Shown here: one piece after another, positions 1 to 58,029 of the stretch
Numbering within the stretch: the first letter of the stretch is position 1
How the letters are laid out: every line of letters starts with the position of its first letter
Source: Myxococcota bacterium
Lineage (GTDB): Bacteria; Myxococcota_A; UBA796
Length of the DNA stretch: 58,029 nt
Assembly: GCA_047621685.1 (NCBI GenBank)
Contig: JBLHNG010000003.1
Coordinates: forward strand, 1-58,029
Direction of reading: 5' to 3'
Translations under genes and position numbers: made by a program
The notes under the pieces: model-generated
Told to the model about the DNA's origin: nothing
Seen by the model: only the letters and a program-made list of their open reading frames with translations
The model's database searches: none

Positions 1-405
1 TCTCAGCCCGCACCTCAGCCCGCACCTCAGCCGACGCCCCAGCCCTTCGCCCAGCAAGACACCCCCGGCATGCCCGCTGCGTCCGCCACTGGCCTCGTGC
101 CGGATCCGATGAAGAGTGCGGCCGGGGCGATCTCTCCCAGTGGTCTCAGCCAGCTCCTCACCGCCATCAGCGCCGCCGGATTCTCCGACGACAAGCTCGC
201 CCTGATCCGAACTTCTGCCGCGAGCAACCACTTCACCGTCAGCCAGACCGTCTCGATCCTGGAGCAGCTGAGCTTCTCGTCGGACCAGCTTGAGGCCCTC
301 GCGCTCCTCCGTCCCCGGATCATCGACCCCGTCAATGCCGTCCAGCTCGGTGCAGTATTCAGCTTCTCATCGGACCGCGACGAGGCCCTGCGCCTGTTCC
401 AGTAG
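1..405 (+). CDS. DUF4476-like protein, 5' end cut by the window edge
   Basis: Frame 1 is open from nt 1 (SQPAPQPAPQPTPQP, a Pro/Gln linker) into listed ORF 70..405. Three FS(D/S)D..(L)..AL units (FSDDKLALI, FSSDQLEAL, FSSDRDEAL) resemble the DUF4476 repeat. Stop at 403-405. Confidence 0.6.
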   Translation, partial: SQPAPQPAPQPTPQPFAQQDTPGMPAASATGLVPDPMKSAAGAISPSGLSQLLTAISAAGFSDDKLALIRTSAASNHFTVSQTVSILEQLSFSSDQLEALALLRPRIIDPVNAVQLGAVFSFSSDRDEALRLFQ

Positions 406-411
406 GGTCGC

Positions 412-771
412 TCAGAGGGTGTGGGCAGTGCCATGGATCCGCGCCCCGAACAGGTCCGCGCCAGAGCGGATTGCATCGCACAGGATCGACCGTCGAAGGG
501 ACACCCTGGCCATGTCCGCGCCATGGCGTGCCTCCAGGGTCGTCAGGTGGATGCCCTCGATCGCCACCACTCGCAGCCGCTCCATGGCCTGCTCGAAGTC
601 CCCAGCAGAGATGAGCTGCTGGAGTTGGATGCTGGTGAGTTCGATGCTGATCAGCCTGTCAGGATGACGTGGTTTATACGACCTGAGCACCGCAGGGCGT
701 ATGATGGGGCCAATCGCCCACTCACAGACTCGGATAATGACGCTCCTTCGCGGCACAAAACCGATCACCAT
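412..771 (-). CDS. hypothetical protein, possibly pentapeptide-repeat-like C-terminus
   Basis: Listed ORF 412..939 trimmed to the internal ATG at 771 (MVIGFV) so that it does not run through the divergent gene starting at 801. The tail reads as five-residue units (GADMA RVSLR RSILC DAIRS GADLF GARIH). The 5' part has lower GC3, so the start is uncertain. Confidence 0.4.
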   Translation of the reverse strand: MVIGFVPRRSVIIRVCEWAIGPIIRPAVLRSYKPRHPDRLISIELTSIQLQQLISAGDFEQAMERLRVVAIEGIHLTTLEARHGADMARVSLRRSILCDAIRSGADLFGARIHGTAHTL

Positions 772-800
772 CCAGACGCGCCCCTCGCGAACAGGTCGGC

Positions 801-3800
801 ATGTTTCCTGAGACGGAGCGATTTGCCGAGCAGGCCCTCCTCGGCAGCGGAGCTCTGGGGCGGGTCTACCGGGCGGAGGACAGCACCAACGGCTTCGTGA
901 TCGCCATTCGCGTCCTCCCGCCGGCCCCGCCATGGGCAATGTACCGCCTCCAGAGTGACTTCTCTAAGCTCCAGTCCATCGAGCACGACAACCTCGTTCG
1001 CCCGATTGAGCTGGTCGACAGCGGCGATCCATGGTTCATCACGATGGCGTATATCGACGGGCCGACGCTGCCGGATTGGCTGGCGCGGTTTCCCGGCCCG
1101 GGTGCGATCCAGGAGGTCTTCGGACAGCTCACCCGGGGGCTGATGGCGCTGCACGACAGCGGGCTGCTCCACCGCAACCTCAAGCCCGACAATGTGCGCA
1201 TCACTTCGAGCGGAGTCGTCAAGGTGCTCGACGGCGGACTGGCCGGGCTGCTGTTCGATCCCCACGTCATCCCCGACGCACCGCAGACCCGCTACGAGGC
1301 CCCGGAGCTTCGCGCGGATCCGGAGCGGGTCACTGCGGCGGTGGACTGGTACAGCCTCGGCATGCTGCTGGCTGAGCAGCTCCCCACCTCCGACGGCCCC
1401 CTCGGCCTGCTGTGCGCCGCGCTCACCCACGCCGATCCAACCCTGCGTCCCGACGGGCCTGCTGTCCTCGCCGCACTCGTCGCGGCCCCGACCTGGCCAC
1501 CGCATCGCCCAGAGGGGCACCCCTTCGTCGGGCGACAGGCCCCCCTCGAGGCCCTGGAGGCCTGCTGGGAGCAGTGCCAGGACGGGCCGGTGATCGCCCT
1601 GCTGAGCGGCCGCAGCGGAGACGGGATGAGCACCCTCGCCGACCGCTTCCTCGCACAGCGCCCCGAGGGCACCACAACGCTCACAGTCCGCTGCCACACC
1701 CCGTCTCGGGTCCCCCTCGGCCTCCTCCGCCGCCTCGTTGCCGCGCTCCCGGTGACCTCCGTCGATGGCCTCAGCCCGGCGCTCGCGCAGGTGTTCCCAG
1801 TGCTGCGGGGCCGAACCGGTGACGTCACCGAGGTCGCGCTGCCACCGGATCCCCGGGCGGTGCGCTTCCAGGCTCTCGACGACCTGCGCACCTTGCTGGC
1901 CGCTGTGACGGCAGCAGCGCCGCTGGTGGTCCTCCTCGAAGACCTCCACCGCGCCGACGCAGCCTCTGCCCGGGTGCTCGCCGACCTCCTCACAGCTCCG
2001 TCGCCGCCCCGGCTGCTGCTGCTGGGAACCTGTCCGACGGAGGCGCTCTCCAGTGCGGTGTTCATCCGGGGCTGGACCGAGCTGGAGGAGCAGGCATCGG
2101 GCTGGATGCATCGGATCCCGGTCCCACCGCTGCCCCCGGAGGCGCTCCATGACAGCCTCACCCAGCAGGGCCTCACCGACCCCGAGCAGCGCCTCCGGAT
2201 CATCGCCAGCGCCGCCGGCAGCCCGCTGTTCGCCCAGCGGCTCCTCCGGATGGGCCTCGCCGACGTCAGCCGGGTGCCGCCGCTCACCCACCGCCAGGCG
2301 CTGACCCGCCACATCGCCACCCTCCCCATCCGCCAGCAGCGCATCCTGGAGGTCCTCACCGCCGCACAGCAGCCGCTGTCGGACACGATGCTGACCGGGA
2401 TCATCGGCGAGGCGATCGGTGACGCCATCGCTGCGCTGGTCGACGACGCGCTGATCACACCGCCCCCAAGCATCGCCCTGGCCCATGAGCGCATCCTCAC
2501 AGCCGTGCAGGCCCGGGCCGCGCCGACGCTCTACCACCGCAGCCTTGCTGAGGCCCTCATGGAGGAAGATCCGATCGATCGGATCCGGATCTGCTGGCAC
2601 CTGCTGGCCTCTGGCGATCCCGCCAGTGCCGTCCCCTACGCCATCGCCGCCGCCGATCAGGCCGCCGCCACGCTCCAGCTGGAGGCCGCCGGTACGCACT
2701 ACCACCTCGCCCTCACCCACCTCTCCGCCTCCGACAGCCGACGAAAGCGCGTGGTCGCTGCCGCCGCCGCAGTGATGGTCCGGCTGGGTCAGGCCCGGGA
2801 GGCCGCGCCGCTGCTGGAGGAGATCGCCGCGCTGCGCGGAGACGACGCCGACTGGCAGCGACGGGCCGCCGAGCAGTGGATCACCGCCGGAGAGCACACC
2901 CGCGGCCTCGAGATGCTCCAGTCCCTCCTGGAGCGTGCCGGAGTCCGCTGGCCGAGCGGGCGCACGGAGCAGTCTGTCCTGCTGCGCTTCGGCATGACCC
3001 GGCTCCGCCTCCAGACACTGCCCGAGGGCTGGGACACCGGCAGCCCCGAGCCCGCCGCGCTGCACCGGATGGCGCTGTGCTGGACCGCCGCCCAGGCCCT
3101 GTGGTGGGTCGCTCCCCTGCGCTCACAGTACCTCCTGATGATCGGCCTCGGACACGCGCTGAAGGCCCGAGCATCCCGCCAGACCGCCCGCTTCGGCCTG
3201 CTGCTCTACACCAACCGACGGGGTGCCTCCGAGCGCCTCGCGGCCTGTGAGGCGCTCGCCCGACGCATTGGACAGCCGGAGCTGAGCGCGATGGCGGACT
3301 GGATGGCCGCCGCCGCGCTCCACGCCGGCACCCCGCTGGAGAGCATCCCCGGCTACCAGTCCGCCATCGCGCAGTTTGAGCGAGAGTGCCCCGAGGCGGT
3401 CTGGGAGAGCCTCATGGCACGGACCGGGCTGCTCGACGCCCTGTGGTGGTCCGGTCAGCTCGACCAGCTCCGCCCCCTGTGGCAGGACAACCTCAAGCGC
3501 GCCCGCAGCCTCAAGGACCAGTCGCTGTGGTGCTCGGCGGCGCTGTGCGGTGGACGGCTGGCGCTGCTGGAAGGTCGAGTGGGTCGCGCCCGGGAGCGCG
3601 TCGCCCAGATCCTCGCCCGCACCCGCCCCCCCGTCGAGCACCTCCACGCCCGCCTCCTCGGTGTTCGCTGTGCACTCTACGCCGACGACCTCAGCACCGT
3701 CGGGGCCGAGATCGAGGCGATCTGGCACATCCTGGAGGACGACAGCCTCCTCAGCCTCCCCGCGCTGCACCTCCATGCCCTCGACCTCCGCGCCGCCACA

Positions 3801-4178
3801 CTGGCCGCCCTCCTGCGCGCCCACACCGCCGGCACCCCCGCACCCAACAGCCCCACCCCCCGCACCCTGAGTCGTGCAGAGGCCCGGATCCGCAAGATGC
3901 TGGAGCGCAGCGGGCGACCCGACATGCTCGCCCTCGCCCGCCTCCATCGGGGCAGCGTCCTGGCCGCTCAGGGCAACCGGACCGGGGCACAGACCGCGCT
4001 GAGTGAGGCGCAGCCGCTGCTGGAGTCCGCTGGCCTGCTCCTGCACGCTGCGATGTGCGCCGTTGCTGTTGGGCGGCTGTCGGATGACCCCGACGACACC
4101 CCGCTGCTCGACCTCGGTGCCCTCAACCCCGACGCCCTGCTCCGGGCGTTCGTTCCGGGTGTGGTGAGCGAGCCCTGA
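801..4178 (+). CDS. Ser/Thr-kinase-like domain fused to a STAND/AAA-type NTPase-like domain and a long helical-repeat region (predicted pseudokinase)
   Basis: Kinase subdomains at the N-terminus: GSGALGRV, HRNLKPDN, RYEAPE, DWYSLG. A P-loop-like GRSGDGMST follows, then more than 700 aa of Leu/Ala-rich helical repeats. 1125-aa ORF with strong GC3. Confidence 0.9.
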   Translation: MFPETERFAEQALLGSGALGRVYRAEDSTNGFVIAIRVLPPAPPWAMYRLQSDFSKLQSIEHDNLVRPIELVDSGDPWFITMAYIDGPTLPDWLARFPGPGAIQEVFGQLTRGLMALHDSGLLHRNLKPDNVRITSSGVVKVLDGGLAGLLFDPHVIPDAPQTRYEAPELRADPERVTAAVDWYSLGMLLAEQLPTSDGPLGLLCAALTHADPTLRPDGPAVLAALVAAPTWPPHRPEGHPFVGRQAPLEALEACWEQCQDGPVIALLSGRSGDGMSTLADRFLAQRPEGTTTLTVRCHTPSRVPLGLLRRLVAALPVTSVDGLSPALAQVFPVLRGRTGDVTEVALPPDPRAVRFQALDDLRTLLAAVTAAAPLVVLLEDLHRADAASARVLADLLTAPSPPRLLLLGTCPTEALSSAVFIRGWTELEEQASGWMHRIPVPPLPPEALHDSLTQQGLTDPEQRLRIIASAAGSPLFAQRLLRMGLADVSRVPPLTHRQALTRHIATLPIRQQRILEVLTAAQQPLSDTMLTGIIGEAIGDAIAALVDDALITPPPSIALAHERILTAVQARAAPTLYHRSLAEALMEEDPIDRIRICWHLLASGDPASAVPYAIAAADQAAATLQLEAAGTHYHLALTHLSASDSRRKRVVAAAAAVMVRLGQAREAAPLLEEIAALRGDDADWQRRAAEQWITAGEHTRGLEMLQSLLERAGVRWPSGRTEQSVLLRFGMTRLRLQTLPEGWDTGSPEPAALHRMALCWTAAQALWWVAPLRSQYLLMIGLGHALKARASRQTARFGLLLYTNRRGASERLAACEALARRIGQPELSAMADWMAAAALHAGTPLESIPGYQSAIAQFERECPEAVWESLMARTGLLDALWWSGQLDQLRPLWQDNLKRARSLKDQSLWCSAALCGGRLALLEGRVGRARERVAQILARTRPPVEHLHARLLGVRCALYADDLSTVGAEIEAIWHILEDDSLLSLPALHLHALDLRAATLAALLRAHTAGTPAPNSPTPRTLSRAEARIRKMLERSGRPDMLALARLHRGSVLAAQGNRTGAQTALSEAQPLLESAGLLLHAAMCAVAVGRLSDDPDDTPLLDLGALNPDALLRAFVPGVVSEP

Positions 4179-4181
4179 GCC

Positions 4182-4826
4182 CTACCGACGCACGGTCGCC
4201 CGGGCAGCCTCCGCCCCACACAGCATCCCGACCAGCACGTCGCCGTCAGACAGCGGACCGACCCCGGCGGGGGTCCCGGTGAGCACAAGGTCACCGGGGA
4301 CCAGGGGGATGCGGTGGCTGAGGAAGGACAGCAGGGTGCCGATCGAGAACAGCATCTGGCGGCAGTGCCCGGTCTGACGGACCACCCCGTTGATGGTCAG
4401 CGTCAGGTGGAGGTCGGCGAGGTCAAAGCCGGCCGCTGGTTGCAGTTCGGAGAGCGGACAGGCCCCGGCGAAGCTCTTGGCGAGGTCCCAGGGGTGGCCC
4501 CTGGCCTTGAGGGCATCCTGGGCGGCGCGGAGGGTGAGGTCGAGGGCGAGACCGACGTGGCTGACCGCGGCGAGGCAGGCATCGGGGGTCGCCTCCGACA
4601 GTGATGCGCCAACACGCACTGCGATCTCCAGCTCATGGTCGCACCGGCCCAGCGACGTCGGCAGGGACAGGTCGTCGGCAAACGGCACGATGCAGGTTCG
4701 CGACTTGGTGAAGATCAGCGGGGCCTTCGGCACGGCGTTGCCCAGCTCGACGGCATGGGCGGCGTAGTTCCGGCCAACGCAGTAGATCGCGTTGACTTTG
4801 GCGGGGGTGAGGGTGAGGTGTGTCAT
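4182..4826 (-). CDS. fumarylacetoacetate hydrolase (FAH) family protein
   Basis: Trimmed to ATG 4826 (MTHLTLTPAKV). Motifs GRNYAAH, PLIFTK, ELEIAV and GDLVLTGTPAGVG are typical of the FAH fold. The upstream 79 aa of the listed ORF are Pro/Arg-rich shadow sequence. Confidence 0.85.
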   Translation of the reverse strand: MTHLTLTPAKVNAIYCVGRNYAAHAVELGNAVPKAPLIFTKSRTCIVPFADDLSLPTSLGRCDHELEIAVRVGASLSEATPDACLAAVSHVGLALDLTLRAAQDALKARGHPWDLAKSFAGACPLSELQPAAGFDLADLHLTLTINGVVRQTGHCRQMLFSIGTLLSFLSHRIPLVPGDLVLTGTPAGVGPLSDGDVLVGMLCGAEAARATVRR

Positions 4827-4830
4827 TCCC

Positions 4831-5694
4831 TCACAGTACCGCCAGCAGCGCGTCGAGCGCCTCCGCCCAGTCTGCCGGGTGGCTGATCGCGATCGAAGCA
4901 TGCCCAGCACCCTCGACGATGCGCAGCGTCGCGTCGGGAATGGCCTCGGCGATGGCGGCGGCATCAGCGGGTGGGGCGCGGGTGTCGAGAGACCCGCCGA
5001 GGACGAGGGTGGGACAGCGGACGGCGGCGGCGTCCTTTGTCGGTCGCCAGGAGAAGCCATCAAACCCGCTCATCACGCTGCCCCAGCCCACCAGGAGCGC
5101 GGCGCCGGGCTGACGGGGCAGGCCCATGAGCGCGAACCGGTTGCCGACGGTGGTCATCAGGTCGGCGTAGGTGCCCTCGACGACGACGGCATCGGGGGTC
5201 GCACCGTGGGCGGCGACGGCCCTCAGGATGCTCGCACCGCCCATCGAGAAGCCGATCAGGACTGCGGGCTGGCCCGGGAACTGTGCACGGGCGAAGTCGA
5301 GCCCTGCGGCGACATCGGCCCCCTCGAAGTAGCCCAGCGAGGTCCGCCGCCCGTCGGCATTCCCGCTGCCCCGCTGGTCGATGAGCACCGCAGCGTAGCC
5401 CCGGTCGTGGAGGCGAGGCACGAGGTCGAGCAGCTGATCAGCGCTGGCGGCGTAGCCATGCACCAGCACCGCCACACCCCGACAGTCCGGACACGGCACC
5501 AACCACGCGGAGAGTCCGGAGCCGTCGGAAGCGGTCAGGGGGTGGGTCGTGTACGCCAGACCGAGGTCGTCGGGGGTGCGGCTGTGGGCCGGACGGGGAA
5601 TGCGAACCCCGGTAAACAGGACCGTGAGCTTCTCGGTGGTGGAGAGGTTCTCTGGGTCCGGGGTGCGCACTCCGGCGTCGACAAACACCAGCAT
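4831..5694 (-). CDS. alpha/beta-fold hydrolase
   Basis: Nucleophile elbow GFSMGG, HGYAAS and a C-terminal GAGH. An in-frame upstream extension to 5772 encodes a TM anchor with no canonical start codon (see finding). Confidence 0.85.
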   Translation of the reverse strand: MLVFVDAGVRTPDPENLSTTEKLTVLFTGVRIPRPAHSRTPDDLGLAYTTHPLTASDGSGLSAWLVPCPDCRGVAVLVHGYAASADQLLDLVPRLHDRGYAAVLIDQRGSGNADGRRTSLGYFEGADVAAGLDFARAQFPGQPAVLIGFSMGGASILRAVAAHGATPDAVVVEGTYADLMTTVGNRFALMGLPRQPGAALLVGWGSVMSGFDGFSWRPTKDAAAVRCPTLVLGGSLDTRAPPADAAAIAEAIPDATLRIVEGAGHASIAISHPADWAEALDALLAVL

Positions 5695-5768
5695 CGCCCG
5701 GGCATGCAGCGCCCCGATGAGCCCGACCCCCGCCAGCAGCGCGAACCCCGTCAGTAGGATTCGTTTCT

Positions 5769-7226
5769 TCAGCGCGCCACCTCAAATTCCCCGAGGATCG
5801 CCTGCTGTGGGGTGATCCACTGCACCGGAAGGCCCAGGCTGTCTACCTGCTCCTCGATCAGCGACCGGTCCCCGACGATCACCCACAGCCGGGGACGGTC
5901 GGTCATCCAGCTCTCTGCACAGACCACCGAGTCAGCCGGAGTGAGCCCCTTTGAGGTCGACAGCCGCTCACCGAGGGTCTCCAGGGTCTGATCCTGGAGG
6001 ATGAGCTGCTGGTAGAAGCTCGCGGCAGTGCCGGCAGTCTCCAGCCGACGGTTCCACCAGGTCACCTGATCGAGCCACGCCGCCTCGACCTCGTCCTCCG
6101 TCACCCCGCTGGCGACCATCGTGTCCAGCTCGCCGCGGATCTCGGTGACGGCTCCAGCGACGTTCTCGGCCTCGACATCCACCGAGGCGGCCCAGAAGCC
6201 ATGGGTCTTGCCCGCGCTGTGGTAGCTGCCAGCACCATAGGTCCAGCCCTTCTCCTCGCGGAGGTTGCCGTTGAGCCGGCTGACGAAGCTGCCGCCGAGG
6301 GCGAAGTCGATGACCGACAGCGGCACCCGATCCACATCATCCCGACCCGGGGCCTCGGTGATGAGTCGCACCGCAGCCTGGGGGCCGGGCATGTCGACAG
6401 CGACGATGCCCGAGGCTCCCATCGGGGCGACTTCTGGCAGGCTCGTGCGCTCTGCGGGCACCCCGAGGTCGCCGATCAGCGCCACGATGTCGTCCTGGAT
6501 CTCCGCCACGGTGACATCCCCGACCACCAGCACATGCACCGGAGCCTCCGCCAGCAGCTCGGCGTGCAGGCTGCGGAGGTGGCGGCGGCGGACGCCCTGG
6601 ATCCCGTCGAGATCCGCGCGCTGTCCGTAGACGCTCTCGGCGGGGTAGAAGCCATACTTCCGGGCGGTGGAGGCCACATCAGACATGTCTGCCGGGCCGG
6701 TGTTTTCGTACCAGTCCAGCACGTTCTCCCGCGACAGCCGCAGCTCGCTCCGAGGCAGCCCCGGGGTGTGCAGGACCGCGTCGAGCAAGGCGAGGCCGTC
6801 GTCGAGCGCGGTGCGGGGGATGGTCAGCTCCAGGCCGCCCACAGTCCGCCCCATCCACGACAGCAGGCTGGCGTCGAGGCTGTCGAGCAGCGCCTCGGTC
6901 TCCTCCGCGTCGGCTTCCTTCGAGGCGAGGTCCCAGATGTTGGTGAGCATCCGGCAGTCCACGGAGTCTGGGCACAGGTCCATGGTGCCACGCTCAAACA
7001 TCACCATGATCTCGACCTTGCGAACCCCGTCCACCTGCAGGTGGCTGAGGGTGAGGCCGGGGCGGAGGATCGTGGTGGTCATGCCAGGCAGCGCCAGCAC
7101 GTCGGGGGGCTCGACTTCCGGAGGCGCGGAGCGGTCGGGGGTCTCGGGGATGGGAATCACCCCGGTCGGGACCTCGTTGGGGTCCTCCTGGGCAAACAGC
7201 AGGGCACTCAGCAGCAGCGGGGTCAT
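5769..7226 (-). CDS. M16 (pitrilysin/insulinase) family peptidase, non-catalytic-type subunit
   Basis: Signal-like MTPLLLSALLFAQ. M16 domain organisation without an HxxEH motif. Its ATG overlaps the upstream stop (ATGA at 7223-7226). Confidence 0.8.
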   Translation of the reverse strand: MTPLLLSALLFAQEDPNEVPTGVIPIPETPDRSAPPEVEPPDVLALPGMTTTILRPGLTLSHLQVDGVRKVEIMVMFERGTMDLCPDSVDCRMLTNIWDLASKEADAEETEALLDSLDASLLSWMGRTVGGLELTIPRTALDDGLALLDAVLHTPGLPRSELRLSRENVLDWYENTGPADMSDVASTARKYGFYPAESVYGQRADLDGIQGVRRRHLRSLHAELLAEAPVHVLVVGDVTVAEIQDDIVALIGDLGVPAERTSLPEVAPMGASGIVAVDMPGPQAAVRLITEAPGRDDVDRVPLSVIDFALGGSFVSRLNGNLREEKGWTYGAGSYHSAGKTHGFWAASVDVEAENVAGAVTEIRGELDTMVASGVTEDEVEAAWLDQVTWWNRRLETAGTAASFYQQLILQDQTLETLGERLSTSKGLTPADSVVCAESWMTDRPRLWVIVGDRSLIEEQVDSLGLPVQWITPQQAILGEFEVAR

Positions 7227-8572
7227 GGCAGCTCCACGGACACAGCACCCGGCAGGGCACCGCCGGCACCCTCCGGGATCACCGACAGGGTGGTTCGACG
7301 CTCTGGAGACAGCCAGGTCTGTGTGACCCGGACGACATCCTCAGCGGTCACATCAGCATACCGCTGCCACTCCTCGGCAAAGCAGTCCGGACGCCCATAG
7401 TGGACCATGCAGTCCGTCAGGTGCTCGGCGCGGTCTTCGGGAAGCTCCAGGGCGTCGAGGGTCGAGGCGAGCATGACGGCCTTTGTCCTGGCCATCTCTG
7501 CCTCGGTGGGCGGGTGGTCGATGACGTCTTGGAGGACCGCCTCGATCATGCGCTCCATCTTCGGGATCCGCGACTTCATCGAGGCGGTGTAGATGATGAA
7601 CTGGCTCGCCACCTCACCAGTGCTCAGCCACGCCCAGGTCTCGCTGGCGATCCGACGCTTGTAGTACATCGCGTCATCCAGCCGGGTGCCCCGACCATAC
7701 GAGAGGATGTAGCTCAGGGTCTCCAGGGCGGCGGCGTCGGGGTGCGCCTGGTTGGGGGCCGACCAGCCCATCCACAGCCCCCAGTCCTCGATGGCGTCCT
7801 CCAGCATCCCGTTGCTGCCACTCTCGGGCAGCGCGACCTCGGTGAGCCGTGGAGCCTCAGGGGCGGGCTTCTCGGGCACATCGGAGAACCACCACTCCAC
7901 CCGCGCGAGCATCTCCTGAGCGTCGAAGTTGCCGACCAGGGCGAGCACCGTGTTGTCCGGACGGTAGTGACGCTGCCAGAAGTCCTGGGTGCTCTCGACG
8001 GTGAAGCCCTCGACATCGGCGATCGTGCCGATGACCGGTACATGGTAGGGGTGCCCGACCGGCCACATCAGCCGGGAGAAGGCGTCCCAGTCCCGGCCAT
8101 GGGGATCGGCGTAGCCCTCGGCACGCTCCTGGAGCACCACATCGCGCTGGTTGGCGACGTTCTCCTCGGTGACCCCGGCGGACAGGAAGCCGAGCCGGTC
8201 ACTCTCCAGGAACAGGGCCAGCTCTGCCGCACCGGAGGGGAAGGTCATGTGGTAGGCAGTGGTGTCCTCAGAGGTCCAGGCGTTGTTGCTGCCGCCAGCC
8301 TGGGTGAGCCACTCGTCGAAGCTGGCGCCGGGCACGTTGGTGGAGCCCTCGAACATCAGGTGCTCGAACAGGTGCGCGCAGCCCCGCTCTCCGTCCAGCT
8401 CGTCCCGGGAGCCCACCCCGAACCGCAAATGCAGGGCGACGGTGTCGGTGCGACGAGACTCTTCGAGGATGACGGTGAGGCCATTGTCGAGGACGACGGT
8501 GATGGCGTCGGTGTCCAGCAGGGGCTGATCCGGCGGTGGGCCGGCGAGCGCGGTGGGGATGAGCAGCAGCAA
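7223..8572 (-). CDS. M16 family zinc metallopeptidase (HxxEH)
   Basis: HLFEHLMFEG zinc-binding inverted motif. Start placed at TTG 8572 because AGGAGG lies 7 nt upstream. The maximal ORF reaches ATG 8650 but would overlap the divergent kinase gene. Confidence 0.85.
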   Translation of the reverse strand: MLLLIPTALAGPPPDQPLLDTDAITVVLDNGLTVILEESRRTDTVALHLRFGVGSRDELDGERGCAHLFEHLMFEGSTNVPGASFDEWLTQAGGSNNAWTSEDTTAYHMTFPSGAAELALFLESDRLGFLSAGVTEENVANQRDVVLQERAEGYADPHGRDWDAFSRLMWPVGHPYHVPVIGTIADVEGFTVESTQDFWQRHYRPDNTVLALVGNFDAQEMLARVEWWFSDVPEKPAPEAPRLTEVALPESGSNGMLEDAIEDWGLWMGWSAPNQAHPDAAALETLSYILSYGRGTRLDDAMYYKRRIASETWAWLSTGEVASQFIIYTASMKSRIPKMERMIEAVLQDVIDHPPTEAEMARTKAVMLASTLDALELPEDRAEHLTDCMVHYGRPDCFAEEWQRYADVTAEDVVRVTQTWLSPERRTTLSVIPEGAGGALPGAVSVELP

Positions 8573-10109
8573 GGGGGAACCTCCTGACCGGGAGACTACA
8601 CCGGGGTCGGTATACTCGGGGCTCGTGCTGCTGAAACCCGGAACCACCATCGGCGACTACACCGTCCAGGCGTTCCTGGGCGCTGGCGGCATGGCGAGCG
8701 TCTACCGGGTGGTCCACACCTCTGGCTCGGTGCATGCCCTCAAGGTCCTCCGACAGACCGGTGATGCCGCCGTCCGTGCCGAGAAGATGGGGCGGTTCAT
8801 CGCTGAGGGAGAGATCCAGGCCCGACTGCGCCACCCCCACCTGCTGCCGGTGCTCGCGCTGATCAAGGATCCAGTGGGGCTGGTGATGGAGCTGCTGAGG
8901 GGCGAAGACCTCGGCGCACGGCTGATCCGGGAGGGCGCCCAGCCGCCGCTGCTGGCGGTTGGGTGGATCCAGCAGATCCTCTCCGCGCTTGCCCTCGTCC
9001 ACAGCCACGACATCGTCCACCGGGACCTCAAGCCGGGCAACATCTTCCTGGAGCGCCTCGCTGATGGCACCGATCAGGTCCGGGTGATGGACTTCGGTCT
9101 GGCGCGGGTGCTGGGGCTGTCGCAGACCCGCACCGGGGCGATCATCGGCTCGCTCTGCTACCTGTCCCCCGAGCAGATCACCGACAACCTCACCGTCGAT
9201 CACCGGGCGGACCTGTTCACCATCGGCGCGCTGCTGTTCGAGCTGCTCACCGGCACCCAGGCCTTCGTCGCGGAGAGCGAGTTCTCGGTCATGGAGCGCA
9301 TCCGCTCTGGCAGCCAGACCCCGGTAGCCGCGATCAACCCCGACATCCCCGACTCGCTCTGCGAGGTGGTCCGGCGCGCGCTGCGTCCCGACCCCGACGA
9401 TCGCTACCCCGATGCCGCCGCCTTCTCTGCGGCCCTCCAGACCACCATCGATGCCGGGGACGTGCCGCAGCAGGTCTCTCATCGCATCCACAACGCCCAG
9501 GAGGCCCTGCTGCGCAAGACGGTGCGGGCCCGGCTGGAGAAGTCGCTGTCAAAGCTGAGCCGCCGACGGGGTGGGATCGCGGGTCTCCCAGAGCTGCCCC
9601 CGCTCCTCCGGGTCTTCACCCTCGCGGGTCGCCTGGAGGCGATGTCCCTGCCCGCGCTCCAGGACGCCGCACAGAGCCTGCCTGACCTCATCGGCGCAGC
9701 CCGGCAGGCGATCCAGGACTGGGAGATCGAGACGGGGCTGCGAATTGATGCCTTCCAGGCGGCCCGGTATGCCCTCCGAGACGCCCAGGTCGCCAACCAG
9801 CCCGACGCCATCGCGGCTGAGGTCGGCGGCGGTCTGGGCGCGCGGTGGCGGTGGCGTCGGGTCGCTCAGGTTCGCTGGGAGGCCGAGGGGGCCGCCGCAC
9901 AGGCTCTCTCCAGGGTCCTCACCACCCTGCCCGAGCTCCCCGAGACTCACCCCCTCACTGCTCCCACACTCCGCCGCCGACAGCGCGCCGAGGATGCCCT
10001 TGTCCGCGCGCGGCATTGCTATCCCCCGCCGCCCCTGTCGATGTGGATGGCGGTGGTGCTTGGGGTGCTGCTTGGGCTGCTGGGGACGGTTGTTTGGGTG
10101 GTTTTGTGA
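8553..10109 (+). CDS. Ser/Thr protein kinase, C-terminally membrane-anchored
   Basis: Intact GAGGMASV, ALKVL, HRDLKPGN, DFGLAR and SPE motifs. Terminal TM segment MWMAVVLGVLLGLLGTVVWVVL. The start is ambiguous among GTG 8553, ATG 8559 and GTG 8625. Confidence 0.9.
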   Translation: MGMSSSKGEPPDRETTPGSVYSGLVLLKPGTTIGDYTVQAFLGAGGMASVYRVVHTSGSVHALKVLRQTGDAAVRAEKMGRFIAEGEIQARLRHPHLLPVLALIKDPVGLVMELLRGEDLGARLIREGAQPPLLAVGWIQQILSALALVHSHDIVHRDLKPGNIFLERLADGTDQVRVMDFGLARVLGLSQTRTGAIIGSLCYLSPEQITDNLTVDHRADLFTIGALLFELLTGTQAFVAESEFSVMERIRSGSQTPVAAINPDIPDSLCEVVRRALRPDPDDRYPDAAAFSAALQTTIDAGDVPQQVSHRIHNAQEALLRKTVRARLEKSLSKLSRRRGGIAGLPELPPLLRVFTLAGRLEAMSLPALQDAAQSLPDLIGAARQAIQDWEIETGLRIDAFQAARYALRDAQVANQPDAIAAEVGGGLGARWRWRRVAQVRWEAEGAAAQALSRVLTTLPELPETHPLTAPTLRRRQRAEDALVRARHCYPPPPLSMWMAVVLGVLLGLLGTVVWVVL

Positions 10110-10125
10110 CGGGAGCGCGGAGAGA

Positions 10126-10588
10126 GTGCAGCCCCCCTTGAGCGCAGCGCCACAAGCAGGTCTGAGCGAAGCGAGTGGCTGCGGTGGTGCGGAGTGGCCA
10201 GGAAAAGCATGGCGCCAACGTTGAGTGACCTCAGCTCTCCGGTGAGAGAGCACCCTTCGGGGTCGAACGCCACGACGCTGCGCAGCCAGGGGCAAGCAGT
10301 GCAGGTAGGCAACATCTAGACCTGCGACGGGAGAATCGTCAGAGTGTGGCGGTGCTCTCGATGCGGGCTCTCCCATGCTCCAGCGATGCGAGAATCGTGG
10401 GTATTGATGTTGCCTACCTGCACTGCTCGCCTCTGGCTGCGCAGCGTCGGGGCGATGGGATGACGGCGGGTGCTCGTCTCAGGTTTTAGTTGAGGCTATT
10501 CGTCGTCTCACCGGCGCTTTTTCTGGCCACTTCGCACCAACGCAGGCCATTCGCTTCGCTCAGACCGGCTCATGGCGCTGCGCTCAAG
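10126..10588. repeat. about 190-bp imperfect inverted repeat pair (arms 10126-10316 and 10406-10588) around a roughly 90-bp spacer
   Basis: By-eye alignment of the left arm (gtgcagccccccttgagcgcagcgcc...gcagtgcaggtaggcaacatc) with the reverse complement of the right arm. The outer roughly 85 nt and inner roughly 45 nt match with few mismatches. Confidence 0.8.
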
Positions 10589-10700
10589 GGGGCTGCACTC
10601 CTTGCGTTTCGCTGCGCTCACCTCCAGTCCCCGCCCCCTGTGACCCCCACCCAGACACCCGCTCACTCACCACCATCCGCAGGCTCAACGGACCGTCCTG
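10575..10700 (+). repeat. dispersed intergenic repeat, family B copy 1
   Basis: Shares tccccgccccctgt...cacccgctcac...ccgcaggctcaacggaccgtcctg with 25418-25557 (reverse) and 53855-53970. Confidence 0.6.
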
Positions 10701-10769
10701 AACCGCAACGAGCGCCGCATCCGCCCCAGCCCTGAGCACAGGGTCATCAACGCGATATCTTCCCAGACC

Positions 10770-11702
10770 ATGCTCTCCGCCCTCTTGATCGTCCTCGGCA
10801 TCGCTGGCGTGCTGCTCGGCAGCGACGTCGCCATCTCCGCTGCCATCCGACTCGCTCGACGCATCGGGGTCCCGCCGCTGCTCGTCGGCCTGACCCTCAC
10901 CTCCATCGGCACCTCCCTCCCTGAGATCGCCACCAACGTCGCCGCCGGGATGTCCTCCCGGGCCGGCATCGACGCCAGCGGACTCCTGGTGGGCAACATC
11001 ATCGGAAGCTGCCTGTCGCAGATCACCCTGCTGCTCGGCATCGTTGGTCTGGCCGCCTCAATGCGCCGGCCAGACCACTTCCGCCGCGATGGCGCGATGA
11101 TGCTCGTCGCCGCCGCTGCAATGTTCGCGGTGTGTGCGGACGGGGTGGCAAAGCCCATTGAGGCCGTGGTGCTGCTCTCGCTGTACGCCGGCTACCTGTT
11201 TGTCCTGGTTCGTGGCACCCCGATGGAGAGTCCCGAGGAGAACCCTGAGGGCAGCCTCTTCAAGGAGCTGGCGCTGGCGATGGGCGGGCTGATGGTGGTG
11301 GTGCTCTGTGCAAACCTCGTCGTCGAGCAGGCCATCGATCTCGCCAGACTTCTGGAGCTTCCCGAGGTCGTCATCGGGCTGATCCTTGGTCTCGGAACAG
11401 GCATCCCGGAGCTGACCGTCGCCCTACAGGCAGCGCGCAAGGGCTCGACCGACCTGGGGCTGGGCAACCTCATCGGCAGCAACATCACCGACCCGCTGCT
11501 CAGCTTCTCTGCCGGGGTCATGCTCCACGAGGTCACCGTGCCCGCCGCAGTGCTGTGGTTCGACTTTCCGGTGTGGCTCGGCGCCTCTGGCCTCGCGCTG
11601 TGGTTCATCCACTCCCGCAGCAAGCTCTCCCGGCTCGAATCCGGGCTGCTGATCGCGGTGTTCCTCAGCTACGTCACCGTGCGGACAGTGCTGATCGGCT
11701 GA
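10770..11702 (+). CDS. Na+/Ca2+ exchanger family (CaCA, YrbG-like) membrane protein
   Basis: Two alpha-repeat signatures, GTSLPEIATNV and GTGIPELTVAL. About 10 hydrophobic segments. Confidence 0.85.
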   Translation: MLSALLIVLGIAGVLLGSDVAISAAIRLARRIGVPPLLVGLTLTSIGTSLPEIATNVAAGMSSRAGIDASGLLVGNIIGSCLSQITLLLGIVGLAASMRRPDHFRRDGAMMLVAAAAMFAVCADGVAKPIEAVVLLSLYAGYLFVLVRGTPMESPEENPEGSLFKELALAMGGLMVVVLCANLVVEQAIDLARLLELPEVVIGLILGLGTGIPELTVALQAARKGSTDLGLGNLIGSNITDPLLSFSAGVMLHEVTVPAAVLWFDFPVWLGASGLALWFIHSRSKLSRLESGLLIAVFLSYVTVRTVLIG

Positions 11703-11792
11703 GGAGATCCCACACCTCACCGTGTGAGATCCCCCGATCCTGGCCGCTCATTCGCCGACAATCCAGGCGCGGTTCTTGCACTTTTCCCCGAC

Positions 11793-12263
11793 ATGCTTCT
11801 GCTGATGCTGGCCTGCACCTCACCGACCCCCGACACCGGCACCCCACCCACAATCGACACTCCAGAGCACAGCGAGTGCCTGCCGGAAGGCGAGTCCTTC
11901 AGCGATGCGGTCTGTCAGGCGGTCGTGGACGACGCTGGACGGCAGCCGACGGTCAGCGAGAACAAGTCTGGCATGGAAGCGGACTGGAGCGACCCTCGAC
12001 TCAACGACCCGGAGTACCGCTGGCTGGAGAGCGAGATCAACCGGTGCGCCTGCCGCTGCTGCCACACCACGACGTTTGGTGGGGCGGGGGTCTACTTCTG
12101 GGACATGGAGCACCAGCCAGTCTGGATCGACAGCGCCAGCGGCTGGTCCCTCTCCGTCTTCAGCGGCCGGACCGAGGAGGAGGCCCAGACGCTTCCCACC
12201 GACGACATCGAGCGGCTCCGGGCGCTGATCGAGTTCGAGATGGACCGCAGACAGGAGGAGTGA
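11793..12263 (+). CDS. lipoprotein, unknown function, with CxCxCCH cluster
   Basis: Trimmed to ATG 11793. Lipobox MLLLMLAC. Cys cluster NRCACRCCH. Confidence 0.65.
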   Translation: MLLLMLACTSPTPDTGTPPTIDTPEHSECLPEGESFSDAVCQAVVDDAGRQPTVSENKSGMEADWSDPRLNDPEYRWLESEINRCACRCCHTTTFGGAGVYFWDMEHQPVWIDSASGWSLSVFSGRTEEEAQTLPTDDIERLRALIEFEMDRRQEE

Positions 12264-12264
12264 G

Positions 12265-13098
12265 CTACCACTCCACCGGGTTGGTGGTCGCGCCGTACCA
12301 GGACATCTCATCGTCCTTCGTCAGCACGGAGGCTTCGGCGGTGGTCGGAGAGATTGTGATCGTCTCGCCCCAGGAGTTGAAGCCGAGCAGCTCGCCCTCG
12401 TTGTAGCCCAGGCCGAAGATCTTCGAGTAGCCGGTGTCGCCGATCCAGGTGGTCTGACCAGTCAGCGGATCGACCTTGACGAGGCCGTCGAGGTCACCAG
12501 AATCAACAGTCCAGTACAGGTAGCCATCGGGGAGGCCGACGAGGTCGCCGGAGGTCTCGTAGTTGCCCTCGGTGACCAGCTCGGTGACCCGGCAGTTGGT
12601 GATGTTGATGATGTTCACCCCATCATCCCCGCCCGCGATCAGCTCATTGTCGGAGGTGAAGGTCAGGGCGACCATGCCGGCGTCTGGGGAGCAGATCGCG
12701 GTGACTGCGGCGGTGGAGGGATCGATGCGGTACAGCGCGTCGAACGTGCCGCCGTACATCTTGCCCTCCAGGTCGATGGCGATGTCCACAAACGAGGACA
12801 GCTCTGCGCCATCCTTGCTGCTGAAGACGCCGATCAGGGTGCGCTCCCCGGTGGCTGGCTCGACCTCGAAGAGCTGGGTGCCGGTGTGGGCGTAGACCGG
12901 GGCCGCTGCGGGGGGCGGCTCCTCGTCGTTGGCCGGCTCGGCGGTGTCCTCAGGCTCCCCGAAGTTCTCAGGCCCTTCGAGAACCGGGATGGTATCTGGA
13001 GCGGCGGTGTCGGGCTCAGCACCCTGGTTGTCAGGCTGTTCGGCCTGAATCCCGTACTCCGAGCAGCCGACGACGGCGAGCAGCAGCAGCATCCGCAT
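12265..13098 (-). CDS. lipoprotein, beta-propeller-like, unknown function
   Basis: Trimmed to ATG 13098. Lipobox MRMLLLLAVVGC. An acidic/Pro linker is followed by a Gly/Asp/Thr-rich beta-type sequence. Confidence 0.7.
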   Translation of the reverse strand: MRMLLLLAVVGCSEYGIQAEQPDNQGAEPDTAAPDTIPVLEGPENFGEPEDTAEPANDEEPPPAAAPVYAHTGTQLFEVEPATGERTLIGVFSSKDGAELSSFVDIAIDLEGKMYGGTFDALYRIDPSTAAVTAICSPDAGMVALTFTSDNELIAGGDDGVNIINITNCRVTELVTEGNYETSGDLVGLPDGYLYWTVDSGDLDGLVKVDPLTGQTTWIGDTGYSKIFGLGYNEGELLGFNSWGETITISPTTAEASVLTKDDEMSWYGATTNPVEW

Positions 13099-13234
13099 CG
13101 CATCCTCCTGACGCTTCCCGGTGACGGTGGCGAAGGCACAGCCGAGGGAAGGATCCGGAGATAACGGACTGAGCAGTCTGTCGCATACTCTGGGCACCAC
13201 CGGGCTGAGATGTCACAGACGAGCCGGTGACTCG

Positions 13235-13465
13235 CTACGCCGTCCGACGTCGGCGGAACAGCCCGGCGAGCCCGAGAAGTCCGAGGGACCATGTCGTCCC
13301 GGATCCACGACAGCCGGAGCCGTCCTTGCCCTCGCCGGTGTCCGAAGGCTCGTCGGAATCGAGCACCCCGGAGTCAACCTCGCCAGAGTCCGTCACCCCG
13401 GTGTCATCACAGCCCTCGTCGGTCTCACCGTCGCCGTCGTTGTCGATGCCGTCACAGTCCTCCAC
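13235..13465 (-). CDS. fragmentary MopE-motif protein with MYXO-CTERM-like sorting tail (possibly a gene remnant)
   Basis: CDGIDNDGDGETDEGC followed by GSGC, then the hydrophobic stretch LGLLGLAGLF, then RRRR at the C-terminus. No signal peptide or convincing start (GTG 13465). Confidence 0.35.
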   Translation of the reverse strand: MEDCDGIDNDGDGETDEGCDDTGVTDSGEVDSGVLDSDEPSDTGEGKDGSGCRGSGTTWSLGLLGLAGLFRRRRTA

Positions 13466-13713
13466 CTCCAGGTCTTCATCCCAGCCACCGCCGCCGCCAT
13501 CACCCCGCTGACCACTCCCACCGAGGCCGGCTGGCTGGTGGGCATGACCGGTCCGGAGGTCGGCGCGGGGGTGGTGCTGAGCGAGGTGTGGAGCGTGATG
13601 GCCGGGGTGTCCGCGCAGGGCAGCTGGCTGGACCTCTCCGGCGATGGTGCCGCTGCGGTGGTGCCGTGGTGGACGGGCAGCGTCGGGGTCGAGCTGTCGT
13701 TCTGAGGATCGGG

Positions 13714-13750
13714 CTCAGCGGGGCTGCCCTCAGCGGGGCTGCCCTCAGCG
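13714..13750. repeat. 15-nt tandem repeat (2.5 copies) carrying three in-frame stop codons
   Basis: ctcagcggggctgcc x2 plus ctcagcg. On the minus strand this reads CGC TGA GGG CAG CCC repeated, in frame with the 13745..16132 gene. Confidence 0.8.
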
Positions 13751-16132
13751 CATCTGCTCGTCGCTGCGCTGCTTCCGACGGTCGGCGATGGTCTCCAGTG
13801 ACTCCGACGGGATCCCGGTGAGCAGGTCGATGGGATCGTGCTCGATGGTGGCGAGGCTGGCGTTGATCTCCCGATCCCAGGTCCGCGAGCCGGTCTGGTA
13901 GGGCGTGGTGGTGAGGAAGTCGGAGCCGGTGTCGATGAGGGTGAGGGTGTCGATGAGGCGCGGGGGGAGGTCGTCGACGAGGGGGGCAGCATCGGCGGAC
14001 CAGTCGCGCAGGGCCTCAGAGCCAGCCATGAACATCCCGGCGACGTCCTCGGGGGTGCCCTGGTTCTGTGCCTCGACCCGTGCCGCGAATTCCCCCCAGT
14101 CCTGGGTCATCGTGTCCTTCCAGCCGATGAGCAGCAGCACGCTGGAGACCCGGGAGCGCCACAGGGTCGCGGTGGGGAAGACCTCAGCGAAGGTGGCGAC
14201 CACCCGACGGAAGCCCTCCGGGGTCATCATGTGGGGGTGGATCTTGTGCAGATACAGGCCATCTTCATCCAGCCGGTCCCGGCACAGCTCGAAGAATTCG
14301 ACCGTTGATAGCTCCAGATACGCCGAGTAGGCCGCCACGCCGTTGAAGATGATGTCGTACTGCTTGCGGCGGGTCAGCAGGTGGTTGCGGCCATCGTTGG
14401 GCACCATGTTGAACCGGGGATGCCGCATGACCCCACGGTTCTCGGTCTCGAAGTAGCGGGCGATGATCGGCTGGACGTCGGAGATGTCGGCGGCTTCCAC
14501 CGCCTTGACTGCCGGGTGCTCGACCACCTGCCCTGAGGTCGCTCCGGTGTCGAAGGCGAGGATGAGCACCTCGGCGGGCTCGGGGTGGAGGAGGGTCGCC
14601 AGCCAGGTGCCGATGGGGCCCGACGAGACGAACTCACCGTTGGCGAACAGCATGCGCTCCCACTGCCCACGCTGATCCACCCAGATCACCGCATCCGACG
14701 TGCTGCGGCCATCCTTGTAGAACTCGACCCGGTGCTCAACGGGGATGTTGAGGAACACCCACGGGGTCAGCCGAGAGGCAATGAACGCCATCGCAGCGAC
14801 CCCCGCGAGGCTGAGCGCGATGCCTGGAACCCGCCGCCGTCCGGGCACACACAGCAGGACAATTCCGAGGACGAGGTTGGTCGCCGCGATTGCATACAGG
14901 GCGTTCTTCGCACCCAGCGCAGGCATCAGGAAGAACCCGGCGACGAAGGATCCCGCGATCCCGCCGACAGTCGAGACGAAGTACACCGCCCCGACCCCGG
15001 CCCCGAGCACCGACAGCCGTCGCACATACAGTCGGTTCCCAAGCGGGAATGTCATGCCGAACAGCAGCCCCGCCGCCCCCAGCGCCACCCCGATCACCAC
15101 GATCTCCCCCCGGGTGATGTAGAGGTCGAGGCTGTTGCGGGCGAAGCCCCAGGCGGTCGTCCAGGTCTCGGTCTGCGAGGAGCGCAGCCAGATGAGCAGC
15201 AGCGGACTGCCAGCGGTGATGCCGCCGAGGGCAACCTGGAGCGCGCCGTACAGCCGCAGCGGGGCAAGTCGGGCCAGCGGACCGGCGTACAGGGCACTGC
15301 CGAGGCCGGTCCCGAGCAGGAACATGGTCAGGACGAGGGAGAAGACGAGGGTGTGGGCGTTTGGATGGAGCAGCGCGATGATGCGGGTCCAGAGGATCTC
15401 GCCAGCGGTCGCAGTGAAGCCCGAGAGGAAGAACGCCGCCAGCAGCCACCGGCTCGCCCCGCCCGTCACCGGCTCTGAGGTGGACTCTGAGAGGTTGCCG
15501 CTCCGACCGATCGGCAGCAGCCACAGCGCCCCCGCCACCGCCGCCGCCGCGAGGTTCATGCTCACCGCGACATGCGCGCTCGCGGTCAGCCCCAGGCGGG
15601 TCATCAGCACGAACCCGGTCAGCGCACAACCTGCCGCCGCGCCGAGGGTGTTGAGTCCATACAGCCGGCCCACGTCGCTGCCGATGCGGTCCTGGCGGCG
15701 CACGAAGAACCGGGAGAGGGTCGGCAGGGTGGCGCCCATGGCGATGGTGGGCGGCAGCAGCAGCAGGCAGCCGAGCGCGAAGCGGACGAGGGTGTGGGCG
15801 AAGAAGCCGACATCCGCGACATCGTGGACCTGGTGGTACAGCGCGGTCACCCCCGACAGCGCTGCGGGAAACGCCAGCCCGTAGCCGGCGATGAACAGCT
15901 CCAGCACCGCATAGACCAGCAGCGGCGACTTCACCGAATCAATGCGCTTCCCGGCCAGCACCGCGCCAATGGCCAGCCCGGCCATGAACACCGTCACCAC
16001 CGTGGTGATCGCGTGGTAGGTCACCCCGAACAAGTACACGAGGTGCTTGATCCAGAGGATCTCGTAGACCAGGGTGGAGGCCCCGGAGAGCAGGAACGCC
16101 GCCAGGAGCAGGAGCCGGGCCAGGGTGGTCAC
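13745..16132 (-). CDS. fused polytopic membrane domain / spermidine-synthase-like aminopropyltransferase family protein
   Basis: The N-terminal roughly 450 aa hold many TM segments (MTTLARLLLLAAFLLSGASTLVYEILW). The C-terminal half has a spermidine-synthase-like Rossmann region (VLILAFDTGATSG, DIIFNG). Confidence 0.85.
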   Translation of the reverse strand: MTTLARLLLLAAFLLSGASTLVYEILWIKHLVYLFGVTYHAITTVVTVFMAGLAIGAVLAGKRIDSVKSPLLVYAVLELFIAGYGLAFPAALSGVTALYHQVHDVADVGFFAHTLVRFALGCLLLLPPTIAMGATLPTLSRFFVRRQDRIGSDVGRLYGLNTLGAAAGCALTGFVLMTRLGLTASAHVAVSMNLAAAAVAGALWLLPIGRSGNLSESTSEPVTGGASRWLLAAFFLSGFTATAGEILWTRIIALLHPNAHTLVFSLVLTMFLLGTGLGSALYAGPLARLAPLRLYGALQVALGGITAGSPLLLIWLRSSQTETWTTAWGFARNSLDLYITRGEIVVIGVALGAAGLLFGMTFPLGNRLYVRRLSVLGAGVGAVYFVSTVGGIAGSFVAGFFLMPALGAKNALYAIAATNLVLGIVLLCVPGRRRVPGIALSLAGVAAMAFIASRLTPWVFLNIPVEHRVEFYKDGRSTSDAVIWVDQRGQWERMLFANGEFVSSGPIGTWLATLLHPEPAEVLILAFDTGATSGQVVEHPAVKAVEAADISDVQPIIARYFETENRGVMRHPRFNMVPNDGRNHLLTRRKQYDIIFNGVAAYSAYLELSTVEFFELCRDRLDEDGLYLHKIHPHMMTPEGFRRVVATFAEVFPTATLWRSRVSSVLLLIGWKDTMTQDWGEFAARVEAQNQGTPEDVAGMFMAGSEALRDWSADAAPLVDDLPPRLIDTLTLIDTGSDFLTTTPYQTGSRTWDREINASLATIEHDPIDLLTGIPSESLETIADRRKQRSDEQMR

Positions 16133-16168
16133 ACTTGATGGTTACCACATCCGCCGCTGTCGATGGGC

Positions 16169-16378
16169 CTACATGTCTCCGTCGTTCATGCAGTGGTCGG
16201 TGCCATCGCCCATCTCATGGCAGATCATCTCTGCCTCTGCGCAGTCCTCGGACTCCACCAGCTCGCCGTCGACGCACTCCATCAGGACTTCGCCGTCGCA
16301 GGTGAACTCGGACTCGGTGCACTCACCACCACAGCCGATCAGCGTAAACAGGGCCATCGCGATCATCGAACCGATCAT
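16169..16378 (-). CDS. small acidic Cys-rich lipoprotein (69 aa)
   Basis: Trimmed to ATG 16378, preceded by GAGGAG 5 nt upstream. Lipobox ALFTLIGC. The mature part has 7 Cys plus HEMGDGTDHCM. Confidence 0.65.
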   Translation of the reverse strand: MIGSMIAMALFTLIGCGGECTESEFTCDGEVLMECVDGELVESEDCAEAEMICHEMGDGTDHCMNDGDM

Positions 16379-16451
16379 GTCATCTCCTCTAAAGATGACA
16401 TCACTGTATCCAGAGATCCCGTCTGGCACCTCCCCTCGCCCATGAGGCACT

Positions 16452-16925
16452 ATGTTGCTCACCATGTACGCCTTCTTCCTCACCGCCGTCGCCCTCGCCC
16501 ATGGCCCCCACGAGGCCCAGACCCACGCCGCCGCCCTCGACGAGCACGCCCGCTACACCCTCCCCGATCCGCTGCCCGAGGACCTCAAAGCGATCCTCAC
16601 CGTCGGACCGGCAGAGCTGATGGGCAGCTACAACCGCCAGACCATTGCATCAGCACTCGAAGCCCTCACCCCGGCTGCCCAGACCTGCTACCAGCTCGGA
16701 CTCGACGACGCAGAGCACCCGGCAGGCACTGGCCGCATCGTCTTCCAGACCACCATGTACGCCAACGGTCTGAAGTCCTCCTTCACCCTCGGCACCAACA
16801 CGCTCCTCCACCCCGAGGTCGAGGACTGTGTGGCCCGGGTGCTCAAGACCGTCGACCTTCCCAAGCCGCTGCGCGGGATCATCACCCTGAGCATCCCGGT
16901 GGAATTCAGCGGGCAGGCAGAGTAG
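16452..16925 (+). CDS. secreted protein with AgmX/PglI-type (TonB_C-like) C-terminal domain
   Basis: Signal peptide MLLTMYAFFLTAVALAHG. C-terminal pattern TCYQLGL...GRIVFQT...VEDCVARVLKTVDLPKP...ITLSIPVEF. Confidence 0.65.
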   Translation: MLLTMYAFFLTAVALAHGPHEAQTHAAALDEHARYTLPDPLPEDLKAILTVGPAELMGSYNRQTIASALEALTPAAQTCYQLGLDDAEHPAGTGRIVFQTTMYANGLKSSFTLGTNTLLHPEVEDCVARVLKTVDLPKPLRGIITLSIPVEFSGQAE

Positions 16926-16959
16926 CACTCCACCGGCTGTGGAAGGACGCCCGGCTGAA

Positions 16960-18027
16960 TCAGTCGTAGATGCTGATCATGTAGAGGCTCCAGGACTCCA
17001 GCGTCCCAGACTGGCCGCTCGCTTCGTCCACCACCGTGATGCTCCAGTCGCCGTTTGCGACCTCGTCGGATGGAATCGCCCGGACGATGTGCTCGCCGTT
17101 GACCGCATCCTCGCCCGAGACCACGGTGCCGTTGGTGCCGTAGGGGTTGTAGAGCGTCACGGTGAGATCTGCGGGGCGGGGGTGGTCGATGTCGAGGGTG
17201 ACGACCAGATCGACAGAGACGGTCGCCATGCCGGTCACGGTGACGGTGTCGGTCAGGCCGGTGGAGTCGTTGTCGGGGATCGCAGTGGAGATCGCTCCGG
17301 ATTCAAACGTGCCGGCGAGGTCCTCGGAGACACAGAACCAGCCATCGGAGAGGTGCTCACCCAGGCAGACCAGCCCCGCAGCACAGTCGGCGGTGGTGTC
17401 GCAGTCCTCCCACTCCCCGGCGCCCTCGTCGACCTCCTCCTCTGGCAGCGGGTTGTTGTCGGCGTAGTCCCGCAGCTTCGTCAGCGCGCTCTTTCCGACG
17501 TAGGAGACTCCCGCGAGGGCATCGATGTCCGCGAGGGGGCGGTCGGCGACGATGTTGCCCGCGGCCCGGCTGTCCAGGGCGACCTCGACATCGAGCAGGG
17601 TCTGGGAGGCGATGTTGGCGAGGGCGAGGGTGGCCTCGGCCTGCTCCGCGGTGAACTCCACACCCTCAACCAGCACCGGCTGATCGTCGCTGACCCAGCC
17701 GGTGGCGATGGCGTAGTCGAACAGGAGGCCCAGCGCGGAGGGACCGACGTAGTAGATGTCGTCGATCTCCTGGACCGTCTCGTAGAGATCGTCGTCGCCG
17801 GTACCGAAGGTGGCATCCGAGCCGTCGCGGTGGGCAATGAGGTTGCCAGCGGCGATGGCGTTGAGGCCGACGGTGTCATCGAGCAGCGGCAGCGTGGTTC
17901 CGGCGTCGTTGAGGAAGGCCTGGAGGCCGAGGGCTTCAGGGGAGCCTTCGTCGTAGCGGAGGTCGGAGGAGCCGTCTTGCAGGCTGTTGGTAGGCTCAGG
18001 AGCGCAGGCGATGAGGAGGAGGAGCAT
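16960..18027 (-). CDS. lipoprotein with helix-hairpin-helix (ComEA-like) repeats and a proprotein-convertase P-domain
   Basis: Trimmed to ATG 18027. Lipobox MLLLLIAC. HhH-like units (VGLNAIAAGNLIAHR, LDSRAAGNIVADRP, YVGKSALTKL). C-terminal DHPRPADLTVTLYNPYGT...GDWSITVVDEASGQSGTLESWSL matches the P-domain pattern. Confidence 0.75.
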   Translation of the reverse strand: MLLLLIACAPEPTNSLQDGSSDLRYDEGSPEALGLQAFLNDAGTTLPLLDDTVGLNAIAAGNLIAHRDGSDATFGTGDDDLYETVQEIDDIYYVGPSALGLLFDYAIATGWVSDDQPVLVEGVEFTAEQAEATLALANIASQTLLDVEVALDSRAAGNIVADRPLADIDALAGVSYVGKSALTKLRDYADNNPLPEEEVDEGAGEWEDCDTTADCAAGLVCLGEHLSDGWFCVSEDLAGTFESGAISTAIPDNDSTGLTDTVTVTGMATVSVDLVVTLDIDHPRPADLTVTLYNPYGTNGTVVSGEDAVNGEHIVRAIPSDEVANGDWSITVVDEASGQSGTLESWSLYMISIYD

Positions 18028-18121
18028 GGTTTGGCCTGGAGACGGTGGAGGTAGTGGGTATAATCGGTGTCGGTGGTTGGCTGATGGTGAATGGTGAATG
18101 GAAGGGTAGCGCCAGCCCCCC

Positions 18122-18814
18122 TCAGAGCCGTCGGGCACACCAGGCGTGGATGAGCAGCGTCTGACAGAACAGCACCGGCGCGGAGAAGCCGCTGTCTGCG
18201 ATGAGATCCGACAGCACCCCCAACGGCAGCACCGCGACATCCCGGCCCATCGCCGCCGCCATCCCTGTGATGCGTTCGTCGGGAAGGCCCGCATACCGCA
18301 GCGTCTTCAGCCACAGCGGAAGCAGCGCCTCGAATCCCACTTCGTCCGAGGCAATGGCGGCGTTGATGAACAGCCCGTCGGAGCGAATCCGGGCGGCGAT
18401 TCCAGCGAAGAACGCCTCCTGGTCAGCCCGTGCGGTGAGGAAGTGGGAGACGAGGATCGCGGTCGCGGCATCGAAGGGTGCAGACGGCGGCAGGGTGTCG
18501 ATGGTGCCGCAGTGGAAGGTGATGCGGGCGGTGATGCCAGCCTGCTCGGCGCGCTGTCGGCAGATGGTGAGCATCGCCTCGGCAGGCTCGACGACGGTGA
18601 ACCGCCACCCCGGGAACGCCTCCGCCAGCGCCAGCAGCTCCGCCCCGGTCCCCGCGCCAACACAGAGAACACAGGCATCCTCGGCAAGCTCGGAGAGCAC
18701 CATGCGCATCAGCAGGTGCAGCACCTGCTTCATCGGGGCCAGCTTCTCGAAGGTTCGGTCATAGGCGGCAGCCTTCTGCTCACCAAACGCGGTCGGGGAT
18801 TCGTCGTTTTTCAT
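18122..18814 (-). CDS. class I SAM-dependent methyltransferase
   Basis: Trimmed to ATG 18814. SAM-binding motif I VLCVGAGTGAELL. Confidence 0.8.
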   Translation of the reverse strand: MKNDESPTAFGEQKAAAYDRTFEKLAPMKQVLHLLMRMVLSELAEDACVLCVGAGTGAELLALAEAFPGWRFTVVEPAEAMLTICRQRAEQAGITARITFHCGTIDTLPPSAPFDAATAILVSHFLTARADQEAFFAGIAARIRSDGLFINAAIASDEVGFEALLPLWLKTLRYAGLPDERITGMAAAMGRDVAVLPLGVLSDLIADSGFSAPVLFCQTLLIHAWCARRL

Positions 18815-18847
18815 GCGCCGACGGTAACCGATCGCTGATGCCACGAG

Positions 18848-19174
18848 ATGATCCTCAATGGTCAGTCGATGGAGGCCTTCGAGAAGCTCTACGCCGAGGA
18901 TGTGGTCATGCAAGAGCCGACCGGCATCCCCCGCGAGGGCAAGGACGCCAACCGCACATTCCAGCAGGCATTCTTCAGCAATGTTGAGCAGCTCCACGGC
19001 ATGGGCTGTGTCGCCAGCGCCTACAACACCGCCGACAACGTCGGCCTGTCGCAGTGGTGGATCGACATCACCTTCAAGGACGGCACCCGCAACCGCTCTG
19101 AGCAGGCCAGCGTGCGCACCTTCAGAGACGACCTGCTGGTCCGCGAGCAGTTCTTCTACAACAGCAACGAGTAG
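18848..19174 (+). CDS. SnoaL/NTF2-like fold protein
   Basis: 108 aa with the pattern FEKLYAEDVVMQEP...W..DITFKDG typical of SnoaL-like domains. An in-frame stop lies immediately upstream of the ATG. Confidence 0.6.
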   Translation: MILNGQSMEAFEKLYAEDVVMQEPTGIPREGKDANRTFQQAFFSNVEQLHGMGCVASAYNTADNVGLSQWWIDITFKDGTRNRSEQASVRTFRDDLLVREQFFYNSNE

Positions 19175-19177
19175 CCC

Positions 19178-20176
19178 CTACAGCCCCCACACCGCGATCC
19201 CGGGGCCGATGTTGGCAGCCAGCCAGGCGCCGTCTGGAGAGATCGCGACCGCCCCGGACTGCTTCCTGGTGCTGCCAAAGCTCGCGAGCCACTCCCCGGA
19301 GGTCGGATCGAGCTGGCGGACGGTGATGTGGGCAGTGGCCTTGTCGCCGCTGTTGTCGCCGAGGCTGGCGAACAGGTGGCCGGTGGTCGGGTGGATGGCT
19401 GCGCCCTTGCAGTGGCCAAACTTCCACGGCGGGGCGGTGAACCAGTCGTGGAGCACCGTGCCGGTTGTGGGGTCGAGCACCTGAAAGCCCGCGCTGCCGG
19501 TGTCGCGGATCTGGTCAAAGAAAGCGTAGAGGCGGCTGCGGTCCAGCGACAGCACCATGGGTCCGATCTTGCGATGCTTCCCAGGGGGCGTCACCGCCCA
19601 GACCTCGGTCTCATCGGAGAGTCGAATGAGGCTGAGGCGAGGCGACGTGGTGCGAACGAAGACGCGATCATCGTCCAGAAAGATCGCCTGCTGCCCGTAG
19701 CCTTCCAGTTTCATGCGGACGACCTCCAGGCCATCGGCGGCCCAGATCCGGAGGGTGTTGTCTGGGGGGATGACGTGCTGACCGCTGACCGAGGCGGACC
19801 AGGCCGAGTCTGAGGAGAACGCCACGTCGTTGATGCCCCGACGGTGCCCCTTGAGCGAGGGTGCGCGGGTCAGCCGAGGCAGGGTGTAGCCCGAAGCGGT
19901 CTTCTCGCCGGTGTACAGCCGGGAGCCGTCCGGGGCGATCGACAGGAAGTTCGCCAGCGTTCGGCGCTTCTTCTCCAGCACGATCCTGCCGGAAGCCACA
20001 TCGAAGATCGTCAGCCGACCCGGCCAGCCGCCGCAGACCACCAGCAGACCGGCGGGGTCAAACGCGAGGTGGCGACCGGGGTGGGGCAGGACACGATCAG
20101 GGGGTCGAACGGAAGGCGGCATGCCCCCAACGTAGCGGGTCGATTCGCCGGGGTGTCGGGCAGGCGATATCGACAC
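19178..20176 (-). CDS. WD40-like beta-propeller repeat protein
   Basis: Repeats such as GHRRGINDVAFSSDSAWSASVSG...TLRIWAADG. A later start at MPPSV is possible. Confidence 0.7.
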   Translation of the reverse strand: MSISPARHPGESTRYVGGMPPSVRPPDRVLPHPGRHLAFDPAGLLVVCGGWPGRLTIFDVASGRIVLEKKRRTLANFLSIAPDGSRLYTGEKTASGYTLPRLTRAPSLKGHRRGINDVAFSSDSAWSASVSGQHVIPPDNTLRIWAADGLEVVRMKLEGYGQQAIFLDDDRVFVRTTSPRLSLIRLSDETEVWAVTPPGKHRKIGPMVLSLDRSRLYAFFDQIRDTGSAGFQVLDPTTGTVLHDWFTAPPWKFGHCKGAAIHPTTGHLFASLGDNSGDKATAHITVRQLDPTSGEWLASFGSTRKQSGAVAISPDGAWLAANIGPGIAVWGL

Positions 20177-20198
20177 CTGGACAACGCACAGGACTCAG

Positions 20199-22862
20199 AT
20201 GGATCGGATCCCACAGCGAGCGCAGCGCTGGTGGCAGCGACTGGATGACCCGGGGCGACGCCACGCATCCTGGATCGCGCTGTGTGGGGTGGTCTACATC
20301 GCGCACTACCTCGTGTACTGCCTGCCGCAGCCGTTCTTCATCGAAGACGCCGCGATCACATTCTCGTATTCCGAGCACCTGATCCAGGGCGAGGGTCTGG
20401 TGGCGTACCCGGGCGGGGAGCGGGTGGAGGGGTACAGCAATGCGCTGTGGATGTTCATCCTGGCAGGACTGTATGGCCTCGGCATCCCCACCTGGACGTC
20501 CGCGAAGGTCCTCGGTGCGATCCTCGGAGTCGCCACCCTGCCCTTCGTCTTCGGAATCACCCGACGCATGAAGCCCGAGGGCAGCGCTGACGCCGCGTGG
20601 CTCGCCCCCCTCTGCCTCGCGCTGACTCCGCCCTTCGTCATCTGGAACGCATCGGGCCTGGAGAACGCGCTCTTCTGCTTCCTCCTCGCTGCCGGGACCT
20701 GGAGGCTGCTGAGAGAGAGCGAAGACACCACGCTCAGGCCGCTGTCCGCCATCCTGTTCTTCCTGCTCACCATGACCCGCCCCGAAGGCATGATGTACGC
20801 AGCCATCGCGCTGCTGGCCCGGGTCATGTTTGCCGTCGCCGACCGTCGCCTCGTCTCCGTTCTTACCTGGCTCGCGGCCTTCTTCGTGCCCTGGCTTGCC
20901 TACAATGGCTGGCGATACTGGTACTTTGCCTGGGAGTTTCCCAACACCTACTACGCAAAGCTCGGTGCAGGGAAGACCTTTCGGCCCTTCGGCTGGACCA
21001 TCAAGGGCTGGAAGTACATCAAGGGCTACCTGCTGACCCACGGCGTCGTGTTTGCCCTGCCCGTGCTCTTCTTCGCCCTCGGCGGGCTGAAGGGGCGGAT
21101 CCGTAAGGGATTGTGGGCGGTCGCCATTGTCGGGCTGACGTTCCTGATGTTCTACCCCGGCGGTGGAAAGGCCGAGCCAGAGGTCTGGGTGCAAGCCCGG
21201 GTGTGGTCGATCCTCGGCTTTGCGGCACTGATGGGACTGATCACCCTGGGCCGGTCCGGCTGGCGGGCGCGGGGCACGATGTGGGCATACTGTGCCTCCG
21301 GGGTGTTCTTCGCGCTGTATGCCGGTGGGGACTGGATGGTCGAGTGGCGGTGGTTCAACATCGTCTCCATCAGCCTGTTCCCCCTGCTTGTGGTCGGCAT
21401 CGGCGAGCTTCTCGACGCCATCCCCAGCTCCAGCCGCATGGTCGCCCTGCCCGCCCGGCTGTCCCGGTGGGGTGCGACCGCATCGCTCCGGACGCTGCTT
21501 CTGGTCGCCGTGATGGTCCCGTTCGCGATCAACGAGGTCGTGCGCATCGTCAACTTCGCCCTCTACCCCGAGACCTCCACCCGAGACGTCCACCGGCGGG
21601 TCCGGTACATGGCCGGAGTGCAGCAGCGCCTGGACCTCGATGAGGTGGTCTTGCTCGACGTCGACATGGGCGCCCACATGTACCACTCGGACTGGGACAT
21701 CGTCGACATCGCCGGCCTCGTCGACGTGCCGATGGCCCGGCACTCCGACTTCAGGAAGAACTTCATCGCCGAGTACCTCTTCAAAGAGCGCCTGCCCCAC
21801 TTCGCCCATGTCCACGACTACTGGGCACGCACCAGCAAGATCCCGAGCCAGTCCGGCTGGAAGAAGGGGTACATCGAGATCGCCCCGTACCCCTACATGG
21901 GCGGCGGACTGCACCCAGGCAACTTCATCCGCAAGGACATCTTCATCAGCCAGTACAGCGGTGGCCAGCCCGTCCAGCGGTTTGACGGCGGCATCTCACT
22001 GATGGAGACCGACCTGCCCGCCCCAGAGGTCGCACCAGGCGGATCGCTGTTCTTTGCCTCGTCCTGGCGGGCGGTGTCTCGAAGTGCAGGCTTCACCGTG
22101 CTGGTGTGGCTCGACGACAGCGCCGGACACCGCACCGTGACCGCCATTGAGCCGGGGTATGGCTGGTACGACCCGGCGGACTGGCACGGTCGTGAGGTGG
22201 TCGAGGGGCGGTTCTGGATCACGGTTCCTCCCGAGCTTCCGACCGGCACCTACCGACTCGGGCTCGTCGTCCTCGACACTGCCACCGGCACCGTCCTGCC
22301 CGCCATCGGCTCTGAGTCCGCGGTCTACCTGCCCGGGGAGGTCACGCTGGAGCAGACCGTGGAGATCGTGTCACCAGAGGCTGCCCAACAGCACGCCGAG
22401 GCCGATCGCGAAGCCGCCGTCTCGCTGGCCGTCGCCGGGGACTGCGAGGCGGTCTGGCCACAGTGGAAAGACGCCACGTACCACCTCGATCGAGACTGGC
22501 GCACCATCCATGAGCCCGACATCGAGACCACCCTGGCCCGCTGCTGGGTGCTGCGTGCGGAGGCCGCTACGGAGCGCCAGGATCGCATCGACAGCCTCAT
22601 CGCCGCCCGGAAGCGAGACCACCGACTCGACGGCCTCACCCGCCTCACCCGCCCCCTCGCCGCCGAGCTGGATGTAGCAGGCGATGTGCTGTTCGCTTCA
22701 GAGGACTGGGAGGGCGCCTATGCAGTGTGGACCGATGCCCTCGCGCTCGATCCCCGGCTGTCCTGGACCCGTCGGAAGGCCGAGGAGGCCCGGGATCGTC
22801 GGCTGAAGATCACCCGCCCCGGTGCTGAGCCCCTGCCGCCCACCGAGTCCATTCGCCGGTAG
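20199..22862 (+). CDS. large polytopic membrane protein, GT-C-type glycosyltransferase-like, with soluble C-terminal half and TPR-like tail
   Basis: N-terminal FIEDAAITFSYSEHL...GGERVEGYSNALW followed by about 12 TM segments, then about 450 aa soluble sequence ending in a TPR-like WEGAYAVWTDALALDP. Confidence 0.75.
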   Translation: MDRIPQRAQRWWQRLDDPGRRHASWIALCGVVYIAHYLVYCLPQPFFIEDAAITFSYSEHLIQGEGLVAYPGGERVEGYSNALWMFILAGLYGLGIPTWTSAKVLGAILGVATLPFVFGITRRMKPEGSADAAWLAPLCLALTPPFVIWNASGLENALFCFLLAAGTWRLLRESEDTTLRPLSAILFFLLTMTRPEGMMYAAIALLARVMFAVADRRLVSVLTWLAAFFVPWLAYNGWRYWYFAWEFPNTYYAKLGAGKTFRPFGWTIKGWKYIKGYLLTHGVVFALPVLFFALGGLKGRIRKGLWAVAIVGLTFLMFYPGGGKAEPEVWVQARVWSILGFAALMGLITLGRSGWRARGTMWAYCASGVFFALYAGGDWMVEWRWFNIVSISLFPLLVVGIGELLDAIPSSSRMVALPARLSRWGATASLRTLLLVAVMVPFAINEVVRIVNFALYPETSTRDVHRRVRYMAGVQQRLDLDEVVLLDVDMGAHMYHSDWDIVDIAGLVDVPMARHSDFRKNFIAEYLFKERLPHFAHVHDYWARTSKIPSQSGWKKGYIEIAPYPYMGGGLHPGNFIRKDIFISQYSGGQPVQRFDGGISLMETDLPAPEVAPGGSLFFASSWRAVSRSAGFTVLVWLDDSAGHRTVTAIEPGYGWYDPADWHGREVVEGRFWITVPPELPTGTYRLGLVVLDTATGTVLPAIGSESAVYLPGEVTLEQTVEIVSPEAAQQHAEADREAAVSLAVAGDCEAVWPQWKDATYHLDRDWRTIHEPDIETTLARCWVLRAEAATERQDRIDSLIAARKRDHRLDGLTRLTRPLAAELDVAGDVLFASEDWEGAYAVWTDALALDPRLSWTRRKAEEARDRRLKITRPGAEPLPPTESIRR

Positions 22863-22904
22863 CGGCTTTCGACGCCAGCACACCGGATCAGGGTAGCCTC
22901 ACCC

Positions 22905-23699
22905 ATGGCCTCTCCCCTGTCCCTCCTCGGCTTCCTCATGACCCACGCGGTGATCCTCTGGTACTTCCAGGTGATCAACAGGGAGAAGGTCCCGGTCAGC
23001 ATCGGGCCGTTCTCTGGTGCGATCCTCACCGGGATGGTGCTCTCTGCCGTCGGCTTCGCTCTGGATCCCGGCGGCTTGACCGGCGGCCTGATGGCGGTCA
23101 CCCTGTTCATGGGTGGCTTCATCCTCTGGCTGCTCACCCAGCGCAAGGTGCCCGACGGCAACCTGATCGTCTCCACCGGCCAGCCCATGCCGCTCCTCGC
23201 CGCCACCACCGACACCGGGGCAGCCTTCGACCTCGCGAGCCTCAAGGGTCGGCGTGTGATGGTCAAGTTCTTCCGCGGCAGCTGGTGACCGTACTGCTCC
23301 GCCGAGTTGCGGCGGTTTCAGGACATGGCTCCCCTGCTCGATGAGTACGGGGTCTCAGTAGTCGCCATCAGCCGGGATACCCAAGAGGACGCCGCTGCTC
23401 ACCGCGCCCGGGACGGCCTCACCTTCCCCCTGCTCTCTGACCCGGACCTGTCGGTGATTAAGCGGTTCGGGCTGCTGCACGAGGGCGTCATCCGGTTCCG
23501 GACCTTCCTCATCGGCGGGGCGCGGTTCCCGCTGGGCTGGCCGGTGGGCTTCGACCAGATGGCGATTCCCACCACCCTGCTGCTCGACGCGGACCACGTG
23601 GTGCGGTGGATCGATCAGGCGGACGACTACCGGATCCGGGGAGATGTGGAGCGGACGCGGGGGGCGCTGGTGGAGACGTTTGGGGAGCAGGCAGTTTGA
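22905..23699 (+). CDS. membrane-anchored AhpC/TSA-type redoxin, candidate selenoprotein (UGA 23286-23288 read as Sec)
   Basis: Listed ORFs 22905..23288 and 23307..23699 are in the same frame. Joined they read KFFRGSW-U-PYCSAELRRF...VVAISRD...FPLLSDPD. Three N-terminal TM segments. Confidence 0.7.
23294..23321 (+). promoter_or_regulatory. candidate bacterial SECIS hairpin
   Basis: ctg-ct-CCGCC-gaguugc-GGCGG-ttt-cag. The upper stem starts 10 nt after the UGA and the loop contains GU. Confidence 0.45.
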
Positions 23700-23735
23700 T
23701 CATGGCATCCCAATCCGCCCGGATATGCTCTATCC

Positions 23736-24857
23736 ATGAAGCACCTCCCCCTCCTCCTTCTCTTCGTCGGCTGCGGCGATAAAGACACCGGCTCCTCCAC
23801 CGAAGAAGCCGACGCGGACACCGACGCAGACACCGATGCAGACACGGATGCCGATACCGACGCAGACACCGATGCAGACACCGACGCAGACACCGATGCA
23901 GACACCGACGCAGACACCGACGCCGATCCAATGTGCGACGCCGCCCAGGCCATCGTCGATGCCGCCAACACCCTGACGGCATCGCTCGACGCCAAGCAGC
24001 TCGACACCATCTCCTTCGCCATGGACGACGAGGAGCGGTTCACCTGGTCCAACCTCCCGCCGATCACCACCCCCCGGGAGGGGCTGCCCTACGCCGACAT
24101 GACCGCCGATCAGCGCACGCTCGCCGAGGCCCTGCTCGCCGCCTCCATCAGCGCGGGCGGGCTGGAGGAGGTCGAGGGCATCATCCAGATCGAGGCAGAG
24201 CTGCAAGCGGGCGGCGACATGTCGGCCGATGGTGACCTCTACTACTTCGACATCTTCGACACCCCCTCCATGAAGGAGCCCTGGGGCTGGCAGCTCGACG
24301 GCCACCACCTCGCGATGAGCTTCACCGCCGTCGGCTGCATCTACACCATGACCCCCACCCTCTACGGGGTCTCCCCCAAGGCCACCTCCGACGGCTACGA
24401 GCCCCTGGGTGACGAGGTCATGCTGGCCGAGGCGCTCGCCAGCGCGATGACCGAGGCGCAGCTCAAGGGTGCCGCCCTCACCACCCCACCACAGCTCATC
24501 GCTGGCCCGAACTACCAGGGCGACCTGGAGCCCGAGGGCCTGCCCCTCTCCGAGCTGACCAGCGATCAGCTCTCCCTGCTCGACTCACTGATCGAGGCCT
24601 ACATAACCGACCAGGAGGGCGTGTTCGCCGACTGGAAGATGGAGGAGGTCCGGGCAGAGTACGATGAGACCGTCCTGGGCTGGACCGGACCGTTCGACGG
24701 CACCGGCGCCATCTACTACCGCATCCACGGTCCCGGAATCCTCATCGAGTTCGACCACGTGGACCAGACCCGCGAGCACATCCACGCCGTCTATCGGGAT
24801 CCCCGCAACGACTACGGCGAGGACCTGCTGGCCAGGCACTACCAGGAGTTCCATTGA
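23736..24857 (+). CDS. DUF3500 family lipoprotein
   Basis: Lipobox LLLFVGC, a (DADT)n linker, and DGHHL...YYRIHGPGILIEFDH...HIHAVYRDPRNDYGEDLL as in DUF3500. Confidence 0.85.
   Translation: MKHLPLLLLFVGCGDKDTGSSTEEADADTDADTDADTDADTDADTDADTDADTDADTDADTDADPMCDAAQAIVDAANTLTASLDAKQLDTISFAMDDEERFTWSNLPPITTPREGLPYADMTADQRTLAEALLAASISAGGLEEVEGIIQIEAELQAGGDMSADGDLYYFDIFDTPSMKEPWGWQLDGHHLAMSFTAVGCIYTMTPTLYGVSPKATSDGYEPLGDEVMLAEALASAMTEAQLKGAALTTPPQLIAGPNYQGDLEPEGLPLSELTSDQLSLLDSLIEAYITDQEGVFADWKMEEVRAEYDETVLGWTGPFDGTGAIYYRIHGPGILIEFDHVDQTREHIHAVYRDPRNDYGEDLLARHYQEFH
23808..23927 (+). repeat. 12-nt tandem repeat encoding (D-A-D-T)n
   Basis: gacgc(a/g)gacacc-type units repeated about 10 times inside the DUF3500 gene. 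Confidence 0.9.
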
Positions 24858-25387
24858 GCCCCCTCGCGCTCATCCTGCTGATCGGCTGCACCCGGCCCGG
24901 CTCCACCGGCACCGACCCGATCACCGAGGGCTTCGAGATCGGCGAGGAGCCGCCAGACTTCACCCTCACCAACGCCGAGGGCGACCTCGTCTCGCTGTCG
25001 GACTACCCCGACCAGCGAGTCATCGTGGTCGGCACCGCCTCCTGGTGAAGCACCTGTGTGTCCCTGGTTCAGGGACTGAATGACGAGTGGTACACCGTGG
25101 ATGCACCGGAGGATGTCGAGGTCATCGCGGTGCTCATCGAGGACAGCCAGGGCAACCCGGCAGACGCAGCAGACGTGGCGGACTTCGTGAGCTTCACCGA
25201 CGTGACCTTTCCAGTGCTCGGCGACGAAGAGGCCACCTGGATCGAGGTCTGGGGCTCCGGCGACAGCGGCAGCGGTCGGCACACGTACACGATTATTGGC
25301 ACTGATGGGACGATCGGCTGGCGCAAGGATGATGGCAGCAGTGGCTCGGTGGAGGAGATCACCGCCGGGCTGGCGATTGTGGAGTAG
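24854..25387 (+). CDS. TlpA/ResA-like thiol:disulfide oxidoreductase lipoprotein, candidate selenoprotein (UGA 25046-25048 read as Sec)
   Basis: Listed ORFs 24854..25048 and 25058..25387 are in the same frame. Joined they read PDFTLTNAEGDLVSLSDYPDQRVIVVGTASW-U-STC...VEVIAVLIED...FPVLGD. Lipobox LLIGC. The TTG start overlaps the DUF3500 stop (TTGA). Confidence 0.7.
25060..25076 (+). promoter_or_regulatory. candidate bacterial SECIS hairpin
   Basis: GTCCCTG-gtt-CAGGGAC is a perfect 7-bp stem starting 11 nt after the UGA. The apical region reads GGUUC. Confidence 0.5.
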
Positions 25388-25417
25388 GTCGGCGTTCCTG
25401 GGGGACTCATTGATGCA

Positions 25418-25557
25418 CAGGACGGTCCTTTGAGCCTGCGGACGGTGGCCGCAGGGCGGGGATTCACAGCGGGTGTCATGCTGGGGCCGCTGGGCGGGTA
25501 GTACAGGGGGCGGGGAACGCAGTCGCTGAGCGAGTATTCGTGCAGCCCCCTTGAGCG
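25418..25557 (-). repeat. dispersed intergenic repeat, family B copy 2
   Basis: The reverse complement aligns with 10575-10700 and 53855-53970 (ccccgccccctgtactacccgcc...cacccgct...ccgcaggctcaaaggaccgtcctg). It ends in gtgcagcccccttgagcg, which is shared with the 10126 repeat. Confidence 0.6.
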
Positions 25558-25690
25558 CCCAGCGGACCCCAACCGGATCCGACAGCACTCAGAGCGCCCA
25601 GTCGCTCACAATGTCCGAATCCCTGACTGGTGCCGGAAAACGAGCCAGGGAACACGCTCCCCCAGCTCCAGCTCTCAACCGTCCAGCAGC

Positions 25691-26113
25691 TCAGGCCGAA
25701 GGCCGCAGCCGTGTGAGCCCAACCAGCACCCCAATCCCCACAACCCCGCCAATGTGCGGGGCGGCGGCGCTCACCGGATGGCCGGCGAGCAAGACGAGCA
25801 CCAGATCCGCCAGGGGCAGCAGCAGAATCAGCGGCAGCAGCCGACGCTGGGCGACGGGATGGGGGCGCAGCGCGAGCAGGGCGAGGCCGAGGATGAGGTC
25901 ACGGGTGCCGGTGGCCCGCACCCAGGTCGGTGCTTCAGAAGGCACCCCGTAAGTCTGAGAGGACCACTCCGGCGCAACCAGCGCCCCCGCCCCCAGACCG
26001 AGCAGGCCGATGGCCAGGGCGAGGGTGCCGAAGGAGATGAGCGTGTTGGTGGTGGAAGAGGTCACCAGAGGATCATATCGGCATTGTCGACGCAGTCGAG
26101 GATCAGGCAACAC
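25691..26113 (-). CDS. small hydrophobic membrane protein (DUF4267-like)
   Basis: Four hydrophobic segments. A shorter start at GTG 26065 is equally possible. Confidence 0.55.
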   Translation of the reverse strand: MLPDPRLRRQCRYDPLVTSSTTNTLISFGTLALAIGLLGLGAGALVAPEWSSQTYGVPSEAPTWVRATGTRDLILGLALLALRPHPVAQRRLLPLILLLPLADLVLVLLAGHPVSAAAPHIGGVVGIGVLVGLTRLRPSA

Positions 26114-26221
26114 CGCACCTGGGCGAGACCTTCCGATCAGGCCGAAAAATCAGCGACTCAATCGAGCGCTGTGTACACTGAATTCAAGTCAACATCCGGT
26201 AATTTCAATCAGGAACAGTCC

Positions 26222-28715
<2,494 letters not shown>

Positions 28716-28738
<23 letters not shown>

Positions 28739-29516
28739 CGGGGATCGCCAGCAGATCCCGGTGACCGACCCTCAGGTGCAGGCCACTGCGGGCGATCGCC
28801 GCCAGCCGATCCGCCCGCCACCGGGCCACCATCTCTGGGCGTGGGCTGACCTCCGCGCTCGCCGCAGCGATGCCTCGGATCATCTCAGCGAGCATCTCGG
28901 GGTGTCTGGGACCGATGTCCCAGTCCGCAGCGTCGGTGTAGACCGTCATCCCGCCCGCCTCCAGCAATCCGGCGATCACATCCGTCGCGGTGACGCCCGG
29001 TGAGGGGCCGAAGCCGCGGTCGGTGCGCTGGTGGGCGCGGAACCAGCGCATCACGTCGCTGTCCCCGGGGTCGGACGGGGTGGCGGTGATGCGACCGTCC
29101 ACCGACAGGGCGGCGAGCAGCGGCAGGCGCTGTGTGATGCAGCGATCCGCCAATTGCTCCAGCCAGGGGCGCGACACCAGATCGAGCAGCGCGCTGGTCA
29201 CGATGAGGTCGGCATCGAGTGGAACCGTGGCGATGTCAGCCTGGAGGTCGCACTGCTGTGTGGTGACCGTAACGCCACTTGTTACGGTTCGTTCCAGTGC
29301 TCGGGCCAGCAGGATCGGGTCGTGGTCGATGAGGGTCCAGTGCTGGGGCTTCGGCAGCCGGGGGGCGAGATAGCGGAGGCTGGAGCCCTGCCCACAGGCC
29401 AGGTCCACCACCCGGACGGGTGCCGTCAGGTGCAGGTGGTCGAGGAGCGCGAGGCTCCGGGCGGCGTGGTCGAACGGCTCTCGCAGTGACAGCCAGTCGG
29501 GGCTGAACTCACCCAT
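28716..29516 (-). CDS. SAM-dependent methyltransferase
   Basis: Trimmed to ATG 29516 (MGEFSPDW), which overlaps the upstream stop by 8 nt. Motif I VVDLACGQGSS. Confidence 0.75.
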
Positions 29517-30543
29517 GGGAAGCTCCATCGAGGATGGCGGCGAAGTCTGCAGCACAGTCCGCCCAGGATCGAATCGGCCAGGCAGACGCTGCTGCTGCGA
29601 AGGCATCTCGTTGGCTGCGATCGGTGAGCACACCGCGAATCGCCTCCGCCAGCGCGATGCTGTCACCCGGCGTTACAAGTATCCCAACACCGGATGGGAC
29701 CGTCTGTGGAACCGCGCCTGCGGTGGTGCTGATGATCGGCAAGCCCGCGCTCATGGCCTCGGTGAAGACCATCCCGTAGGTCTCATGCCAGGTCGGCAGC
29801 ACGAAGATGTCTGCGGCGGCATACTCCGCAGTGAGCAGGGCGCCATCCCGCTCACCGACCAGCGCAATGCGCTCGGTGAGCCCCGCCGCTGCGATGGCTT
29901 CGCGAGCCTGTGCGACATGGGCGGGTGCCCGGGTGAGGCTGCCGACACACCGGAGGGTCCAGGGCAGCTCCGGGATCCGGGCGAGGGCGGCGATCAGGGT
30001 GAGCAGTCCCTTTCGGGGAGTCACGGTTGCGACGCTCAGCAGCCGCCCGGTGCCTGCCCCCTGGGTTTTTGGCATGATGTCGCAGCCAGGAGTCACCTGG
30101 GAGACCTCTGGTACGCCGAACAGCGTCACGATCTCAGCCGCCGCAGTGGGGCTGGTCGCGATCACCCGGTGGACCAGGAGAAGCGCCTGTTCGGTGATCG
30201 CATAGAGCCGGGCGGCGTCTTGAGGAGCGGTCCCGCGCTCCAGGTGCGGTGGGCTGTGAAGCAGGAGACTCACGGAGCAGCGCGCACACAGCGTCAGCAG
30301 CGCATCGCTCACACCAGCCAATGCGAGGCCATCTATGATTACGTCTGTCCCAGGTTCAATATCATCCACAATTCTGCCACACCGTACAATGTCCAGGCGG
30401 CTCGGAAGCGGCCAGTCACCCGGCAGACTTACAACTCGCACTTCGCGGCCATGATCCTGAAAAGAATCAAACAACCTTGAATTGTATCGGTATCCGCCGG
30501 TGAGTTGTCCCGGATCGCCGGGGGAGAGCAGGATGGTGGTCAT
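29509..30543 (-). CDS. GT4/GT-B family glycosyltransferase
   Basis: Trimmed to ATG 30543 (ATGA overlap with the upstream stop). C-terminal E..G....EAMS.G.P pattern (HETYGMVFTEAMSAGLPIIST). Confidence 0.85.
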   Translation of the reverse strand: MTTILLSPGDPGQLTGGYRYNSRLFDSFQDHGREVRVVSLPGDWPLPSRLDIVRCGRIVDDIEPGTDVIIDGLALAGVSDALLTLCARCSVSLLLHSPPHLERGTAPQDAARLYAITEQALLLVHRVIATSPTAAAEIVTLFGVPEVSQVTPGCDIMPKTQGAGTGRLLSVATVTPRKGLLTLIAALARIPELPWTLRCVGSLTRAPAHVAQAREAIAAAGLTERIALVGERDGALLTAEYAAADIFVLPTWHETYGMVFTEAMSAGLPIISTTAGAVPQTVPSGVGILVTPGDSIALAEAIRGVLTDRSQRDAFAAAASAWPIRSWADCAADFAAILDGASHG

Positions 30544-32198
30544 GGGTGAGGCCTCACGCCCTGTGCGGTGTAGGTTGGAAGCGGCTCGCTCTCCCCACAG
30601 CACGCCGCCAGGGTGCGCACCAGCAACGAGAAGATGCCCGCATGTCTCAGGGTCGTCTTGCCAATCTCATTTGGGGTCAGGCCAGGTGAGAAGCCATGAT
30701 TACTCAGTTCCTTGAGCAGCTCCGGGTCTCGGGAGAGGATGTGAACCGGCACGTCCCGGCTGCGGGTCTCTCCCCGGGTGACCAGGGGCGGCTGGTGATC
30801 GCCCATCAGGATGATCAAGGAATCACGCTGGTCGCCCTTGAGGTGCTGACGAAGAATCTCCAGGTCATACGCCACCGCATCAAAGTACGCGCTCATTGTC
30901 AGGGCGTCTGAACCAGAGCGAACGATGTATCTCTGGTTACGGCGGTATCGCTTGAGCTGTCGGAGGGTCTCGGCGGTCAGGTCGGTGCGGTCTTCTGGCA
31001 GGGTGCCCTCCAGCATCGACAGGGCGCGCCAGTCTGTGAGAATCGGCGGCGGGGTCTCCCAGGGGATGTGGGCGCTGACCATGTGGAAGAACAGGAACAG
31101 CGGCCCGCCCTCCAGCAGTCGCTCCTCGACCACGCCGAGGCTGTGCTGGTCTGGGATCCACCCCCAGCCCAGGGCCGGACCGGTGTAGTCCAGGTCGATG
31201 AACGACAGGGGCTGCTGGAAGTGGAAGTCGTTGGTCAGCTCGATGCCGGGTCGGGCGCGGTCCTTGGGGGCCAGCCGCACGGTGCGGTAGCCCTGGGTGT
31301 CGAAGAAGTCGACCATGTCTGGTTGCTCTTCCACCCTCAGCAGCAGGTGGCGGTAGAGCGACTCATAGGCGATCGGCATGCCCATCAGCACGCTGCCGTC
31401 TGCCAGCCAGGAGCGCCCGCCGCTGACCGGGGCCTGGCTGTAGGCGCTCACGCTGTGCCAGCCATCAGCACTCAGGTCTGCCTCAATCTCCGCCAATAAC
31501 GCCTTCCATCTCGGGGCCGTCTGCTCATCGGAGGCGAGAATGCGCCCGTAGCTCTCGATGATGTAGAAGCGAACGTCCGGCCTGCGCTCCAGGGTGACGG
31601 CAGAGAATGCCTGGTAGGGGGAGTCCTCGGGGGCTGCGCGCACTCCCCGCCAGATCCGCACCGACTTCTCCAGGTTGGCCGCGATCTCCACGCTGATCCA
31701 GCGCACCGGCCCGGTCCGCTTCGGCAGCACCGTGCTCAGCATCGTGCCGACAACCAGCACCGCGAGGCCGACCGGCAGCACTCGGGGTGGGAGACTCGGG
31801 AGTCCGTCTGCCAGCGCCTTGACCGCCCGCCGAAGCATCACCGCCAGCAGGCTCCCCGCAGCCACCAGCGCGACCGCTGCGGCCGTCCACCACACCGTCC
31901 AGAGGTCGGAGAGCAGGACGAGGAAGTGCCGCATCAGGAAGACCTGATCGTAGAACAGCGGATCGTGGGACATCAGGTAGACCCCGACCAGTCGGTCGAT
32001 CTCCACCAGCATCAGCCCGGCGAGGCCGAACAGCAATGCCCGCCCTCCCCACTTCGGCCAGCACATGCACAGCCCGGCGAGCACCGCCAGCTCTCCGACG
32101 ATGACCAGGGTGAGGTACGGCTCCATGCCGCGGTGCAGCGACCAGGGAATCTGGAGCACGATGTTGAGGACAACCAGCAGCAGAATGGTGCGTTTCAT
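30540..32198 (-). CDS. membrane-anchored sulfatase/LtaS-like (alkaline-phosphatase superfamily) protein
   Basis: Trimmed to ATG 32198 (ATGA overlap). Five N-terminal TM segments, then FYIIESYG...FFHMVSAHIPW...LIILMGDHQP. Confidence 0.75.
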   Translation of the reverse strand: MKRTILLLVVLNIVLQIPWSLHRGMEPYLTLVIVGELAVLAGLCMCWPKWGGRALLFGLAGLMLVEIDRLVGVYLMSHDPLFYDQVFLMRHFLVLLSDLWTVWWTAAAVALVAAGSLLAVMLRRAVKALADGLPSLPPRVLPVGLAVLVVGTMLSTVLPKRTGPVRWISVEIAANLEKSVRIWRGVRAAPEDSPYQAFSAVTLERRPDVRFYIIESYGRILASDEQTAPRWKALLAEIEADLSADGWHSVSAYSQAPVSGGRSWLADGSVLMGMPIAYESLYRHLLLRVEEQPDMVDFFDTQGYRTVRLAPKDRARPGIELTNDFHFQQPLSFIDLDYTGPALGWGWIPDQHSLGVVEERLLEGGPLFLFFHMVSAHIPWETPPPILTDWRALSMLEGTLPEDRTDLTAETLRQLKRYRRNQRYIVRSGSDALTMSAYFDAVAYDLEILRQHLKGDQRDSLIILMGDHQPPLVTRGETRSRDVPVHILSRDPELLKELSNHGFSPGLTPNEIGKTTLRHAGIFSLLVRTLAACCGESEPLPTYTAQGVRPHP

Positions 32199-33109
32199 GT
32201 CGAGCGCTCCCAGGCCGCCACCGGGCGCAGCAGCACGACCGCCCCGGGCAGCGCGCCGATGAGTGTGGACAGTCCATAGAGCCCGGCCACCGCCAGCGCC
32301 CCCTCGCCCGACCACCCCAGCATCGGCAGCAGGGCCACCGCGGCGGTCTCTCGAAGCCCCCAGCCGCCCACCGAGATCGGCAGCGACATCGCGAGCAGGA
32401 TGAGCGGAAACACCGTGAACACCACAGCGCCGACCGGTGCCGACAAGGCCACCGCGCACAGGGCGAGCCCGGCGATGTAGCTGCCGACGATGGCCGATGA
32501 CAGCAGGAAGTGCGGCAGCACCATCCCTCGCAGCGCCCGGCGGATCTGAGCACTCAGCGGAGTCGGCGCGGCGACAATCCCCGCCAGCACGACCGCCAGC
32601 ACCGCGACGACCGGCAGCACCCCACCCGGTCGCGCCAGCCCCGGGAGCAGCACCGGCCAGGCGACAAGCCCGCCCAGCGTGATGGCGATGAGGATGGATT
32701 GACCGATCCCCCGCTCGATGAGGGTCGCCTGGATCGCGATCTTCCCGGGAACCTCCAGCTTGCGGTGGGTCCGCCAGGTCCGCAGGACATCGCCGCCCAC
32801 CCCGCCGGGCAGGACGAGGTTGAGCAGGGTGGACAGGGCGTACTCCGCCACCGCTGTCCGACCGGGGAGGGGCGCGTCCAGCTTCTCCGACACCATGCGC
32901 CACCGGACCGCAGACAGCGTGACCTGCACCGGCCCCAGCGCGACCGCCAGGAGGAACGGCCCCGGGCGGACCTCACGGATGCGTGCAGCCGCTCCGGCGA
33001 GGTCCACCTGACTGGCAACCCCTGCCAGCAGCCCGACGCTGACCAGCGCCGTCAGCAGCCCGCGAACCTCATGCCGCAATCGGTCCGCCGAACGAGGCCC
33101 AGGCCACAT
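32195..33109 (-). CDS. UPF0104 / lysyl-PG-synthase-TM-like (flippase-like) membrane protein
   Basis: Pattern LLAVALGPVQVTLSAVRW...LSTLLNLVLPGGVGGDVLR plus about 8 TM segments. The start may be the TTG at 33079. Confidence 0.75.
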   Translation of the reverse strand: MWPGPRSADRLRHEVRGLLTALVSVGLLAGVASQVDLAGAAARIREVRPGPFLLAVALGPVQVTLSAVRWRMVSEKLDAPLPGRTAVAEYALSTLLNLVLPGGVGGDVLRTWRTHRKLEVPGKIAIQATLIERGIGQSILIAITLGGLVAWPVLLPGLARPGGVLPVVAVLAVVLAGIVAAPTPLSAQIRRALRGMVLPHFLLSSAIVGSYIAGLALCAVALSAPVGAVVFTVFPLILLAMSLPISVGGWGLRETAAVALLPMLGWSGEGALAVAGLYGLSTLIGALPGAVVLLRPVAAWERST

Positions 33110-33473
33110 GCGACTCGTGCAGGGTGACCTTCAGCTCATCGAGGGTCCGCCCGCTCTCTCCGAGTGCTCCTGCCAGGATGCGCTCCTTGAGGACGGTGTA
33201 GAGGTGGTGGGCGAGGAACTCGGTGGTGGTGTTCTTGCCGGTGAACTGCGGCAGCTCGTCGAGGTTCTGGAACGACATCGGCGCGAGGATTTCCTTCGCC
33301 AGCTCTCCGGCGATGCCGATGTCCACGACCAGTCCGTCTGAGTCGAGGACCTTCCGGGCGAACTCCACATCGACGATGTAGGTCGCGCCATGGAGGCGCT
33401 GTGCGGGGCCGAAGATGGCTCCATGGAAGCTGTGGGCAATCATCACGTGCTCGCGAACGCCAAGTCGGTACAT
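33069..33473 (-). CDS. 6-pyruvoyl-tetrahydropterin synthase-like (PTPS/QueD family) protein
   Basis: Trimmed to ATG 33473. VREHVMIAHSFHGAIFGPAQRLHGATYIVDVEF matches the PTPS-related pattern. Confidence 0.75.
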   Translation of the reverse strand: MYRLGVREHVMIAHSFHGAIFGPAQRLHGATYIVDVEFARKVLDSDGLVVDIGIAGELAKEILAPMSFQNLDELPQFTGKNTTTEFLAHHLYTVLKERILAGALGESGRTLDELKVTLHESHVAWASFGGPIAA

Positions 33474-33534
33474 CTGTAGGCTCCTTTGTGGGTGGCCTGG
33501 GTATTCTGGTGAGTGGGTAAGCGGGAGTGTCTGC

Positions 33535-34494
33535 TCACGGTCGTGGGTAGACCACCCGATGACACAGCGCACCGCCGAGGTCAGACATCGTCTGAGGCAG
33601 TGCCTCGAATGCCCCCTCCGCGTTGATCAGCACATCGAGCACCGGGGCCGTAAGCAGGCGCATCACCACCCCCATGCGCCTCTGAAAGTCCCACCGGGGC
33701 GCACGACCCGGTGGAATGCGACCGACCTGACTGCCGCGAATCTGGAGCCTTCGGGGATGGAACGCGCCGCCCAGCGGCAGGCTCACCTCACGGTCGCCGT
33801 ACCAGCTCAGCTCGATGATCGTGGCCTCGACCCCGGCAAGACCCAGCGCGGTACGCAGCCCGGCAGGAGCGCCGCTCGCGTGGAGGATGAGGTCCTGCTC
33901 GCCGCGCGCCTCGTCGGGCAGAGAGAACGCCATGCCCAGCGCGGCGGCGATCTCTGCGCGTTTTGGGTCGATGTCGACGAGCTGCACCCGACAGCCGGGG
34001 ATGCCCGCCGCGAGCCAGCCCGACAGGCAGCCGACCACCCCGCCGCCGATCACCGTGATGTCATCGCCGGGGCCAGGGGCGGCGTCCCAGATGCCGTTGA
34101 GCGCGGTCTCCAGGTTGGCGGCCAGCACTGCGCGGCCCGGGGGGACGCCGTCGGGGATCGGGGTGGTCATGGCGGAGGGCACCACGTAGCGATCCTGGTG
34201 GGGGTGCAGGCAGAACACCGCCTGACCGATCGGGCCGTCTCCAGCCACGATCCGGCCGACGCTCATGTAGCCGTACTTCACCGGCCCGGGGAGGTCGCCG
34301 ACCTGGAACGGACAGCGCATCGTCTCGGCCAGCTCCAACGGCACCCCGCCTCGGAAGACCAGCGACTCGGTTCCCCGGCTGATGCCGCTGTAGTCGGCCT
34401 CGATGAGGACCTCGCCGGGGCCAGGCGGGGGCAGGTCGTGGCTGCGAATCGCGCCCAGCCCGGGGGACTCCACCCAGAACGATCGCGCCCTCAC
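33535..34494 (-). CDS. zinc-type / medium-chain dehydrogenase-reductase (MDR) family
   Basis: GEVLIEADYSGISRGTE and the Rossmann motif VIGGGVVG. The GTG start overlaps the upstream stop (GTGA). Confidence 0.8.
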   Translation of the reverse strand: MRARSFWVESPGLGAIRSHDLPPPGPGEVLIEADYSGISRGTESLVFRGGVPLELAETMRCPFQVGDLPGPVKYGYMSVGRIVAGDGPIGQAVFCLHPHQDRYVVPSAMTTPIPDGVPPGRAVLAANLETALNGIWDAAPGPGDDITVIGGGVVGCLSGWLAAGIPGCRVQLVDIDPKRAEIAAALGMAFSLPDEARGEQDLILHASGAPAGLRTALGLAGVEATIIELSWYGDREVSLPLGGAFHPRRLQIRGSQVGRIPPGRAPRWDFQRRMGVVMRLLTAPVLDVLINAEGAFEALPQTMSDLGGALCHRVVYPRP

Positions 34495-35333
34495 TGAGCA
34501 GCCTCATCGAACGAGAGGTCCTCTTCGGAGAAGTCACAGTCAAACAGGGTGTCCACTCCCAGCCGCTCCACTCGAACCGCCGGACGCCGCGCGCCGCTCA
34601 GCGAGGTGATCGCCGACAGCCGGATCCCCGGACGGCCCGAGCCCAGCAGGAGCGGGGCGGTGACGAGGTGGAGCCGGTCGAGGAGGTTGGCCTGGAGGAA
34701 GTGCGAGACTGTGACCCCGCCACCCTCGATCAGCAGCCGACGGACCCCGCGCGCGTGCAGCTCCGCCAGGATGGTCTCTGGTGCGATCCAGCCATTGGTT
34801 GTGGGCAGCCCGACCACCTCTGCGCAACCAACGGGCGCCCCGGCCAGCTCCTCCGTGCAGAGCAGGAGTGTGGGGGCAACATCCTCGCGGAGGATCTGGC
34901 TCTGTGTGGTGAGGCGGCGGCGGGGATCGAGCACCACCCGGAGGGGATGGGGGCCAGGCACCCGCCGAACGGTCAGCCGGGGGTCATCCACCGACGCCGT
35001 GCTGGCCCCGACGAGCACGGCGTCGGCCATGGCCCGAAGCCGGTGGGTGTGGTCGAGGTCCTCGGGGCCGGTCAGCCACTGGGAGCAGCCGCAGTCCAGG
35101 GCAATGCGGCCATCGAGGCTCTGGGCGAGGTGGGCAAAGACGAGGGGGCGCCCCGTGGGGAGGGGCAGCAGCGGGGCGAAGCGAGCATGGAGTGCGACAG
35201 CCTCGGGATCGTCGGTGGGGGGCTCGACCACGGTCTGCGCACCGGCAGCAGCGGCGAGGAGTGCCTGCCAGATGGTCTGGACGGGCTGGGTGGCAGTGGC
35301 GAGCGGAGCCTTCACGACGGTAGAGTGGCGCAT
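34491..35333 (-). CDS. RibD C-terminal domain (DHFR-like reductase) protein
   Basis: SLDGRIA...LRAMADAVLVGASTASVDDPRLTVR...LLIEGGGVTVSHFL...LHLVTAPLLLGSG. Start taken at ATG 35333. Confidence 0.8.
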   Translation of the reverse strand: MRHSTVVKAPLATATQPVQTIWQALLAAAAGAQTVVEPPTDDPEAVALHARFAPLLPLPTGRPLVFAHLAQSLDGRIALDCGCSQWLTGPEDLDHTHRLRAMADAVLVGASTASVDDPRLTVRRVPGPHPLRVVLDPRRRLTTQSQILREDVAPTLLLCTEELAGAPVGCAEVVGLPTTNGWIAPETILAELHARGVRRLLIEGGGVTVSHFLQANLLDRLHLVTAPLLLGSGRPGIRLSAITSLSGARRPAVRVERLGVDTLFDCDFSEEDLSFDEAAQ

Positions 35334-35373
35334 AAACCAGACCTCCCGCAACCCCCGCCTCATCTACCGCGCT

Positions 35374-36048
35374 GTGGCCGCCCTCATCCTGGCGGCGCTG
35401 GCAGCCGGGGCGCTGTCGTGGGGACTGGCCGGAGTCCTGTCGCTGTCTGGCAGCGCGCCCCTCAAGGCCGTCGGTCTCCTACTTGCCCTCGCCATTCTCG
35501 CTGGCCCGGCACTCTCAAGTCATCACCGGGATCGGCTGGGACCGGCCAACGCCGTCACCCTCGTGAGGGGAGTGCTCGTGGGGCTGATCGCCATGTTCAT
35601 CGGTGAGAATGCGGCCCCCTGGCTCATCCTCATCGCTCCCCTCGCCGCGCTGGCCCTGGCGATGGACGGACTCGATGGCTTCGTCGCCCGACGCACCGGC
35701 TGGGCCAGCGACTTCGGCGCACGGCTCGACATGGAGCTGGATGCGCTGCTGACGATGGTGCTGTGTGTGCTGGTCTGGCAGACCGGTCGGGCTGGGGTGT
35801 GGGTGCTGGCCAGCGGCCTGATGCGCTACGCCTTCGTCGCCGTTGCGGTCTTCGCCCCCTGGCTCTCCGCCCCTCTGCCGCCGAGATACCGGCGCAAGGT
35901 GGTCTGCGTGATCCAGATCGGATCCCTGGTGCTCTGCCTGCTGCCTGGGCTCTCCCCGGCCCTCACCGCTCCACTCGCCGCCGCCGGGCTCATCGCGCTG
36001 ACCGGCTCGTTTGCAGTGGACATCGCCCTGCTCTGGCGGCAACGATGA
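35374..36048 (+). CDS. CDP-alcohol phosphatidyltransferase family protein
   Basis: Signature DGLDGFVARRTGWASDFGARLDMELD (D..DG..AR...G...D...D). Start set at GTG 35374. The listed 499-aa ORF is mostly antisense shadow of the RibD_C gene. Confidence 0.8.
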   Translation: MAALILAALAAGALSWGLAGVLSLSGSAPLKAVGLLLALAILAGPALSSHHRDRLGPANAVTLVRGVLVGLIAMFIGENAAPWLILIAPLAALALAMDGLDGFVARRTGWASDFGARLDMELDALLTMVLCVLVWQTGRAGVWVLASGLMRYAFVAVAVFAPWLSAPLPPRYRRKVVCVIQIGSLVLCLLPGLSPALTAPLAAAGLIALTGSFAVDIALLWRQR

Positions 36049-37517
36049 TTCTCCTGGTCCTGGCCTGCAACCACCAGCCTCCGCTGTCTCGCACCGATGC
36101 ACCAGACGTGGTGATCCTCACCGTGGACACCCTCCGTCACGACCGCCTCGGGGCCACCGGCCACCCCACCGCGCACACGCCCAACATCGACGCCCTCGCC
36201 GCCCGGGGGGTCACCTTCACCCAGGCCACCACCCCGTTCCCCCGGACCACCCCGGCACTGGCCAGCATGCTCACCGGGCTGCTGCCCCACCGCCATGGCT
36301 CCCGGGAGGTCGGCCAGCCGATGACCGCCGACCGCTCCATCGCCGCGCTGCTCACGGAGCGGGGCTACACCGCACTGGGCCTGTCTGCCACTCGGGTCGC
36401 CGGACCAGAGCAGGGGTTAGACGTTGGCTTCAAGAGACTTGAGGTCCACCATGATGCCCGGGGGAGTGACCTGTCCGCCGCTGCGCTGAGCCTCATCGAC
36501 GCGCAGGCCGACCCGGATCGCCCGCTGCTGCTGTGGGTCCACTATGCCGATCCGCACTTCCCCTACCTGCCCCCCGATGCCGTGGAATCCCCCTGCCAGA
36601 AGCTCGGGGAGAAGGCCGCATCCGGGAAGCTGAAGCGGGTCGACCTGTTTACGGACCACGACGGCATCGCATCAGCCGCCCTGCCCTCCTGCTCGATGCT
36701 GTACGACGGTGAGATCACCGCTACGGACGCCGGGATCGGGGCGCTGCTTTCGGGGCTCACTGAGCGGGGACGGGATGGTGGGCTGGTCATCCTCTCTTCA
36801 GACCACGGGGAGCACTTCGGCGAGGACGGCATCTTCTACGAGCACGGTCCCAGCCTCCACGATGCCGCGCTGCGCATCCCGCTGATCGTCGCTGGTCCCG
36901 GGGTTATCGCCCACACCGACGATGGGGTCGCTCGGCTGGAGGATGTCGCCCCGACGGTGCTCGCAGCGGGCGGAGTGGCAGAGTCGCTGTGGCCGACAAT
37001 GGACGGTGCTGCCCTCACTGACCGACTCGCAGGCGCACTGCCAGACCCAGACGCCGTCGCTGTGTCCGAGAGCGGCAGCGCGCTGCATGTGCGCTTCTTC
37101 AGCCAGCTTCGCTCCGGGCAGGCCGATCGTCGAAGCTGCCTCAACGACCCGCCCTACTCCCTCTGCGCCCGCCCCGATGAGGCTCCCGCCCTCTACAACC
37201 ACATCGACGATCGACTCCTCAAGTCCCCGCTGACCGACCCCGCCACCCACGCCCGGCTCACTCAAGCCGCCGCCCACTGGCCCCCCGAGCAGGCCCGCCA
37301 CCGCGCCGCCCGAACCGCCACCCACAAGCGCACCGAGTCCCCTCGCCTTGTTGGTGGTTACAGCGCGATCCTCACGACGCATGATGGGGTGGCTGTGGTG
37401 GATCCGACGATCAGCAGCCGGCTCGCTTCGGCGCTGAGTCCGCTGCCGGCAGTGGAGTCGGGGGAGCGAACGATGGAGGATGAGGAAGCACTGCGGGCGC
37501 TGGGGTACATCGAATAG
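36045..37517 (+). CDS. sulfatase-family (alkaline-phosphatase superfamily) lipoprotein
   Basis: ATG 36045 overlaps the upstream stop (ATGA). Lipobox MILLVLAC. VVILTVDTLRHD...TTPALASMLTG...SDHGEHFGE. The usual C/S of the CxPxR motif is Thr here. Confidence 0.85.
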   Translation: MILLVLACNHQPPLSRTDAPDVVILTVDTLRHDRLGATGHPTAHTPNIDALAARGVTFTQATTPFPRTTPALASMLTGLLPHRHGSREVGQPMTADRSIAALLTERGYTALGLSATRVAGPEQGLDVGFKRLEVHHDARGSDLSAAALSLIDAQADPDRPLLLWVHYADPHFPYLPPDAVESPCQKLGEKAASGKLKRVDLFTDHDGIASAALPSCSMLYDGEITATDAGIGALLSGLTERGRDGGLVILSSDHGEHFGEDGIFYEHGPSLHDAALRIPLIVAGPGVIAHTDDGVARLEDVAPTVLAAGGVAESLWPTMDGAALTDRLAGALPDPDAVAVSESGSALHVRFFSQLRSGQADRRSCLNDPPYSLCARPDEAPALYNHIDDRLLKSPLTDPATHARLTQAAAHWPPEQARHRAARTATHKRTESPRLVGGYSAILTTHDGVAVVDPTISSRLASALSPLPAVESGERTMEDEEALRALGYIE

Positions 37518-37673
37518 GCGGGTGGGTTGGATTAAGGCTTAAAGTTGTGTTGAAAGCATGACTTTTCCCGACGCCTTGAGAGTGGCCTTAATTCTGTCGC
37601 GATCGGCTCGAAAAGTCCGTCAGGAGCAGTGCCCCCGCTCCCTCCGATGGAGCACTCATGCTGTCTATGGAGG

Positions 37674-37720
37674 CACCAGTCACCGGGCCGGACAGTATCC
37701 GGCCCGACTGGTGCGTTTTT
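37674..37720 (+). terminator. intrinsic-terminator-like hairpin plus T5
   Basis: CACCAGTC-acc-GGGCCGG acagtat CCGGCCC-GACTGGTG followed by cgTTTTT. It lies 157 nt downstream of the 37517 stop. Confidence 0.5.
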
Positions 37721-37800
37721 GTCTGAGACGGGGTTTTCACCCCCAAGCCCCCCGCTACGCGCTGACATCCTCTCACACAGACTGTCCGTCAGAAGGGGGC
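37690..37800 (+). repeat. family C repeat, left copy
   Basis: ggacagtatcc...gtctgagacggggttttcaccccc...ccgctacgcgctgacatcctctcacacagactgtccgtcagaagggggc. The reverse complement of 38461-38570 matches with few mismatches. Confidence 0.85.
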
Positions 37801-38007
37801 CCTGCTCGTCTGGTCCCTCCCCCACGCCGTCTGGCAGCCCGTGCTGAAGCCCACCCAGCCCGACGAGATGAACACTGGCCGAGAGGCCCTCCAGCTGATC
37901 GCCCTGCTCAACGTAGAGACTGGCGTAAAAGTCCGGGCCGGAGGGCTGATGCACATCGCTTACGGAGAGTAGGATTCAAGGCACACCCGTTGGGCTAAAC
38001 AACAACC

Positions 38008-38445
38008 ATGTCCAGTACCGCATGGCGCTACTTCGTCCCCTACCAGCCCGACTATCAGGCCGCTCTCGACGCCCTGCGCGCAAAGACCTTCACGCAGGGG
38101 GCCTACCTCCAGCCCTGGACCGAGCGCGGGCTCCCGCCAGTGCCGCCTCCCCAGACCATCGACGAGGCCCTCCAGCGCTGCGGTCCGGAGGGCAGCCACT
38201 CCATCCTCGACATCGTGGCGTTCTCGCTCATCCCGGGGCCTGGGCTGGCCTGCCTCGTGCCACCGGGGGAGCAGATGCGCATCTACGGCACGACGACCCC
38301 CACTCACGAGGACATCTCCGATCACCGCTTCGCCCTGGTCCACACCCTCGACTTCGGACATGCGCGTATTCTCACGGTTTACGACGAGGAGCAGCAGCCT
38401 GTTCGGCTCTACCTGGAGGGACTCACTGGAGCGGAGGAGCTGTGA
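38008..38445 (+). CDS. hypothetical protein (145 aa)
   Basis: High GC3 and no recognisable motifs (MSSTAWRYFVPYQPDYQAALDALRAK...). Bracketed by the family C inverted repeats. Confidence 0.6.
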   Translation: MSSTAWRYFVPYQPDYQAALDALRAKTFTQGAYLQPWTERGLPPVPPPQTIDEALQRCGPEGSHSILDIVAFSLIPGPGLACLVPPGEQMRIYGTTTPTHEDISDHRFALVHTLDFGHARILTVYDEEQQPVRLYLEGLTGAEEL

Positions 38446-38460
38446 GGCTGCGTCCTGCCG

Positions 38461-38570
38461 CCCCCTTCTGACGGACAGTCTGTGTGAGAGGATGTCAGCG
38501 CGTAGCGGGGGGGTTGGGGGTGAAGCCCCCGTCTCAGACAAAGAGCACCAGTCAAGCGGGATAACTGTCC
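38461..38570 (-). repeat. family C repeat, right copy (inverted)
   Basis: See 37690-37800. It begins 27 nt after the stop of the converging CHAT gene and is in the sense orientation relative to that gene. Confidence 0.85.
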
Positions 38571-38596
38571 ACCGCGATGACGGGTGCCCGCATTCC

Positions 38597-40888
38597 TCAA
38601 GGCACCATCAGCCGAAACATCCCCATGTCCTCCGCCAGCACCGCCGCCCGCCAGGAACCAACCGGGTCCGCAGGGTCCGCATACAGACGCTCCATCAGCG
38701 CACGGCTGTCAGCATCATCGACCGGAATCGTCGCGGCAATGACCGCCTCCCCGCCAGCCAGCAGAAACGCCTGAGCCAGCCCGAGACTCTCCACCGCAAC
38801 CGGGGGAGAGGCTGCACCATCGCAGGTCGAGAGGACAACGGTCTGCGGTGCGCGAGACAGGGTCAGCAAATCACCGACGGTCAGCCGACCGCCGCCGTTG
38901 ACCAGGAACGCGCTGTCGGTCACGATGTTCTCGCGCTCACCATGCCCGGCATAGTGCAGCATCGCGGTGTCTTCCAGCAGCAACAGCAGCGACCTGCGGG
39001 TGACATCGCTGCCCGAGAGCGGGCGCACGACCCTGCCCGCCCGGGTCAGCGCGCCAGTAACCAACGCGGCCTCCGCCCGTGCCCCGGGCAGGTTGAGCCG
39101 GGGATCACTGACGACTGCCGCAGTGTTCTCGATCGGGCGCGGGGGTCGTGGCGGCAGATCGAGGCTATAGCGGACAAGATGATGGGCCAGCAGCGGGCGC
39201 CCCTGGAGCGGGAGCATGTGCAGGTCGATGCGCCTCAGCGTGCCATGTGGCAGCAGCGTGATCACCTCGGCGGATGCGATCTGCTCGGCAAACGGCACCA
39301 GCAGCGCCTCGGCGAGGATCTCTGGAGGAGCGTTGAGGTCGACGGAGGGAATCCGGGCAGTGGTCAGTCCCTCCGAGCTGGCCGCGATCCCCACCCAGTC
39401 CGACCCCAGTGAGAACCACGTCAGCAGCAGCTCGCCGGGATCCGGAGAACGAAGCGAGGCCTCGGGGAGGATGTGCGGGGTGCCAGCATCGAGGGCCTGG
39501 CGGGCAAGCTCCTCCTGCCGACGACGCAGGATCGTCAGGACACGGTTCTGCTCACTGGTGGCCGACCAGTCTCCGGGGGTCACCGCCTCCCGGGCGACGC
39601 GGTAGTCGCGTGCCGCCGACAGCCACCGCTCCCGATCTTCCACGGAGAACCGCTCGGTGAGCAGCCCCTGGAGGAGGAGGAGCCGAGCGGTCCGGATCAC
39701 CACGAGAGCGTCTTCAGGCCGATCGTCCGCCAGCAGCAGGGTCACCAGCAGCCGGTCGGCGGGCAGTCCCCGACTCAAGAAACGATCCCGGCCGTTGTGG
39801 AGTGGGACCAGGAGGCTGTGCTCCAGCAGGACCGCGCGGGCCTCCTTGAGCACCGCGATGGCCTCCGCATGCTGCCCCAGCGACGCCAGGATCTCTCCCT
39901 GGGCCACCAGCGCCTGCCAGCGATGACGCGGAGAGGCCGCACCCGTCGATGCGATCACCCCTTCCATCGCCGAGAGCGCCTCGCCGAGCTGGCCGCGGTG
40001 CTGGTGAAGGCGCCCACGCAGATACGCCGCCCACAGCGTCTCGTCGTGGCGTTCTGGTGCGGCGCTGTTGAGGGCCGACTCCAGGGCATCCAGGTCGCCG
40101 AACTCAAGCGCATCGCGGGCTTGAGTGAGGTGTGTGCGAGAGATCGAGGGACAGTCGATCACTCCCGACAGCTCGATCTCCACCCCGCTCAGCTCAGCGG
40201 CCTCCACCAGCACCCAGCCCCGAGACTCCTCTGCCGCACAGCCATCCTCCGACCGGAGGATCCGGCGCGCCTCCCGGTGGCGGCCCACCGCCGCGAGCTG
40301 CTCCGCCAGCCGAAGCGACACCGGAGTGTTTACGCTGTAAATCATCCGGCCTGAAAGCTGGTTCGCATGACGATAGTGCCTCATCGCGGCCCGATGGTCC
40401 CCCCGGTAGCCCGCCAGATCCCCACGACGGAGCTGGAGCTGCCAGGCAGAGGTCAGATCGCCCGGGAGCCGATCGGTGATGCGCTGGAGGTGTGCTTCCG
40501 CAGTCCCCACATCCCCGTCCGCGATCGCGGCATCGACCTCGGAGAGCCCGGCGAGCACCTGCTGCCGTGTGTCGGTCGTCCCGGTCGTCTTCCCCAGCAG
40601 AAGCCGGCCGATCCGACCGTTGTTGTCCTCGATGACCAGTGTCTCTGCGCCAGACGGCACCGCGACATCCAGCAGCACCCCGCCCCCCTCGATCTGCGAC
40701 ATCGCGCCGACCGGCTGGCCGTCCACCATCACCGACAGCGGCGGCAGGGCCTCGACCCACAGGCGCACCGGCGTGCTCCCCGGCAGACACCGCGGCCCGG
40801 TCGTCACCGCCACACAGCCGTCGAACATCAACGGCAGCGTCGGTGGGTCGGGGGTCTGCATGCAGCTGAGCAGGACGAAGAAGATCAT
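38597..40888 (-). CDS. TPR-like repeat + CHAT (caspase-like) protease domain lipoprotein
   Basis: ATG 40888 overlaps the upstream stop (ATGA). Lipobox MIFFVLLSC. The C-terminal dyad context is LHYAGHGE and VVLSTCDGA. Confidence 0.85.
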   Translation of the reverse strand: MIFFVLLSCMQTPDPPTLPLMFDGCVAVTTGPRCLPGSTPVRLWVEALPPLSVMVDGQPVGAMSQIEGGGVLLDVAVPSGAETLVIEDNNGRIGRLLLGKTTGTTDTRQQVLAGLSEVDAAIADGDVGTAEAHLQRITDRLPGDLTSAWQLQLRRGDLAGYRGDHRAAMRHYRHANQLSGRMIYSVNTPVSLRLAEQLAAVGRHREARRILRSEDGCAAEESRGWVLVEAAELSGVEIELSGVIDCPSISRTHLTQARDALEFGDLDALESALNSAAPERHDETLWAAYLRGRLHQHRGQLGEALSAMEGVIASTGAASPRHRWQALVAQGEILASLGQHAEAIAVLKEARAVLLEHSLLVPLHNGRDRFLSRGLPADRLLVTLLLADDRPEDALVVIRTARLLLLQGLLTERFSVEDRERWLSAARDYRVAREAVTPGDWSATSEQNRVLTILRRRQEELARQALDAGTPHILPEASLRSPDPGELLLTWFSLGSDWVGIAASSEGLTTARIPSVDLNAPPEILAEALLVPFAEQIASAEVITLLPHGTLRRIDLHMLPLQGRPLLAHHLVRYSLDLPPRPPRPIENTAAVVSDPRLNLPGARAEAALVTGALTRAGRVVRPLSGSDVTRRSLLLLLEDTAMLHYAGHGERENIVTDSAFLVNGGGRLTVGDLLTLSRAPQTVVLSTCDGAASPPVAVESLGLAQAFLLAGGEAVIAATIPVDDADSRALMERLYADPADPVGSWRAAVLAEDMGMFRLMVP

Positions 40889-41646
40889 CGCTCGGAGATG
40901 ATGACCTCGCGCTTCCAGAAGGTCCACTGCGGCGGGGGCTCCTCTGCTGCTGCGTCCAGGGTGTCTTCGGAGAAGGTCGCGTGCCACCCCCGGATCGGGA
41001 TCGCGCGCTCCAGGGTGCTGACGGGCCCCGCCGGTCCGACTCCGATCAGCAGGGTGTGGGGCCCAGAGGCCAACGCCAGGTCCTCACCGACGATGCCCCC
41101 CAGTCGGTGTGCGCCGTTGCTGGAGGAAACGTCCAGGTCCATCGGCGCCCACCCATCCGGGCCACGGGTGAACACCACGACCTGTGTGGAGCTGTCGGGC
41201 TGGGTGCGGGGTCGGAGGATGAGGCGCATCCGGGAGCCGATCGAGTAGGCCATGACCTCGTCTGGATCGGAGTCGCTCAGGGAGCGCTCGGGCAGATCAC
41301 CGGGGCGGGCGATCAGCCGATAGACCGGCGGCTCTGCGGACGGCGTGCTGGCGACATACCCGAGCCGCACCACCATCACTGCCGCCATCACTGCCACCAG
41401 ACGCGGCAGCCAGGGCCACCACCGACGGCGCGGTTTCTGCGGCACCCGAGGGGGTGGAATCACGGCCAGCTCTGCACGAATCCGACGTGCAAAGCCAGAT
41501 CCGAGGGGAGCCAGGGCGATCGCAGCAGCCGGGTCCGACTCCGCGAGCGCCGCTGCCTCCTCCGCGCTCAGCTCCCCGGCAGCCAGCTGATCCCAGCGGG
41601 CGTCGAGGTGCTCCATGTCGATCTCATCATCCAGGTCTCGTTTCAT
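40885..41646 (-). CDS. single-pass membrane anti-sigma-factor-like protein
   Basis: Lies 3 nt downstream of the sigma gene. It has a short acidic cytoplasmic N-terminus, the TM segment WWPWLPRLVAVMAAVMVV, and a roughly 150-aa extracytoplasmic domain. Confidence 0.6.
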   Translation of the reverse strand: MKRDLDDEIDMEHLDARWDQLAAGELSAEEAAALAESDPAAAIALAPLGSGFARRIRAELAVIPPPRVPQKPRRRWWPWLPRLVAVMAAVMVVRLGYVASTPSAEPPVYRLIARPGDLPERSLSDSDPDEVMAYSIGSRMRLILRPRTQPDSSTQVVVFTRGPDGWAPMDLDVSSSNGAHRLGGIVGEDLALASGPHTLLIGVGPAGPVSTLERAIPIRGWHATFSEDTLDAAAEEPPPQWTFWKREVIISER

Positions 41647-41649
41647 GCC

Positions 41650-42327
41650 TCACCCTGCCTCGGCCCGAAGCCGCATCAGTTCCTGCCTCAATGCCTCGAC
41701 CAGTCGGCGACGCCACTGGTAGATCGCCGCCGCGCTGCGACCGGTCTGCTCCTCGATGGCCGACACCGGGAGCCCCTCCAGAAACAGCAGCCGCATCATC
41801 TCTGTGCCCAGCGGATTCTGGACCGACCCCACTGCCGCAAAGCACCGCATCAGCAGGTCTCGGCGGATCAGGGCGTCCTCCAGTCCCATCTCACTCGCCG
41901 TCTGGGCCAGGATCTCCCCGGACAGCAGCGTCTCGGTCTTCCAGCGCTGCCGCAGCAGGGAGATCGTGCGCCGCCGGGCCACCACGCCGATGAAGCCGAC
42001 CAGCGGAACCCCGTGGCGGCTCGACCAGGTCCGGAGGATCCGGCAGTCGTCCTCGAACAGCGACAGGCTGATCTCCTGCACCAGGTCCTCGACCTCCATC
42101 CGGAGGTTGTGTCGGACCGACGCTGGGCCATGGCGAAGCACCGCTCGGGCGACCCGGGCGTGGATCACCGGCAGCAGGCAGATCACCAGACGCTCCCTTG
42201 CGATGGTGTCGCCGCGAAGCGTCTCGACCAGGAGCTGCTCAGGGGTGTTGGACATCACCGCCTTCGTTGTAGGGGAGGCCTCAGCCGTCGGCCCGGCCCA
42301 GGCAAACAGCGCCCGGAGCGTGCTCAT
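41650..42327 (-). CDS. ECF-type RNA polymerase sigma factor
   Basis: ATG 42327 overlaps the upstream stop (ATGA). Region 2 DLVQEISLSLFED and region 4 LLFLEGLPVSAIEEQTGRSAAAIYQWRRR. Confidence 0.8.
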   Translation of the reverse strand: MSTLRALFAWAGPTAEASPTTKAVMSNTPEQLLVETLRGDTIARERLVICLLPVIHARVARAVLRHGPASVRHNLRMEVEDLVQEISLSLFEDDCRILRTWSSRHGVPLVGFIGVVARRRTISLLRQRWKTETLLSGEILAQTASEMGLEDALIRRDLLMRCFAAVGSVQNPLGTEMMRLLFLEGLPVSAIEEQTGRSAAAIYQWRRRLVEALRQELMRLRAEAG

Positions 42328-42626
42328 GGCTCGAACCGATAGCCCACACCATAGACGGTCTGGAGGTGATGGGGGTGGCGAGGATCCGTCTCCAGCTTGC
42401 GCCGAAGTCGCTGAATGGTGGCGTATACCGTTCGTGATTGCGTCCCCGGCAGGTAGCCCCACACCTCCTCAAGCAGCTCAGCCTGGCTGAACAGCTCCCC
42501 GGGATGCCGCGCAAACCACTGCATCAGCCGGTGCTCGGTCCGGGTCAGCCGGAGGATCTGATCCGCGCGGCGGATCTCACGCCGCCTCAAGTCGATCTCC
42601 GCATCATCCAGGGCAATCACATCCAC
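42324..42626 (-). CDS. stand-alone OmpR/PhoB-type winged-helix DNA-binding domain protein
   Basis: LTRTEHRLMQWFARHPGELFSQAELLEEVWG...TVYATIQRLRRKL...LQTVYGVGYRF. No receiver domain. GTG start with AGGAGG 6 nt upstream. Confidence 0.8.
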   Translation of the reverse strand: MDVIALDDAEIDLRRREIRRADQILRLTRTEHRLMQWFARHPGELFSQAELLEEVWGYLPGTQSRTVYATIQRLRRKLETDPRHPHHLQTVYGVGYRFEP

Positions 42627-42698
42627 ACCTGACCTCCTGGCAACCCCTTCGCCAGCAGGACCGGTTTTCTGACAATCGTCTCTGAGAAAGTTGAGCGA

Positions 42699-44159
42699 CT
42701 ACAGATCACACCCGGTGAGAAGCGCGGGATCACGGGTCACCACGATCGGGGTGGCTTTCACCTCCAGGTGCTCAGCATCCTGGGTGGTGACCTCACCAGA
42801 GGCGCCGTCCATGACCCACAGCGTGCCGGAGAGCTGAGGGGAGAAGTCGATGGTGGCTGTGTGGACCCGATCCGACCACAGCAGGTAGACCGGTCCGAGC
42901 GCCTCTCCGACCGCCATCTCACCGGGGAAGCCCAGCTCATCGAGCGGCTCGCGGGTGATCGCCCGACCGCTCAGCGCCACGCCATTCACCCCGTCAGCCG
43001 GCGCGATGGTTCGGCGATACTCAGTGTCCTTCAGCCCGCAGATGACCCCCTCAAGGGCATAGGGCAGGTCCACATCGTCGCCCGCCAGCCAGCCGTCCCA
43101 GTCAAACGAGAACGCGACCTCTCCGGGGTGAGCCGCCTCCCATGTCTCAAAGCGCTCCAGCACCAGGGAGTCGGTGGCCGGCTCAGCGAGACCATCGAGG
43201 CGGGTCAAGGCGCCCAGCTCCCGGATCAGGCTCTCCACCGGGAGGCGGTTGGCTGCGTTGAGGTCGAGGTGGGTCATGACGCCGAACTGCCAGACGATCT
43301 CGTCGGACCCACTGAGCGCCTGCTGCCGACGCTCGGCCTCCAGCACCAGCAGGTGGCGGCGGATCTGATCCGGGGCGGAGTAGATCGCGTGGTGTCCCTG
43401 CGGGGGTTCCTGGGAGATCTGCCCCAGCGCGCTGGTGGTGATCGACTGCCCCTCGGGATCCGAGCCGGTGTAGGTCCCGGCCGCGCGGCGATAGGGGGTG
43501 AGCGGCTTGATGTTCCAGGGGGTGTACGACAGGCGCTCCCCGAGGTTGTGGCTGACCTCGATGCCGTACTCCACCTCCAGCGCATCCAGGAGGGCAAGCT
43601 GCGCGGGGGTGTCGATCCCGGTCGCGGCGTCCACTCGGAGCGGTGCCTGCCCGACAGCGGCCTCGAACGCGGCGACATGATCTGCCCAGGTCTGCCGCAC
43701 CCAGGACTCGCTCGCCTCATTCGCTTCGTACTCCAGCCAGCCGCTCCCACCCGGCTCCAGCAGGAAGCGGTGAAAATGAACCGACAGCTCGTGGCCGGTG
43801 TCGAGCAGGTCGTGGAGGTGGGCGGTGTCGTCGTATCGAATGGCGTCGAGGGCATACTCGCCGTTGATCTGCACGCTGAGGAGCATGCCCTCGGACTCCG
43901 CCAGCTCGGCCAACCAGAGCAGCTCGGTCTGGTGAGCGTCGTAGCGTTCTTCCCTCCGCGCCTCGACCTCGTCACCGGTCGTGTCGAGGCCGTAGTTGTG
44001 ACCATGCACACTGATCGTCAGCAGGATGGGCTCCGCAGACCACTCCTGCTCCTCAACCTCCAGCTCCGAGCAACCAGAGACAAACATCAAGCCAGGGACG
44101 AGCATTTTGATCACCAACCACCTCCTGAGTTGAAGGTTAGTCGGGGTTGTCCGCGTCAT
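42699..44159 (-). CDS. lipoprotein, unknown function (possibly a deacetylase/GH57-like metal-dependent fold)
   Basis: Lipobox GLMFVSGC. His-rich motifs ISVHGHNYG and SVHFH. The functional guess is weak. Confidence 0.65.
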   Translation of the reverse strand: MTRTTPTNLQLRRWLVIKMLVPGLMFVSGCSELEVEEQEWSAEPILLTISVHGHNYGLDTTGDEVEARREERYDAHQTELLWLAELAESEGMLLSVQINGEYALDAIRYDDTAHLHDLLDTGHELSVHFHRFLLEPGGSGWLEYEANEASESWVRQTWADHVAAFEAAVGQAPLRVDAATGIDTPAQLALLDALEVEYGIEVSHNLGERLSYTPWNIKPLTPYRRAAGTYTGSDPEGQSITTSALGQISQEPPQGHHAIYSAPDQIRRHLLVLEAERRQQALSGSDEIVWQFGVMTHLDLNAANRLPVESLIRELGALTRLDGLAEPATDSLVLERFETWEAAHPGEVAFSFDWDGWLAGDDVDLPYALEGVICGLKDTEYRRTIAPADGVNGVALSGRAITREPLDELGFPGEMAVGEALGPVYLLWSDRVHTATIDFSPQLSGTLWVMDGASGEVTTQDAEHLEVKATPIVVTRDPALLTGCDL

Positions 44160-44378
44160 TTTCGAAAGGAATCACACAAGAATTCGACAGAATGTTCTCT
44201 GAAACGATGCCGCTTCGCCGAAGGCGTTGCAAGCCGTTTCAGGGATCGCCAATCCAAAGAATCATTGTATAATCACAACTTGTGGGCTGCTGCTGCCCTG
44301 ATTCTTGCTCTTTTTGAGCCTTGCCAGACGGGCTTCTGGCACCTCTAAAGTAGACCGCTCCCAACCCCGGGCCTCCCC

Positions 44379-44771
44379 ATGCTCCTCCTCCTCGCCTGCT
44401 TCACCAGGACCGACCCACCGACCGAGCATGCCTCCACCCATCCCGATGCCAACAGCCGCCCCCAGCTCTCCAAGATGATGATGCTCACCGGCGACCTCAA
44501 GGCGCAGCTCTGCGACCTGCCATGCAGCGGTCCCTTCACCGACCTCCAGATCTGGCGCGACGGAGACGCCGGTCCGCTCGCCCTCATCACCCACACCGGC
44601 GACCTGGAGGCCTGCTCCCATCCACCGACAACCTGGCTGGACACCCGGGGCGAGGTCCGGCTCGTCCAGGAGTCGCGCCCAGTGGGTCCGGCAGAAGCGG
44701 AGGCGCTGGCGGAGGAACGCAGCGCCCTGACGACAGGGCTCATCAAGGCGGAGCGCCTGTCCTGTGATTAG
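44379..44771 (+). CDS. small lipoprotein, unknown function
   Basis: Lipobox MLLLLAC. 130 aa with good GC3. Confidence 0.6.
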   Translation: MLLLLACFTRTDPPTEHASTHPDANSRPQLSKMMMLTGDLKAQLCDLPCSGPFTDLQIWRDGDAGPLALITHTGDLEACSHPPTTWLDTRGEVRLVQESRPVGPAEAEALAEERSALTTGLIKAERLSCD

Positions 44772-44780
44772 GCTCACCGG

Positions 44781-45500
44781 GTGCCGTTCACCCTCGCCCA
44801 TCCCGCTGCGATCCTGCCGCTGCGCTGGCTGCTTCCCGGGCTGCCTCTGGTCGGCCTGATCATCGGCGCGATGGTGCCGGACGTGCTGTACTTCATCGCC
44901 CTTCGCCCCACCGGCACCCTCGGACACACCCTGCCCGGAGTGCTGCTCCAGGGCGTGCCCGCCGGGCTGATCCTCGCTGGGCTGTGGTGCAACCTCATGC
45001 ACGCCCCGATGGTTCGCCTCCTGCCGGCCCCGCTCGCTACCCGCGTCCCGCCGCCGACTCCGCTCCGACTCCCGGGGGTGCCGAAGATGGCGGTCGCGAT
45101 CGCGCTGGGGGCCTGCACGCACCTGCTGTGGGACGGCTTCACCCACCGCACCGGCTTCGCGGTGGCTCGATGGCCGGTGCTCACAGAGACGGTGGGGCCG
45201 CTGCCGCTCTACAGCCTGCTCCAGCACGGCTGCGGGGTGCTCGGGCTGCTGGTCCTCGCCGGGGTGGCCGGACTCGGCCTGTCTCGCCAGCCGGTCCGCT
45301 CCGTGAGCCCACATCCCCGTCGAGGCATGCTCGGGGTCGGGCTCATCCTCGGCAGCCTCGGCATGACGGTCTGGGCGGCGGCTGGTGTTGATGGGGTGAA
45401 TGCGATCATCGTGCGCGGGGTCATCGGGGCAGTCAGCGGACTCTACCTCGCCGCCCTCCTGACTTCGGTGTGGATCAGGCTCACCACACCGAAGGGGTGA
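44781..45500 (+). CDS. DUF4184 family membrane protein
   Basis: N-terminal PFTLAHPAAILPL, and HLLWDGFTH later. GTG start. Confidence 0.75.
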   Translation: MPFTLAHPAAILPLRWLLPGLPLVGLIIGAMVPDVLYFIALRPTGTLGHTLPGVLLQGVPAGLILAGLWCNLMHAPMVRLLPAPLATRVPPPTPLRLPGVPKMAVAIALGACTHLLWDGFTHRTGFAVARWPVLTETVGPLPLYSLLQHGCGVLGLLVLAGVAGLGLSRQPVRSVSPHPRRGMLGVGLILGSLGMTVWAAAGVDGVNAIIVRGVIGAVSGLYLAALLTSVWIRLTTPKG

Positions 45501-45502
45501 AG

Positions 45503-45613
45503 CTCAGCAGCAGCCGCAGAACGAACACAGCCCGGTCGCTTCTGCAGCCAGGGCCAGCCCGGGAACCACAAGCATTCCGCCGATTGCAACACGTCGAATC
45601 CAGTTCTTAATCA
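45503..45613 (-). CDS. 36-aa secreted Cys-rich peptide (not in the ORF track)
   Basis: My own translation gives MIKNWIRRVAIGGMLVVPGLALAAEATGLCSFCGCC. The ATG is preceded by AAGGAGA with 6-nt spacing. Signal-peptide-like N-terminus with ALA-AE. Confidence 0.5.
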
Positions 45614-45707
45614 TCACGCTCTCCTTCGAGCCGGTTTGTGGGTGGCTCGGAGGGGATAGGCGCGTCGACCATAAAGCGTGACAGCGAGTCTGCGAATCAG
45701 ACCAGCA

Positions 45708-46583
45708 CTACTTCGGCGGCACGCTGTTCGCTTCCATCCACTCCAGCAGCGCCTCGGAGAGCCCTTCAGACCAACCGTGCCCCTGGAGGTCCATGACCCA
45801 GTCCGTGAACGTGACGGTGTGACCTTCCTCTTCGAGGATCTCAGCCGTCTCGACAGACAGGCTGTAGTCGACGACCTGATCGTCTGGATCGTGGGCGAGG
45901 TAGATGGGCAGCTTCCGGACGGGTGCCGGATCGGGGTAGTCGAAGCGACTGCCCAGTCCGCCGCTGGAGACGATGCCCATGGCGGTAAACCGGTCCGGTG
46001 CGGTGACCCCCAGCCACATCCCGACGAAGCCCCCTGCGGAGTTGCCCACCCACCAGGTCCGCCCCTCGTCGAGGTCCAGGCTCTCCCACAGGGTGTCGAT
46101 GAGCGGCTCGATCCAGTCGGCGTCGTCGTAGGACCAGCTGTGAAGCTCCTGGCCGCCCTCGATCACCCCGGGTGCCACGAAGACGTAGCCCTCAGCGATG
46201 GCGAGGTGGTGGAGGCTGGTGCCGGTCGGGTCGGACCAGTCCTCAAAGAAGTTACCGGGACTCTGCCCGCCATGCCCCCACAGCAGCAGCGGTGCACAGG
46301 CAGGCAGCCCCTCCGGCACCCGAACCCAGACCGGCACGCCGTCCTGCTCAATGAAGTGGTCGCCCGCAGCCAGCCCGCTCCCGCCGGTGCAGGAAGAGGC
46401 GGTGTCGGTGGTGTCGGTGGTGTCGGTGGTGTCGGTGGTGTCAGTATCAGCGGTGTCTGTGTCGGCGGTGTCGGCGATGTCAGTATCCGCAGTGTCCGTA
46501 GCGGTGTCGTTGTCGACCTCGCCGGTGCCAGTGCAGCCGAGGATGAGTGCGGTCAGGGTGAGCATTGGGCCTCCTGACCGCAC
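45708..46583 (-). CDS. esterase lipoprotein (alpha/beta hydrolase, PHB-depolymerase/feruloyl-esterase-like)
   Basis: Lipobox LTALILGC, a (T/A-D)n linker, and nucleophile elbow GNSAGG. The start may be the ATG at 46565. Confidence 0.8.
   Translation of the reverse strand: MRSGGPMLTLTALILGCTGTGEVDNDTATDTADTDIADTADTDTADTDTTDTTDTTDTTDTASSCTGGSGLAAGDHFIEQDGVPVWVRVPEGLPACAPLLLWGHGGQSPGNFFEDWSDPTGTSLHHLAIAEGYVFVAPGVIEGGQELHSWSYDDADWIEPLIDTLWESLDLDEGRTWWVGNSAGGFVGMWLGVTAPDRFTAMGIVSSGGLGSRFDYPDPAPVRKLPIYLAHDPDDQVVDYSLSVETAEILEEEGHTVTFTDWVMDLQGHGWSEGLSEALLEWMEANSVPPK
46401..46515. repeat. 6/12-nt tandem repeat encoding (D-T/A)n
   Basis: (ggtgtc)n on the plus strand, inside the esterase gene. Confidence 0.85.
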
Positions 46584-46591
46584 GATAACCG

Positions 46592-47380
46592 CTACCAGGG
46601 CTGGGCCAGTCGCTGACCGCCCTGGACCTTGGTGGACTCCAGCAGCGTGTCACCTGGGAAAGTGCCAGCGTATGTGGGCACGTCGTCCTTGTCGTTGAAG
46701 GTCATCACGACCTTGTCCTGCATGTAGGTCGTCCCCGAGTCGGACTTCAGGAGCATCTCCAGCTCGAACTTACCAGCACCGACATCGCTCTTGGTGAACG
46801 CTGCGCTGTGGCCCTGGGCGGTGGTGATGTCGAGGTCGATGGTGGCAGAGGACACGTCTTGAGTGGGGCTGATCCGCCGGGTGGTGACCGTCATGTCCTG
46901 GCTGGCGCCGTCGTCGCTGCTGGCCTTGTAGCTCGCCTTGAAGGTGTCGCTGTTGGAGGCATCCCAGCCAAAGGTGAGCAGCCAGTCGGGCACCGGCATG
47001 GGATGGGTGATGCGATCGAAGATGAAGGTGGAGTCTGCGGCTGGGACATCGAAAAACGCCGAGCGCCGCATCCGGACCACGCTGTCCCATGGGGCCACGT
47101 TGGTGCCGCCGGTCATCTGCCACCGGACCTCGACGGTGTCGCCAGTCGTGACAGTGACGGCGCTGGAGGCGGTCATCGCGCGGGTGGCGTTGCTGAAGGA
47201 GAGAGTCGCCTGCTGGCTGCCGTTGACCAGGATCTTACCGACCAGTCCGCTGGGATTCCAGCCAGCAAGACCAGGGTTTATCAGCGCAGACGGGCTGACC
47301 AGGGTCAGGGTTCCAGCTTTGATATCAACCTTGACGCGCATAATAATCGACCCGAGGGGCCACTCATTCTCACTAGACAT
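46592..47380 (-). CDS. hypothetical cytoplasmic beta-rich protein (262 aa, no Cys)
   Basis: Starts 19 nt downstream of the CHAT gene on the same strand. Ser/Thr/Val/Asp-rich with no signal peptide and no recognisable motif. Confidence 0.65.
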   Translation of the reverse strand: MSSENEWPLGSIIMRVKVDIKAGTLTLVSPSALINPGLAGWNPSGLVGKILVNGSQQATLSFSNATRAMTASSAVTVTTGDTVEVRWQMTGGTNVAPWDSVVRMRRSAFFDVPAADSTFIFDRITHPMPVPDWLLTFGWDASNSDTFKASYKASSDDGASQDMTVTTRRISPTQDVSSATIDLDITTAQGHSAAFTKSDVGAGKFELEMLLKSDSGTTYMQDKVVMTFNDKDDVPTYAGTFPGDTLLESTKVQGGQRLAQPW

Positions 47381-47399
47381 TCTGTGCCTCGATTACAGT

Positions 47400-49823
47400 T
47401 CAGTAGACGATTGGAGCAGCCCAGATCCGGGCTGGCAGCCCCTCACGGCGGAGCTGTTGGCAGACCAGAGCGGTGACCCGGGCTGGATCGTTAAACGGCC
47501 AGTGAGTCATCATGCACTGCACAAAGCGCCCCATCTCGCGGTCCTGGACCGGCCATCGGGTGGCGATCACTGCGGATGCACCCGCGCTGAGGAAAGCGCC
47601 GGCCATCGACCGCTCGACACCTCGGTGCAGCGCTGAGGCACCGGTCGCGCAGCCCGACAGCAGCACGATGGGGTTGCCGGAGAGCGGAAGGTTAGAGATC
47701 TCAGGTGGCCCGATGAGGCCGTCGGCCATCACCAGCAAGGGCATGCCACGCTCTCGGCGGGAGTGAACGCCGATGTGCAGCAGGCCGACCGGGGGAAGCT
47801 CCAGGAGCGCCCGGTGGGTCACCTCGCTTCGGCGGAGGAACACATCTGCCGAGGCAACCTCCGCATCTGCCATCGGGAGGTCTCCGTGGGCGTCCGCCAG
47901 ACTGGCGACCGCAGCCGGCAGCACCATGGGCTGTGCGCCTCGGCGACGACGGGGACCCGCGAGATCAATGAACTGCGGGGGACGGGCATCGCCGACCTGT
48001 GCAGCGATGTACGGCATCGGAGCGTTTGCCAGCAGGCTATTGCTGCCCAACAGGATCTGTCCTGTCGGGATCCCATCGGGGAACAGGATCTCAGCCAGCC
48101 GGATGGCAACCCTGGGGGTTCCGCCTGTGAGGGCTTCCTGCTGGCTGGTGTGGACCAGGCGCAGGAACTCATCCCGACTCATGCGGATGTTTCGGACCGA
48201 TGCTCCGGGCTGACCGCTGAGCACCAGCAGTCCCTGGGGCACCGCGAGGATCCCCATCAGCGAGATCCGATCGTCTGCGGCATCTGCGGTGTGCAGGAAG
48301 TACAGGCGCATCAGGTGACGGGCAGCAGCAGCATGAGCCTCGATGGCCAGATTCAGCAGCGCAATCAGGGTGTGCAGCGTGCTGGCATGGACCCGACCGT
48401 CATCGTGTTGGTGCAGCTCGTCCTCAACGGCGGTGATGACCTGCGCCCAGTCGGTCACGCGACCAGAGCGCTGCGTGACCAGGATCCGGAGCAGGATCCA
48501 GCTCAGCCCTCGACTGCTGAGGGTCTTCAGCTGCTCGACCTCTTCGTTGAGCGCCTGCAGCCGGACCTGAGCCTCAGAGAGCTGTCCGCTGCCGACAAAG
48601 GCCTCGATGAGGTAGCCGCGGGCCTCCATCGCGCTGTACGGAGACAGCTTGTCGATCCAGGGAGCATTCAGGGACCGGAGGGCGACATCGTAGAGACCGA
48701 GCGCGACGTTGAGGCGCAGGCCGATCTGTCCCAGGCGCGCGACCTCTTCAGGGGCGGCAATCTGTGCCATCGCCAGCCACCGGGCCGCGGCCTCCAGCTC
48801 CCAATTGTTCAGTGCTGCCTGGGCCTGCTCCCGGCAGACCCAGGCGGCGTTTCGGTTGTCCAGGGCCACCCGACGGACGAGCGCCTGAAGCACCGACTCC
48901 GCAGCGGGCTGAAACTGGAGACAGTTCAAGGCAATCGCCAAACCCAGCGCCGCCTGAATCTCACCGGCAGTGTCCTTGACTTCTATCCCCCGCTCCAGCG
49001 CCTCCCGATAGAGACGAGACGCTTCAAAAAAGCTGCCCCGCTGGCCCAATTTTCCCGCTCTATAGATCAGCGCGATGGTCTCTTCATCCGCCGGCTTGAG
49101 CCGCTCCGCCGTATACAACACCCGGACATCGGAGGGCTCAAAGCCGGTGTCGAGGTTTAGCTCTGCGGCGTGCAGGCAGTGCTCGGCGCCCTGGAGGAGG
49201 TCTGTGAGGCTCGTGGAGTCGTGGGAGCGGTAGACGTCAGAGAGCCACAACCCCCAGAGGATGGGATCGACGGCCTGGGAGGAGGACAGCGCGACGATGC
49301 GGCGCGTGCCCTCAGGCAGGTGGGCCAGCTCCAGAGACACACCAGGGCGCTCCCGGCTGAGCTGGTGGACCAGGATCGGCGGCCCACCCTGCATCACCGC
49401 GTAGAGCAGCAGATGACAGGCCAGGGGATCGTGAGCCAGGGCCCCGCGCTCGGTCCGGTGAAGCTCCAGCGCGCCCTGAGAGCGATAGTTTCGGTAGAGG
49501 CTCTGAGAGGTCATCTCCGGAAACGGTGCCAACCCCTGGGTCTGTGCCAGCAGGAGGGCGGGAGCCGGAGGAGCGGTGCGAGCTGCCGTCCGGGCCTGGA
49601 GCGCCTTGAGGGAAGGCGGCTTCGGCATGGAAGCAACCACGGTCGACTCGCGGACCATCGCACCGAGCTGCCCAAGCTGCTTCTCTAGTTGGAGCTGGCC
49701 CTGACACTCACTGCAGCCCTGAGCGTGCTGACGTGCCGGTGCGGGCCAGACTCGGAATCCGGTCCACTCCAGGGTTCCCTGGAGAATTTGCTCTTCAATC
49801 AACTTGTGGGTCAACTCAGTCAT
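47400..49823 (-). CDS. zinc anti-sigma (ZAS, HxxxCxxC) N-terminal domain fused to TPR-like repeats and a CHAT protease domain
   Basis: ATG 49823 overlaps the sigma stop (ATGA). H33-AQG-C37-SE-C40. C-terminal LHIGVHS and IVLLSGCATG dyad context. No signal peptide or TM segment. Confidence 0.85.
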   Translation of the reverse strand: MTELTHKLIEEQILQGTLEWTGFRVWPAPARQHAQGCSECQGQLQLEKQLGQLGAMVRESTVVASMPKPPSLKALQARTAARTAPPAPALLLAQTQGLAPFPEMTSQSLYRNYRSQGALELHRTERGALAHDPLACHLLLYAVMQGGPPILVHQLSRERPGVSLELAHLPEGTRRIVALSSSQAVDPILWGLWLSDVYRSHDSTSLTDLLQGAEHCLHAAELNLDTGFEPSDVRVLYTAERLKPADEETIALIYRAGKLGQRGSFFEASRLYREALERGIEVKDTAGEIQAALGLAIALNCLQFQPAAESVLQALVRRVALDNRNAAWVCREQAQAALNNWELEAAARWLAMAQIAAPEEVARLGQIGLRLNVALGLYDVALRSLNAPWIDKLSPYSAMEARGYLIEAFVGSGQLSEAQVRLQALNEEVEQLKTLSSRGLSWILLRILVTQRSGRVTDWAQVITAVEDELHQHDDGRVHASTLHTLIALLNLAIEAHAAAARHLMRLYFLHTADAADDRISLMGILAVPQGLLVLSGQPGASVRNIRMSRDEFLRLVHTSQQEALTGGTPRVAIRLAEILFPDGIPTGQILLGSNSLLANAPMPYIAAQVGDARPPQFIDLAGPRRRRGAQPMVLPAAVASLADAHGDLPMADAEVASADVFLRRSEVTHRALLELPPVGLLHIGVHSRRERGMPLLVMADGLIGPPEISNLPLSGNPIVLLSGCATGASALHRGVERSMAGAFLSAGASAVIATRWPVQDREMGRFVQCMMTHWPFNDPARVTALVCQQLRREGLPARIWAAPIVY

Positions 49824-50398
49824 GGCTGTTGTTCCTCAAGCGCAGCTCGGAGCAGCACTCGGATTCGATGAAGTCGGCTTCGCACAGCCAATGGACTCAG
49901 CGGGGGCTCCAGCTGGGCTGCAATCTCCGCAGGCTTCAGCTGCTGCTCGACACTCATCCAAAAAATCATGGGATCAGGCGGCTCCAGGAAGCGAACCACG
50001 TCGAGGATGCTGCGAGCGGTCTCGTCGCGCTGGACGGGGTCGGGCATCTCATAGGAGGTGGTAAACCGGGCGAGATAGCGCGCCTGACGTTCCGCATGGC
50101 GCTGTGTGTTCCGACGGACCCGCATCGCCTCGTAGCGGGCGAAGGTCGCAAGCCAGCCGCCCAGACTGCGCCCATCAAACCGCTGCCAGTTCTCCAGCAT
50201 CAGGGCGAAGACATTCTGGAGCTGCTCCTCGGATTCCTCCTGAGAGAACCCCTTTCGCAGAAAGATCGCCATCAGCTCTGGCCCATGAACCTCCCAGGCA
50301 AGCGGAACCACCGGCCCCACATCTCCGCTCGCAACAGCTTCATCGAGCAGACGTCTCAGCTCATCCGGTGACCGATACATGGGAGAACTCTGACTCAT
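49820..50398 (-). CDS. ECF-type RNA polymerase sigma factor (divergent)
   Basis: ATG 50398 overlaps the receiver-gene stop (ATGA). Region-2-like LQNVFALMLENWQRFDGRSLGGWLATFARY and region-4-like KPAEIAAQLEPPLSPLAVRSRLHRIRVLL. Confidence 0.7.
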   Translation of the reverse strand: MSQSSPMYRSPDELRRLLDEAVASGDVGPVVPLAWEVHGPELMAIFLRKGFSQEESEEQLQNVFALMLENWQRFDGRSLGGWLATFARYEAMRVRRNTQRHAERQARYLARFTTSYEMPDPVQRDETARSILDVVRFLEPPDPMIFWMSVEQQLKPAEIAAQLEPPLSPLAVRSRLHRIRVLLRAALEEQQP

Positions 50399-50826
50399 TC
50401 GGAGTGTGCAGACTCCGCGCTGATCAGATTTCGCAGGTGGGAGAACGAGAATGGCTTGCACAGGATCGGTCGGCCGAGGGTCTTGAGGTGTGCCTCGGTG
50501 TCCCAGGAGCATCCGCCGGTCATGAACACCGTCCGAGACTGCTGCTCTGGGGACAGGCGGGCGTAGAACGTCGGGCCATCCATCACCGGCATGACGACAT
50601 CAGAGACGATCATGTGTGGAGTGCCATGCACTGCGATGTCGGCGAGGGCATCGACAGCGGATGCGAACAGGCTGACAGAGTAGTCCTCAAGCAGCTCCCC
50701 GAGCAGCATCCGAATCACCGGGTCATCATCGACAACCAGGACTCGAAGGGACGCCTGGGGCATCTGACAGTGATGACTTGATGATGGCTGTGGAGACACC
50801 TGCTCCCTCCGGTTTAAGGCGTTCAT
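50395..50826 (-). CDS. stand-alone response-regulator receiver domain protein
   Basis: RVLVVDDDPVIRMLL...MIVSDVVMPVMDG...VFMTGG...CKPF. ATG 50826 overlaps the upstream stop (ATGA). The ATG at 50763 is an alternative start. Confidence 0.8.
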   Translation of the reverse strand: MNALNRREQVSPQPSSSHHCQMPQASLRVLVVDDDPVIRMLLGELLEDYSVSLFASAVDALADIAVHGTPHMIVSDVVMPVMDGPTFYARLSPEQQSRTVFMTGGCSWDTEAHLKTLGRPILCKPFSFSHLRNLISAESAHSE

Positions 50827-51536
50827 AGTAAGCCCAGGGCGCTGTTGATTTGGTTCTCGAGGCCATCGAAGGCCTGACGAATCTGGCGGAGCTTGTCAGA
50901 CAGGGTCTGAAGCTGGGCCGCTGACAGGAAGCTGAGTCGATCCAGATCACCAAACAGCAGCCCCTCTCTGGTCACTGCCTGCTCCAGCCGATTGATCTCG
51001 GTGACGAAGGCCGGTGGCTGTGGAGGAGACGGGCGAAGGGCACGCACCTCAGCCTCCAGCTGCCGAACGGTCCAGCATCCATTCTCTGCGCGCTTCAGCA
51101 ACCTCAGCTGGTCGTCATCTGAGATCGAGAGCACTGCGCGAAAGTGCGACACCCCGAGGTTGGACCAGTCTTCCCCGATGCGCTGGAGCAGGGCGTAGAT
51201 CTGCATCGAGCGGTGGAGGACCGAGCGGCTGATGGCCACCCCATTGATCCGGGTCAGCTTCGCCAGCTTTCGGATCGAGGCCTCCTTGGCTCCCCGAGCA
51301 CGCCAGGCCTCAAGATCACCGTCGTAGAGATCCTCGATGAGGATCCGGCCGACGTTGAGATGGAGCTGAAGCCCGGAGAACCGGACCATTCGGCCAAGTC
51401 GCATCGCGGTGCGCTTGCACTCGACATCGGAGAAATCAGAGGAGAGCCCGGGGGCGGCTTCCTGAACAGGTTCTATGTTTGGTGGACTCACATATAGACA
51501 GAGCCAAAGTCGCCCTATCGTTGCACGCCTTGACAC
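50823..51536 (-). CDS. putative DNA-binding protein (ParB-HTH-like)
   Basis: GVSHFRAVLSISDDDQLRLLKRAENGCWTVRQLEAEVRAL resembles the ParB/KorB HTH region. The first 44 codons have low GC3, so the true start is probably ATG 51404. Confidence 0.55.
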   Translation of the reverse strand: MSRRATIGRLWLCLYVSPPNIEPVQEAAPGLSSDFSDVECKRTAMRLGRMVRFSGLQLHLNVGRILIEDLYDGDLEAWRARGAKEASIRKLAKLTRINGVAISRSVLHRSMQIYALLQRIGEDWSNLGVSHFRAVLSISDDDQLRLLKRAENGCWTVRQLEAEVRALRPSPPQPPAFVTEINRLEQAVTREGLLFGDLDRLSFLSAAQLQTLSDKLRQIRQAFDGLENQINSALGLL

Positions 51537-51575
51537 TCTCCTGACATTCTAATCCCAAGCCTGAGGGAAACGCCG

Positions 51576-53129
51576 CTATTGATCGATGCTGGCATTCAGC
51601 TCAAAGCCGGTGATGGTCTGAAGCTCAGCGGTCTGTGCGTCGTAGAAGCTCAGCCGCCCCAGCTCGTGCGCCTGGCTGGCGTAGGCGGTGTGAGAGCCTG
51701 GGAAGACCCCGATGTGCGCCGGGTTGCTGAGCAGGTTGATCTCATCGAGCAGCATCGCGTCGAGGTCCACCGACTCCAGGTAGGGCAGGTCTTCGAGGTA
51801 GAAGAAGGCGTACTGCCCATCTTCTGAGAAGGTGATCCCGGCGGGAACGGCGGACAGCCGGAGGGCGTTGGTGAAGTAGTCGTCGAGGTCGACGATGGTG
51901 ATCGCTGGCGCACCCTGAAACGGGGAGTCCTCGTCGATGTCCTTGTGGTCTTCCTTTGGATGGACGATCAGCGCTGAGCGCACCCCGGGGGCCATGTGAA
52001 CGCTCTCGATGGACTTGACGGTGCCGTGGGTGGTGAACGCATCGGTCTGGTCGGGGGCCAGGAGATCCCAGCTGACAAACCGCGGCTCCCCGGCGGCGGT
52101 GCTGTAGAGGATGGCGGTGTCTCCGGTGTCGGAGATGCTGATGCTGCCGAGCACGGTGTCGACGGGCAGGGGCATGACCTCCGGCAGCGCCTCCGGCACG
52201 GCGAGGTCGTAGATCCACACCTCTGAGGATCCCCGGGCCACTGCCATCGCCCGGGTGCCATCGGGGGTGACATCGAGGTCGGTGGGGTTGTCTCCGGCGG
52301 CCAGGACATCGGTCTCTCCGCTGACGAGATCGACGAGGATGAGGTCGGAGACTCCGTACTGCCGCACGATGGCGTACTGCCCGTCGGGGGTGACCAGGAC
52401 CTCCTCGGCCTCCGGTGGCTCCACGGTGTCCTCGATCTGGATGCGGGTCAGCACCGGCTCGTCTCCGCGCAGGTCGAGGTGGACCAGCCAGGAGTCGGAG
52501 ACCAGCACGGCGTCCCCGGTCTGCGAGAACTGGATCTGTGCCGGCTCGAAGCCCACCGACTGCGGCCAGTCCACCCCGCTGGTGATGTCCACCACGCTGA
52601 CCTCGCTGTAGGACCATGCACCGCTGGTGTCGTGGTCGGCGGGGGCCTCGGCCTGGTAGTAGCACAGCGCCCAGCGGCCATCGGGGGAGAGCTGGAGCTG
52701 GTTGAGGTGGGGGCGAATGGGCACCGCCTGGAGCTCCAGGCTGGTGGCGTCGACGATGTGGACCTCATCGAGTCCGGTGTCGAGGATGACCACCGCACCA
52801 TACGGATCCGAGGCGACCATGACCGAGGGGTTGGGGCCGATCTCGGCGGTCAGGGCGGAGAGGTCGGCGATGGAGACCCGGGTCAGCGAGTTGCGGTCGG
52901 GGTTGGCGATGTAGATGTTGTCGTCTACTGCGACCGGCTCCAGGGCGATGTAGGGGGACTCCTCCTCAGGATCGTAGCCGTCGTCGTAGGTGTCGGTGTC
53001 GGTGTCGGCGTCGGTGTCGGCGTCGGTGTCCGCATCGGTGTCGCTGTCGCTGTCGGCCTCATCGCTGGACACGGAGGCGGCGTCCTTGCCTTTACACGAC
53101 AGGAGCATCAAGAGGGTGATTGCACGCAT
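51576..53129 (-). CDS. beta-propeller lipoprotein (YncE/lactonase-like repeats)
   Basis: Lipobox LLMLLSC, a (D-S/T/A)n linker, and repeated ...SPDG..A.V... blades. Confidence 0.75.
   Translation of the reverse strand: MRAITLLMLLSCKGKDAASVSSDEADSDSDTDADTDADTDADTDTDTYDDGYDPEEESPYIALEPVAVDDNIYIANPDRNSLTRVSIADLSALTAEIGPNPSVMVASDPYGAVVILDTGLDEVHIVDATSLELQAVPIRPHLNQLQLSPDGRWALCYYQAEAPADHDTSGAWSYSEVSVVDITSGVDWPQSVGFEPAQIQFSQTGDAVLVSDSWLVHLDLRGDEPVLTRIQIEDTVEPPEAEEVLVTPDGQYAIVRQYGVSDLILVDLVSGETDVLAAGDNPTDLDVTPDGTRAMAVARGSSEVWIYDLAVPEALPEVMPLPVDTVLGSISISDTGDTAILYSTAAGEPRFVSWDLLAPDQTDAFTTHGTVKSIESVHMAPGVRSALIVHPKEDHKDIDEDSPFQGAPAITIVDLDDYFTNALRLSAVPAGITFSEDGQYAFFYLEDLPYLESVDLDAMLLDEINLLSNPAHIGVFPGSHTAYASQAHELGRLSFYDAQTAELQTITGFELNASIDQ
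52989..53058. repeat. 6/12-nt tandem repeat encoding (D-T/A/S)n
   Basis: (ggtgtc/ggcgtc)n on the plus strand, inside the propeller lipoprotein gene. Confidence 0.85.
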
Positions 53130-53165
53130 ATCAGTGGCTCCTCAGTGCTCAGGGTAGCACCGGAC

Positions 53166-53777
53166 TCAGTAGATGTCGTGGAGGGTCGAGAAGTCCGCAC
53201 ACTCAGTGAGTTCCTGCTCCCCGCTGACTGTGCCGGTGCCGGTGTAGGTCTCGAAGCCCTCGTAGATCAGGGTGCCGGAGAAGCCGGTCATCTCCATCGC
53301 CATGGCGTAGCTGCCCTCGGAGGGCGTGATGGTGAGGTCGTAGAGATCGGGGTGGCCCTGCCAATGCTGCCCCGACCAGTAGTAGTCCTCGTCCCCGGAG
53401 TCTCGCTCCTCGTAGACGAACGCACCGTCGCCGAGGGTGCAGGTGATCGAGAAGCCAGCCAGGGCGACCGGATCATCGGTCGCGGAGAAGCCGTCGCTCC
53501 AGTCGGGCAGCGACATGAAGAGGTTGCAGTGGTCACCGCTGAAGATCCCAGAGGGGTCGTCGGTGTTGCTGCCCGGGGTGAGGTAAGTCACCATCTCCTC
53601 GCAGCCGACGTCGGGGACGCTGGAGAGGTAGGCGATGAACTGGCCGTCCTGAGCGAGACCGTAGGCGCTCTGGATCGCCACGGTCCCCTCCCCGTCGATG
53701 TCTGGAAGGCTGATGGTGCCAGCCAGACCGGCGGCGTCTTCTTCTGCAGAGCTGCAGGCGAGCAGGAGGATGAGCAT
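53166..53777 (-). CDS. lipoprotein, unknown function
   Basis: Lipobox MLILLLAC. 203 aa with good GC3. Confidence 0.7.
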   Translation of the reverse strand: MLILLLACSSAEEDAAGLAGTISLPDIDGEGTVAIQSAYGLAQDGQFIAYLSSVPDVGCEEMVTYLTPGSNTDDPSGIFSGDHCNLFMSLPDWSDGFSATDDPVALAGFSITCTLGDGAFVYEERDSGDEDYYWSGQHWQGHPDLYDLTITPSEGSYAMAMEMTGFSGTLIYEGFETYTGTGTVSGEQELTECADFSTLHDIY

Positions 53778-53824
53778 GGGAGGACTCCGCGTGAGTGACT
53801 ACGGACATTGTGAACCACTGGGTC

Positions 53825-53970
53825 CTCTGTGGTGTACAGGAAGGTCCTGTGAGAGAGTGCAGCCCCCCTCGCCTGCAATCGCCGCTCCCCTGTACTACCC
53901 GCCTTGCGGCCCCACCCGGACACCCGCTCACCACCCGCAGTCTCACAGGACCTTCCTGCACACCACAGAG
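53825..53970 (+). repeat. 146-bp MITE-like element with 29-bp terminal inverted repeats (family B copy 3)
   Basis: ctctgtggtgtacaggaaggtcctgtgag (53825-53853) pairs with ctcacaggaccttcctgcacaccacagag (53942-53970) with one mismatch. The interior matches family B. Confidence 0.7.
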
Positions 53971-53998
53971 CGCCGGATAGTTCCCACAGGTCAGCCCC

Positions 53999-55450
53999 TC
54001 AGGGGGTGATGCGAAAGTCGAAGGCGCCTTCGGCATCGGTGAGGGTGGAGCCGTAGAATACCCCGTCCTCATCATAGACCTCCACGATAGAGATCCCACC
54101 CCCAGCATCCGGTCGTCGGACGCTTCCCCTGAGGCGAACCCCGTCACTGAGAGCCCAGTCGCCGCTGCTCGGGGCACTGGGATTGAGCAGCTCCCGGCGG
54201 GTCACCGCAGCCTCCCCCCGGGTGGGGGTGAGCCAGACATTGAGGGGCACGTCGGGCACTGAGAGGCTGAACCCCCCGGTCTCGTCGGTGTAGGCGGTGT
54301 AGGTGGCGTGGTTGAAGCCCTGCTCGACGAAGGTGACCAGGACATTGGCCGCAGGCTGCGCGCTGGAGTCGACCACCCTCCGCTCCAGCACGACCTGCTC
54401 GGTGAGCTTGAGGTTGCCGAGGTTGACCTCGCTGCCCTCGACGGTGAGAGCCTGCTCGAGGGGGGCGGTGAGGTCGGTGTCGTCAGGGGGCGGGATGATC
54501 TCGATGCTCCACTCGCCGGGCAGGGCGTAGACCAGGAAGCCCCCGCTCTGGTCGGTCTCGGTCTCGACGACCATGGTGCCCCGGGTGTCGACGAGGGAGT
54601 CGGCGGTGAGCCGGACGATGGCGTTGCTCATGGTCTGTCCGTCCGCAGTGCGGGGCACCCCCCGGACCAGCACCGGCTCGATGATGCCGACGTCGATGTC
54701 CACCCGCACACCGATGTCCTCTTTGAGGGTGATCGGCTCCTGGATGGTCGGCATGGTGGTGCCGGTCACCGGCTCGATCTGCACGAGGTAGTCGCCAGGA
54801 GCGGCCCGGAGCGTGTAGAAGCCTGCGGCATCGGTCTGGGTGGCAAAGCCCACCACGCCAGTCGCGGCGTCGATGAGCCGAACCGTGACGCTGAGCGTCT
54901 CGTCGTCGCTGGTGGTGACCGTGCCGTAGATCGGATCGCCGTAGCCCAGGTCAATCTCGCCGATGTCGGCTTCTCCGCTGACCTGGAGCCCCTCCTCCAC
55001 CACCATCGGCAGCCCCAGCTCCTCGGGCAGCACCGAGAGCTGGTAGCCATCCCCTGCAGGAAGGCTGAGGGTGAAGGAACCGTCTTCCCCGGTCTGCACA
55101 CTGGAGGAAGCGATGGTGCCGGGCTGCCCCAGGGTGACGGTGCTGAGGATGGGCACATCTCCCGCACCTGGCACGGTGATGCTGTAGGGGTTGGCAGCGA
55201 AGCCGGTGACCGTGCCGGTGATCGTGACCGTGGGGCGCAGCGACAGGGTGAGGTCCTGCCAGCCGGACTGCTCATCGAGCCACAGCGACTGAGCGAGCAG
55301 GTCGTCGCCAACCTCCACCGTGGGCAGCACATCGATGCGGAGCCGGGCGGTGTCGAAGTCATCGGGGGACAGCACCTGATCCCCCCCGGTGTCTGCGGTA
55401 AACGCCAGCTCGTTGGCCCCTGGCGCACAGCCACCCACCATCAGCCCCAC
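53999..55450 (-). CDS. lipoprotein with tandem carboxypeptidase-regulatory-like (Ig-like beta-sandwich) domains
   Basis: Repeated G.V.D..G.P......V...... units (e.g. GTVTTSDDETLSVTVRLID, GSVRRPDAGGGISIVEVYDEDG). Lipobox MVGGC. The N-terminus is probably longer than the listed GTG start (see finding). Confidence 0.7.
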   Translation of the reverse strand: MGLMVGGCAPGANELAFTADTGGDQVLSPDDFDTARLRIDVLPTVEVGDDLLAQSLWLDEQSGWQDLTLSLRPTVTITGTVTGFAANPYSITVPGAGDVPILSTVTLGQPGTIASSSVQTGEDGSFTLSLPAGDGYQLSVLPEELGLPMVVEEGLQVSGEADIGEIDLGYGDPIYGTVTTSDDETLSVTVRLIDAATGVVGFATQTDAAGFYTLRAAPGDYLVQIEPVTGTTMPTIQEPITLKEDIGVRVDIDVGIIEPVLVRGVPRTADGQTMSNAIVRLTADSLVDTRGTMVVETETDQSGGFLVYALPGEWSIEIIPPPDDTDLTAPLEQALTVEGSEVNLGNLKLTEQVVLERRVVDSSAQPAANVLVTFVEQGFNHATYTAYTDETGGFSLSVPDVPLNVWLTPTRGEAAVTRRELLNPSAPSSGDWALSDGVRLRGSVRRPDAGGGISIVEVYDEDGVFYGSTLTDAEGAFDFRITP

Positions 55451-55763
55451 CGCAAGAACGCAGCGAGCGGCACTCTGGAGGGTTGTGGTGGGTGAGAGGG
55501 ACAGGACGAATTCTCGGGTGGTGCAGTGGATCGATGACGCCTGCTCATAGGATAAGCAAGAAATGTGCCTCTCGTTTGAAGCTTGACAACCCCAGACATC
55601 GTTGCTGGGAAGGTAGTTTACTACTTAAGAATCTGGACAACGGCTTCGCTGTAACCCTATGTAACCGCACCGCCGTTCTGGACTCCATAGACTATCAGGG
55701 TCCGATCCGATCCCTGCTCATCCTCGACCAAGGGGCTGGGAAAACCTCTGTCTGGAGTCCCAG

Positions 55764-58029
55764 ATGTTTCTGCTGTCTGCCCTCGCGACCTTATCTACTG
55801 CCTCCGCAGCTGGTGACGGCGTCCTGTACTACACCGGCCACAGCGGCTTCTCTGTGTCTTCGTACTTCCCGCCGTCGGACTTCGAGGATGTGATCGTCAA
55901 TGAGGAGTGCGGCACGTTCACGGAGACGGGCAGCTGGCCCGCAGACCTGAGCGTGTACCGGATGGTGGTGCTGATGATCCCGTCGAGCAGCTGGTCGACG
56001 GCTGAGACGCAGCAGATCCAGGACTTCATCGACGACGACGGTGTGCTGGTCGCTGTGGGTGACTCAAGTGGGTATGACTCCGCCCATGTCAGCCCGATGA
56101 ACACGCTGCTTGGCAACCTCGGGGTCACCTCCACCCTGCAGAACACGAGAATTGATAGCGGCTGCTCTGGCAACACGGCTGCTGCTGCAACCACCCATGC
56201 GCTGACCGAGGGCATCTCCAGCACCGGCATTCAGTACGGCTGGTCCAGCGACATCACCATCGGCAGCGGTGGCACCGAGCTGTTCACGGGCAACTCGGGT
56301 CAGGCGCTCGGGGCGGTCGAGGGGCAGGTGGTCCTGATCTCGGACATCAACGTGTTCATCGACGACTGCAACCTCAACAGCGACAGCCGCCAGTTCTTCG
56401 CCAACCTCTACCACTACGGCACAAGCGCCAACAGCTGCGACATGGACGTAGATGGCTACGACGCGGAGCACTGCGGTGGAGCCGACTGCAACGACTGCGA
56501 CAGCGGTACCGACGTCGGCGATGACTGGTACGCAGACGACGACGGCGACAGCTACGGAGACGCATCCTCCACCACGGCGGCCTGCAGCCTGCCCTCCGGC
56601 TACGTCGCCGATGCGACAGACTGCGACGACACCGACTCGGCCATCAACCCGGCCGCCACTGAGACCTGCGACGGCGAAGACAACGACTGCGACGGCGACA
56701 TCGACGAGTCCGGCAGCACCTACACCTACTACGCCGACGACGACGGCGACGGCTACGGCGACCCCGGGGTCGCCGTCTCTGGCTGCAGCGAGCCCTCCGG
56801 CTACGTCTCCAACAACGCCGACTGCGATGACACCGACGGCAGCGTCTACCCCAATGCCCTGGAGCTCTGCAACGGGCTCGACAATGACTGCGACGGCACG
56901 GCCGACAATGACTACGCTGCAGATGCGCTGACCTGGTACGCAGACAGCGACGGCGACTCCTATGGAGACGTGTCCTCAACCACCGACGCCTGCGACGAGC
57001 CCTCTGGCTACGTCGCTGACGATGACGACTGCGACGACACGGACGCCGCCATCCACCCGTCCGCCACCGAGGTCTGCGACGGTGATGACAATGACTGCGA
57101 TGGCCTCACCGATGAGGGCGACGCCGCAGACACTGCCACCTGGTACGCCGACGACGACGGCGACAACTACGGAGACGCCAGCTCAACCTTCTACGCCTGC
57201 GACGAGCCGAGCGGCTACGTCGCTGACGACACCGACTGCGACGACACCGACTCCGCCATCAACCCGGCCGCCACCGAGGTCTGCGACGGAGACGACAACG
57301 ACTGCGACGGAACTGCCGACAACGACGATGCTGCGGACTCGCTGACCTGGTTCGCCGACGACGATGGCGACACCTACGGAGACGCCAGCTCAACCACCGA
57401 CGCCTGCGACGAGCCGAGCGGCTTCGTCTCCGACGACACGGACTGCGACGACACCGACTCCGCCATCCACCCGGCCGCCACCGAGGTCTGCGATGGTGAC
57501 GACAACGACTGCGATGGCACCATCGACAACGACGACGCCGTGGATGCCCTGACCTGGTACGAAGACAACGACGGCGACGTCTACGGAAACCTCAGCTCGA
57601 CCACTGACGCCTGCGACCAGCCCACAGGGTACGTCTCCGATGACAACGACTGCGATGACACCGACGCTGCAGTCAACCCGGCCGCCACCGAGGTCTGCGA
57701 CGGAGACGACAACGACTGCGACGGAACCATCGACAACGACGACGCTGCGGACTCCCTGACCTGGTTCGCAGACACCGACGGCGACACCTACGGGGACTCA
57801 TCCTCGACCACTGAGGCCTGTGCAGAGCCGACTGGCTACGTCTCCGACGACACCGACTGCGACGACACCGACAGCGCGATCAACCCGGCAGCCACCGAGG
57901 TCTGCGACGGTGATGACAACGACTGCGATGGCACCACCGACAACGACGACGCTGCGGACTCCCTGACCTGGTTCGCAGACACCGACGGCGACATCTACGG
58001 GGATGCGACCTCAACCACCGACGCCTGCG
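55764..58029 (+). CDS. secreted protein: roughly 230-aa N-terminal domain plus at least seven MopE-type putative metal-binding repeats, 3' end beyond the window
   Basis: Not in the ORF track because there is no stop in the window. My translation from ATG 55764 gives MFLLSALATLSTASAAGDGVLYYTGHSG...CDDTDSAINPAATEVCDGDDNDCDGT... It is open to nt 58029. Confidence 0.85.
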   Translation, partial: MFLLSALATLSTASAAGDGVLYYTGHSGFSVSSYFPPSDFEDVIVNEECGTFTETGSWPADLSVYRMVVLMIPSSSWSTAETQQIQDFIDDDGVLVAVGDSSGYDSAHVSPMNTLLGNLGVTSTLQNTRIDSGCSGNTAAAATTHALTEGISSTGIQYGWSSDITIGSGGTELFTGNSGQALGAVEGQVVLISDINVFIDDCNLNSDSRQFFANLYHYGTSANSCDMDVDGYDAEHCGGADCNDCDSGTDVGDDWYADDDGDSYGDASSTTAACSLPSGYVADATDCDDTDSAINPAATETCDGEDNDCDGDIDESGSTYTYYADDDGDGYGDPGVAVSGCSEPSGYVSNNADCDDTDGSVYPNALELCNGLDNDCDGTADNDYAADALTWYADSDGDSYGDVSSTTDACDEPSGYVADDDDCDDTDAAIHPSATEVCDGDDNDCDGLTDEGDAADTATWYADDDGDNYGDASSTFYACDEPSGYVADDTDCDDTDSAINPAATEVCDGDDNDCDGTADNDDAADSLTWFADDDGDTYGDASSTTDACDEPSGFVSDDTDCDDTDSAIHPAATEVCDGDDNDCDGTIDNDDAVDALTWYEDNDGDVYGNLSSTTDACDQPTGYVSDDNDCDDTDAAVNPAATEVCDGDDNDCDGTIDNDDAADSLTWFADTDGDTYGDSSSTTEACAEPTGYVSDDTDCDDTDSAINPAATEVCDGDDNDCDGTTDNDDAADSLTWFADTDGDIYGDATSTTDAC
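56520..58029 (+). repeat. tandem array with a period of about 207 bp (69 aa), continuing past the window edge
   Basis: The acctgg(t/a)(a/t)c landmark recurs at 56931, 57138, 57345, 57552, 57759 and 57966, each exactly 207 nt apart. The later units are near-identical. Confidence 0.9.

Follow-up and report, generated by a model that had tools for sequence, protein, structure and literature searches.

The in-frame UGA at 23286–23288 of the 58,029-nucleotide stretch of DNA analyzed here (the window) is very probably a genuine site of recoding, and the gene that contains it would be a SECIS-dependent selenoprotein gene encoding a 264-residue, membrane-tethered redox protein. The frame is opened by the ATG at 22905 and closed by a TGA at 23697–23699, and the TGA at 23286–23288 is its sole internal stop. 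Two open reading frames (22905–23288 and 23307–23699), described in a first-pass annotation of this DNA as lying in the same frame and split by this codon, are indeed continuous upon translation (...GRRVMVKFFRGSW-*-PYCSAELRRFQDM...). The junction reads KFFRGSW-[TGA]-PYCSAELRRF, as had been stated, and VVAISRD and then FPLLSDPD follow downstream of the W-U-P-Y-C motif. With Cys placed at the stop, the read-through protein matches Pfam AhpC-TSA (PF00578) over residues 92–235 as one domain across the TGA (2.5e-26; 92.5 bits versus a gathering cut-off of 26), and Redoxin is likewise recognized as a single domain across the same codon (3.3e-20). GC3 is 0.92 before and 0.86 after the TGA; both halves carry the coding signature of the 67% GC window. 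The positions of the features are collected in Table 1.

Table 1. Predicted features of the two UxxC genes in the window
Feature	Position	Strand	Details and evidence
Prx-like UxxC selenoprotein CDS (predicted)	22905..23699	+	264 codons, Sec at codon 128; reading frame, Pfam, homologues, dN/dS
N-terminal anchor, three predicted TM helices (about aa 4–24, 35–55, 58–78)	22905..23159	+	Hydropathy; AF2 model of the Cys homologue P0001
In-frame UGA, putative U128, first residue of UxxC	23286..23288	+	Aligns with the invariant Cys of FFRGxWCPYC
Cys131 codon TGC, predicted resolving Cys of UxxC	23295..23297	+	Alignments to 5enu (TPGC) and 4nmu (CKPC)
Bacterial SECIS-type hairpin	23299..23315	+	6-bp stem CCGCCG/CGGCGG, loop AGUUG, −11.1 kcal/mol
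Second UxxC gene, TlpA/ResA-like, lipoprotein-type (LLIGC)	24854..25390	+	TGA 25046–25048, AhpC-TSA, hairpin

All six frames of the window were scanned for in-frame TGA codons with 35 stop-free, coding-like codons on each side. Three sites qualified, at 23286, at 25046 (within another UxxC gene, described below), and at 41652. The last is trivial, being produced by neighboring genes that share one frame. UGA serves as the ordinary stop for 29 of the 42 genes predicted in the window, the gene at 22905–23699 included, which indicates that recoding is site specific and does not reflect a change of the genetic code.

A search of 5.8 billion proteins returned 367 relatives. The best 111 of the 367 are some 271 residues long (∼265–290) and cover ∼97% of the read-through product at 33%–48% identity, and these Cys homologues have both the Prx-like domain and the hydrophobic N-terminal region. 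The first-pass annotation had expected Cys to align with the UGA; the TGA column holds nothing but Cys in 50 of 50 full-length homologues, where it belongs to the motif K-F-F-R-G-x-W-C-P-Y-C-x-x-E-L. Protein identity over the full length reaches a maximum of 48%, and relatives detected at the DNA level show 55%–76%. The absence of close relatives as intact proteins from the protein databases is expected if they have the same “stop.” An apparent closer homologue (P0094) has an unrelated N terminus and comes from a 955-bp contig; it is a probable chimera or miscall and was set aside.

A single scan of 185,579 species-representative genomes gave 32 related loci, in which the aligned codon is TGA in 24 sequences (23 loci and the window) and TGT or TGC (TGY) in 8. 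The MAGs with TGA are labeled as Myxococcota, Polyangia, Nannocystales, Kofleriaceae, Byssovorax, Oligoflexia, Candidatus Binatia, Chloroflexota, Anaerolineae, Promineifilaceae, Acidobacteria, and “Deltaproteobacteria”; the eight TGY loci are from Alteromonas, Pseudocolwellia, Marinomonas, Shewanella, Halobacteriovorax, and Bacteriovorax. Close homologues that end at the TGA and lack a downstream domain had been named in the first-pass annotation as evidence against selenocysteine, but the frame continues intact for 125–141 codons to a normal stop in all 24 TGA loci. When the window is compared with six TGA loci, the part downstream of the TGA has a dN/dS of 0.11–0.32 at a dS of 0.8–2.4, indicating that it is translated and under purifying selection. 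The conversion of TGC or TGT to TGA needs one base only, and a rival explanation would be a pseudogene or a sequencing or assembly error affecting an ordinary Cys-type gene. However, 24 independent assemblies, drawn from several phyla, have the same TGA and an intact frame after it, and the hairpin described below covaries and is confined to the TGA forms. Together with the low dN/dS, which excludes a pseudogene or sequencing error, this leaves such an explanation a negligible probability. A single contaminant as the origin of the TGA loci is excluded by their identities of 40%–76%.

Gene callers split the gene at the TGA, and a TTG start (23307) is available 18 nt after it. This arrangement would suit two products, a 127-residue membrane protein ending at the UGA and a 130-residue soluble protein starting from the TTG, with the hairpin acting in coupling or attenuation. 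Such a split, however, would cut a single AhpC/TSA domain within its active-site motif. It would leave β1 and the Trp together in one product and the resolving Cys in neither product, since C131 precedes TTG 23307. Moreover, the PYCSAE codons between the TGA and 23307 are kept as protein in all 24 TGA loci, and the Cys homologues are single chains. Two separate products are thus very improbable.

The hairpin that follows the UGA consists of a 5′ arm, CCGCCG, at 23299–23304, the loop AGUUG at 23305–23309, and a 3′ arm, CGGCGG, at 23310–23315; its stem begins 10 nt and its loop 16 nt downstream of the UGA. A hairpin with GU in the loop had been claimed from the letters of the window, and it does exist, with a stem one base pair longer than the one drawn. 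The additional ctg/cag extension of the stem, in contrast, is not conserved, and RNAalifold, applied to the 24 TGA sequences, keeps only one 6-bp helix (alignment columns 26–31 with 37–42) with the loop AGUUR. In the bSECIS consensus, the loop has 3–9 nt, the upper stem 4–16 bp, and the distance from UGA to loop 16–37 nt; a G is found within the first two loop nucleotides, as a rule with G or U after it, and the MFE is −7.5 kcal/mol or lower (PMC13188914, Fig. 2A). The hairpin at 23299–23315 agrees with this consensus in its 5-nt loop starting A-G-U, its 6-bp stem, its energy of −11.1 kcal/mol, and its spacing of 16 nt, the last being the lower limit of the range. Folded alone, the sequence has an energy no better than that of shuffled versions (z = −0.9, in a 67% GC sequence), and no SECIS or other credible Rfam match was found in the window at gathering thresholds or in 22800–25500 at permissive thresholds. 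The evidence for the hairpin is therefore comparative and not energetic.

All 24 TGA loci have the hairpin, with energies of −8.5 to −12.1 kcal/mol, and none of the 8 TGY loci does (0 to −2.4 kcal/mol). Every one of the 144 stem cells (6 bp in 24 TGA sequences) forms a standard pair, with compensatory changes at pair 26–42 (G-C in 13 sequences, C-G in 8, U-A in 2, and G-U in 1) and at pair 30–38 (C-G in 19 and U-A in 5). The covariation score, which takes in a seventh, partly paired stem position, is 0.333 versus 0.150 ± 0.018 for shuffled partners, none of 500 shuffles reaching 0.333, and it falls to 0.008–0.129 when the partners are slid by 1–3 columns. On these comparative data, the hairpin appears to be conserved far beyond chance. 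The constraint is also visible in the codons. All 24 TGA sequences continue after the TGA as CCN TAY TGY NNY GCY GAG TTR CRG YGN, and synonymous sites within the hairpin are frozen: the Leu codon is UUG or UUA in 24 of 24 sequences, compared with 16% elsewhere in the same genes; the Arg codon is CGG in 19 of 19 (27% elsewhere); the Glu codon is GAG in 24 of 24 (65% elsewhere); and the Ala codon is never GCG (43% elsewhere). The Sec forms have the common peptide AEL(R/Q)(R/C), whereas AEL is followed by varied residues (IA, VA, NL, QM) in the Cys forms, which suggests that the RNA structure dictates two amino acids. Sec and Cys forms together provide a clean natural experiment, in which a coding-region SECIS constrains both the peptide and the choice of unusual codons.

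The second UxxC gene lies 1.7 kb downstream of the first and reads ...VIVVGTASW-[TGA 25046–25048]-STCVSLVQGL..., with an AhpC-TSA match across the TGA (3.5e-15). Its hairpin, GUCCCUG-GUU-CAGGGAC (25060–25076), has 7 bp and an energy of −11.2 kcal/mol, with the GUU loop 18 nt downstream of the UGA. The only close relatives in the databases are 109-residue fragments that start just past the TGA position. A metagenome scan for this gene gave no match, and the orthologues were obtained by protein search. These show ∼70% identity and keep both the TGA and the hairpin on six of six metagenome contigs. Five of these contigs are identical across the region shown, and the six amount to two distinct orthologue sequences. 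They belong to different metagenomes of marine or environmental origin, TARA among them, and their genes are likewise called as fragments of 64–71 and 109 residues. We infer that this gene is supporting evidence that the organism decodes Sec; two selenoprotein genes within 2 kb would mark an uncultured, high-GC, and probably marine organism as a selenium user.

To locate the Sec machinery, the window and the related loci were searched by three methods. ARAGORN detected no tRNA in the 58-kb window and no tRNA-Sec in the 23 related loci. Pfam searches of 40 further proteins from the window gave no selA/selB/selD-type domains, and tblastn with E. coli SelA, SelB, and SelD against 530 kb (window and loci), which also covered the predicted genes at 53999–55450 and 55665–58028 (open-ended) outside the Pfam scan, gave no match in the window and only a selB fragment in one related locus (L026). 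This locus, from a TGA-bearing Myxococcota MAG, has the Sec-type gene 2.7 kb from serS, and directly after serS come 75 codons that encode the start of a GTPase. The best NCBIfam match of this fragment is TIGR00475 (selB), with 102.8 bits over 65 positions, compared with 61.7 for IF-2 gamma and 35.8 for EF-Tu. The end of the contig after the 75-residue fragment, where GC drops to 39%, is probably chimeric.

It could be argued that the same hairpin recodes the UGA but that the amino acid incorporated is never, or only sometimes, Sec: tRNA(Sec) might carry Cys when selenium is scarce, or a SelB-like system might deliver another amino acid. Indeed, sequence data prove a recoding signal and not the chemical identity of residue 128, and the Sec machinery was not seen in the 58-kb window. 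On the other hand, the hairpin fits the consensus specific to bSECIS elements, down to the G-U of its loop, the UGA occupies the classic site of Cys/Sec exchange in a redox motif, and the selB fragment lies on a contig that carries the gene. The TGY homologues, moreover, encode Cys directly, and a dedicated Cys-inserting hairpin would bring no obvious benefit. Insertion of a residue other than Sec is considered improbable. The identification as a membrane-anchored Sec redoxin of the AhpC/TSA fold, first proposed from the sequence of the window, is well supported by the alignment of the UGA with Cys, the Pfam domain across the TGA, the conserved TGA, the covarying hairpin, and purifying selection.

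The N terminus had been predicted to form three TM helices, and both the hydropathy profile and the AlphaFold (AF2) model of P0001, a Cys homologue with 47% identity (mean pLDDT 93.8, pTM 0.88), agree with this prediction. In the model, long helices at residues 3–25, 37–59, and 66–87 precede the Trx fold, and the CxxC motif is located at the N terminus of helix 138–149. Across 50 homologues, Lys and Arg residues average 3.1 per sequence in loop 1 and 3.0 after TM3, versus 0.2 at the N terminus and 0.1 in loop 2. Under the positive-inside rule, such a distribution suggests that the catalytic domain is most likely on the cytoplasmic face of the membrane.

When the protein is aligned to solved structures, U128 takes the place of Thr in the BCP motif P-x-x-x-T-P-G-C (5enu) and matches the N-terminal Cys in W-C-x-P-C of ResA (4nmu). 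C131 falls on the peroxidatic Cys of BCP/PrxQ, and Arg124 replaces the Pro of Prx. These correspondences point to a thioredoxin-like UxxC center built on a peroxiredoxin scaffold. The first-pass annotation had assigned the UGA to the “peroxidatic or attacking Cys”; the structure alignments place it at the attacking position of the thioredoxin type and not at the peroxidatic one, which is occupied by C131.

For selenium insertion, topology, and substrate, we infer the following. The UGA would be decoded as selenocysteine during translation, with the hairpin recruiting SelB-GTP-Sec-tRNA(Sec) to the ribosome, analogous to the established bacterial mechanism. The three N-terminal TM helices would tether the thioredoxin-fold (AhpC/TSA, BCP-like) domain, most likely at the cytoplasmic face. 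Positioned at the N terminus of helix α1, the U128-P-Y-C131 motif would use Sec for the attack and Cys131 to resolve the selenenylsulfide. At the membrane surface, the protein may be a thiol/selenol-disulfide oxidoreductase, or it may reduce peroxides through a center based on Sec and not on Thr/Cys. Our best guess is the reduction of disulfides or hydroperoxides at the face of the inner membrane, with a reductant of the Trx or Grx type.

No NCBIfam model reaches its cut-off for the selenoprotein, and this explains why the gene is unannotated in the MAGs. The scores are 39.8 versus 170 bits for ResA and 19.2 versus 123 for DsbE; among the curated selenoprotein models, they are 20.8 versus 270 for PrxU (NF040737), 29.5 versus 120 for the SelL-related model (NF040769), and 31.7 versus 300 for WAxxUGC_long (NF041054). 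Both the window and no fewer than 24 public MAG assemblies have the gene split or truncated, and standard pipelines without an NCBIfam model will keep mis-annotating it. The derived consensus UGA-N10-NSGCYG-AGUUR-CRGCSN, together with the alignment, would allow the gene to be called correctly. A comparison of neighborhoods among the Sec-type loci revealed no conserved partner genes.

The closest solved folds to the P0001 model are BCP/PrxQ (3hjp, 5enu, and 5iiz; Foldseek TM 0.83–0.87), with ResA also near, and BCP 5enu is the best PDB sequence match of the selenoprotein (6e-10). The likeness to BCP/PrxQ extends to Cys131, which stands where they have the peroxidatic Cys. The signature PxxxTxxC of typical Prx (BCP/PrxQ, AhpC) is not preserved, however, since Arg124 stands for Pro and Sec128 for Thr, and only C131 is kept; BCPs are also soluble, whereas the product of 22905–23699 is predicted to be membrane anchored. 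ResA/TlpA/DsbE proteins (4nmu, 1st9) resemble it in having W-C-x-x-C at the same place, a Trx fold, and membrane tethering. In contrast to ResA/TlpA, which have one N-terminal anchor and an extracytoplasmic domain, the selenoprotein has three predicted helices and charges that point to a cytoplasmic domain. PrxU of the Eubacterium acidaminophilum type is likewise a selenoprotein of the AhpC/TSA fold, but in PrxU, Sec replaces the peroxidatic Cys (TxxU), whereas here it would be three residues upstream (UxxC).

A 2026 review (PMC13188914, Table 1) counts the Prx-like UxxC selenoproteins of PF00578 among those “predicted with high confidence” and cites Kryukov and Gladyshev (2004) for the Prx-like thiol:disulfide oxidoreductase family. 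The Sargasso Sea set contained 22 sequences of the Prx-like UxxC type (PMC1088965), and the GOS data contained 225 “Prx-like 1” selenoprotein sequences versus 2,740 Cys homologues (PMC2398784, Table 2). The motif W-U-P-Y-C is of the thioredoxin-like UxxC and not the TxxU type, and by the criteria of those papers, Pfam domain and motif, the predicted product belongs to the Prx-like UxxC kind (“Prx-like 1,” PF00578). The first-pass annotation was thus right about a UxxC redoxin with UGA but overrated its interest, as such proteins have been catalogued since 2004–2008 (PMC1088965, PMC2398784, PMC13188914). The Prx-like UxxC type is already known, and the current understanding of bacterial selenoproteins is not overturned.

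A distinct, uncurated subfamily is conceivable, although we lean slightly against it; it would combine the three-helix anchor, a cytoplasm-facing UxxC Prx-like domain, and the almost invariant AGUUR-loop SECIS in at least five phyla, with Sec prevalent in non-proteobacterial lineages. Such a spread would suggest that gene and SECIS were transferred horizontally as a unit. If this is true, its role might be the selenium-dependent repair of oxidized membrane lipids or of a membrane-protein partner. With Prx-like 1, the selenoprotein shares the AhpC/TSA fold above the Pfam threshold, a bSECIS directly after the UGA, an occurrence in marine or environmental bacteria, and an excess of Cys homologues over Sec forms among annotated proteins. 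It differs in the three-helix anchor, which is conserved in its subfamily and goes unmentioned for Prx-like 1 in PMC13188914, PMC1088965, and PMC2398784, and in a SECIS whose AGUUR loop is nearly invariant across phyla. No description of the membrane anchor or of the near-invariant, cross-phylum SECIS was found in these sources, and the two features are variations within a known kind.

The window holds a second candidate UxxC selenoprotein gene, whose product is a TlpA/ResA-like AhpC/TSA protein of lipoprotein type (LLIGC). The TGA lies in the motif W-U-S-T-C, and the TTG start of the gene overlaps the stop of the DUF3500 gene upstream. Both the TGA and a GUCCCUG-GUY-CAGGGAC hairpin are kept in the orthologues on six metagenome contigs (L033-L038), a set that comprises two distinct sequences, with five of the six contigs identical over the region. 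All six orthologues had been mis-called as ORFs of 64-71 aa and 109 aa.

Features of the window around and beyond the Prx-like selenoprotein gene
Feature	Position	Strand	Remarks
887-aa multi-pass membrane protein	20199-22862	+	directly upstream of the Prx-like gene
DUF3500 gene	23736-24857	+	PF12006, 8.5e-75
Second UxxC selenoprotein candidate	24854-25390	+	TGA 25046-25048; hairpin 25060-25076
MopE/FG-GAP repeat protein, 994 aa	25754-28738
Large CHAT-domain protein	38597-40987	-
Large CHAT-domain protein	47400-49823	-
Sigma-70 region-2 protein	49820-50512	-

The DUF3500 gene is placed between the Prx-like gene and the second UxxC gene. In its product, a lipoprotein-like signal (LLFVGC) is followed by a run of ∼11 tandem Asp-Thr-Asp-Ala (DTDA) repeats (∼23800-23930, + strand). 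The 887-aa membrane protein gave no match in a Pfam search; a protein weakly related to it (31% over 248 aa) adjoins the Sec-type gene, that with TGA at the U128 codon, only in the related locus L025.

Positions 1-1972 of another such locus, L026 (contig JBHHVG010000165.1 of a Myxococcota MAG), carry serS (TIGR00414, 431 bits) and, after it, a selB-like N-terminal fragment of 75 codons; the Sec-type Prx-like gene lies 2.7 kb from these. Past the fragment, GC drops from ∼68% to ∼39% and coding potential is lost, which suggests that this contig end is a chimeric assembly. The database homologue P0094 (195 aa, from an ENA contig of 955 bp) is 66% identical in its C-terminal half to the post-TGA part of the Prx-like protein, and its unrelated N-terminal half resembles polysaccharide deacetylases or PuuE. 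Probably the contig is chimeric, or the ORF was wrongly called around a further gene copy of Sec type.

Elsewhere in the window, TPR repeats occur in one of the two CHAT-domain proteins, and the second CHAT gene lies directly downstream of the sigma-70 region-2 gene, with a 4-nt overlap. Ser/Thr kinases are abundant (801-4178, 8553-10109). This repertoire, with its CHAT, sigma-70 region-2, Ser/Thr kinase and MopE/FG-GAP genes, is myxobacteria-like.

Follow-up and report, generated by a model that had tools for sequence, protein, structure and literature searches.

The window, that is, the whole stretch of DNA analysed (58,029 nucleotides of contig JBLHNG010000003.1 from a Myxococcota bacterium), contains two genes with an in-frame TGA. 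These genes, their neighbours and the features discussed below are as follows:

22905 to 23699, + strand: first candidate, gene for a membrane-anchored AhpC/TSA protein with a W-U-P-Y-C motif (TGA at 23286-23288)
23299 to 23315, + strand: hairpin of the first candidate, CCGCCG-AGUUG-CGGCGG
23736 to 24857, + strand: gene for a DUF3500 lipoprotein (Pfam DUF3500, E 9.5e-75)
24843 to 24847, + strand: Shine-Dalgarno-like AGGAG, 6 nt 5' of the TTG start (read directly from the sequence)
24854 to 25387, + strand: second candidate selenoprotein gene, TTG start, 177 codons followed by TAG, with UGA (codon 65) read as Sec in the translation
24854 to 24889, + strand: short predicted signal peptide with lipobox L-I-G-C (codon of the putatively lipidated Cys12 at 24887-24889)
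25046 to 25048, + strand: in-frame UGA, putative Sec codon (residue 65), first position of U-S-T-C
25055 to 25057, + strand: codon of the second (resolving) Cys of UxxC, between the UGA and the GTG called as a start
25060 to 25076, + strand: candidate bacterial SECIS hairpin, a perfect 7-bp stem of GTCCCTG (25060-25066) and CAGGGAC (25070-25076) with loop GTT (25067-25069)
25277 to 25282, + strand: R142-H143, where TlpA/ResA proteins have their cis-Pro loop (family signature (Q/R)-H-(S/T)-Y-T)
25691 to 26113, - strand: convergent DUF4267 gene (Pfam), a conserved downstream neighbour

Gene callers split the segment from 24854 to 25387 into two ORFs, as they do for every relative whose DNA was read. 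As the sequence-only reading had stated, the two ORFs (24854 to 25048 and 25058 to 25387) lie in one frame, with the TGA at their junction; their offset is 204 nt. The junction peptide is indeed RVIVVGTASW-TGA-STCVSLVQGL, and the flanking motifs named in that reading (PDFTLTNAEGDLVSLSDY, VEVIAVLIED and FPVLGD) are all found in the translation of the complete gene. In the sequence TTGA, the TTG start overlaps the stop codon, TGA, of the DUF3500 gene upstream. The N-terminus is hydrophobic and its predicted signal peptide, of 11 to 13 residues, is unusually short. The lipobox Cys is invariant (21 of 21 aligned family members), in keeping with the earlier proposal of a lipoprotein. We consider it very probable that the whole segment encodes one selenoprotein of 177 residues, including both the fold assignment and the interpretation of the hairpin as a SECIS element.

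With 56.5 and 47.3 bits, respectively, the Pfam models AhpC-TSA and Redoxin exceed their gathering thresholds, and the matches of both span the TGA. Among solved structures, the Etrx1/2 lipoproteins, ResA and StoA come closest, and the Sec position aligns with their first active-site Cys. A TlpA/ResA-like layout with the UGA at the first Cys of a CxxC motif, as first suggested from the sequence, is thus supported by Pfam, PDB and fold searches. An AlphaFold model of a Cys-form member, P0166 (not the window protein), has a pLDDT of 87.9. It gives target-normalised TM-scores (TMt) of 0.78 to 0.87 against DsbE/ResA and shows a thioredoxin fold with the N-terminal beta-hairpin; residues 78-81 form the CxxC, at the start of a helix that spans 79-94.

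'TlpA-like' describes here a fold class rather than a proven orthologue since the protein scores far below the NCBIfam ResA cut-off (40.3 bits against 170; for TlpA, 18.9 against 230). None of the NCBIfam selenoprotein models reaches its cut-off. NF041054 ('ResA-like WAxxUGC motif-containing') was ruled out: the sequence here is T-A-S-W-U-S-T-C and the score 22 bits, where at least 300 are required. The family also differs in the cis-Pro loop. An hhalign comparison with a ResA-like Cys protein places L-P-N-S-Y on Q/R-H-S-Y, and in this alignment the conserved cis-Pro of TlpA/ResA is absent from the family, the Pro aligning with Q/R, which is followed by His. Because the family does not carry this cis-Pro, its chemistry may differ from that of TlpA/ResA.

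The TGA, the second Cys and the hairpin are kept together in ten independent sequences, from marine metagenomes and one Myxococcota MAG, with 46-73% amino acid identity to the window protein. The MAG orthologue (JAQXDW01, Myxococcota bacterium cluster4_bin.77) was found by a genome scan using an alignment with X at the Sec position. L001-L007, L011-L013 and L061-L065 all have this TGA in their DNA, and none of the orthologues read at the DNA level lacks the TGA or the hairpin. Existing gene calls for the close relatives are all 109-aa C-terminal fragments. Around two thirds of the family's clusters at 50% identity consist of short fragments such as a split at the TGA produces, and those short-fragment clusters for which DNA was read have the TGA (4 of 4). 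In about 16 to 17 full-length relatives the UGA aligns with the first Cys of W-C-x-x-C, as it also does with the first Cys of ResA/Etrx. A comparison of TGA and TGC at this codon in related genomes, suggested in the sequence-only reading, therefore gives TGA in all close orthologues and alternation across the wider family.

Could this be the remnant of a CxxC gene, in which the TGA arose by a chance nonsense mutation or is an artefact of sequencing or assembly? The two ORFs given by gene callers and the lack of Sec machinery in the window would fit a pseudogene of this kind. However, purifying selection acts on both halves, with dN/dS at about 0.1-0.7 before and after the TGA. In addition, the same TGA occurs in the ten independently assembled sequences, down to 46% protein identity, and the hairpin downstream is conserved with compensatory changes. 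A single misassembled template behind all the contigs is unlikely, given that 20-50% of synonymous sites differ. The chance of a pseudogene is vanishingly small, in agreement with the doubt already voiced over a nonsense mutation.

A second explanation is that the locus makes two products. One would be a lipopeptide of 64 residues, terminated at the UGA, and the other a protein of 109 residues whose translation starts afresh at GTG 25058. Bacterial Sec insertion is inefficient and some termination at the UGA is to be expected (PMC8659212). The GTG has no upstream Shine-Dalgarno sequence comparable with that of the TTG, except for a GGTGA made by the Trp and UGA codons; this lies 9 nt upstream of the GTG, a workable distance, and is complementary to the 3' end of 16S rRNA, as re-initiation would favour. 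Against two products, the second Cys, which lies between the UGA and the GTG, is invariant while its codon (TGT or TGC) and both x residues vary; since the Cys is kept as protein while the DNA varies, this stretch must be translated. Moreover, the GTG is not kept as a start in divergent members (where it is CGG, AGG or CAG), and the full-length Cys forms are single chains. Two products would also divide the thioredoxin fold after strand beta-1, ahead of helix alpha-1, and deprive it of its CxxC, an arrangement for which we know of no function. We judge separate expression of the two halves highly improbable and retain the single selenoprotein gene.

The hairpin itself was described in the sequence-only reading as a perfect 7-bp stem, GTCCCTG-gtt-CAGGGAC, starting 11 nt after the UGA, and this proved correct. 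Its folding energy is -10.0 kcal/mol and the spacing from the UGA to the loop is 18 nt. The bacterial SECIS consensus specifies a stem of 4-16 bp, a loop of 3-9 nt with a G within its first two nucleotides, a distance of 16-37 nt between UGA and loop, and a minimum free energy of -7.5 kcal/mol or lower (PMC13188914), and the window hairpin (loop GUU, 7-bp stem) agrees with all of these. Perfect hairpins of at least 7 bp with bacterial SECIS geometry follow 19 of the 1596 TGA triplets in the window (1.2%). The 17-mer occurs once in the window, and a repeated element was ruled out on this ground. The fold of the 71-nt region has a z-score of only -1.45; the signal is a local hairpin and not a large structure.

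The spacing had also been likened to that of Escherichia coli fdhF. This holds for the start of the upper stem-loop, which in fdhF also lies 11 nt after the UGA (PMC8659212), for the location within the coding sequence and for the G-U in the loop. It does not extend further: with its perfect stem, 3-nt loop, absence of a bulged U and lack of sequence similarity to fdhF, the window hairpin fits only the general bacterial SECIS model. No SECIS or other Rfam family matches it, either at the gathering score or at E values up to 10. This null result carries no information, since curated models do not cope with the variability of bacterial SECIS elements.

In the alignment of the ten sequences, 98.6% of cells are paired. 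One stem pair varies (UA in eight, AU in one and GC in one), and this pair shows two independent compensatory changes, U:A to G:C and U:A to A:U. At the codon level these are Ser-to-Ala with GGA-to-GGC and Ser-to-Thr with GGA-to-GGT. The stem is otherwise mostly invariant, so the covariation rests on a single pair. RNAalifold detects no covariation among the close orthologues alone, and covariation emerges only with the addition of divergent members; the observed covariation score was reached in 6 of 500 shuffles. The five degenerate stem codons, among them the rare Gly codon GGA (10.6% usage), are without exception invariant across five lineages; the background is 44%. In L066, the one Cys form whose DNA was read, the same local peptide (RSLVEGL) is retained, with two mismatches and loss of the hairpin. 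The check proposed earlier, conservation of the hairpin among orthologues, gave a favourable result: every TGA form keeps it, two compensatory changes included, and one Cys form has lost it.

Sequence analysis cannot tell Sec from another inserted residue, and a further explanation has to be considered, namely that the UGA is read as Trp, Cys or Gly without selenium, through a reassigned code or near-cognate decoding stimulated by the hairpin. UGA-reassigning codes exist in bacteria. In addition, neither selA, selB, selD nor a tRNA-Sec was found in the 58-kb window or the orthologous contigs: Pfam scans of about 40 window ORFs gave no SelA, SelB or SelD, and ARAGORN, run on the window and on five orthologous contigs, gave no tRNA. 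Against this, TGA is a normal stop here, and the commonest one in the window, ending 25 of the 42 listed high-GC3 ORFs; an alternative genetic code was rejected on this stop-codon usage. Only two TGAs lie in frame in a coding context, each coinciding precisely with the first Cys of a CxxC redox motif, the classic position of Sec, and the hairpin fits the SelB-dependent SECIS consensus. We give insertion of a standard residue a small probability and prefer Sec. The phylum is known to include a Sec user, Anaeromyxobacter, with 11 selenoproteins (PMC1794560).

The second of these TGAs belongs to the first candidate. Its TGA lies 1760 nt upstream of that at 25046-25048, in accordance with the earlier observation of two UGAs at the same catalytic position about 1.8 kb apart, and both are followed by a hairpin. 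The first candidate has many full-length Cys homologues, with at most 48% identity. It is not present at the syntenic locus L012, and no conserved partner was seen in the gene neighbourhoods of its Cys homologues. P0100/L057 was rejected as a fragment of an orthologue as it joins an unrelated N-terminus to a C-terminus resembling that of the first candidate.

The order DUF3500 gene then selenoprotein gene is also found in L006, L011, L012 and L013, where the DUF3500 proteins are 77-84% identical, and the DUF4267 gene is syntenic in L001, L002, L011, L012 and L013. The DUF3500 gene is probably co-transcribed and translationally coupled with the selenoprotein gene. A scan for promoters and terminators gave nothing decisive, and no genes for cytochrome-c maturation, Sco, Msr or DsbD/CcdA were found nearby in the window.

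Starting from the continuous, selected reading frame, the fold class, the correspondence of Sec and Cys in the active site and the conserved, covarying hairpin, we propose the following mode of action. On meeting the UGA at codon 65, the ribosome would be assisted by the hairpin 11 nt downstream, acting as a bacterial SECIS, which would recruit SelB-GTP-Sec-tRNA(Sec) so that Sec is inserted and termination avoided. The product would be exported and anchored to lipid through Cys12, outside the cytoplasm. Its TlpA/ResA/DsbE-like thioredoxin domain would carry the redox centre Sec65-x-x-Cys68 at the start of helix alpha-1. Sec may serve as the attacking nucleophile, Cys68 would resolve the mixed selenenylsulfide, and a membrane electron donor of the DsbD/CcdA type could re-reduce the protein. 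It is most likely an extracytoplasmic selenol/thiol-disulfide oxidoreductase, a role, like the direction of the redox reaction, that we infer. Synteny makes the DUF3500 lipoprotein the leading candidate for a client or partner.

The existence of UxxC selenoproteins of TlpA-like or Prx-like fold has been recognised since 2005, and the protein described here is a new example of this bacterial type. It shares with them the Sec in first position of a CxxC-derived motif, the AhpC/TSA-Redoxin fold, the existence of Cys homologues, a small SECIS with a G in the apical loop after the UGA, and a marine setting of deltaproteobacterial/Myxococcota type. It differs in that the present clade is predicted to be lipoprotein-anchored and is without the cis-Pro. 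The best sequence and structure matches are ResA (Bacillus), TlpA, CcmG/DsbE and Streptococcus pneumoniae Etrx1/Etrx2. The window protein has in common with them the pattern PDFTL...G..V.LSD..G..V.V.(F)WASWCxxC and the N-terminal beta-hairpin, and it is predicted to be anchored, as they are, to membrane or lipid. Unlike them, the window protein has Sec in place of the first Cys and Q/R-H for the cis-Pro loop.

A more far-reaching interpretation is that the window protein is the first representative of a separate clade of thioredoxin-fold lipoproteins, most of which contain Sec and which have (Q/R)-His for the near-universal cis-Pro. Together with the DUF3500 lipoprotein it might form a new selenoenzyme system of the periplasm, acting for instance as a peroxidase or metal-site reductase rather than as a classical TlpA-type disulfide reductase. 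We regard this interpretation as rather unlikely. The known range of the clade so far is one Myxococcota MAG and marine metagenome contigs.

The finding leaves knowledge of Sec decoding unchanged. It indicates that the public databases mis-annotate a whole selenoprotein family, apparently marine and associated with Myxococcota, because standard gene callers split such genes into two meaningless ORFs. The locus is also a clean, small test case, with a SECIS showing compensatory changes, a matched Cys form devoid of the hairpin and another selenoprotein gene 1.8 kb away. It may be of use in improving Sec-aware annotation and in studying what leads certain lineages to fix Sec in redox proteins outside the cytoplasm.

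The sequence-only reading placed ORFs 24854..25048 and 25058..25387 in one frame, and the sequence bears this out. The first ends ...RVIVVGTASW at a TGA (25046-25048), and read-through gives W-[UGA]-S-T-C-V-S-L-V-Q-G-L. The hairpin that it described also lies where expected, GTCCCTG-GTT-CAGGGAC with 7 bp, beginning 11 nt past the TGA, and the TGA of candidate 1 is found 1760 nt upstream. The elements concerned are:

22905..23699 (+), candidate 1, a membrane-anchored AhpC/TSA protein
23286-23288, TGA of candidate 1
23299-23315, hairpin of candidate 1
23736-24857, DUF3500 lipoprotein
24854..25387 (+), candidate 2, a TlpA/ResA-like putative lipoprotein with UGA at codon 65
25060-25076, hairpin of candidate 2

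With Cys in place of the stop, the candidate 2 product has 177 residues; in Pfam it hits AhpC-TSA at 56.5 bits and Redoxin at 47.3 bits, and each hit extends across the TGA. Translation would start at TTG 24854, which has AGGAG 6 nt before it and shares bases with the preceding gene's stop codon (TTGA). The product would begin M-S-P-L-A-L-I-L-L-I-G-C, and all 21 family members in the alignment keep its putative lipobox Cys.

TGA is the stop in 25 of the 42 listed high-GC3 ORFs of the window, so the organism's code does not use it as sense, and an alternative code is very unlikely. An in-frame TGA scan of the window, with strict coding-signal cut-offs on both sides (below which candidate 2 itself falls), yielded candidate 1 plus two ordinary gene junctions, and no further candidates.

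Close relatives in the protein search are only 109-residue C-terminal fragments (69-73% identity), which implies that other assemblies are split at the same place. In their DNA, comparison of orthologous loci recovered the same frame, TGA and hairpin in every case: seven loci from marine metagenomes, including TARA (L001-L007), L011, L012, and L013 (contig JAQXDW010000015.1, 'MAG: Myxococcota bacterium isolate cluster4_bin.77'). The sole difference in the hairpin is a loop change from GTT to GTC. A pseudogene, in which the TGA would be a disabling mutation, is very unlikely; between pairs of orthologues, dN/dS lies at about 0.2-0.6 before the TGA and 0.1-0.7 after it. A split gene, whose second half would begin at the GTG 'start', is also very unlikely. 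The three codons from the TGA to this GTG encode S-T-C, N-S-C, N-A-C, S-A-C or N-T-C among the orthologues, with the Cys codon either TGT or TGC; since the other residues vary while Cys is kept despite this change, the stretch must be translated and its Cys selected.

The hairpin agrees on every point with the consensus bSECIS model (loop 3-9 nt, stem 4-16 bp, G in the first two loop positions, UGA-to-loop distance 16-37 nt, MFE -7.5 kcal/mol or lower; PMC13188914), having a loop of 3 (GUU), a stem of 7, a spacing of 18 nt and a fold energy of -10.0 kcal/mol. The proposed likeness to E. coli fdhF holds for the 11-nt offset of the upper stem-loop (PMC8659212); beyond this offset the two elements are unlike. 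Of the 1596 TGA triplets in the window, only 19 (1.2%) are followed by a hairpin that has bacterial-SECIS geometry and a perfect Watson-Crick stem of 7 bp or more. The 17-mer occurs once in the window and is therefore not a dispersed repeat. Across five lineages the five degenerate stem codons do not vary at all, whereas in the rest of the gene 44% of the codons whose amino acid is invariant are identical (p about 0.016). One of these stem codons is GGA, a rare Gly codon (10.6% of window Gly codons). Close orthologues alone show no covariation in the hairpin. More divergent C-terminal fragments are listed below.

Hairpins in divergent relatives (locus; identity of the C-terminal fragment to the window protein; hairpin; change from the window hairpin)
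L062 and L063; 61%; identical; none
L061; 46%; GGUCCCU-GGUCG-AGGGACU; top pair lost, base pair gained
L064; 41%; GGCCCUG-GUU-CAGGGCC; U:A to G:C (Ser to Ala with synonymous GGA to GGC)
L065; 36%; GACCCUG-GUU-CAGGGUC; U:A to A:U (Ser to Thr with synonymous GGA to GGT)

In a 10-sequence alignment 98.6% of hairpin cells are paired, with one stem pair represented as UA (8), AU (1) and GC (1); sliding the partner by one column reduces pairing to 59%. The one Cys form compared at the DNA level, L066 (W-C-T-R-C-R-S-L-V-E-G-L), shares its peptide with L061 but encodes it with TCG and GGG, which introduce two mismatches and abolish the hairpin. In the remaining Cys forms the peptides at this site are unrelated.

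An exhaustive search with the C-terminal fragment of candidate 2 gave 54 clusters (50% identity). Fragments of 80-116 residues make up about two thirds of them, and many of these start right past the Sec position (MSCRSLVEGL, MSCRALVQGL and MGCQTLVQGL, among others); about 17 clusters are full-length lipoproteins (160-243 residues). The alternation for which the sequence-only reading proposed to compare this codon is seen across the wider family: TGA in all four divergent fragments whose DNA was read, W-C-x-x-C in the approximately 17 full-length relatives. Most clusters in the candidate 2 clade appear to be Sec forms. Many Cys-form members carry an extra Cys pair (C-x8-C) just before PDFTL, which the window protein lacks.

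The first active-site Cys of the sequence relatives with solved structures (the pneumococcal lipoproteins Etrx1 and Etrx2, ResA and StoA) aligns with Sec. A model of a Cys-form relative, P0166 (pLDDT 87.9), has a thioredoxin fold with CxxC where a helix begins, and best matches DsbE and ResA (target-normalised TM-scores 0.78-0.87), with thiol peroxidases close behind. Whereas TlpA and ResA have a cis-Pro, the candidate 2 family has, by alignment, Q or R (R142, window 25277-25282) followed by a conserved His, within a family-wide signature (Q/R)-H-(S/T)-Y-T. Peroxiredoxins presumably have an Arg near this position, and the product may therefore have peroxidase-like chemistry. No NCBIfam model, selenoprotein-specific ones included, reaches its cut-off for candidate 2 (ResA, 40 bits versus 170; WAxxUGC, 22 versus 300).

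Candidate 1 reads F-F-R-G-S-W-[UGA]-P-Y-C, followed after 10 nt by a 6-bp hairpin (CCGCCG-AGUUG-CGGCGG, loop AGUUG), and keeps the cis-Pro, in the motif I-P-T-T. Its full-length Cys homologues are numerous, none above 48% identity, and come from Shimia, Alteromonas, Sandaracinaceae and other groups. Two Actinomycetota MAGs, P01_E01_bin.9 (L027) and P01_F01_bin.18 (L034), have an in-frame TGA at the same catalytic position (around position 10127 of these loci; F-F-R-S-A-V-W-U-P-P-C) and then a hairpin, GCAGCU-GGUCG-AGCUGC; they probably encode Prx-like selenoproteins that have escaped annotation. In a 195-residue ORF at L057 (P0100), an unrelated N-terminus is followed, from past the CxxC, by a C-terminal half with 66% identity to candidate 1; a chimeric assembly or domain shuffling may account for it.

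In the window the gene order is an 887-residue membrane protein, candidate 1, the DUF3500 lipoprotein, candidate 2 and a convergent DUF4267 gene. The DUF3500-selenoprotein-DUF4267 block is kept in L006, L011, L012 and L013. L012 has the 887-residue protein and is otherwise syntenic but lacks candidate 1, which was therefore inserted in the window lineage or lost in that of L012. In the L001/L002 lineage the upstream gene is instead one for endonuclease I. Synteny suggests a link between DUF3500 and candidate 2. The DUF3500 lipoprotein has a long acidic (D-A-D-T)n repeat linker past the lipobox and a His-rich C-terminus; its gene is probably translationally coupled to the selenoprotein gene through the TTGA overlap, the pair being kept in the Myxococcota MAG. 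About 370 nt downstream of candidate 2, on the same strand past the DUF4267 gene (whose region it overlaps), 25754-28738 encodes a 994-residue protein in which six Cys-rich repeats of the MopE type, putatively metal-binding, precede FG-GAP repeats. The family member at L061 likewise has a MopE protein nearby.

The G+C content of the window (61-73%, mean about 67%), its genes (Ser/Thr kinases, CHAT/TPR proteins, a MopE/FG-GAP protein) and the Myxococcota MAG holding the candidate 2 orthologue with its neighbours point to a marine Myxococcota bacterium as the source. Two large caspase-like proteins of the CHAT-domain type, of which one has TPR repeats, adjoin a sigma-70 region-2 protein (38597-41083, 47400-49823, 49820-50512); with two Ser/Thr kinases (801-4178 and 8553-10109), this is typical Myxococcota-style signalling content.

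As no selA, selB, selD or tRNA-Sec gene was found in the 58-kb window or the orthologous contigs, Sec decoding in this organism is supported indirectly. There are two independent genes with a UGA plus hairpin, the UGA falling at a CxxC position in both; the SECIS-type element covaries; and Anaeromyxobacter, of the same phylum, is a known Sec user with 11 selenoproteins (PMC1794560). UxxC selenoproteins, both Prx-like and TlpA-like (cd02966), were described in 2005-2006 from deltaproteobacterial genomes and the Sargasso Sea and are included in a 2026 review. Candidate 2 is a well-supported new member of this class, in a clade that lies outside the curated models and lacks the cis-Pro. It involves no new principle; its worth is in a corrected annotation and a neat natural test case for SECIS.

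Follow-up and report, generated by a model that had tools for sequence, protein, structure and literature searches.

Does a TPR-CHAT protein that is encoded beside an ECF sigma factor control this sigma factor from the other side of the membrane? [quoted passage not shown] All four open reading frames were confirmed as described, with strand and coordinates unchanged. The source DNA was matched only in DNA runs from ice metagenomes.

Gene order and the start of the sigma factor gene

The first of the four genes (42324..42626, minus strand) encodes a stand-alone OmpR/PhoB-type winged-helix DNA-binding protein of 100 aa (Pfam Trans_reg_C, E=2.7e-24), which has no receiver domain; in response-regulator models, nothing beyond the C-terminal effector domain is matched. 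Of 90 loci, four have it: the window, L001, L010 and L013. The wHTH gene is an extra gene ahead of the module that is restricted to the small subclade of the window, and the conserved unit is reduced from the four genes of the note to the sigma factor, the membrane protein and the CHAT protein. The intergenic leader 5' of the wHTH gene (42627..42698, minus strand) may act as promoter/operator of the operon. It contains a Shine-Dalgarno sequence, AGGAGG (42633-42638), 6 nt ahead of the GTG start of the wHTH gene, and a block (42648-42676, ATTGTCAGAAAACCGGTCCTGCTGGCGAA) that occurs once within the window and is conserved in L001 and L013. Approximately 120 nt of intergenic DNA near this block in the two relatives are missing from the window. 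A scan for a sigma-70 consensus promoter found none. Upstream, 72 nt from the wHTH gene and in the same direction, a predicted lipoprotein of 486 aa (...LMFVSGC...; 42699..44159, minus strand) is encoded, for which Pfam, NCBIfam and the PDB gave no match. Its homologs were detected only in L001 and L013, at the same position, and its conservation alongside the module is limited to the window's subclade.

Three junctions had been proposed, together with the stoichiometric production of all four genes. The 3-nt gap (41647-41649) between the genes for the sigma factor and the anti-sigma-like membrane protein is real, as is the ATGA overlap (40885-40888) of the latter with the CHAT gene, which is preserved in the closest relatives; the triad of sigma, anti-sigma-like and CHAT genes recurs, with 4-nt overlaps, in independent metagenome contigs. 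Overlapping stop and start codons permit translational coupling; such an overlap alone does not yield equal stoichiometry. The remaining ATGA (42324-42327) is probably not a junction. It is not conserved, and its position reads GTGAGCATG in the closest relatives. The 72 nt that follow it are only 56-60% identical to L001 and L013, and substitutions (13/9/10 by codon position) lack a third-position bias. The DNA flanking this spacer is 78-85% identical, with third-position-biased substitutions (5/7/34 and 17/10/39). A conserved GAGG/AAGG-CGGTG-ATG follows the spacer, and more distant sigma homologs start at the position of this second ATG. The low identity without codon bias, the conserved element and the distant homologs indicate that the sigma factor most likely starts at ATG 42255, which is 72 nt downstream of the annotated start. 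The gene then spans 41650..42255 (minus strand, 201 aa), and the 68 nt at 42256..42323 (minus strand), previously taken for the first 24 sigma codons, are a probable non-coding spacer. The alternative start at ATG 42327, which would give 225 aa and the overlap with the wHTH gene, was rejected as probably accidental, given the unconserved ATGA and the non-coding substitution pattern.

The protein is a divergent ECF (group IV) sigma factor. As a single sequence it was matched weakly by Pfam (Sigma70_r2, E=0.006). NCBIfam sigma70-ECF gave E=1.3e-9, below the curated cut-off. A profile of eight family members matched the solved ECF sigma factor 9isn_F with E=1.5e-12 over positions 11-203, which includes both domains, and motifs of the sigma-2 and sigma-4 type are present in the family alignment.

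The membrane protein and the TPR-CHAT lipoprotein

The gene directly after the sigma factor (40885..41646, minus strand) encodes a membrane protein of 253 aa (AF2 model, pLDDT 61), for which hydropathy and positive-inside charge predict a single membrane pass with N-in/C-out topology. A helical cytoplasmic N-domain (residues 1 to approximately 75) is followed by the transmembrane segment (residues ~77-100, DNA 41347-41418, minus strand), with RVPQKPRRR on its N side, and by a periplasmic Ig-like beta-sandwich (residues ~105-253) that gave generic Ig-fold matches only. Approximately 153 residues remain after the transmembrane segment, in agreement with the extracytoplasmic domain of about 150 aa noticed earlier. 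A juxtamembrane motif, Y109..GG..R121[GS], is invariant; its R121 (codon 41284-41286, minus strand) is conserved in 86 of 86 sequences and lies in a low-confidence loop of the AF2 model. The family comprises 974 representatives. Neither Pfam nor PDB sequences were matched by this protein, its N-domain gave no significant match to any ASD model and the HxxxCxxC zinc motif is absent from it. NCBIfam returned weak matches, to an 'antisigma' model (E=1.2e-4) and, in 9 of 50 family members, to NF052375 'anti-sigma factor'. The designation of this protein as an anti-sigma factor is likely on grounds of gene context and architecture, but not of homology, as none of significance was found.

The TPR-CHAT lipoprotein (38597..40888, minus strand) has 763 aa and was recognized by Pfam CHAT (E=1.9e-23) along with TPR matches. 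Its lipobox, LLSC (Cys9 codon 40862-40864), precedes an N-terminal beta-sandwich with a conserved cysteine pair (C25, 40814-40816; C34, 40787-40789), a TPR solenoid (residues ~105-470) and the CHAT domain (residues ~485-763) with the catalytic His649 (38942-38944) and Cys689 (38822-38824), all codons being on the minus strand and their positions having been checked. The histidine is present in 65 of 65 homologs and the cysteine in 64 of 64, and this invariance of the dyad argues for an active enzyme. A single-sequence search of PDB chain sequences returned no CHAT or TPR-CHAT structure; Foldseek with the AF2 model (pLDDT 75) returned Csx29 (8eey_B, E=4.6e-13) as the best structural match, followed by DdvA (8rw5/8rot, E ~1.5e-12 across approximately 710 columns, identity 16%).

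Most CHAT homologs carry canonical lipoprotein or signal peptides ahead of the conserved cysteine pair, from which export of the family is predicted. The N-terminus encoded here, MIFFVLLSC, places eight residues before the cysteine, far fewer than usual, and relatives have an in-frame stop that fixes this start; export of the window's own orthologue is less certain than that of the family. The proposed location of the CHAT protein and the extracytoplasmic anti-sigma domain on the same side of the membrane is supported by the family signal peptides and the predicted N-in/C-out topology, with a reservation for the short signal peptide.

Conservation of the module in Acidobacteriota and Myxococcota

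The sigma factor alone was used to collect 80 GTDB species-level genomes, which are those listed of the 98 relatives found and belong to Acidobacteriota and Myxococcota. In every listed locus with sequence past the sigma gene, the anti-sigma-like gene adjoins it. A full-length TPR-CHAT gene lies within 6 kb of the sigma gene in 68 of the 73 informative loci of this listed set, which verified that the neighborhood is conserved in related genomes; it is directly downstream in 60 of the 73 (59 full-length and one frameshifted) and within 6 kb in 8 more. In 53 of the 80 listed genomes, the gene after CHAT encodes an S8 subtilase, a predicted lipoprotein with conserved D/H/N/S motifs and a conserved triad. 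The core module is the sigma factor, the anti-sigma-like protein and the TPR-CHAT protein, usually followed by the S8 subtilase. No S8 gene was detected in the window's subclade or anywhere in the 58 kb, so that S8 appears dispensable for the core module. Rare fusions were found (Polyangium P0006 and P0056/P0068), in which the anti-sigma-like N-domain, transmembrane segment and Ig domain are joined to the whole mature CHAT protein. A housekeeping-type TATAAT/TATACT box, placed at a constant distance, belongs to the operon in approximately 30 loci of Acidobacteriota and suggests constitutive rather than sigma-induced expression.

A possible trans-envelope switch and its alternatives

Tentatively, and with a probability that we place slightly short of even, the module is read as a trans-envelope switch in which the exported, lipid-anchored TPR-CHAT protein cuts the inhibitor of the divergent ECF sigma factor. 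At rest, the sigma factor would be bound to the N-domain of the membrane protein in the cytoplasm. The CHAT protease would be activated by a cue in the periplasm, probably a protein that binds to the TPR solenoid, and would then cut the membrane protein on its periplasmic side; a site-2 protease would finish the intramembrane proteolysis and release the sigma factor. Such site-1 cleavage by CHAT would be plausible, given the synteny, the fusions, the invariant dyad, the shared compartment and the Csx29/DdvA fold. The invariant juxtamembrane loop GGxxxxR121-[G/S] is a candidate cut site because of the invariance of R121, the low-confidence loop around it and the preference of separases, which cleave after Arg in unstructured motifs. 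Counted against cleavage were the missing ASD homology, the short signal peptide and the presence of S8 as a second exported protease; where it occurs, S8 could be an equally placed site-1 candidate or a CHAT substrate.

A rather unlikely alternative would make CHAT a sensor or co-regulator on the Ig-like domain, either as a shield, like RseB on RseA, or as a relay in the manner of TonB-dependent transducers and FecR-type regulators, with S8 or a general protease (e.g., DegS, Prc) cutting first and the CHAT protease aimed elsewhere, e.g., at S8 zymogen activation or the processing of an incoming signal. The frequent S8 neighbor fits this role, as do the bulky TPR-CHAT domain of DdvA, a steric block to RseP, and transducers that protect anti-sigma factors against proteolysis (PMC11637429). 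A subtilase and CHAT pairing also occurs in the ECF54 context. Yet the window's subclade retains the three core genes without S8, the invariant dyad means that catalysis matters, and no exported substrate candidate other than the membrane protein is universally co-encoded. That the sigma factor and its inhibitor form an ordinary envelope-sensing switch, with TPR-CHAT and S8 as its regulon for remodeling, predation or nutrient acquisition, is improbable. ECF operons often include genes of their own regulon, Casas-Pastor et al. emphasize that an ECF neighbor may be either a regulator or a target, two adjacent secreted proteases resemble an effector set, and both host phyla are rich in secreted proteases; against this stand the covalent fusions and the conserved 4-nt overlap, which point to a physical partnership, the TPR-CHAT proteases known so far, which are highly specific switch proteases rather than bulk degraders, and the apparently constitutive promoters in Acidobacteriota. 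Least probable, and by our estimate very much so, is a membrane protein that only partners or anchors CHAT in the periplasm, with the sigma factor controlled otherwise, e.g., at transcription by the wHTH or by direct proteolysis, the mechanism suggested for ECF54. The missing ASD homology, the low AF2 confidence of the N-domain and the ECF54-type sigma factors with subtilase/CHAT context, thought to have no anti-sigma factor, would agree with it. However, the gene directly follows the sigma gene (3-nt gap or overlap) in essentially all loci, the protein combines a conserved helical cytoplasmic domain of approximately 75 aa with N-in topology, the weak NF052375 matches recur, and a cytoplasmic sigma factor is out of direct reach of an exported protease.

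Known systems place the tentative cleavage reading in context. In type III-E CRISPR (Cas7-11/gRAMP, Csx29, Csx30, Csx31, RpoE), a TPR-CHAT protease is likewise genetically coupled to an ECF sigma factor, and it is established that Csx29 of Craspase cuts the sigma-binding inhibitor Csx30 to free the sigma factor. Craspase works in the cytoplasm, is activated by RNA and is associated with a Cas effector, whereas the protease in the window is predicted to be exported, cas genes are absent and a membrane protein is the presumed substrate. The pathway of DegS/RseA/RseP/sigmaE shares the single-pass anti-sigma factor, extracytoplasmic site-1 and then site-2 cuts and ECF sigma release, the sequence proposed here, but its components are not homologous, and DegS is a PDZ serine protease rather than a putative clan CD cysteine protease lipoprotein. 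For ECF54 of Actinobacteria (Huang et al. 2015), subtilase and CHAT-domain neighbors are conserved and proteolytic control was proposed (PMC8999054). By description, this is the CHAT and S8 pairing of 53 of the 80 listed relatives. ECF54 is actinobacterial and described as having no anti-sigma factor; no Actinobacteria label was found among the 80 relatives listed of 98.

The closest parallel is DdvA, which combines an ECF sigma factor, a membrane anti-sigma factor and a periplasmic TPR-CHAT protein of separase/craspase fold with a His-Cys dyad, and Myxococcota are again among the hosts. For this fused anti-sigma factor, CHAT as site-1 protease followed by RseP was proposed in 2024, the same logic as here, and CHAT protease activity of DdvA itself was never demonstrated (PMC11506125). 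The window's CHAT protein is separate and lipid-anchored, while that of DdvA is held by the anti-sigma transmembrane helix; the window's membrane protein lacks the CHCC/HxxxCxxC zinc ASD and has an Ig-like periplasmic domain in place of the long linker and scaffold of DdvA. Unlike DdvA, the module adjoins no CBASS or CRISPR island in the window, and it is far more widespread (Acidobacteriota and Myxococcota, compared with several Myxococcota species and one Comamonas species). The module is real, widely conserved and previously uncharacterized. It corresponds to Myxococcus DdvA in split form, as anti-sigma factor and TPR-CHAT share one polypeptide in DdvA; the cleavage principle is already known or proposed, and what is new is the split arrangement.

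Gene layout and the conserved neighbourhood

An earlier note had described four consecutive minus-strand ORFs (38597-42626) as an overlapping operon, and all four were found in the DNA: a winged-helix (wHTH) gene (42324-42626), a sigma factor gene (41650-42255), a gene for an anti-sigma-like membrane protein (40885-41646) and a TPR-CHAT gene (38597-40888). The 3-nt gap between the sigma and membrane-protein genes (41649-41647) and the ATGA at the membrane-protein/CHAT junction (40888-40885) were read in the DNA as described. The ATGA proposed as the wHTH/sigma junction (42327-42324) is also present but is unlikely to be the sigma start, because both the substitution pattern and the N-termini of homologues point elsewhere. 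At this position L001 and L013, two loci of the closest relatives, read GTGAGCATG, and identity to these loci over the 72 nt that come next is just 56-60%, with substitutions spread evenly over the codon positions (13/9/10). The corresponding values are 85% identity and 5/7/34 for the wHTH gene and 78% identity and 17/10/39 for the sigma body. A GAGG/AAGG-CGGTG-ATG arrangement is conserved ahead of the second in-frame ATG (42255), and more distant sigma homologues start where this codon lies (MSNTPEQLL…). We conclude that the sigma factor is probably a protein of 201 aa whose gene follows the wHTH gene after a 68-nt spacer; this assignment is not absolute, the GC3 of the short stretch being high. 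The CHAT start was given correctly: an in-frame stop lies six codons upstream of the ATG in L001, L010 and L013, loci of the closest relatives, and the start therefore stands. The same stop rules out a longer CHAT N-terminus from GTG 40927 or 40987, which would have carried a canonical signal peptide. An Rfam search of the region returned no match.

Word-indexed protein searches recovered few close relatives, and the contigs carrying them always showed the order sigma-like gene, membrane-protein gene, CHAT gene, often with 4-nt overlaps. Related loci were collected from one genome per GTDB species with an alignment of the sigma factor alone as query. Sigma relatives were found in 98 species genomes, 80 of which were kept for counts; the labels of these 80 loci are Acidobacteriota (52, mostly Thermoanaerobaculia), Myxococcota or 'Deltaproteobacteria' (21) and other (7), and the closest sigma relative among them comes from a Myxococcota MAG (70% identity). 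Neighbouring genes were scored in the 80 loci by profile search of six-frame ORFs. A full-length TPR-CHAT gene lies directly downstream in 59 loci and a frameshifted one in another, 8 further loci carry it within 6 kb, and it was not found in the available DNA of 5 loci. With the 7 truncated loci set aside, TPR-CHAT lies near the sigma gene in 68 of the 73 informative loci, and the neighbourhood is thus conserved in related genomes. The membrane-protein gene adjoins the sigma gene in every locus with sequence at that position.

The membrane protein and CHAT are encoded by separate genes in the window and in about 98% of relatives. In three representative clusters, P0006 (Polyangium sp. 6x1), P0056 and P0068, the membrane protein is fused to a complete mature CHAT protein, and a polypeptide link replaces the lipid anchor. 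Two other joined proteins, P0054 (locus L012, 3402-4517; sigma C-terminus joined to the anti-sigma-like protein) and P0129 (anti-sigma-like protein joined to a CHAT signal peptide), are probably frameshift or gene-calling artefacts that still confirm gene adjacency.

Neighbour clustering placed a gene for an S8 subtilase-like protein directly 3' of CHAT in 53 of 80 genomes plus metagenome loci, for example at 8898-10982 in L002 and 10299-12512 in L014. Its product of about 690 aa carries the conserved D/H/N/S motifs DTxPT, HGY, AAAGN and TGSSV; a lipobox-like Cys lies at its N-terminus. An S8 profile search gave no match in the whole 58-kb window, nor in L001 and L013. The wHTH gene and a gene for a 486-aa lipoprotein upstream of it occur only in the window's subclade. 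Because the S8 gene is absent here and these two genes are confined to the subclade, the arrangement described as a four-gene operon is a lineage-specific form of a three-gene core, the canonical form of which has a different fourth member. Directly downstream of the CHAT stop, the window holds a 145-aa ORF of unassigned function (38008-38445), flanked by an 83-nt inverted repeat (37718-37800 and 38460-38542; 96% complementary) with only these two copies in the window. The unit may be a small inserted cassette where relatives have other genes.

Proteins of the three-gene core

Eight sigma-like proteins encoded in CHAT-linked loci were combined into a profile, which matched the solved ECF sigma factor 9isn_F over positions 11-203, covering both domains (E=1.5e-12). 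The NCBIfam sigma70-ECF model TIGR02937 matched the window sigma at E=1.3e-9 with 37.9 bits (cut-off 42.9), and seven of the eight family members matched it below the curated threshold; as a single sequence, the window sigma matched Pfam Sigma70_r2 only faintly (E=0.006). Judged by these profiles, the protein is a divergent member of the ECF (group IV) sigma-70 factors.

The membrane protein has a single hydrophobic segment (residues 77-100 approximately), preceded by RVPQKPRRR, with a Kyte-Doolittle peak of 1.90 at residues 83-101 and five basic residues in the 15 aa before it versus one after. An AF2 model of low to moderate confidence places a helix at 80-100, between four short N-terminal helices of low confidence and an Ig-like beta-sandwich. 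One TM helix with an N-in/C-out topology is predicted. A fold search with the periplasmic domain returned generic Ig-like matches only. In an exhaustive search, an HMM of the protein recovered 974 relatives among 1.84 billion representatives, 221 of them at E≤1e-10; nearly all these relatives are 240-290 aa long, and the cytoplasmic domain follows the consensus LDxRWDxLAAGxLSxEE…AFxPL. The HxxxCxxC zinc motif was sought in the N-domain and is absent; because this domain is devoid of any His or Cys, its sequence indicates that the protein is not a ZAS. Anti-sigma domains without zinc exist. Pfam anti-sigma domain models gave no match in sets of 8 and 50 members except for zf-HC2 in one member (E=0.099), and PDB profile searches with the protein and its N-domain found no anti-sigma factor. 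The NCBIfam model NF052375 ('anti-sigma factor') matched the window protein weakly (E=1.2e-4) and 9 of 50 members at E≈1e-4, all far under the cut-off. Position, size, topology and the helical N-domain suggest a putative anti-sigma identity. The periplasmic part contains a motif that hardly varies, Y109-x-L-x3-G-G-x4-R121-[G/S]; its R121 is present in 86 of 86 sequences, and the motif sits in a low-confidence loop of the model.

The CHAT protein matched the Pfam CHAT domain at E=1.9e-23 together with TPR models. Its structural model (mean pLDDT 75) comprises an N-terminal beta-sandwich, a TPR solenoid (about 105-470) and the CHAT domain (about 485-763). In a Foldseek search of the PDB, Csx29 of Craspase ranked highest (4.6e-13), followed by DdvA (8rw5/8rot_A; ≈1.5e-12) and separases; phmmer with the CHAT sequence revealed no kinship to DdvA or Csx29 in the PDB, and the likeness is seen by fold search alone. 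The catalytic residues His649 (n=65) and Cys689 (n=64) are invariant among homologues.

The note had assigned the CHAT protein a lipobox (MIFFVLLSC) and placed it on the same side of the membrane as the roughly 150-aa domain of the membrane protein. The sequence does contain the L-L-S-C, with just 8 residues ahead of the Cys and no basic n-region. In the window's subclade the leader reads M-I-(F/I)-(F/L)-x-L-L-(S/G)-C, and the hydrophobic stretch and lipobox are kept despite 67% overall identity. Nearly all CHAT homologues from other genomes carry canonical lipoprotein signal peptides (…LLLAC, …LLVAC, …ALGC); in a few, the signal is of type I. A Cys pair, (E/V)YxGCxxxxxxGPxC, typical of an oxidising compartment, is conserved some 15-30 residues after the signal. 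Because of these signal peptides and the Cys pair, the family is thus predicted to be exported and mostly lipid-anchored. The same family-level features are consistent with the proposed shared location, with the very short leader as a caveat for export of the window protein itself.

Upstream elements and a second sigma/CHAT pair

The wHTH gene encodes a 100-aa protein consisting of an OmpR/PhoB-type winged-helix domain alone (Pfam Trans_reg_C, E=2.7e-24) and starts with GTG 6 nt after AGGAGG. Its matches to response-regulator models are confined to their C-terminal effector halves. It is probably a constitutively DNA-binding factor, a PhoB-like effector domain free of an inhibitory receiver, and could act as an autoregulator or co-output. 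A conserved 29-nt block upstream of the gene (42648-42676) is a candidate operator. An ECF-type promoter dyad common to the upstream DNA of 82 sigma genes was looked for and not found. In about 30 Acidobacteriota loci (L002, L004, L019-L091), a box lies at a fixed distance 26-42 nt upstream of the sigma start, in the form 'CGCCC TATAAT GGAAAT' or 'TCTGTyC TATACT GAA'; TATAAT was observed in 18 of 82 upstream sequences versus 0.4 expected. The box looks like a housekeeping-type -10 element. Its presence suggests constitutive expression of the Acidobacteriota operon, as expected of a sensor and unlike an induced effector. RNA-seq runs containing the window's DNA were searched for and none was found, the DNA occurring only in 'ice metagenome' runs.

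The window holds a second sigma/CHAT pair on the minus strand (47400-50512). An ECF-like sigma gene (49820-50512; Sigma70_r2 E=2.4e-5, sigma70-ECF E=2.3e-8) overlaps by 4 nt the gene for an 807-aa protein (47400-49823). The latter combines an N-terminal zinc-anti-sigma-like motif (H33-x3-C37-x2-C40) with a C-terminal CHAT domain (E=1.5e-11; motifs HIGVHS and LSGCATG), has no TM segment and looks like a cytoplasmic anti-sigma::CHAT fusion. Neither its N-domain nor the second sigma gave a PDB sequence match. Upstream of this sigma gene runs a co-directional series on the minus strand (50823-55450) encoding a ParB-HTH-like protein (50823-51536), two predicted lipoproteins with Asp/Thr-rich linkers (51576-53129 and 53166-53777) and a CarboxypepD_reg-domain protein (53999-55450). 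The series recalls the carboxypeptidase/subtilase/CHAT setting described for ECF54, an actinobacterial group for which subtilase and CHAT neighbours have been noted (PMC8999054); the likeness to ECF54 is one of described gene context. The remaining surroundings (801-4178, 8553-10109, 25754-28738 and 55665-58028) are typical of Myxococcota, with two Ser/Thr kinases (one with AAA_16), an M16 peptidase pair and large MopE-type Cu-binding/FG-GAP repeat proteins.

Relation to known systems and proposed mechanism

The closest known system is DdvA-DdvS of M. xanthus, in which a transmembrane anti-sigma factor carries a periplasmic TPR-CHAT; self-cleavage in trans followed by RseP has been proposed, and CHAT activity of DdvA itself is undemonstrated to date (PMC11506125). 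The module resembles a split DdvA. Both share a TPR-CHAT of separase/craspase architecture with a His-Cys dyad, and export signals occur in the module's family. Unlike DdvA, the module has neither a zinc anti-sigma domain nor a single ASD-TM-TPR-CHAT polypeptide, and it was filed as a split variant rather than as a family member. DdvA controls an adjoining CBASS/CRISPR defence island, whereas no defence genes flank the module, around which PADLOC reported partial BovA (CHAT-domain) matches only. Two Myxococcus CHAT proteins, P0027 and P0025, were considered as DdvA and rejected, having signal peptides, no anti-sigma domain and wrong dyad positions. The likeness to Craspase (Csx29-Csx30-RpoE), a cytoplasmic analogue, is structural only; cas-like genes (Cas7-11/gRAMP, Csx30, Csx31 context) were found neither among the window's large ORFs nor in related loci. 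DegS/RseA is analogous in logic only. Literature searches found no description of the split module, although the sigma group may already have been catalogued.

A periplasmic partnership, both physical and functional, of the membrane protein with an active CHAT protease is supported by synteny, tight gene coupling, the fusion proteins, a common compartment and the invariance of the dyad. The CHAT protein would make the site-1 cut of the membrane protein, for which the invariant R121 loop is a candidate site, and a site-2 protease would then free the sigma factor. The cleavage site of separases follows an Arg within an unstructured motif, and that of craspases follows Met or Leu. Site-1 cleavage by CHAT, as the note had proposed, is plausible and the most economical reading. 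The S8 partner present in most relatives may itself be the real site-1 enzyme, be a target cut by CHAT, or serve as an output. In a more elaborate scheme, which taken as a whole we regard as unlikely, the module may be a periplasmic cascade of two proteases, with the subtilase acting on CHAT or the reverse. A relay resembling zymogen activation would turn an extracellular protein cue into anti-sigma cleavage at GGxxxxR-[G/S], a 'caspase-type' trans-envelope signalling route would span Acidobacteriota and Myxococcota, and DdvA would be a rare fused offshoot. The window lineage would have been rewired, dropping the subtilase and adding the wHTH, PhoB-like and constitutively active, as a co-output.

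The observation of the earlier note was largely correct, and its interpretation, site-1 cleavage by CHAT, is plausible, stood up to those of its refuting conditions that were checked in silico, and is closely preceded by a published proposal; the widespread split variant, the unrecognised anti-sigma-like family and the S8 partner are new. The anti-sigma-like protein represents an unannotated family of about 970 representative clusters without a Pfam model. With sigma relatives in at least 98 species genomes of two phyla, the CHAT/anti-sigma pairing is far more widespread than DdvA. As protease and presumed substrate are separate in most loci, caspase-fold site-1 cleavage in regulated intramembrane proteolysis becomes directly testable, and Pyxidicoccus sp. 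3LFB2 and Polyangium sp. 6x1 are cultured relatives.

Follow-up and report, generated by a model that had tools for sequence, protein, structure and literature searches.

We analysed a 58,029-nucleotide stretch of DNA from a Myxococcota bacterium (contig JBLHNG010000003.1), referred to below as the window. It contains two gene modules that each combine an ECF sigma factor gene with a TPR-CHAT gene, on the minus strand throughout. Their features are as follows.

38597..42626, minus: module 1 (wHTH, sigma 1, anti-sigma 1, CHAT1)
42627..42690, minus: candidate promoter/operator and ribosome-binding site of module 1, conserved with the relative L002
42324..42626, minus: stand-alone OmpR/PhoB-type winged-helix DNA-binding protein (wHTH), 100 aa, first gene of module 1 (Pfam Trans_reg_C, E 2.7e-24)
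41650..42327, minus: ECF sigma factor 1, 201 aa from the likely ATG start at 42255; reading frame open from 42327 (TIGR02937 sigma70-ECF, E 1.3e-9)
40885..41646, minus: single-pass transmembrane anti-sigma factor 1, 253 aa (from hydropathy, context and a weak NCBIfam match)
38597..40888, minus: lipoprotein TPR-CHAT protease 1 (CHAT1), 763 aa (Pfam CHAT, E 1.9e-23, and TPR families)
38819..38956, minus: CHAT1 catalytic dyad region, HYAGHG (His645/His649) and STC(689)D, invariant in family alignments
46592..51536, minus: module 2 (ParB-like, REC, sigma 2, CHAT2, p262)
50823..51536, minus: ParB-HTH-like DNA-binding protein, 237 aa, first gene of module 2 (weak matches)
50395..50826, minus: single-domain response-regulator receiver (REC), 143 aa (Pfam Response_reg, E 6.5e-15)
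49820..50398, minus: ECF sigma factor 2, 192 aa (Pfam Sigma70_r2, E 1.6e-5; r4_2, E 8.5e-4)
47400..49823, minus: anti-sigma-like TPR-CHAT protein 2 (CHAT2), predicted cytoplasmic, 807 aa (Pfam CHAT, E 1.5e-11)
49704..49808, minus: zinc-binding anti-sigma (ZAS)-like motif, His6 ... WPxxARxH33-x3-C37-x2-C40, invariant in alignments A5 and A7
47643..47777, minus: CHAT2 catalytic dyad region, HIGVH(687)S and SGC(725)AT, invariant columns in A5
46592..47380, minus: p262, conserved 262-aa all-beta protein (conserved synteny)

An earlier note on this DNA had described two sigma and TPR-CHAT modules. Its domains and coordinates stand, the coordinates holding for all eight genes, but its gene lists were incomplete, the genes at 40885..41646 and 46592..47380 having been overlooked. 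It was also right to call CHAT2 a CHAT protein, but its account lacked the HHCC motif (H-x26-H-x3-C-x2-C) at the CHAT2 N terminus. The statement that every junction is a 4-nt overlap is correct for four junctions, which are ATGA overlaps (anti-sigma 1/CHAT1, ParB-like/REC, and REC/sigma 2 and sigma 2/CHAT2 on either side of sigma 2). It does not hold for sigma 1/anti-sigma 1, where the second gene starts 3 nt past the stop of the first, nor probably for wHTH/sigma 1, where the overlap is probably an artefact of taking the longest reading frame.

Module 1 and its relatives

Sigma 1 matches Pfam weakly (E 6e-3), and the alignment of its family (A3) matches the ECF sigma factor ShbA (9isn_F, E 7.7e-12). 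Comparison with a 75%-identical relative places its likely start at ATG 42255, because GGCGGTGATG is conserved and the resulting 68-nt spacer after the wHTH gene is poorly conserved. About 60 nt 5' of the wHTH gene are kept in L002, a 67%-identical relative that also carries the wHTH, and the sequence farther upstream diverges in the pairwise alignment. No promoter consensus could be assigned to 42627..42690 and no sigma-dependent promoter was recognised.

Anti-sigma 1 has the layout of a cytoplasmic N terminus and a hydrophobic helix at about residues 83–101 (peak hydropathy 1.9 in the 19-residue window from residue 83), followed by a periplasmic domain some 150 aa long. It matches the NCBIfam 'antisigma' model NF052375 weakly (E 1.2e-4); its N terminus matches no anti-sigma domain family above threshold, and a zinc motif is absent from module 1. 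CHAT1 comprises a lipobox (LLSC), an N-terminal beta-sandwich, around 14 TPR-like helices and the CHAT domain (AF2 model, pLDDT 78.7). Its homologues have conserved lipoboxes, and the dyad columns are invariant in family alignments A1 and A9.

The gene arrangement recurs widely. Of 49 informative metagenomic loci, 48 have a sigma-1-family gene beside the CHAT gene; on its upstream side the sigma is conserved in 44 of the 49 and the anti-sigma in 39, and an anti-sigma-1-family gene sits between sigma and CHAT in 39 of 44 loci. In Polyangium sp. 6x1 the homologue is a single 1052-aa protein comprising anti-sigma, transmembrane helix and TPR-CHAT, encoded downstream of a sigma with 30% identity to sigma 1 (E 1e-12). 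The first 230 aa of this fused protein, P0008, align with the anti-sigma 1 family (hhalign 95.5%, E 1.4e-8). In module-1 relatives the CHAT gene is often followed by a subtilase gene (Peptidase_S8).

Module 2 and its relatives

The sigma 2 family profile (A8) matches CnrH (E 1.5e-10), SigE and RpoE, and in all 11 related genome loci the CHAT gene is immediately preceded by a sigma-2-family gene. From its N terminus, CHAT2 carries an HHCC zinc motif, then a Pro-rich linker, a conserved domain of about 130 aa, a TPR region that resembles LGN-type TPR proteins, and the CHAT domain. An exhaustive search found 45 representatives of this family at E<1e-30, colinear over their full length, and H6, W26, P27, H33, C37, C40, H683/H687 and C725 are invariant in 24 members. 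No transmembrane helix was found in CHAT2, and the module is therefore predicted to be cytoplasmic.

The zinc-motif region gave six PDB matches at E≤10, two of them to anti-sigma domains, that of DdvA (8rlz, E 0.31) and that of RsiW (5wuq, E 0.37). Both alignments fall on the HxxxCxxC helix, at non-significant E-values, and Pfam zf-HC2 does not match the CHAT2 N terminus. From the motif and these non-significant matches (E ~0.3), the N-terminal domain appears ZAS-like.

The p262 gene starts 20 nt past the CHAT2 stop. In 10 of 12 related genome loci the gene immediately after CHAT encodes a homologue, and two more loci, reached independently from p262 homologues, show the same placement. p262 is module 2's third core gene. 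It belongs to no Pfam, NCBIfam, PADLOC or PHROG family and its AF2 model (pLDDT 71.7) has no significant match in PDB or BFVD; its family has conserved motifs. Some p262 homologues carry their own AT-rich sigma-70-like promoter element.

Upstream, the ParB-like protein matches Pfam HTH_ParB (E 4.9e-4), an NCBIfam LmbU-family regulator (E 1.7e-3) and PADLOC PDC-S02 (E 2.4e-5), all weakly, in keeping with the ParB-HTH-like protein reported for this module in the earlier note. Its homologues adjoin the sigma gene in 6 of 11 module-2-related loci, mostly divergently transcribed, making it a recurrent neighbour of the family.

Single-domain regulators and kinship between the modules

The modules had been described as paralogous and as carrying complementary halves of an OmpR-type regulator, a receiver-less winged helix in module 1 and an effector-less receiver in module 2; interaction of the two proteins would then cross-wire the modules. 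Both proteins exist as described, head their operons and look intact, and the wHTH amounts to an entire OmpR/PhoB effector domain, with NCBIfam matches to MtrA, RpaB and PhoB in their C-terminal halves. The receiver, however, does not fit the OmpR family. It keeps the canonical DD, D, T and K residues, but its top NCBIfam matches are the receivers of the hybrid kinase EspA (E 1.2e-17), EspC and DivK, with CckA and FixJ also matched and OmpR ranking only 15th (E 8.8e-7). Neither wHTH nor REC occurs in any of 80 loci of the wider module-1 family, REC lies nearby in just 2–3 of 11 module-2-family loci, the two genes are in separate operons 8 kb apart, and the window yielded no histidine kinase. 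It is thus highly improbable that they form one split regulator. Both are lineage-specific genes, seen only in close syntenic relatives, and wHTH, REC and the ParB-like protein are accessory operon regulators.

Paralogy is likewise overstated, as profile comparison supports homology at the superfamily level and nothing closer. Identity between the modules is 20% over TPR-CHAT and 16% between the sigmas; in BLASTP, CHAT1 and CHAT2 align along 170 aa of the CHAT core with 34% identity (E 3e-6), and the sigmas give no significant match (E 0.27). On these sequence comparisons, the modules are remote homologues only.

Known counterparts and the proposed route of sigma release

The closest known system is DdvS-DdvA of Myxococcus xanthus, an ECF sigma and TPR-CHAT anti-sigma pair (Bernal-Bernal 2018, 2024; PMC6061681, PMC11506125; PDB 8ROT, 8RLZ). 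DdvA, which is translationally coupled to DdvS, combines a CHCC-ZAS domain, a transmembrane segment and a periplasmic TPR-CHAT region, and CHAT-mediated self-cleavage has been proposed as its site-1 step; several such pairs occur per myxobacterial genome, mostly not beside defence genes (PMC6061681, PMC11506125). Our modules share with it an ECF sigma gene translationally coupled to a downstream anti-sigma, and anti-sigma function linked to a TPR-CHAT whose His-Cys dyad is conserved. In module 2 the likeness extends to the zinc motif, whose ligands begin at residue 6 and whose H-x3-C-x2-C lies where helices 2 and 3 meet; in module 1 and its fused Polyangium relative it extends to a membrane span followed by a periplasmic TPR-CHAT. 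Structurally, CHAT1 matches DdvA (8rot_A, Foldseek E 4.9e-13, rmsd 9.4). Unlike DdvA, module 1 is split into a transmembrane anti-sigma and a separate lipoprotein TPR-CHAT and lacks a zinc motif, and module 2 has no transmembrane helix, HHCC instead of CHCC, and the extra conserved gene p262. Downstream CBASS or CRISPR-Cas is absent here, and neither single sequences nor profiles detected sequence-level homology to DdvA.

The earlier note had drawn its parallel with the Craspase axis of type III-E CRISPR (Cas7-11/gRAMP, Csx29, Csx30, Csx31 and RpoE). The sigma–protease pairing it pointed to is real, and at 48/49 loci for module 1 and 11/11 for module 2 it far exceeds chance; a cytoplasmic TPR-CHAT protease genetically linked to an ECF sigma, and the idea of proteolysis freeing a sigma, are common to both. 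DdvS-DdvA is nevertheless the nearer analogue. Csx29 (8eex_B, E 2.3e-13) and DdvA score about equally against CHAT1 in Foldseek, but the Csx29 match has an rmsd of 14 Å and 12% identity, and none of the top matches has a lower rmsd or a higher identity than DdvA. In sequence, only the CHAT core relates to Csx29, and the profile E-values (5e-5 and 0.5) do not surpass those for TPR proteins or separase; neither CHAT is specifically related to Csx29. Where the Craspase axis has a separate substrate of Csx30 type, the anti-sigma element here lies within or beside the CHAT protein; Cas7-11 and crRNA are absent. A search for CRISPR-like arrays in the window and family searches of its large ORFs for cas or defence families were both empty, so the description 'free-standing protease-linked sigma switch' is fair.

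Two further systems share parts of this logic. In type III CRISPR CalpL-CalpT-CalpS, a SAVED-Lon protease activated by CRISPR-dependent cyclic oligoadenylate cleaves an anti-sigma and releases an ECF sigma; the cytoplasmic protease-gated switch is similar, but the protease has a Lon rather than a CHAT fold, and a SAVED domain is absent here. ECF54 sigmas lie beside CHAT, subtilase and carboxypeptidase genes without an obvious anti-sigma, and proteolytic control has been proposed (PMC8999054). They resemble our modules in the conserved sigma–CHAT neighbourhood and, in several module-1 relatives, the subtilase after the CHAT gene; unlike this actinobacterial group, described as anti-sigma-less, modules 1 and 2 each have an identifiable anti-sigma element.

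[quoted passage not shown] Module 1 would be the split envelope form, with sigma, single-pass membrane anti-sigma and lipoprotein TPR-CHAT; module 2 would be the membrane-less form, in which the HHCC motif joins TPR-CHAT directly in one protein, translationally coupled to sigma 2.

It is unlikely that p262 and the CHAT proteins, particularly the lipoprotein of module 1, are instead outputs of the sigma regulons, the sigma/anti-sigma pair driving an envelope protease or beta-sandwich effector for, for example, predation, development or protein processing. ECF operons often contain targets, and neighbours may be regulators or targets (Casas-Pastor et al.); the subtilases of module-1 relatives and the separate promoter element of some p262 homologues fit such a role. 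Against it stand the nearly invariant order of sigma, anti-sigma and CHAT, with overlapping stops and starts, and the anti-sigma/CHAT fusions in Polyangium and throughout the module-2 family, which tie the protease physically to anti-sigma function. We also doubt that TPR-CHAT is only a signal-binding scaffold or steric block, with the sigma released by zinc-centre oxidation (module 2) or by a different site-1 protease and RseP (module 1). ZAS domains are classic examples of redox- or zinc-dependent switches. In DdvA the bulky TPR-CHAT blocks RseP, and dyad mutants behave like the wild type in unstimulated cells (PMC6061681, PMC11506125). Yet the His-Cys dyad is invariant in both CHAT families across 25–35% identity, which argues for retained catalysis.

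On the DdvS-DdvA-like reading, and by analogy, sigma release would be triggered by proteolysis. Module 1 would act as an envelope sensor in which the cytoplasmic N terminus of anti-sigma 1 binds sigma 1 and its periplasmic domain works together with the lipoprotein TPR-CHAT; on a periplasmic signal, CHAT may make or control the site-1 cut of anti-sigma 1, and intramembrane proteolysis would then release sigma 1. In the cytoplasmic version, the membrane-free HHCC–TPR-CHAT fusion coupled to sigma 2 may sense a signal through the TPR/middle domain, the zinc centre or p262, and protease activation or unfolding of the zinc domain would free sigma 2; each sigma would then act on its regulon. Module 2 would be an undescribed cytoplasmic variant of a known signalling design, with the conserved partner protein p262.

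Organization and kinship of the two modules

Each of the two modules encodes an ECF sigma factor and a TPR-CHAT protein, a pairing proposed in the earlier note and borne out by Pfam and TIGR02937 matches. The genes lie in a minus-strand run over 38.6–51.5 kb, as traced from codon-position G+C, in a window of ~67% G+C.

Genes of the two modules, in order of transcription
Module 1
42324..42626, minus strand: wHTH, a stand-alone OmpR/PhoB-type winged helix, 100 aa (Trans_reg_C, E 2.7e-24)
41650..42255 or 41650..42327, minus strand: ECF sigma 1, with two candidate starts (TIGR02937, E 1.3e-9)
40885..41646, minus strand: anti-sigma 1, 253 aa, with one hydrophobic helix and a weak NCBIfam anti-sigma match (E 1.2e-4)
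38597..40888, minus strand: CHAT1, 763 aa, with lipobox MIFFVLLSC, TPR repeats and a CHAT domain (E 1.9e-23)
Module 2
50823..51536, minus strand: ParB-HTH-like protein, 237 aa, with weak matches in Pfam, NCBIfam and PADLOC
50395..50826, minus strand: REC, a single-domain receiver, 143 aa (Response_reg, E 6.5e-15)
49820..50398, minus strand: ECF sigma 2 (TIGR02937, E 1.4e-8)
47400..49823, minus strand: CHAT2, 807 aa, with a CHAT domain (E 1.5e-11)
46592..47380, minus strand: p262, a 262-aa ORF that starts 20 nt after CHAT2

Both sigma factors contain only the sigma-2 and sigma-4 regions, in about 190–200 aa, and are thus of ECF (group 4) type. The start of sigma 1 is most likely 42255, because comparison of the wHTH/sigma 1 region with a 75%-identical relative reveals a poorly conserved 68-nt stretch followed by conserved GGCGGTGATG, and because sigma 1 family members begin at the Met equivalent to 42255. 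The earlier note described a 4-nt overlap at every junction. ATGA stop/start overlaps are indeed found at four (anti-sigma 1/CHAT1, ParB-like/REC, REC/sigma 2 and sigma 2/CHAT2), but sigma 1 and anti-sigma 1 are spaced by 3 nt, and the ATGA that is also present at the wHTH/sigma 1 ORF junction does not qualify if sigma 1 starts at 42255. About 60 nt 5' of the wHTH gene (ATTGTCAGAAAACCGGTCCTGCTGGCGAAGGGGTTGCCAGGAGGTCAGGTG; window 42627..42690) are near-identical to positions 6200..6266 of L002, a close relative carrying module 1; beyond this block the two upstream sequences are unalignable.

The modules had been taken for paralogues, but their homology is remote. In BLASTP comparisons CHAT1 and CHAT2 share 34% identity over 170 aa of the catalytic core (E 3e-6), and sigma 1 and sigma 2 yield nothing (E 0.27). 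Profile–profile comparison relates the CHAT families with 99.8% probability over 538 columns covering TPR and CHAT regions (20% identity), and the sigma families with 96.8% probability (16% identity). At the sequence level the modules therefore share superfamily membership and only remote kinship, and recent duplication is rejected on both types of comparison. No further module copies occur within the window. We also asked whether anti-sigma 1, in its periplasmic domain, is homologous to the middle domain of CHAT2, and rejected this (hhalign probability 0.7%).

The genes between the modules, encoding a 486-aa lipoprotein, a plus-strand DUF4184 protein and an esterase-like lipoprotein, look unconnected to either module. 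As the earlier note had stated, the window has neither a CRISPR array nor cas genes: the array search found no CRISPR-like repeat array, and Pfam and PADLOC scans of the larger ORFs returned no cas or defence families. Short coding tandem repeats of periods 6–15 (46400..46496, 52980..53057 and 23809..23923) encode Asp/Thr-rich low-complexity linkers right after the lipobox of predicted lipoproteins (45708..46583 and 51576..53129, minus strand; 23736..24857, plus strand). A 207-nt tandem repeat (56525..58029; 7.3 copies, 77% matches) continues past the window end; translated, its consensus gives WYADNDGDTYGD-like units, which are MopE-type 'putative metal-binding motif' repeats, a motif also present six times in a 994-aa FG-GAP protein (25754..28738). 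A putative 787-aa ORF without a Pfam match (30540..32903, minus strand; atypical GC1 0.74 and GC3 0.75) overlaps, in a different frame, the better-supported LPG_synthase_TM gene at 32195..33109. The plus strand encodes two Ser/Thr protein kinases of eukaryotic-like type (801..4178 and 8553..10109), one of which also carries a fused AAA_16 ATPase domain; these kinases and the MopE, FG-GAP and WD40 proteins are consistent with a myxobacterial chromosome. Among the GTDB species representatives no close relative of the window was found, the best match to CHAT2 having 35% identity.

The module 1 family

Relatives of module 1 numbered 10 in a word-indexed search and 80 loci in a metagenome scan, and synteny was counted over the 49 loci with sufficient upstream sequence. 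Two related contigs, L001 and L002, were not counted for synteny because they are collinear with the window, at 75–88% nucleotide identity across flanking genes. A sigma 1 family gene lies just upstream of the CHAT gene on the same strand in 44 of the 49 loci, is divergent in three, elsewhere in one and absent in one, placing a sigma gene near CHAT in 48/49. Between sigma and CHAT genes, 39 of the 44 loci have an anti-sigma 1 family ORF. [quoted passage not shown]

The CHAT protein of Polyangium sp. 6x1 is a single polypeptide of 1052 aa. Its first ~230 aa, comprising an N-terminal segment, a transmembrane helix and a periplasmic domain, align with the anti-sigma 1 family (hhalign 95.5%, E 1.4e-8), a relationship for which BLASTP alone gives no match. 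Upstream of the fusion lies a gene homologous to sigma 1 (30% identity, E 1e-12). As a Rosetta-stone case, the fusion speaks for joint action of anti-sigma 1 and the lipoprotein TPR-CHAT. Five metagenomic loci without a separate anti-sigma ORF have a CHAT ORF with a long N-terminal extension, and these may be fused to an anti-sigma domain as well.

An AlphaFold2 model of CHAT1 (pLDDT 78.7) has an N-terminal β-sandwich, about 14 TPR-like helices and the CHAT domain. In a Foldseek search with this model, Csx29 (8eex_B; E 2.3e-13, TM 0.40, rmsd 14.3, 12% identity) and DdvA (8rot_A; E 4.9e-13, TM 0.42, rmsd 9.4, 16% identity) jointly top the list, and separases rank behind.

A Peptidase_S8 (subtilase) gene often adjoins the CHAT gene in distant module 1 relatives, recalling the ECF54 context (loci L003/L004 8898..10982, L005 12317..14398, L009 6297..8453 and L007 1..1761); in the window no such gene is adjacent to CHAT1. 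Downstream of one module 1 family locus, 2 kb away, is a TIR_2-TPR protein (L006 9678..11525), and downstream of another are RusA/AHJR-like genes of prophage type (L009 9479..10557). The TIR_2-TPR and RusA/AHJR-like neighbours are isolated occurrences and do not form a conserved context.

The module 2 family and p262

A word-indexed search with CHAT2 returned a single relative, of 74% identity; because its contig is collinear and belongs to a close relative, it was left out as independent evidence. An exhaustive HMMER search yielded 45 representatives below 1e-30, giving a family of at least 45 clusters at 50% identity; most are 760–820 aa long and align colinearly from residue ~5 through to the C terminus. 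H6, W26, P27, H33, C37, C40, H683/H687 and C725 are invariant in a 24-member alignment (26–74% identity), and the sequence pattern H6/H33/C37/C40 is suggestive of an HHCC version of the zinc-binding anti-sigma (ZAS) motif, ahead of the CHAT dyad. A profile of the N-terminal 85 residues matches just six PDB sequences at E<=10; DdvA (8rlz, E 0.31) and RsiW (E 0.37) each contribute one of these through their anti-sigma domains, in non-significant alignments that centre on the HxxxCxxC helix. The Pfam zf-HC2 model has no match to CHAT2. The first 200 aa of family members contain no convincing hydrophobic helix (KD19 maximum 0.5–1.6), suggesting that the family is cytoplasmic.

The genome collection supplied 11 full-length CHAT2 loci plus a fragment, all from Myxococcota-like MAGs of high G+C. 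A sigma 2 family gene is directly upstream in all 11 full-length loci, usually overlapping the CHAT start, so that the co-occurrence of ECF sigma and CHAT genes anticipated by the earlier note holds in both families. A ParB-like homologue is present at six loci, in most of them transcribed divergently from the sigma gene. The sigma 2 family profile matches CnrH (1.5e-10, full length), SigE and RpoE. The flanks outside the core vary by locus and include transketolase, molybdate transporter, GMC oxidoreductase and peptide permease genes; a defence-island setting was rejected on flanks of this kind (transketolase, transporters, oxidoreductase), and a phage origin was rejected since CHAT2 relatives are absent from viral contigs. 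A common ECF-type promoter upstream of sigma 2 family genes was likewise rejected, as a count of two-block motifs brought up nothing but GC-rich background, and a scan for consensus promoters and terminators gave chance-level results.

Some genomes hold several copies: MAG CALDOK01 has three module 2 family loci (L011, L014 and L015) and MAG JBMOQZ01 two (L016 and L020), and at L017 3228..8154 two CHAT2-like genes stand in tandem behind a single sigma gene. L010, L012, L017 and L019 come from MAGs labelled 'uncultured Enterobacterales bacterium' that have 67–73% G+C and carry the Myxococcota-type cassette; these labels look incorrect.

A p262 homologue is directly downstream of the CHAT gene in 10 of 12 loci, the fragment included, and two homologues found independently each come immediately after a CHAT gene encoding 771–787 aa. 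The family shares the motifs WP, KNG, PVPxxxLxFGWD, TIDL and YPxxFP and belongs to no family in Pfam, NCBIfam, PADLOC or PHROGs. The p262 model (pLDDT 71.7) is all-β with a disordered C-terminal tail and has no significant structural neighbour in PDB or BFVD; the lowest E-value in the PDB is 0.03, for a DUF3823 β-sandwich. Identity as a bacterial gasdermin or known defence effector was rejected, there being no PADLOC, Pfam, PHROG or structural match. In four GC-rich relatives (L010, L011, L012 and L014) the ~90-nt spacer between the CHAT stop and the p262 start is AT-rich and contains TTGnnn-N17-TAGCTA/TAACTA followed by TTGGCTCC-like sequence. This element may be a dedicated promoter or operator for p262; the spacer in the window is only 20 nt, against ~90 nt in those four.

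The earlier note had read wHTH and REC as complementary halves of one OmpR-type regulator. wHTH is a complete OmpR/PhoB effector domain that matches the C-terminal halves of MtrA, RpaB and PhoB, and REC has, on reading its sequence, the canonical acidic pocket, phospho-acceptor Asp, Thr and Lys. However, the best NCBIfam matches of REC are to the EspA (1.2e-17), EspC, DivK-type, CckA, FixJ and RcsC receivers, headed by those of the myxobacterial hybrid kinases EspA and EspC, and OmpR-family models match far more weakly (OmpR 8.8e-7, RpaB 3e-6). REC is thus not of the OmpR/PhoB subfamily. Nor is there co-occurrence across genomes, either between the proposed halves or with the modules: both are found in 0/80 module 1 family loci, and in the module 2 family REC is nearby in 2–3 of 11 loci and wHTH in none of 11. 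A split regulator is thus very improbable, and this idea, the source of the original headline, can be abandoned. Because neither protein belongs to the conserved modules, we take both to be lineage-specific accessory regulators.

Relation to known systems and proposed mechanisms

In Myxococcus xanthus the autoregulated ECF sigma factor DdvS is translationally coupled to the single-pass anti-sigma factor DdvA, which joins a zinc anti-sigma domain (ligands C6, H28, C32 and C35) to a periplasmic TPR-CHAT domain of ~900 residues (PMC6061681, PMC11506125). A 2024 cryo-EM/NMR study proposed that a signal triggers CHAT self-cleavage in trans, which would be the site-1 step preceding RseP; DdvA without TPR-CHAT becomes exposed to RseP, and dyad mutants are silent in resting cells (PMC11506125). 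The modules resemble this system in that a sigma gene immediately precedes the anti-sigma gene (with an ATGA overlap in module 2 and a 3-nt spacer in module 1), an arrangement kept in relatives. The HHCC ligands proposed for CHAT2 would fall at the same structural positions as those of DdvA, and both modules have a TPR-CHAT with a conserved His–Cys dyad, the fold comparison coming from the CHAT1 model only. Unlike DdvA, anti-sigma 1 has no zinc motif in its sequence and the CHAT2 family has no transmembrane helix. The transmembrane helix of module 1 resides in the separate 253-aa protein and its TPR-CHAT is a separate lipoprotein, whereas the Polyangium relative alone has the DdvA architecture in one polypeptide. 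The DdvA TPR-CHAT chains (8ROT/8RW5) are absent from all PDB sequence searches with the CHAT proteins, single-sequence or profile, and no DdvS chain is among the PDB matches of the sigma searches. DdvS–DdvA controls an antiviral island next to it (CBASS plus type III-B CRISPR-Cas), whereas no defence or cas families were found in the window or in the flanks of relatives; according to the DdvA authors most DdvA-like pairs lack antiviral-island neighbours (PMC6061681, PMC11506125).

The proposed parallel to Craspase does not hold at the level of the protease. The array search and ORF scans of the window found no Cas7-11/gRAMP effector or CRISPR array. The CHAT1 profile matches Csx29 at E 5e-5 over about 87 columns; the CHAT2 profile does so at E 0.5, compared with 2e-5 for separase, and both profiles rank Csx29 behind TPR proteins and separase. 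The Foldseek similarity of CHAT1 to Csx29 equals that to DdvA. The CHAT proteins thus have no specific relationship to Csx29, and the nearest known system is DdvS–DdvA. ECF54-type sigma factors are reported adjacent to CHAT, subtilase and carboxypeptidase genes (PMC8999054); because this context and DdvS–DdvA are published, CRISPR-free sigma–CHAT pairing is already known.

What is established for the modules is their domain content, topology signals, the conservation of ligands and dyads, how the genes are coupled, their synteny and the fusion; from here on we infer binding, cleavage, signals and regulons for both. On balance we favour the reading that both are ECF sigma/anti-sigma cassettes tied to TPR-CHAT in the manner of DdvA, which we regard as probable. 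Module 1 would then be an envelope sensor: acting on the periplasmic part of anti-sigma 1, or together with it, the lipoprotein CHAT would initiate regulated proteolysis. In module 2, which would be cytoplasmic, the zinc anti-sigma domain would retain sigma 2 until a signal arrives, transduced by the attached TPR-CHAT, the zinc centre or p262. Two rival readings, each unlikely, still carry some weight: that CHAT and p262 are outputs of the sigma regulons, and that CHAT serves as a non-catalytic sensor.

We tentatively entertain the possibility that module 2 is an undescribed, self-contained cytoplasmic cassette, made up of a ParB-like HTH protein (frequent), an ECF sigma factor, a membrane-less HHCC-ZAS-TPR-CHAT protein and p262. 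Here CHAT2 would sense an intracellular cue and cut its own anti-sigma linker or p262, switching on the sigma 2 regulon; p262, with a new fold, would serve as substrate, pseudosubstrate or co-sensor. The regulon might be a stress or phage-infection alarm that needs neither CRISPR nor a membrane. An autonomous module fits the occurrence of the cassette in unrelated neighbourhoods and in several copies per genome.

Overall, the original observation is confirmed in part and its interpretation supported in part, the sigma–CHAT pairing standing and the split OmpR regulator falling. The general principle is already published, but neither the split membrane anti-sigma plus lipoprotein form nor the membrane-less ZAS-TPR-CHAT family with its conserved p262 partner appears to be described in the literature searched, and both are attractive for experiments. 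The split envelope form would allow cleavage to be assayed in trans, since its protease and presumed substrate are different proteins, and the soluble cytoplasmic form, having no membrane span, would be simpler to purify and reconstitute with sigma 2 and p262. The cytoplasmic CHAT2 family with p262 would extend the idea of protease-gated sigma factors (Craspase, CalpL and DdvA) to a CRISPR- and membrane-independent setting.
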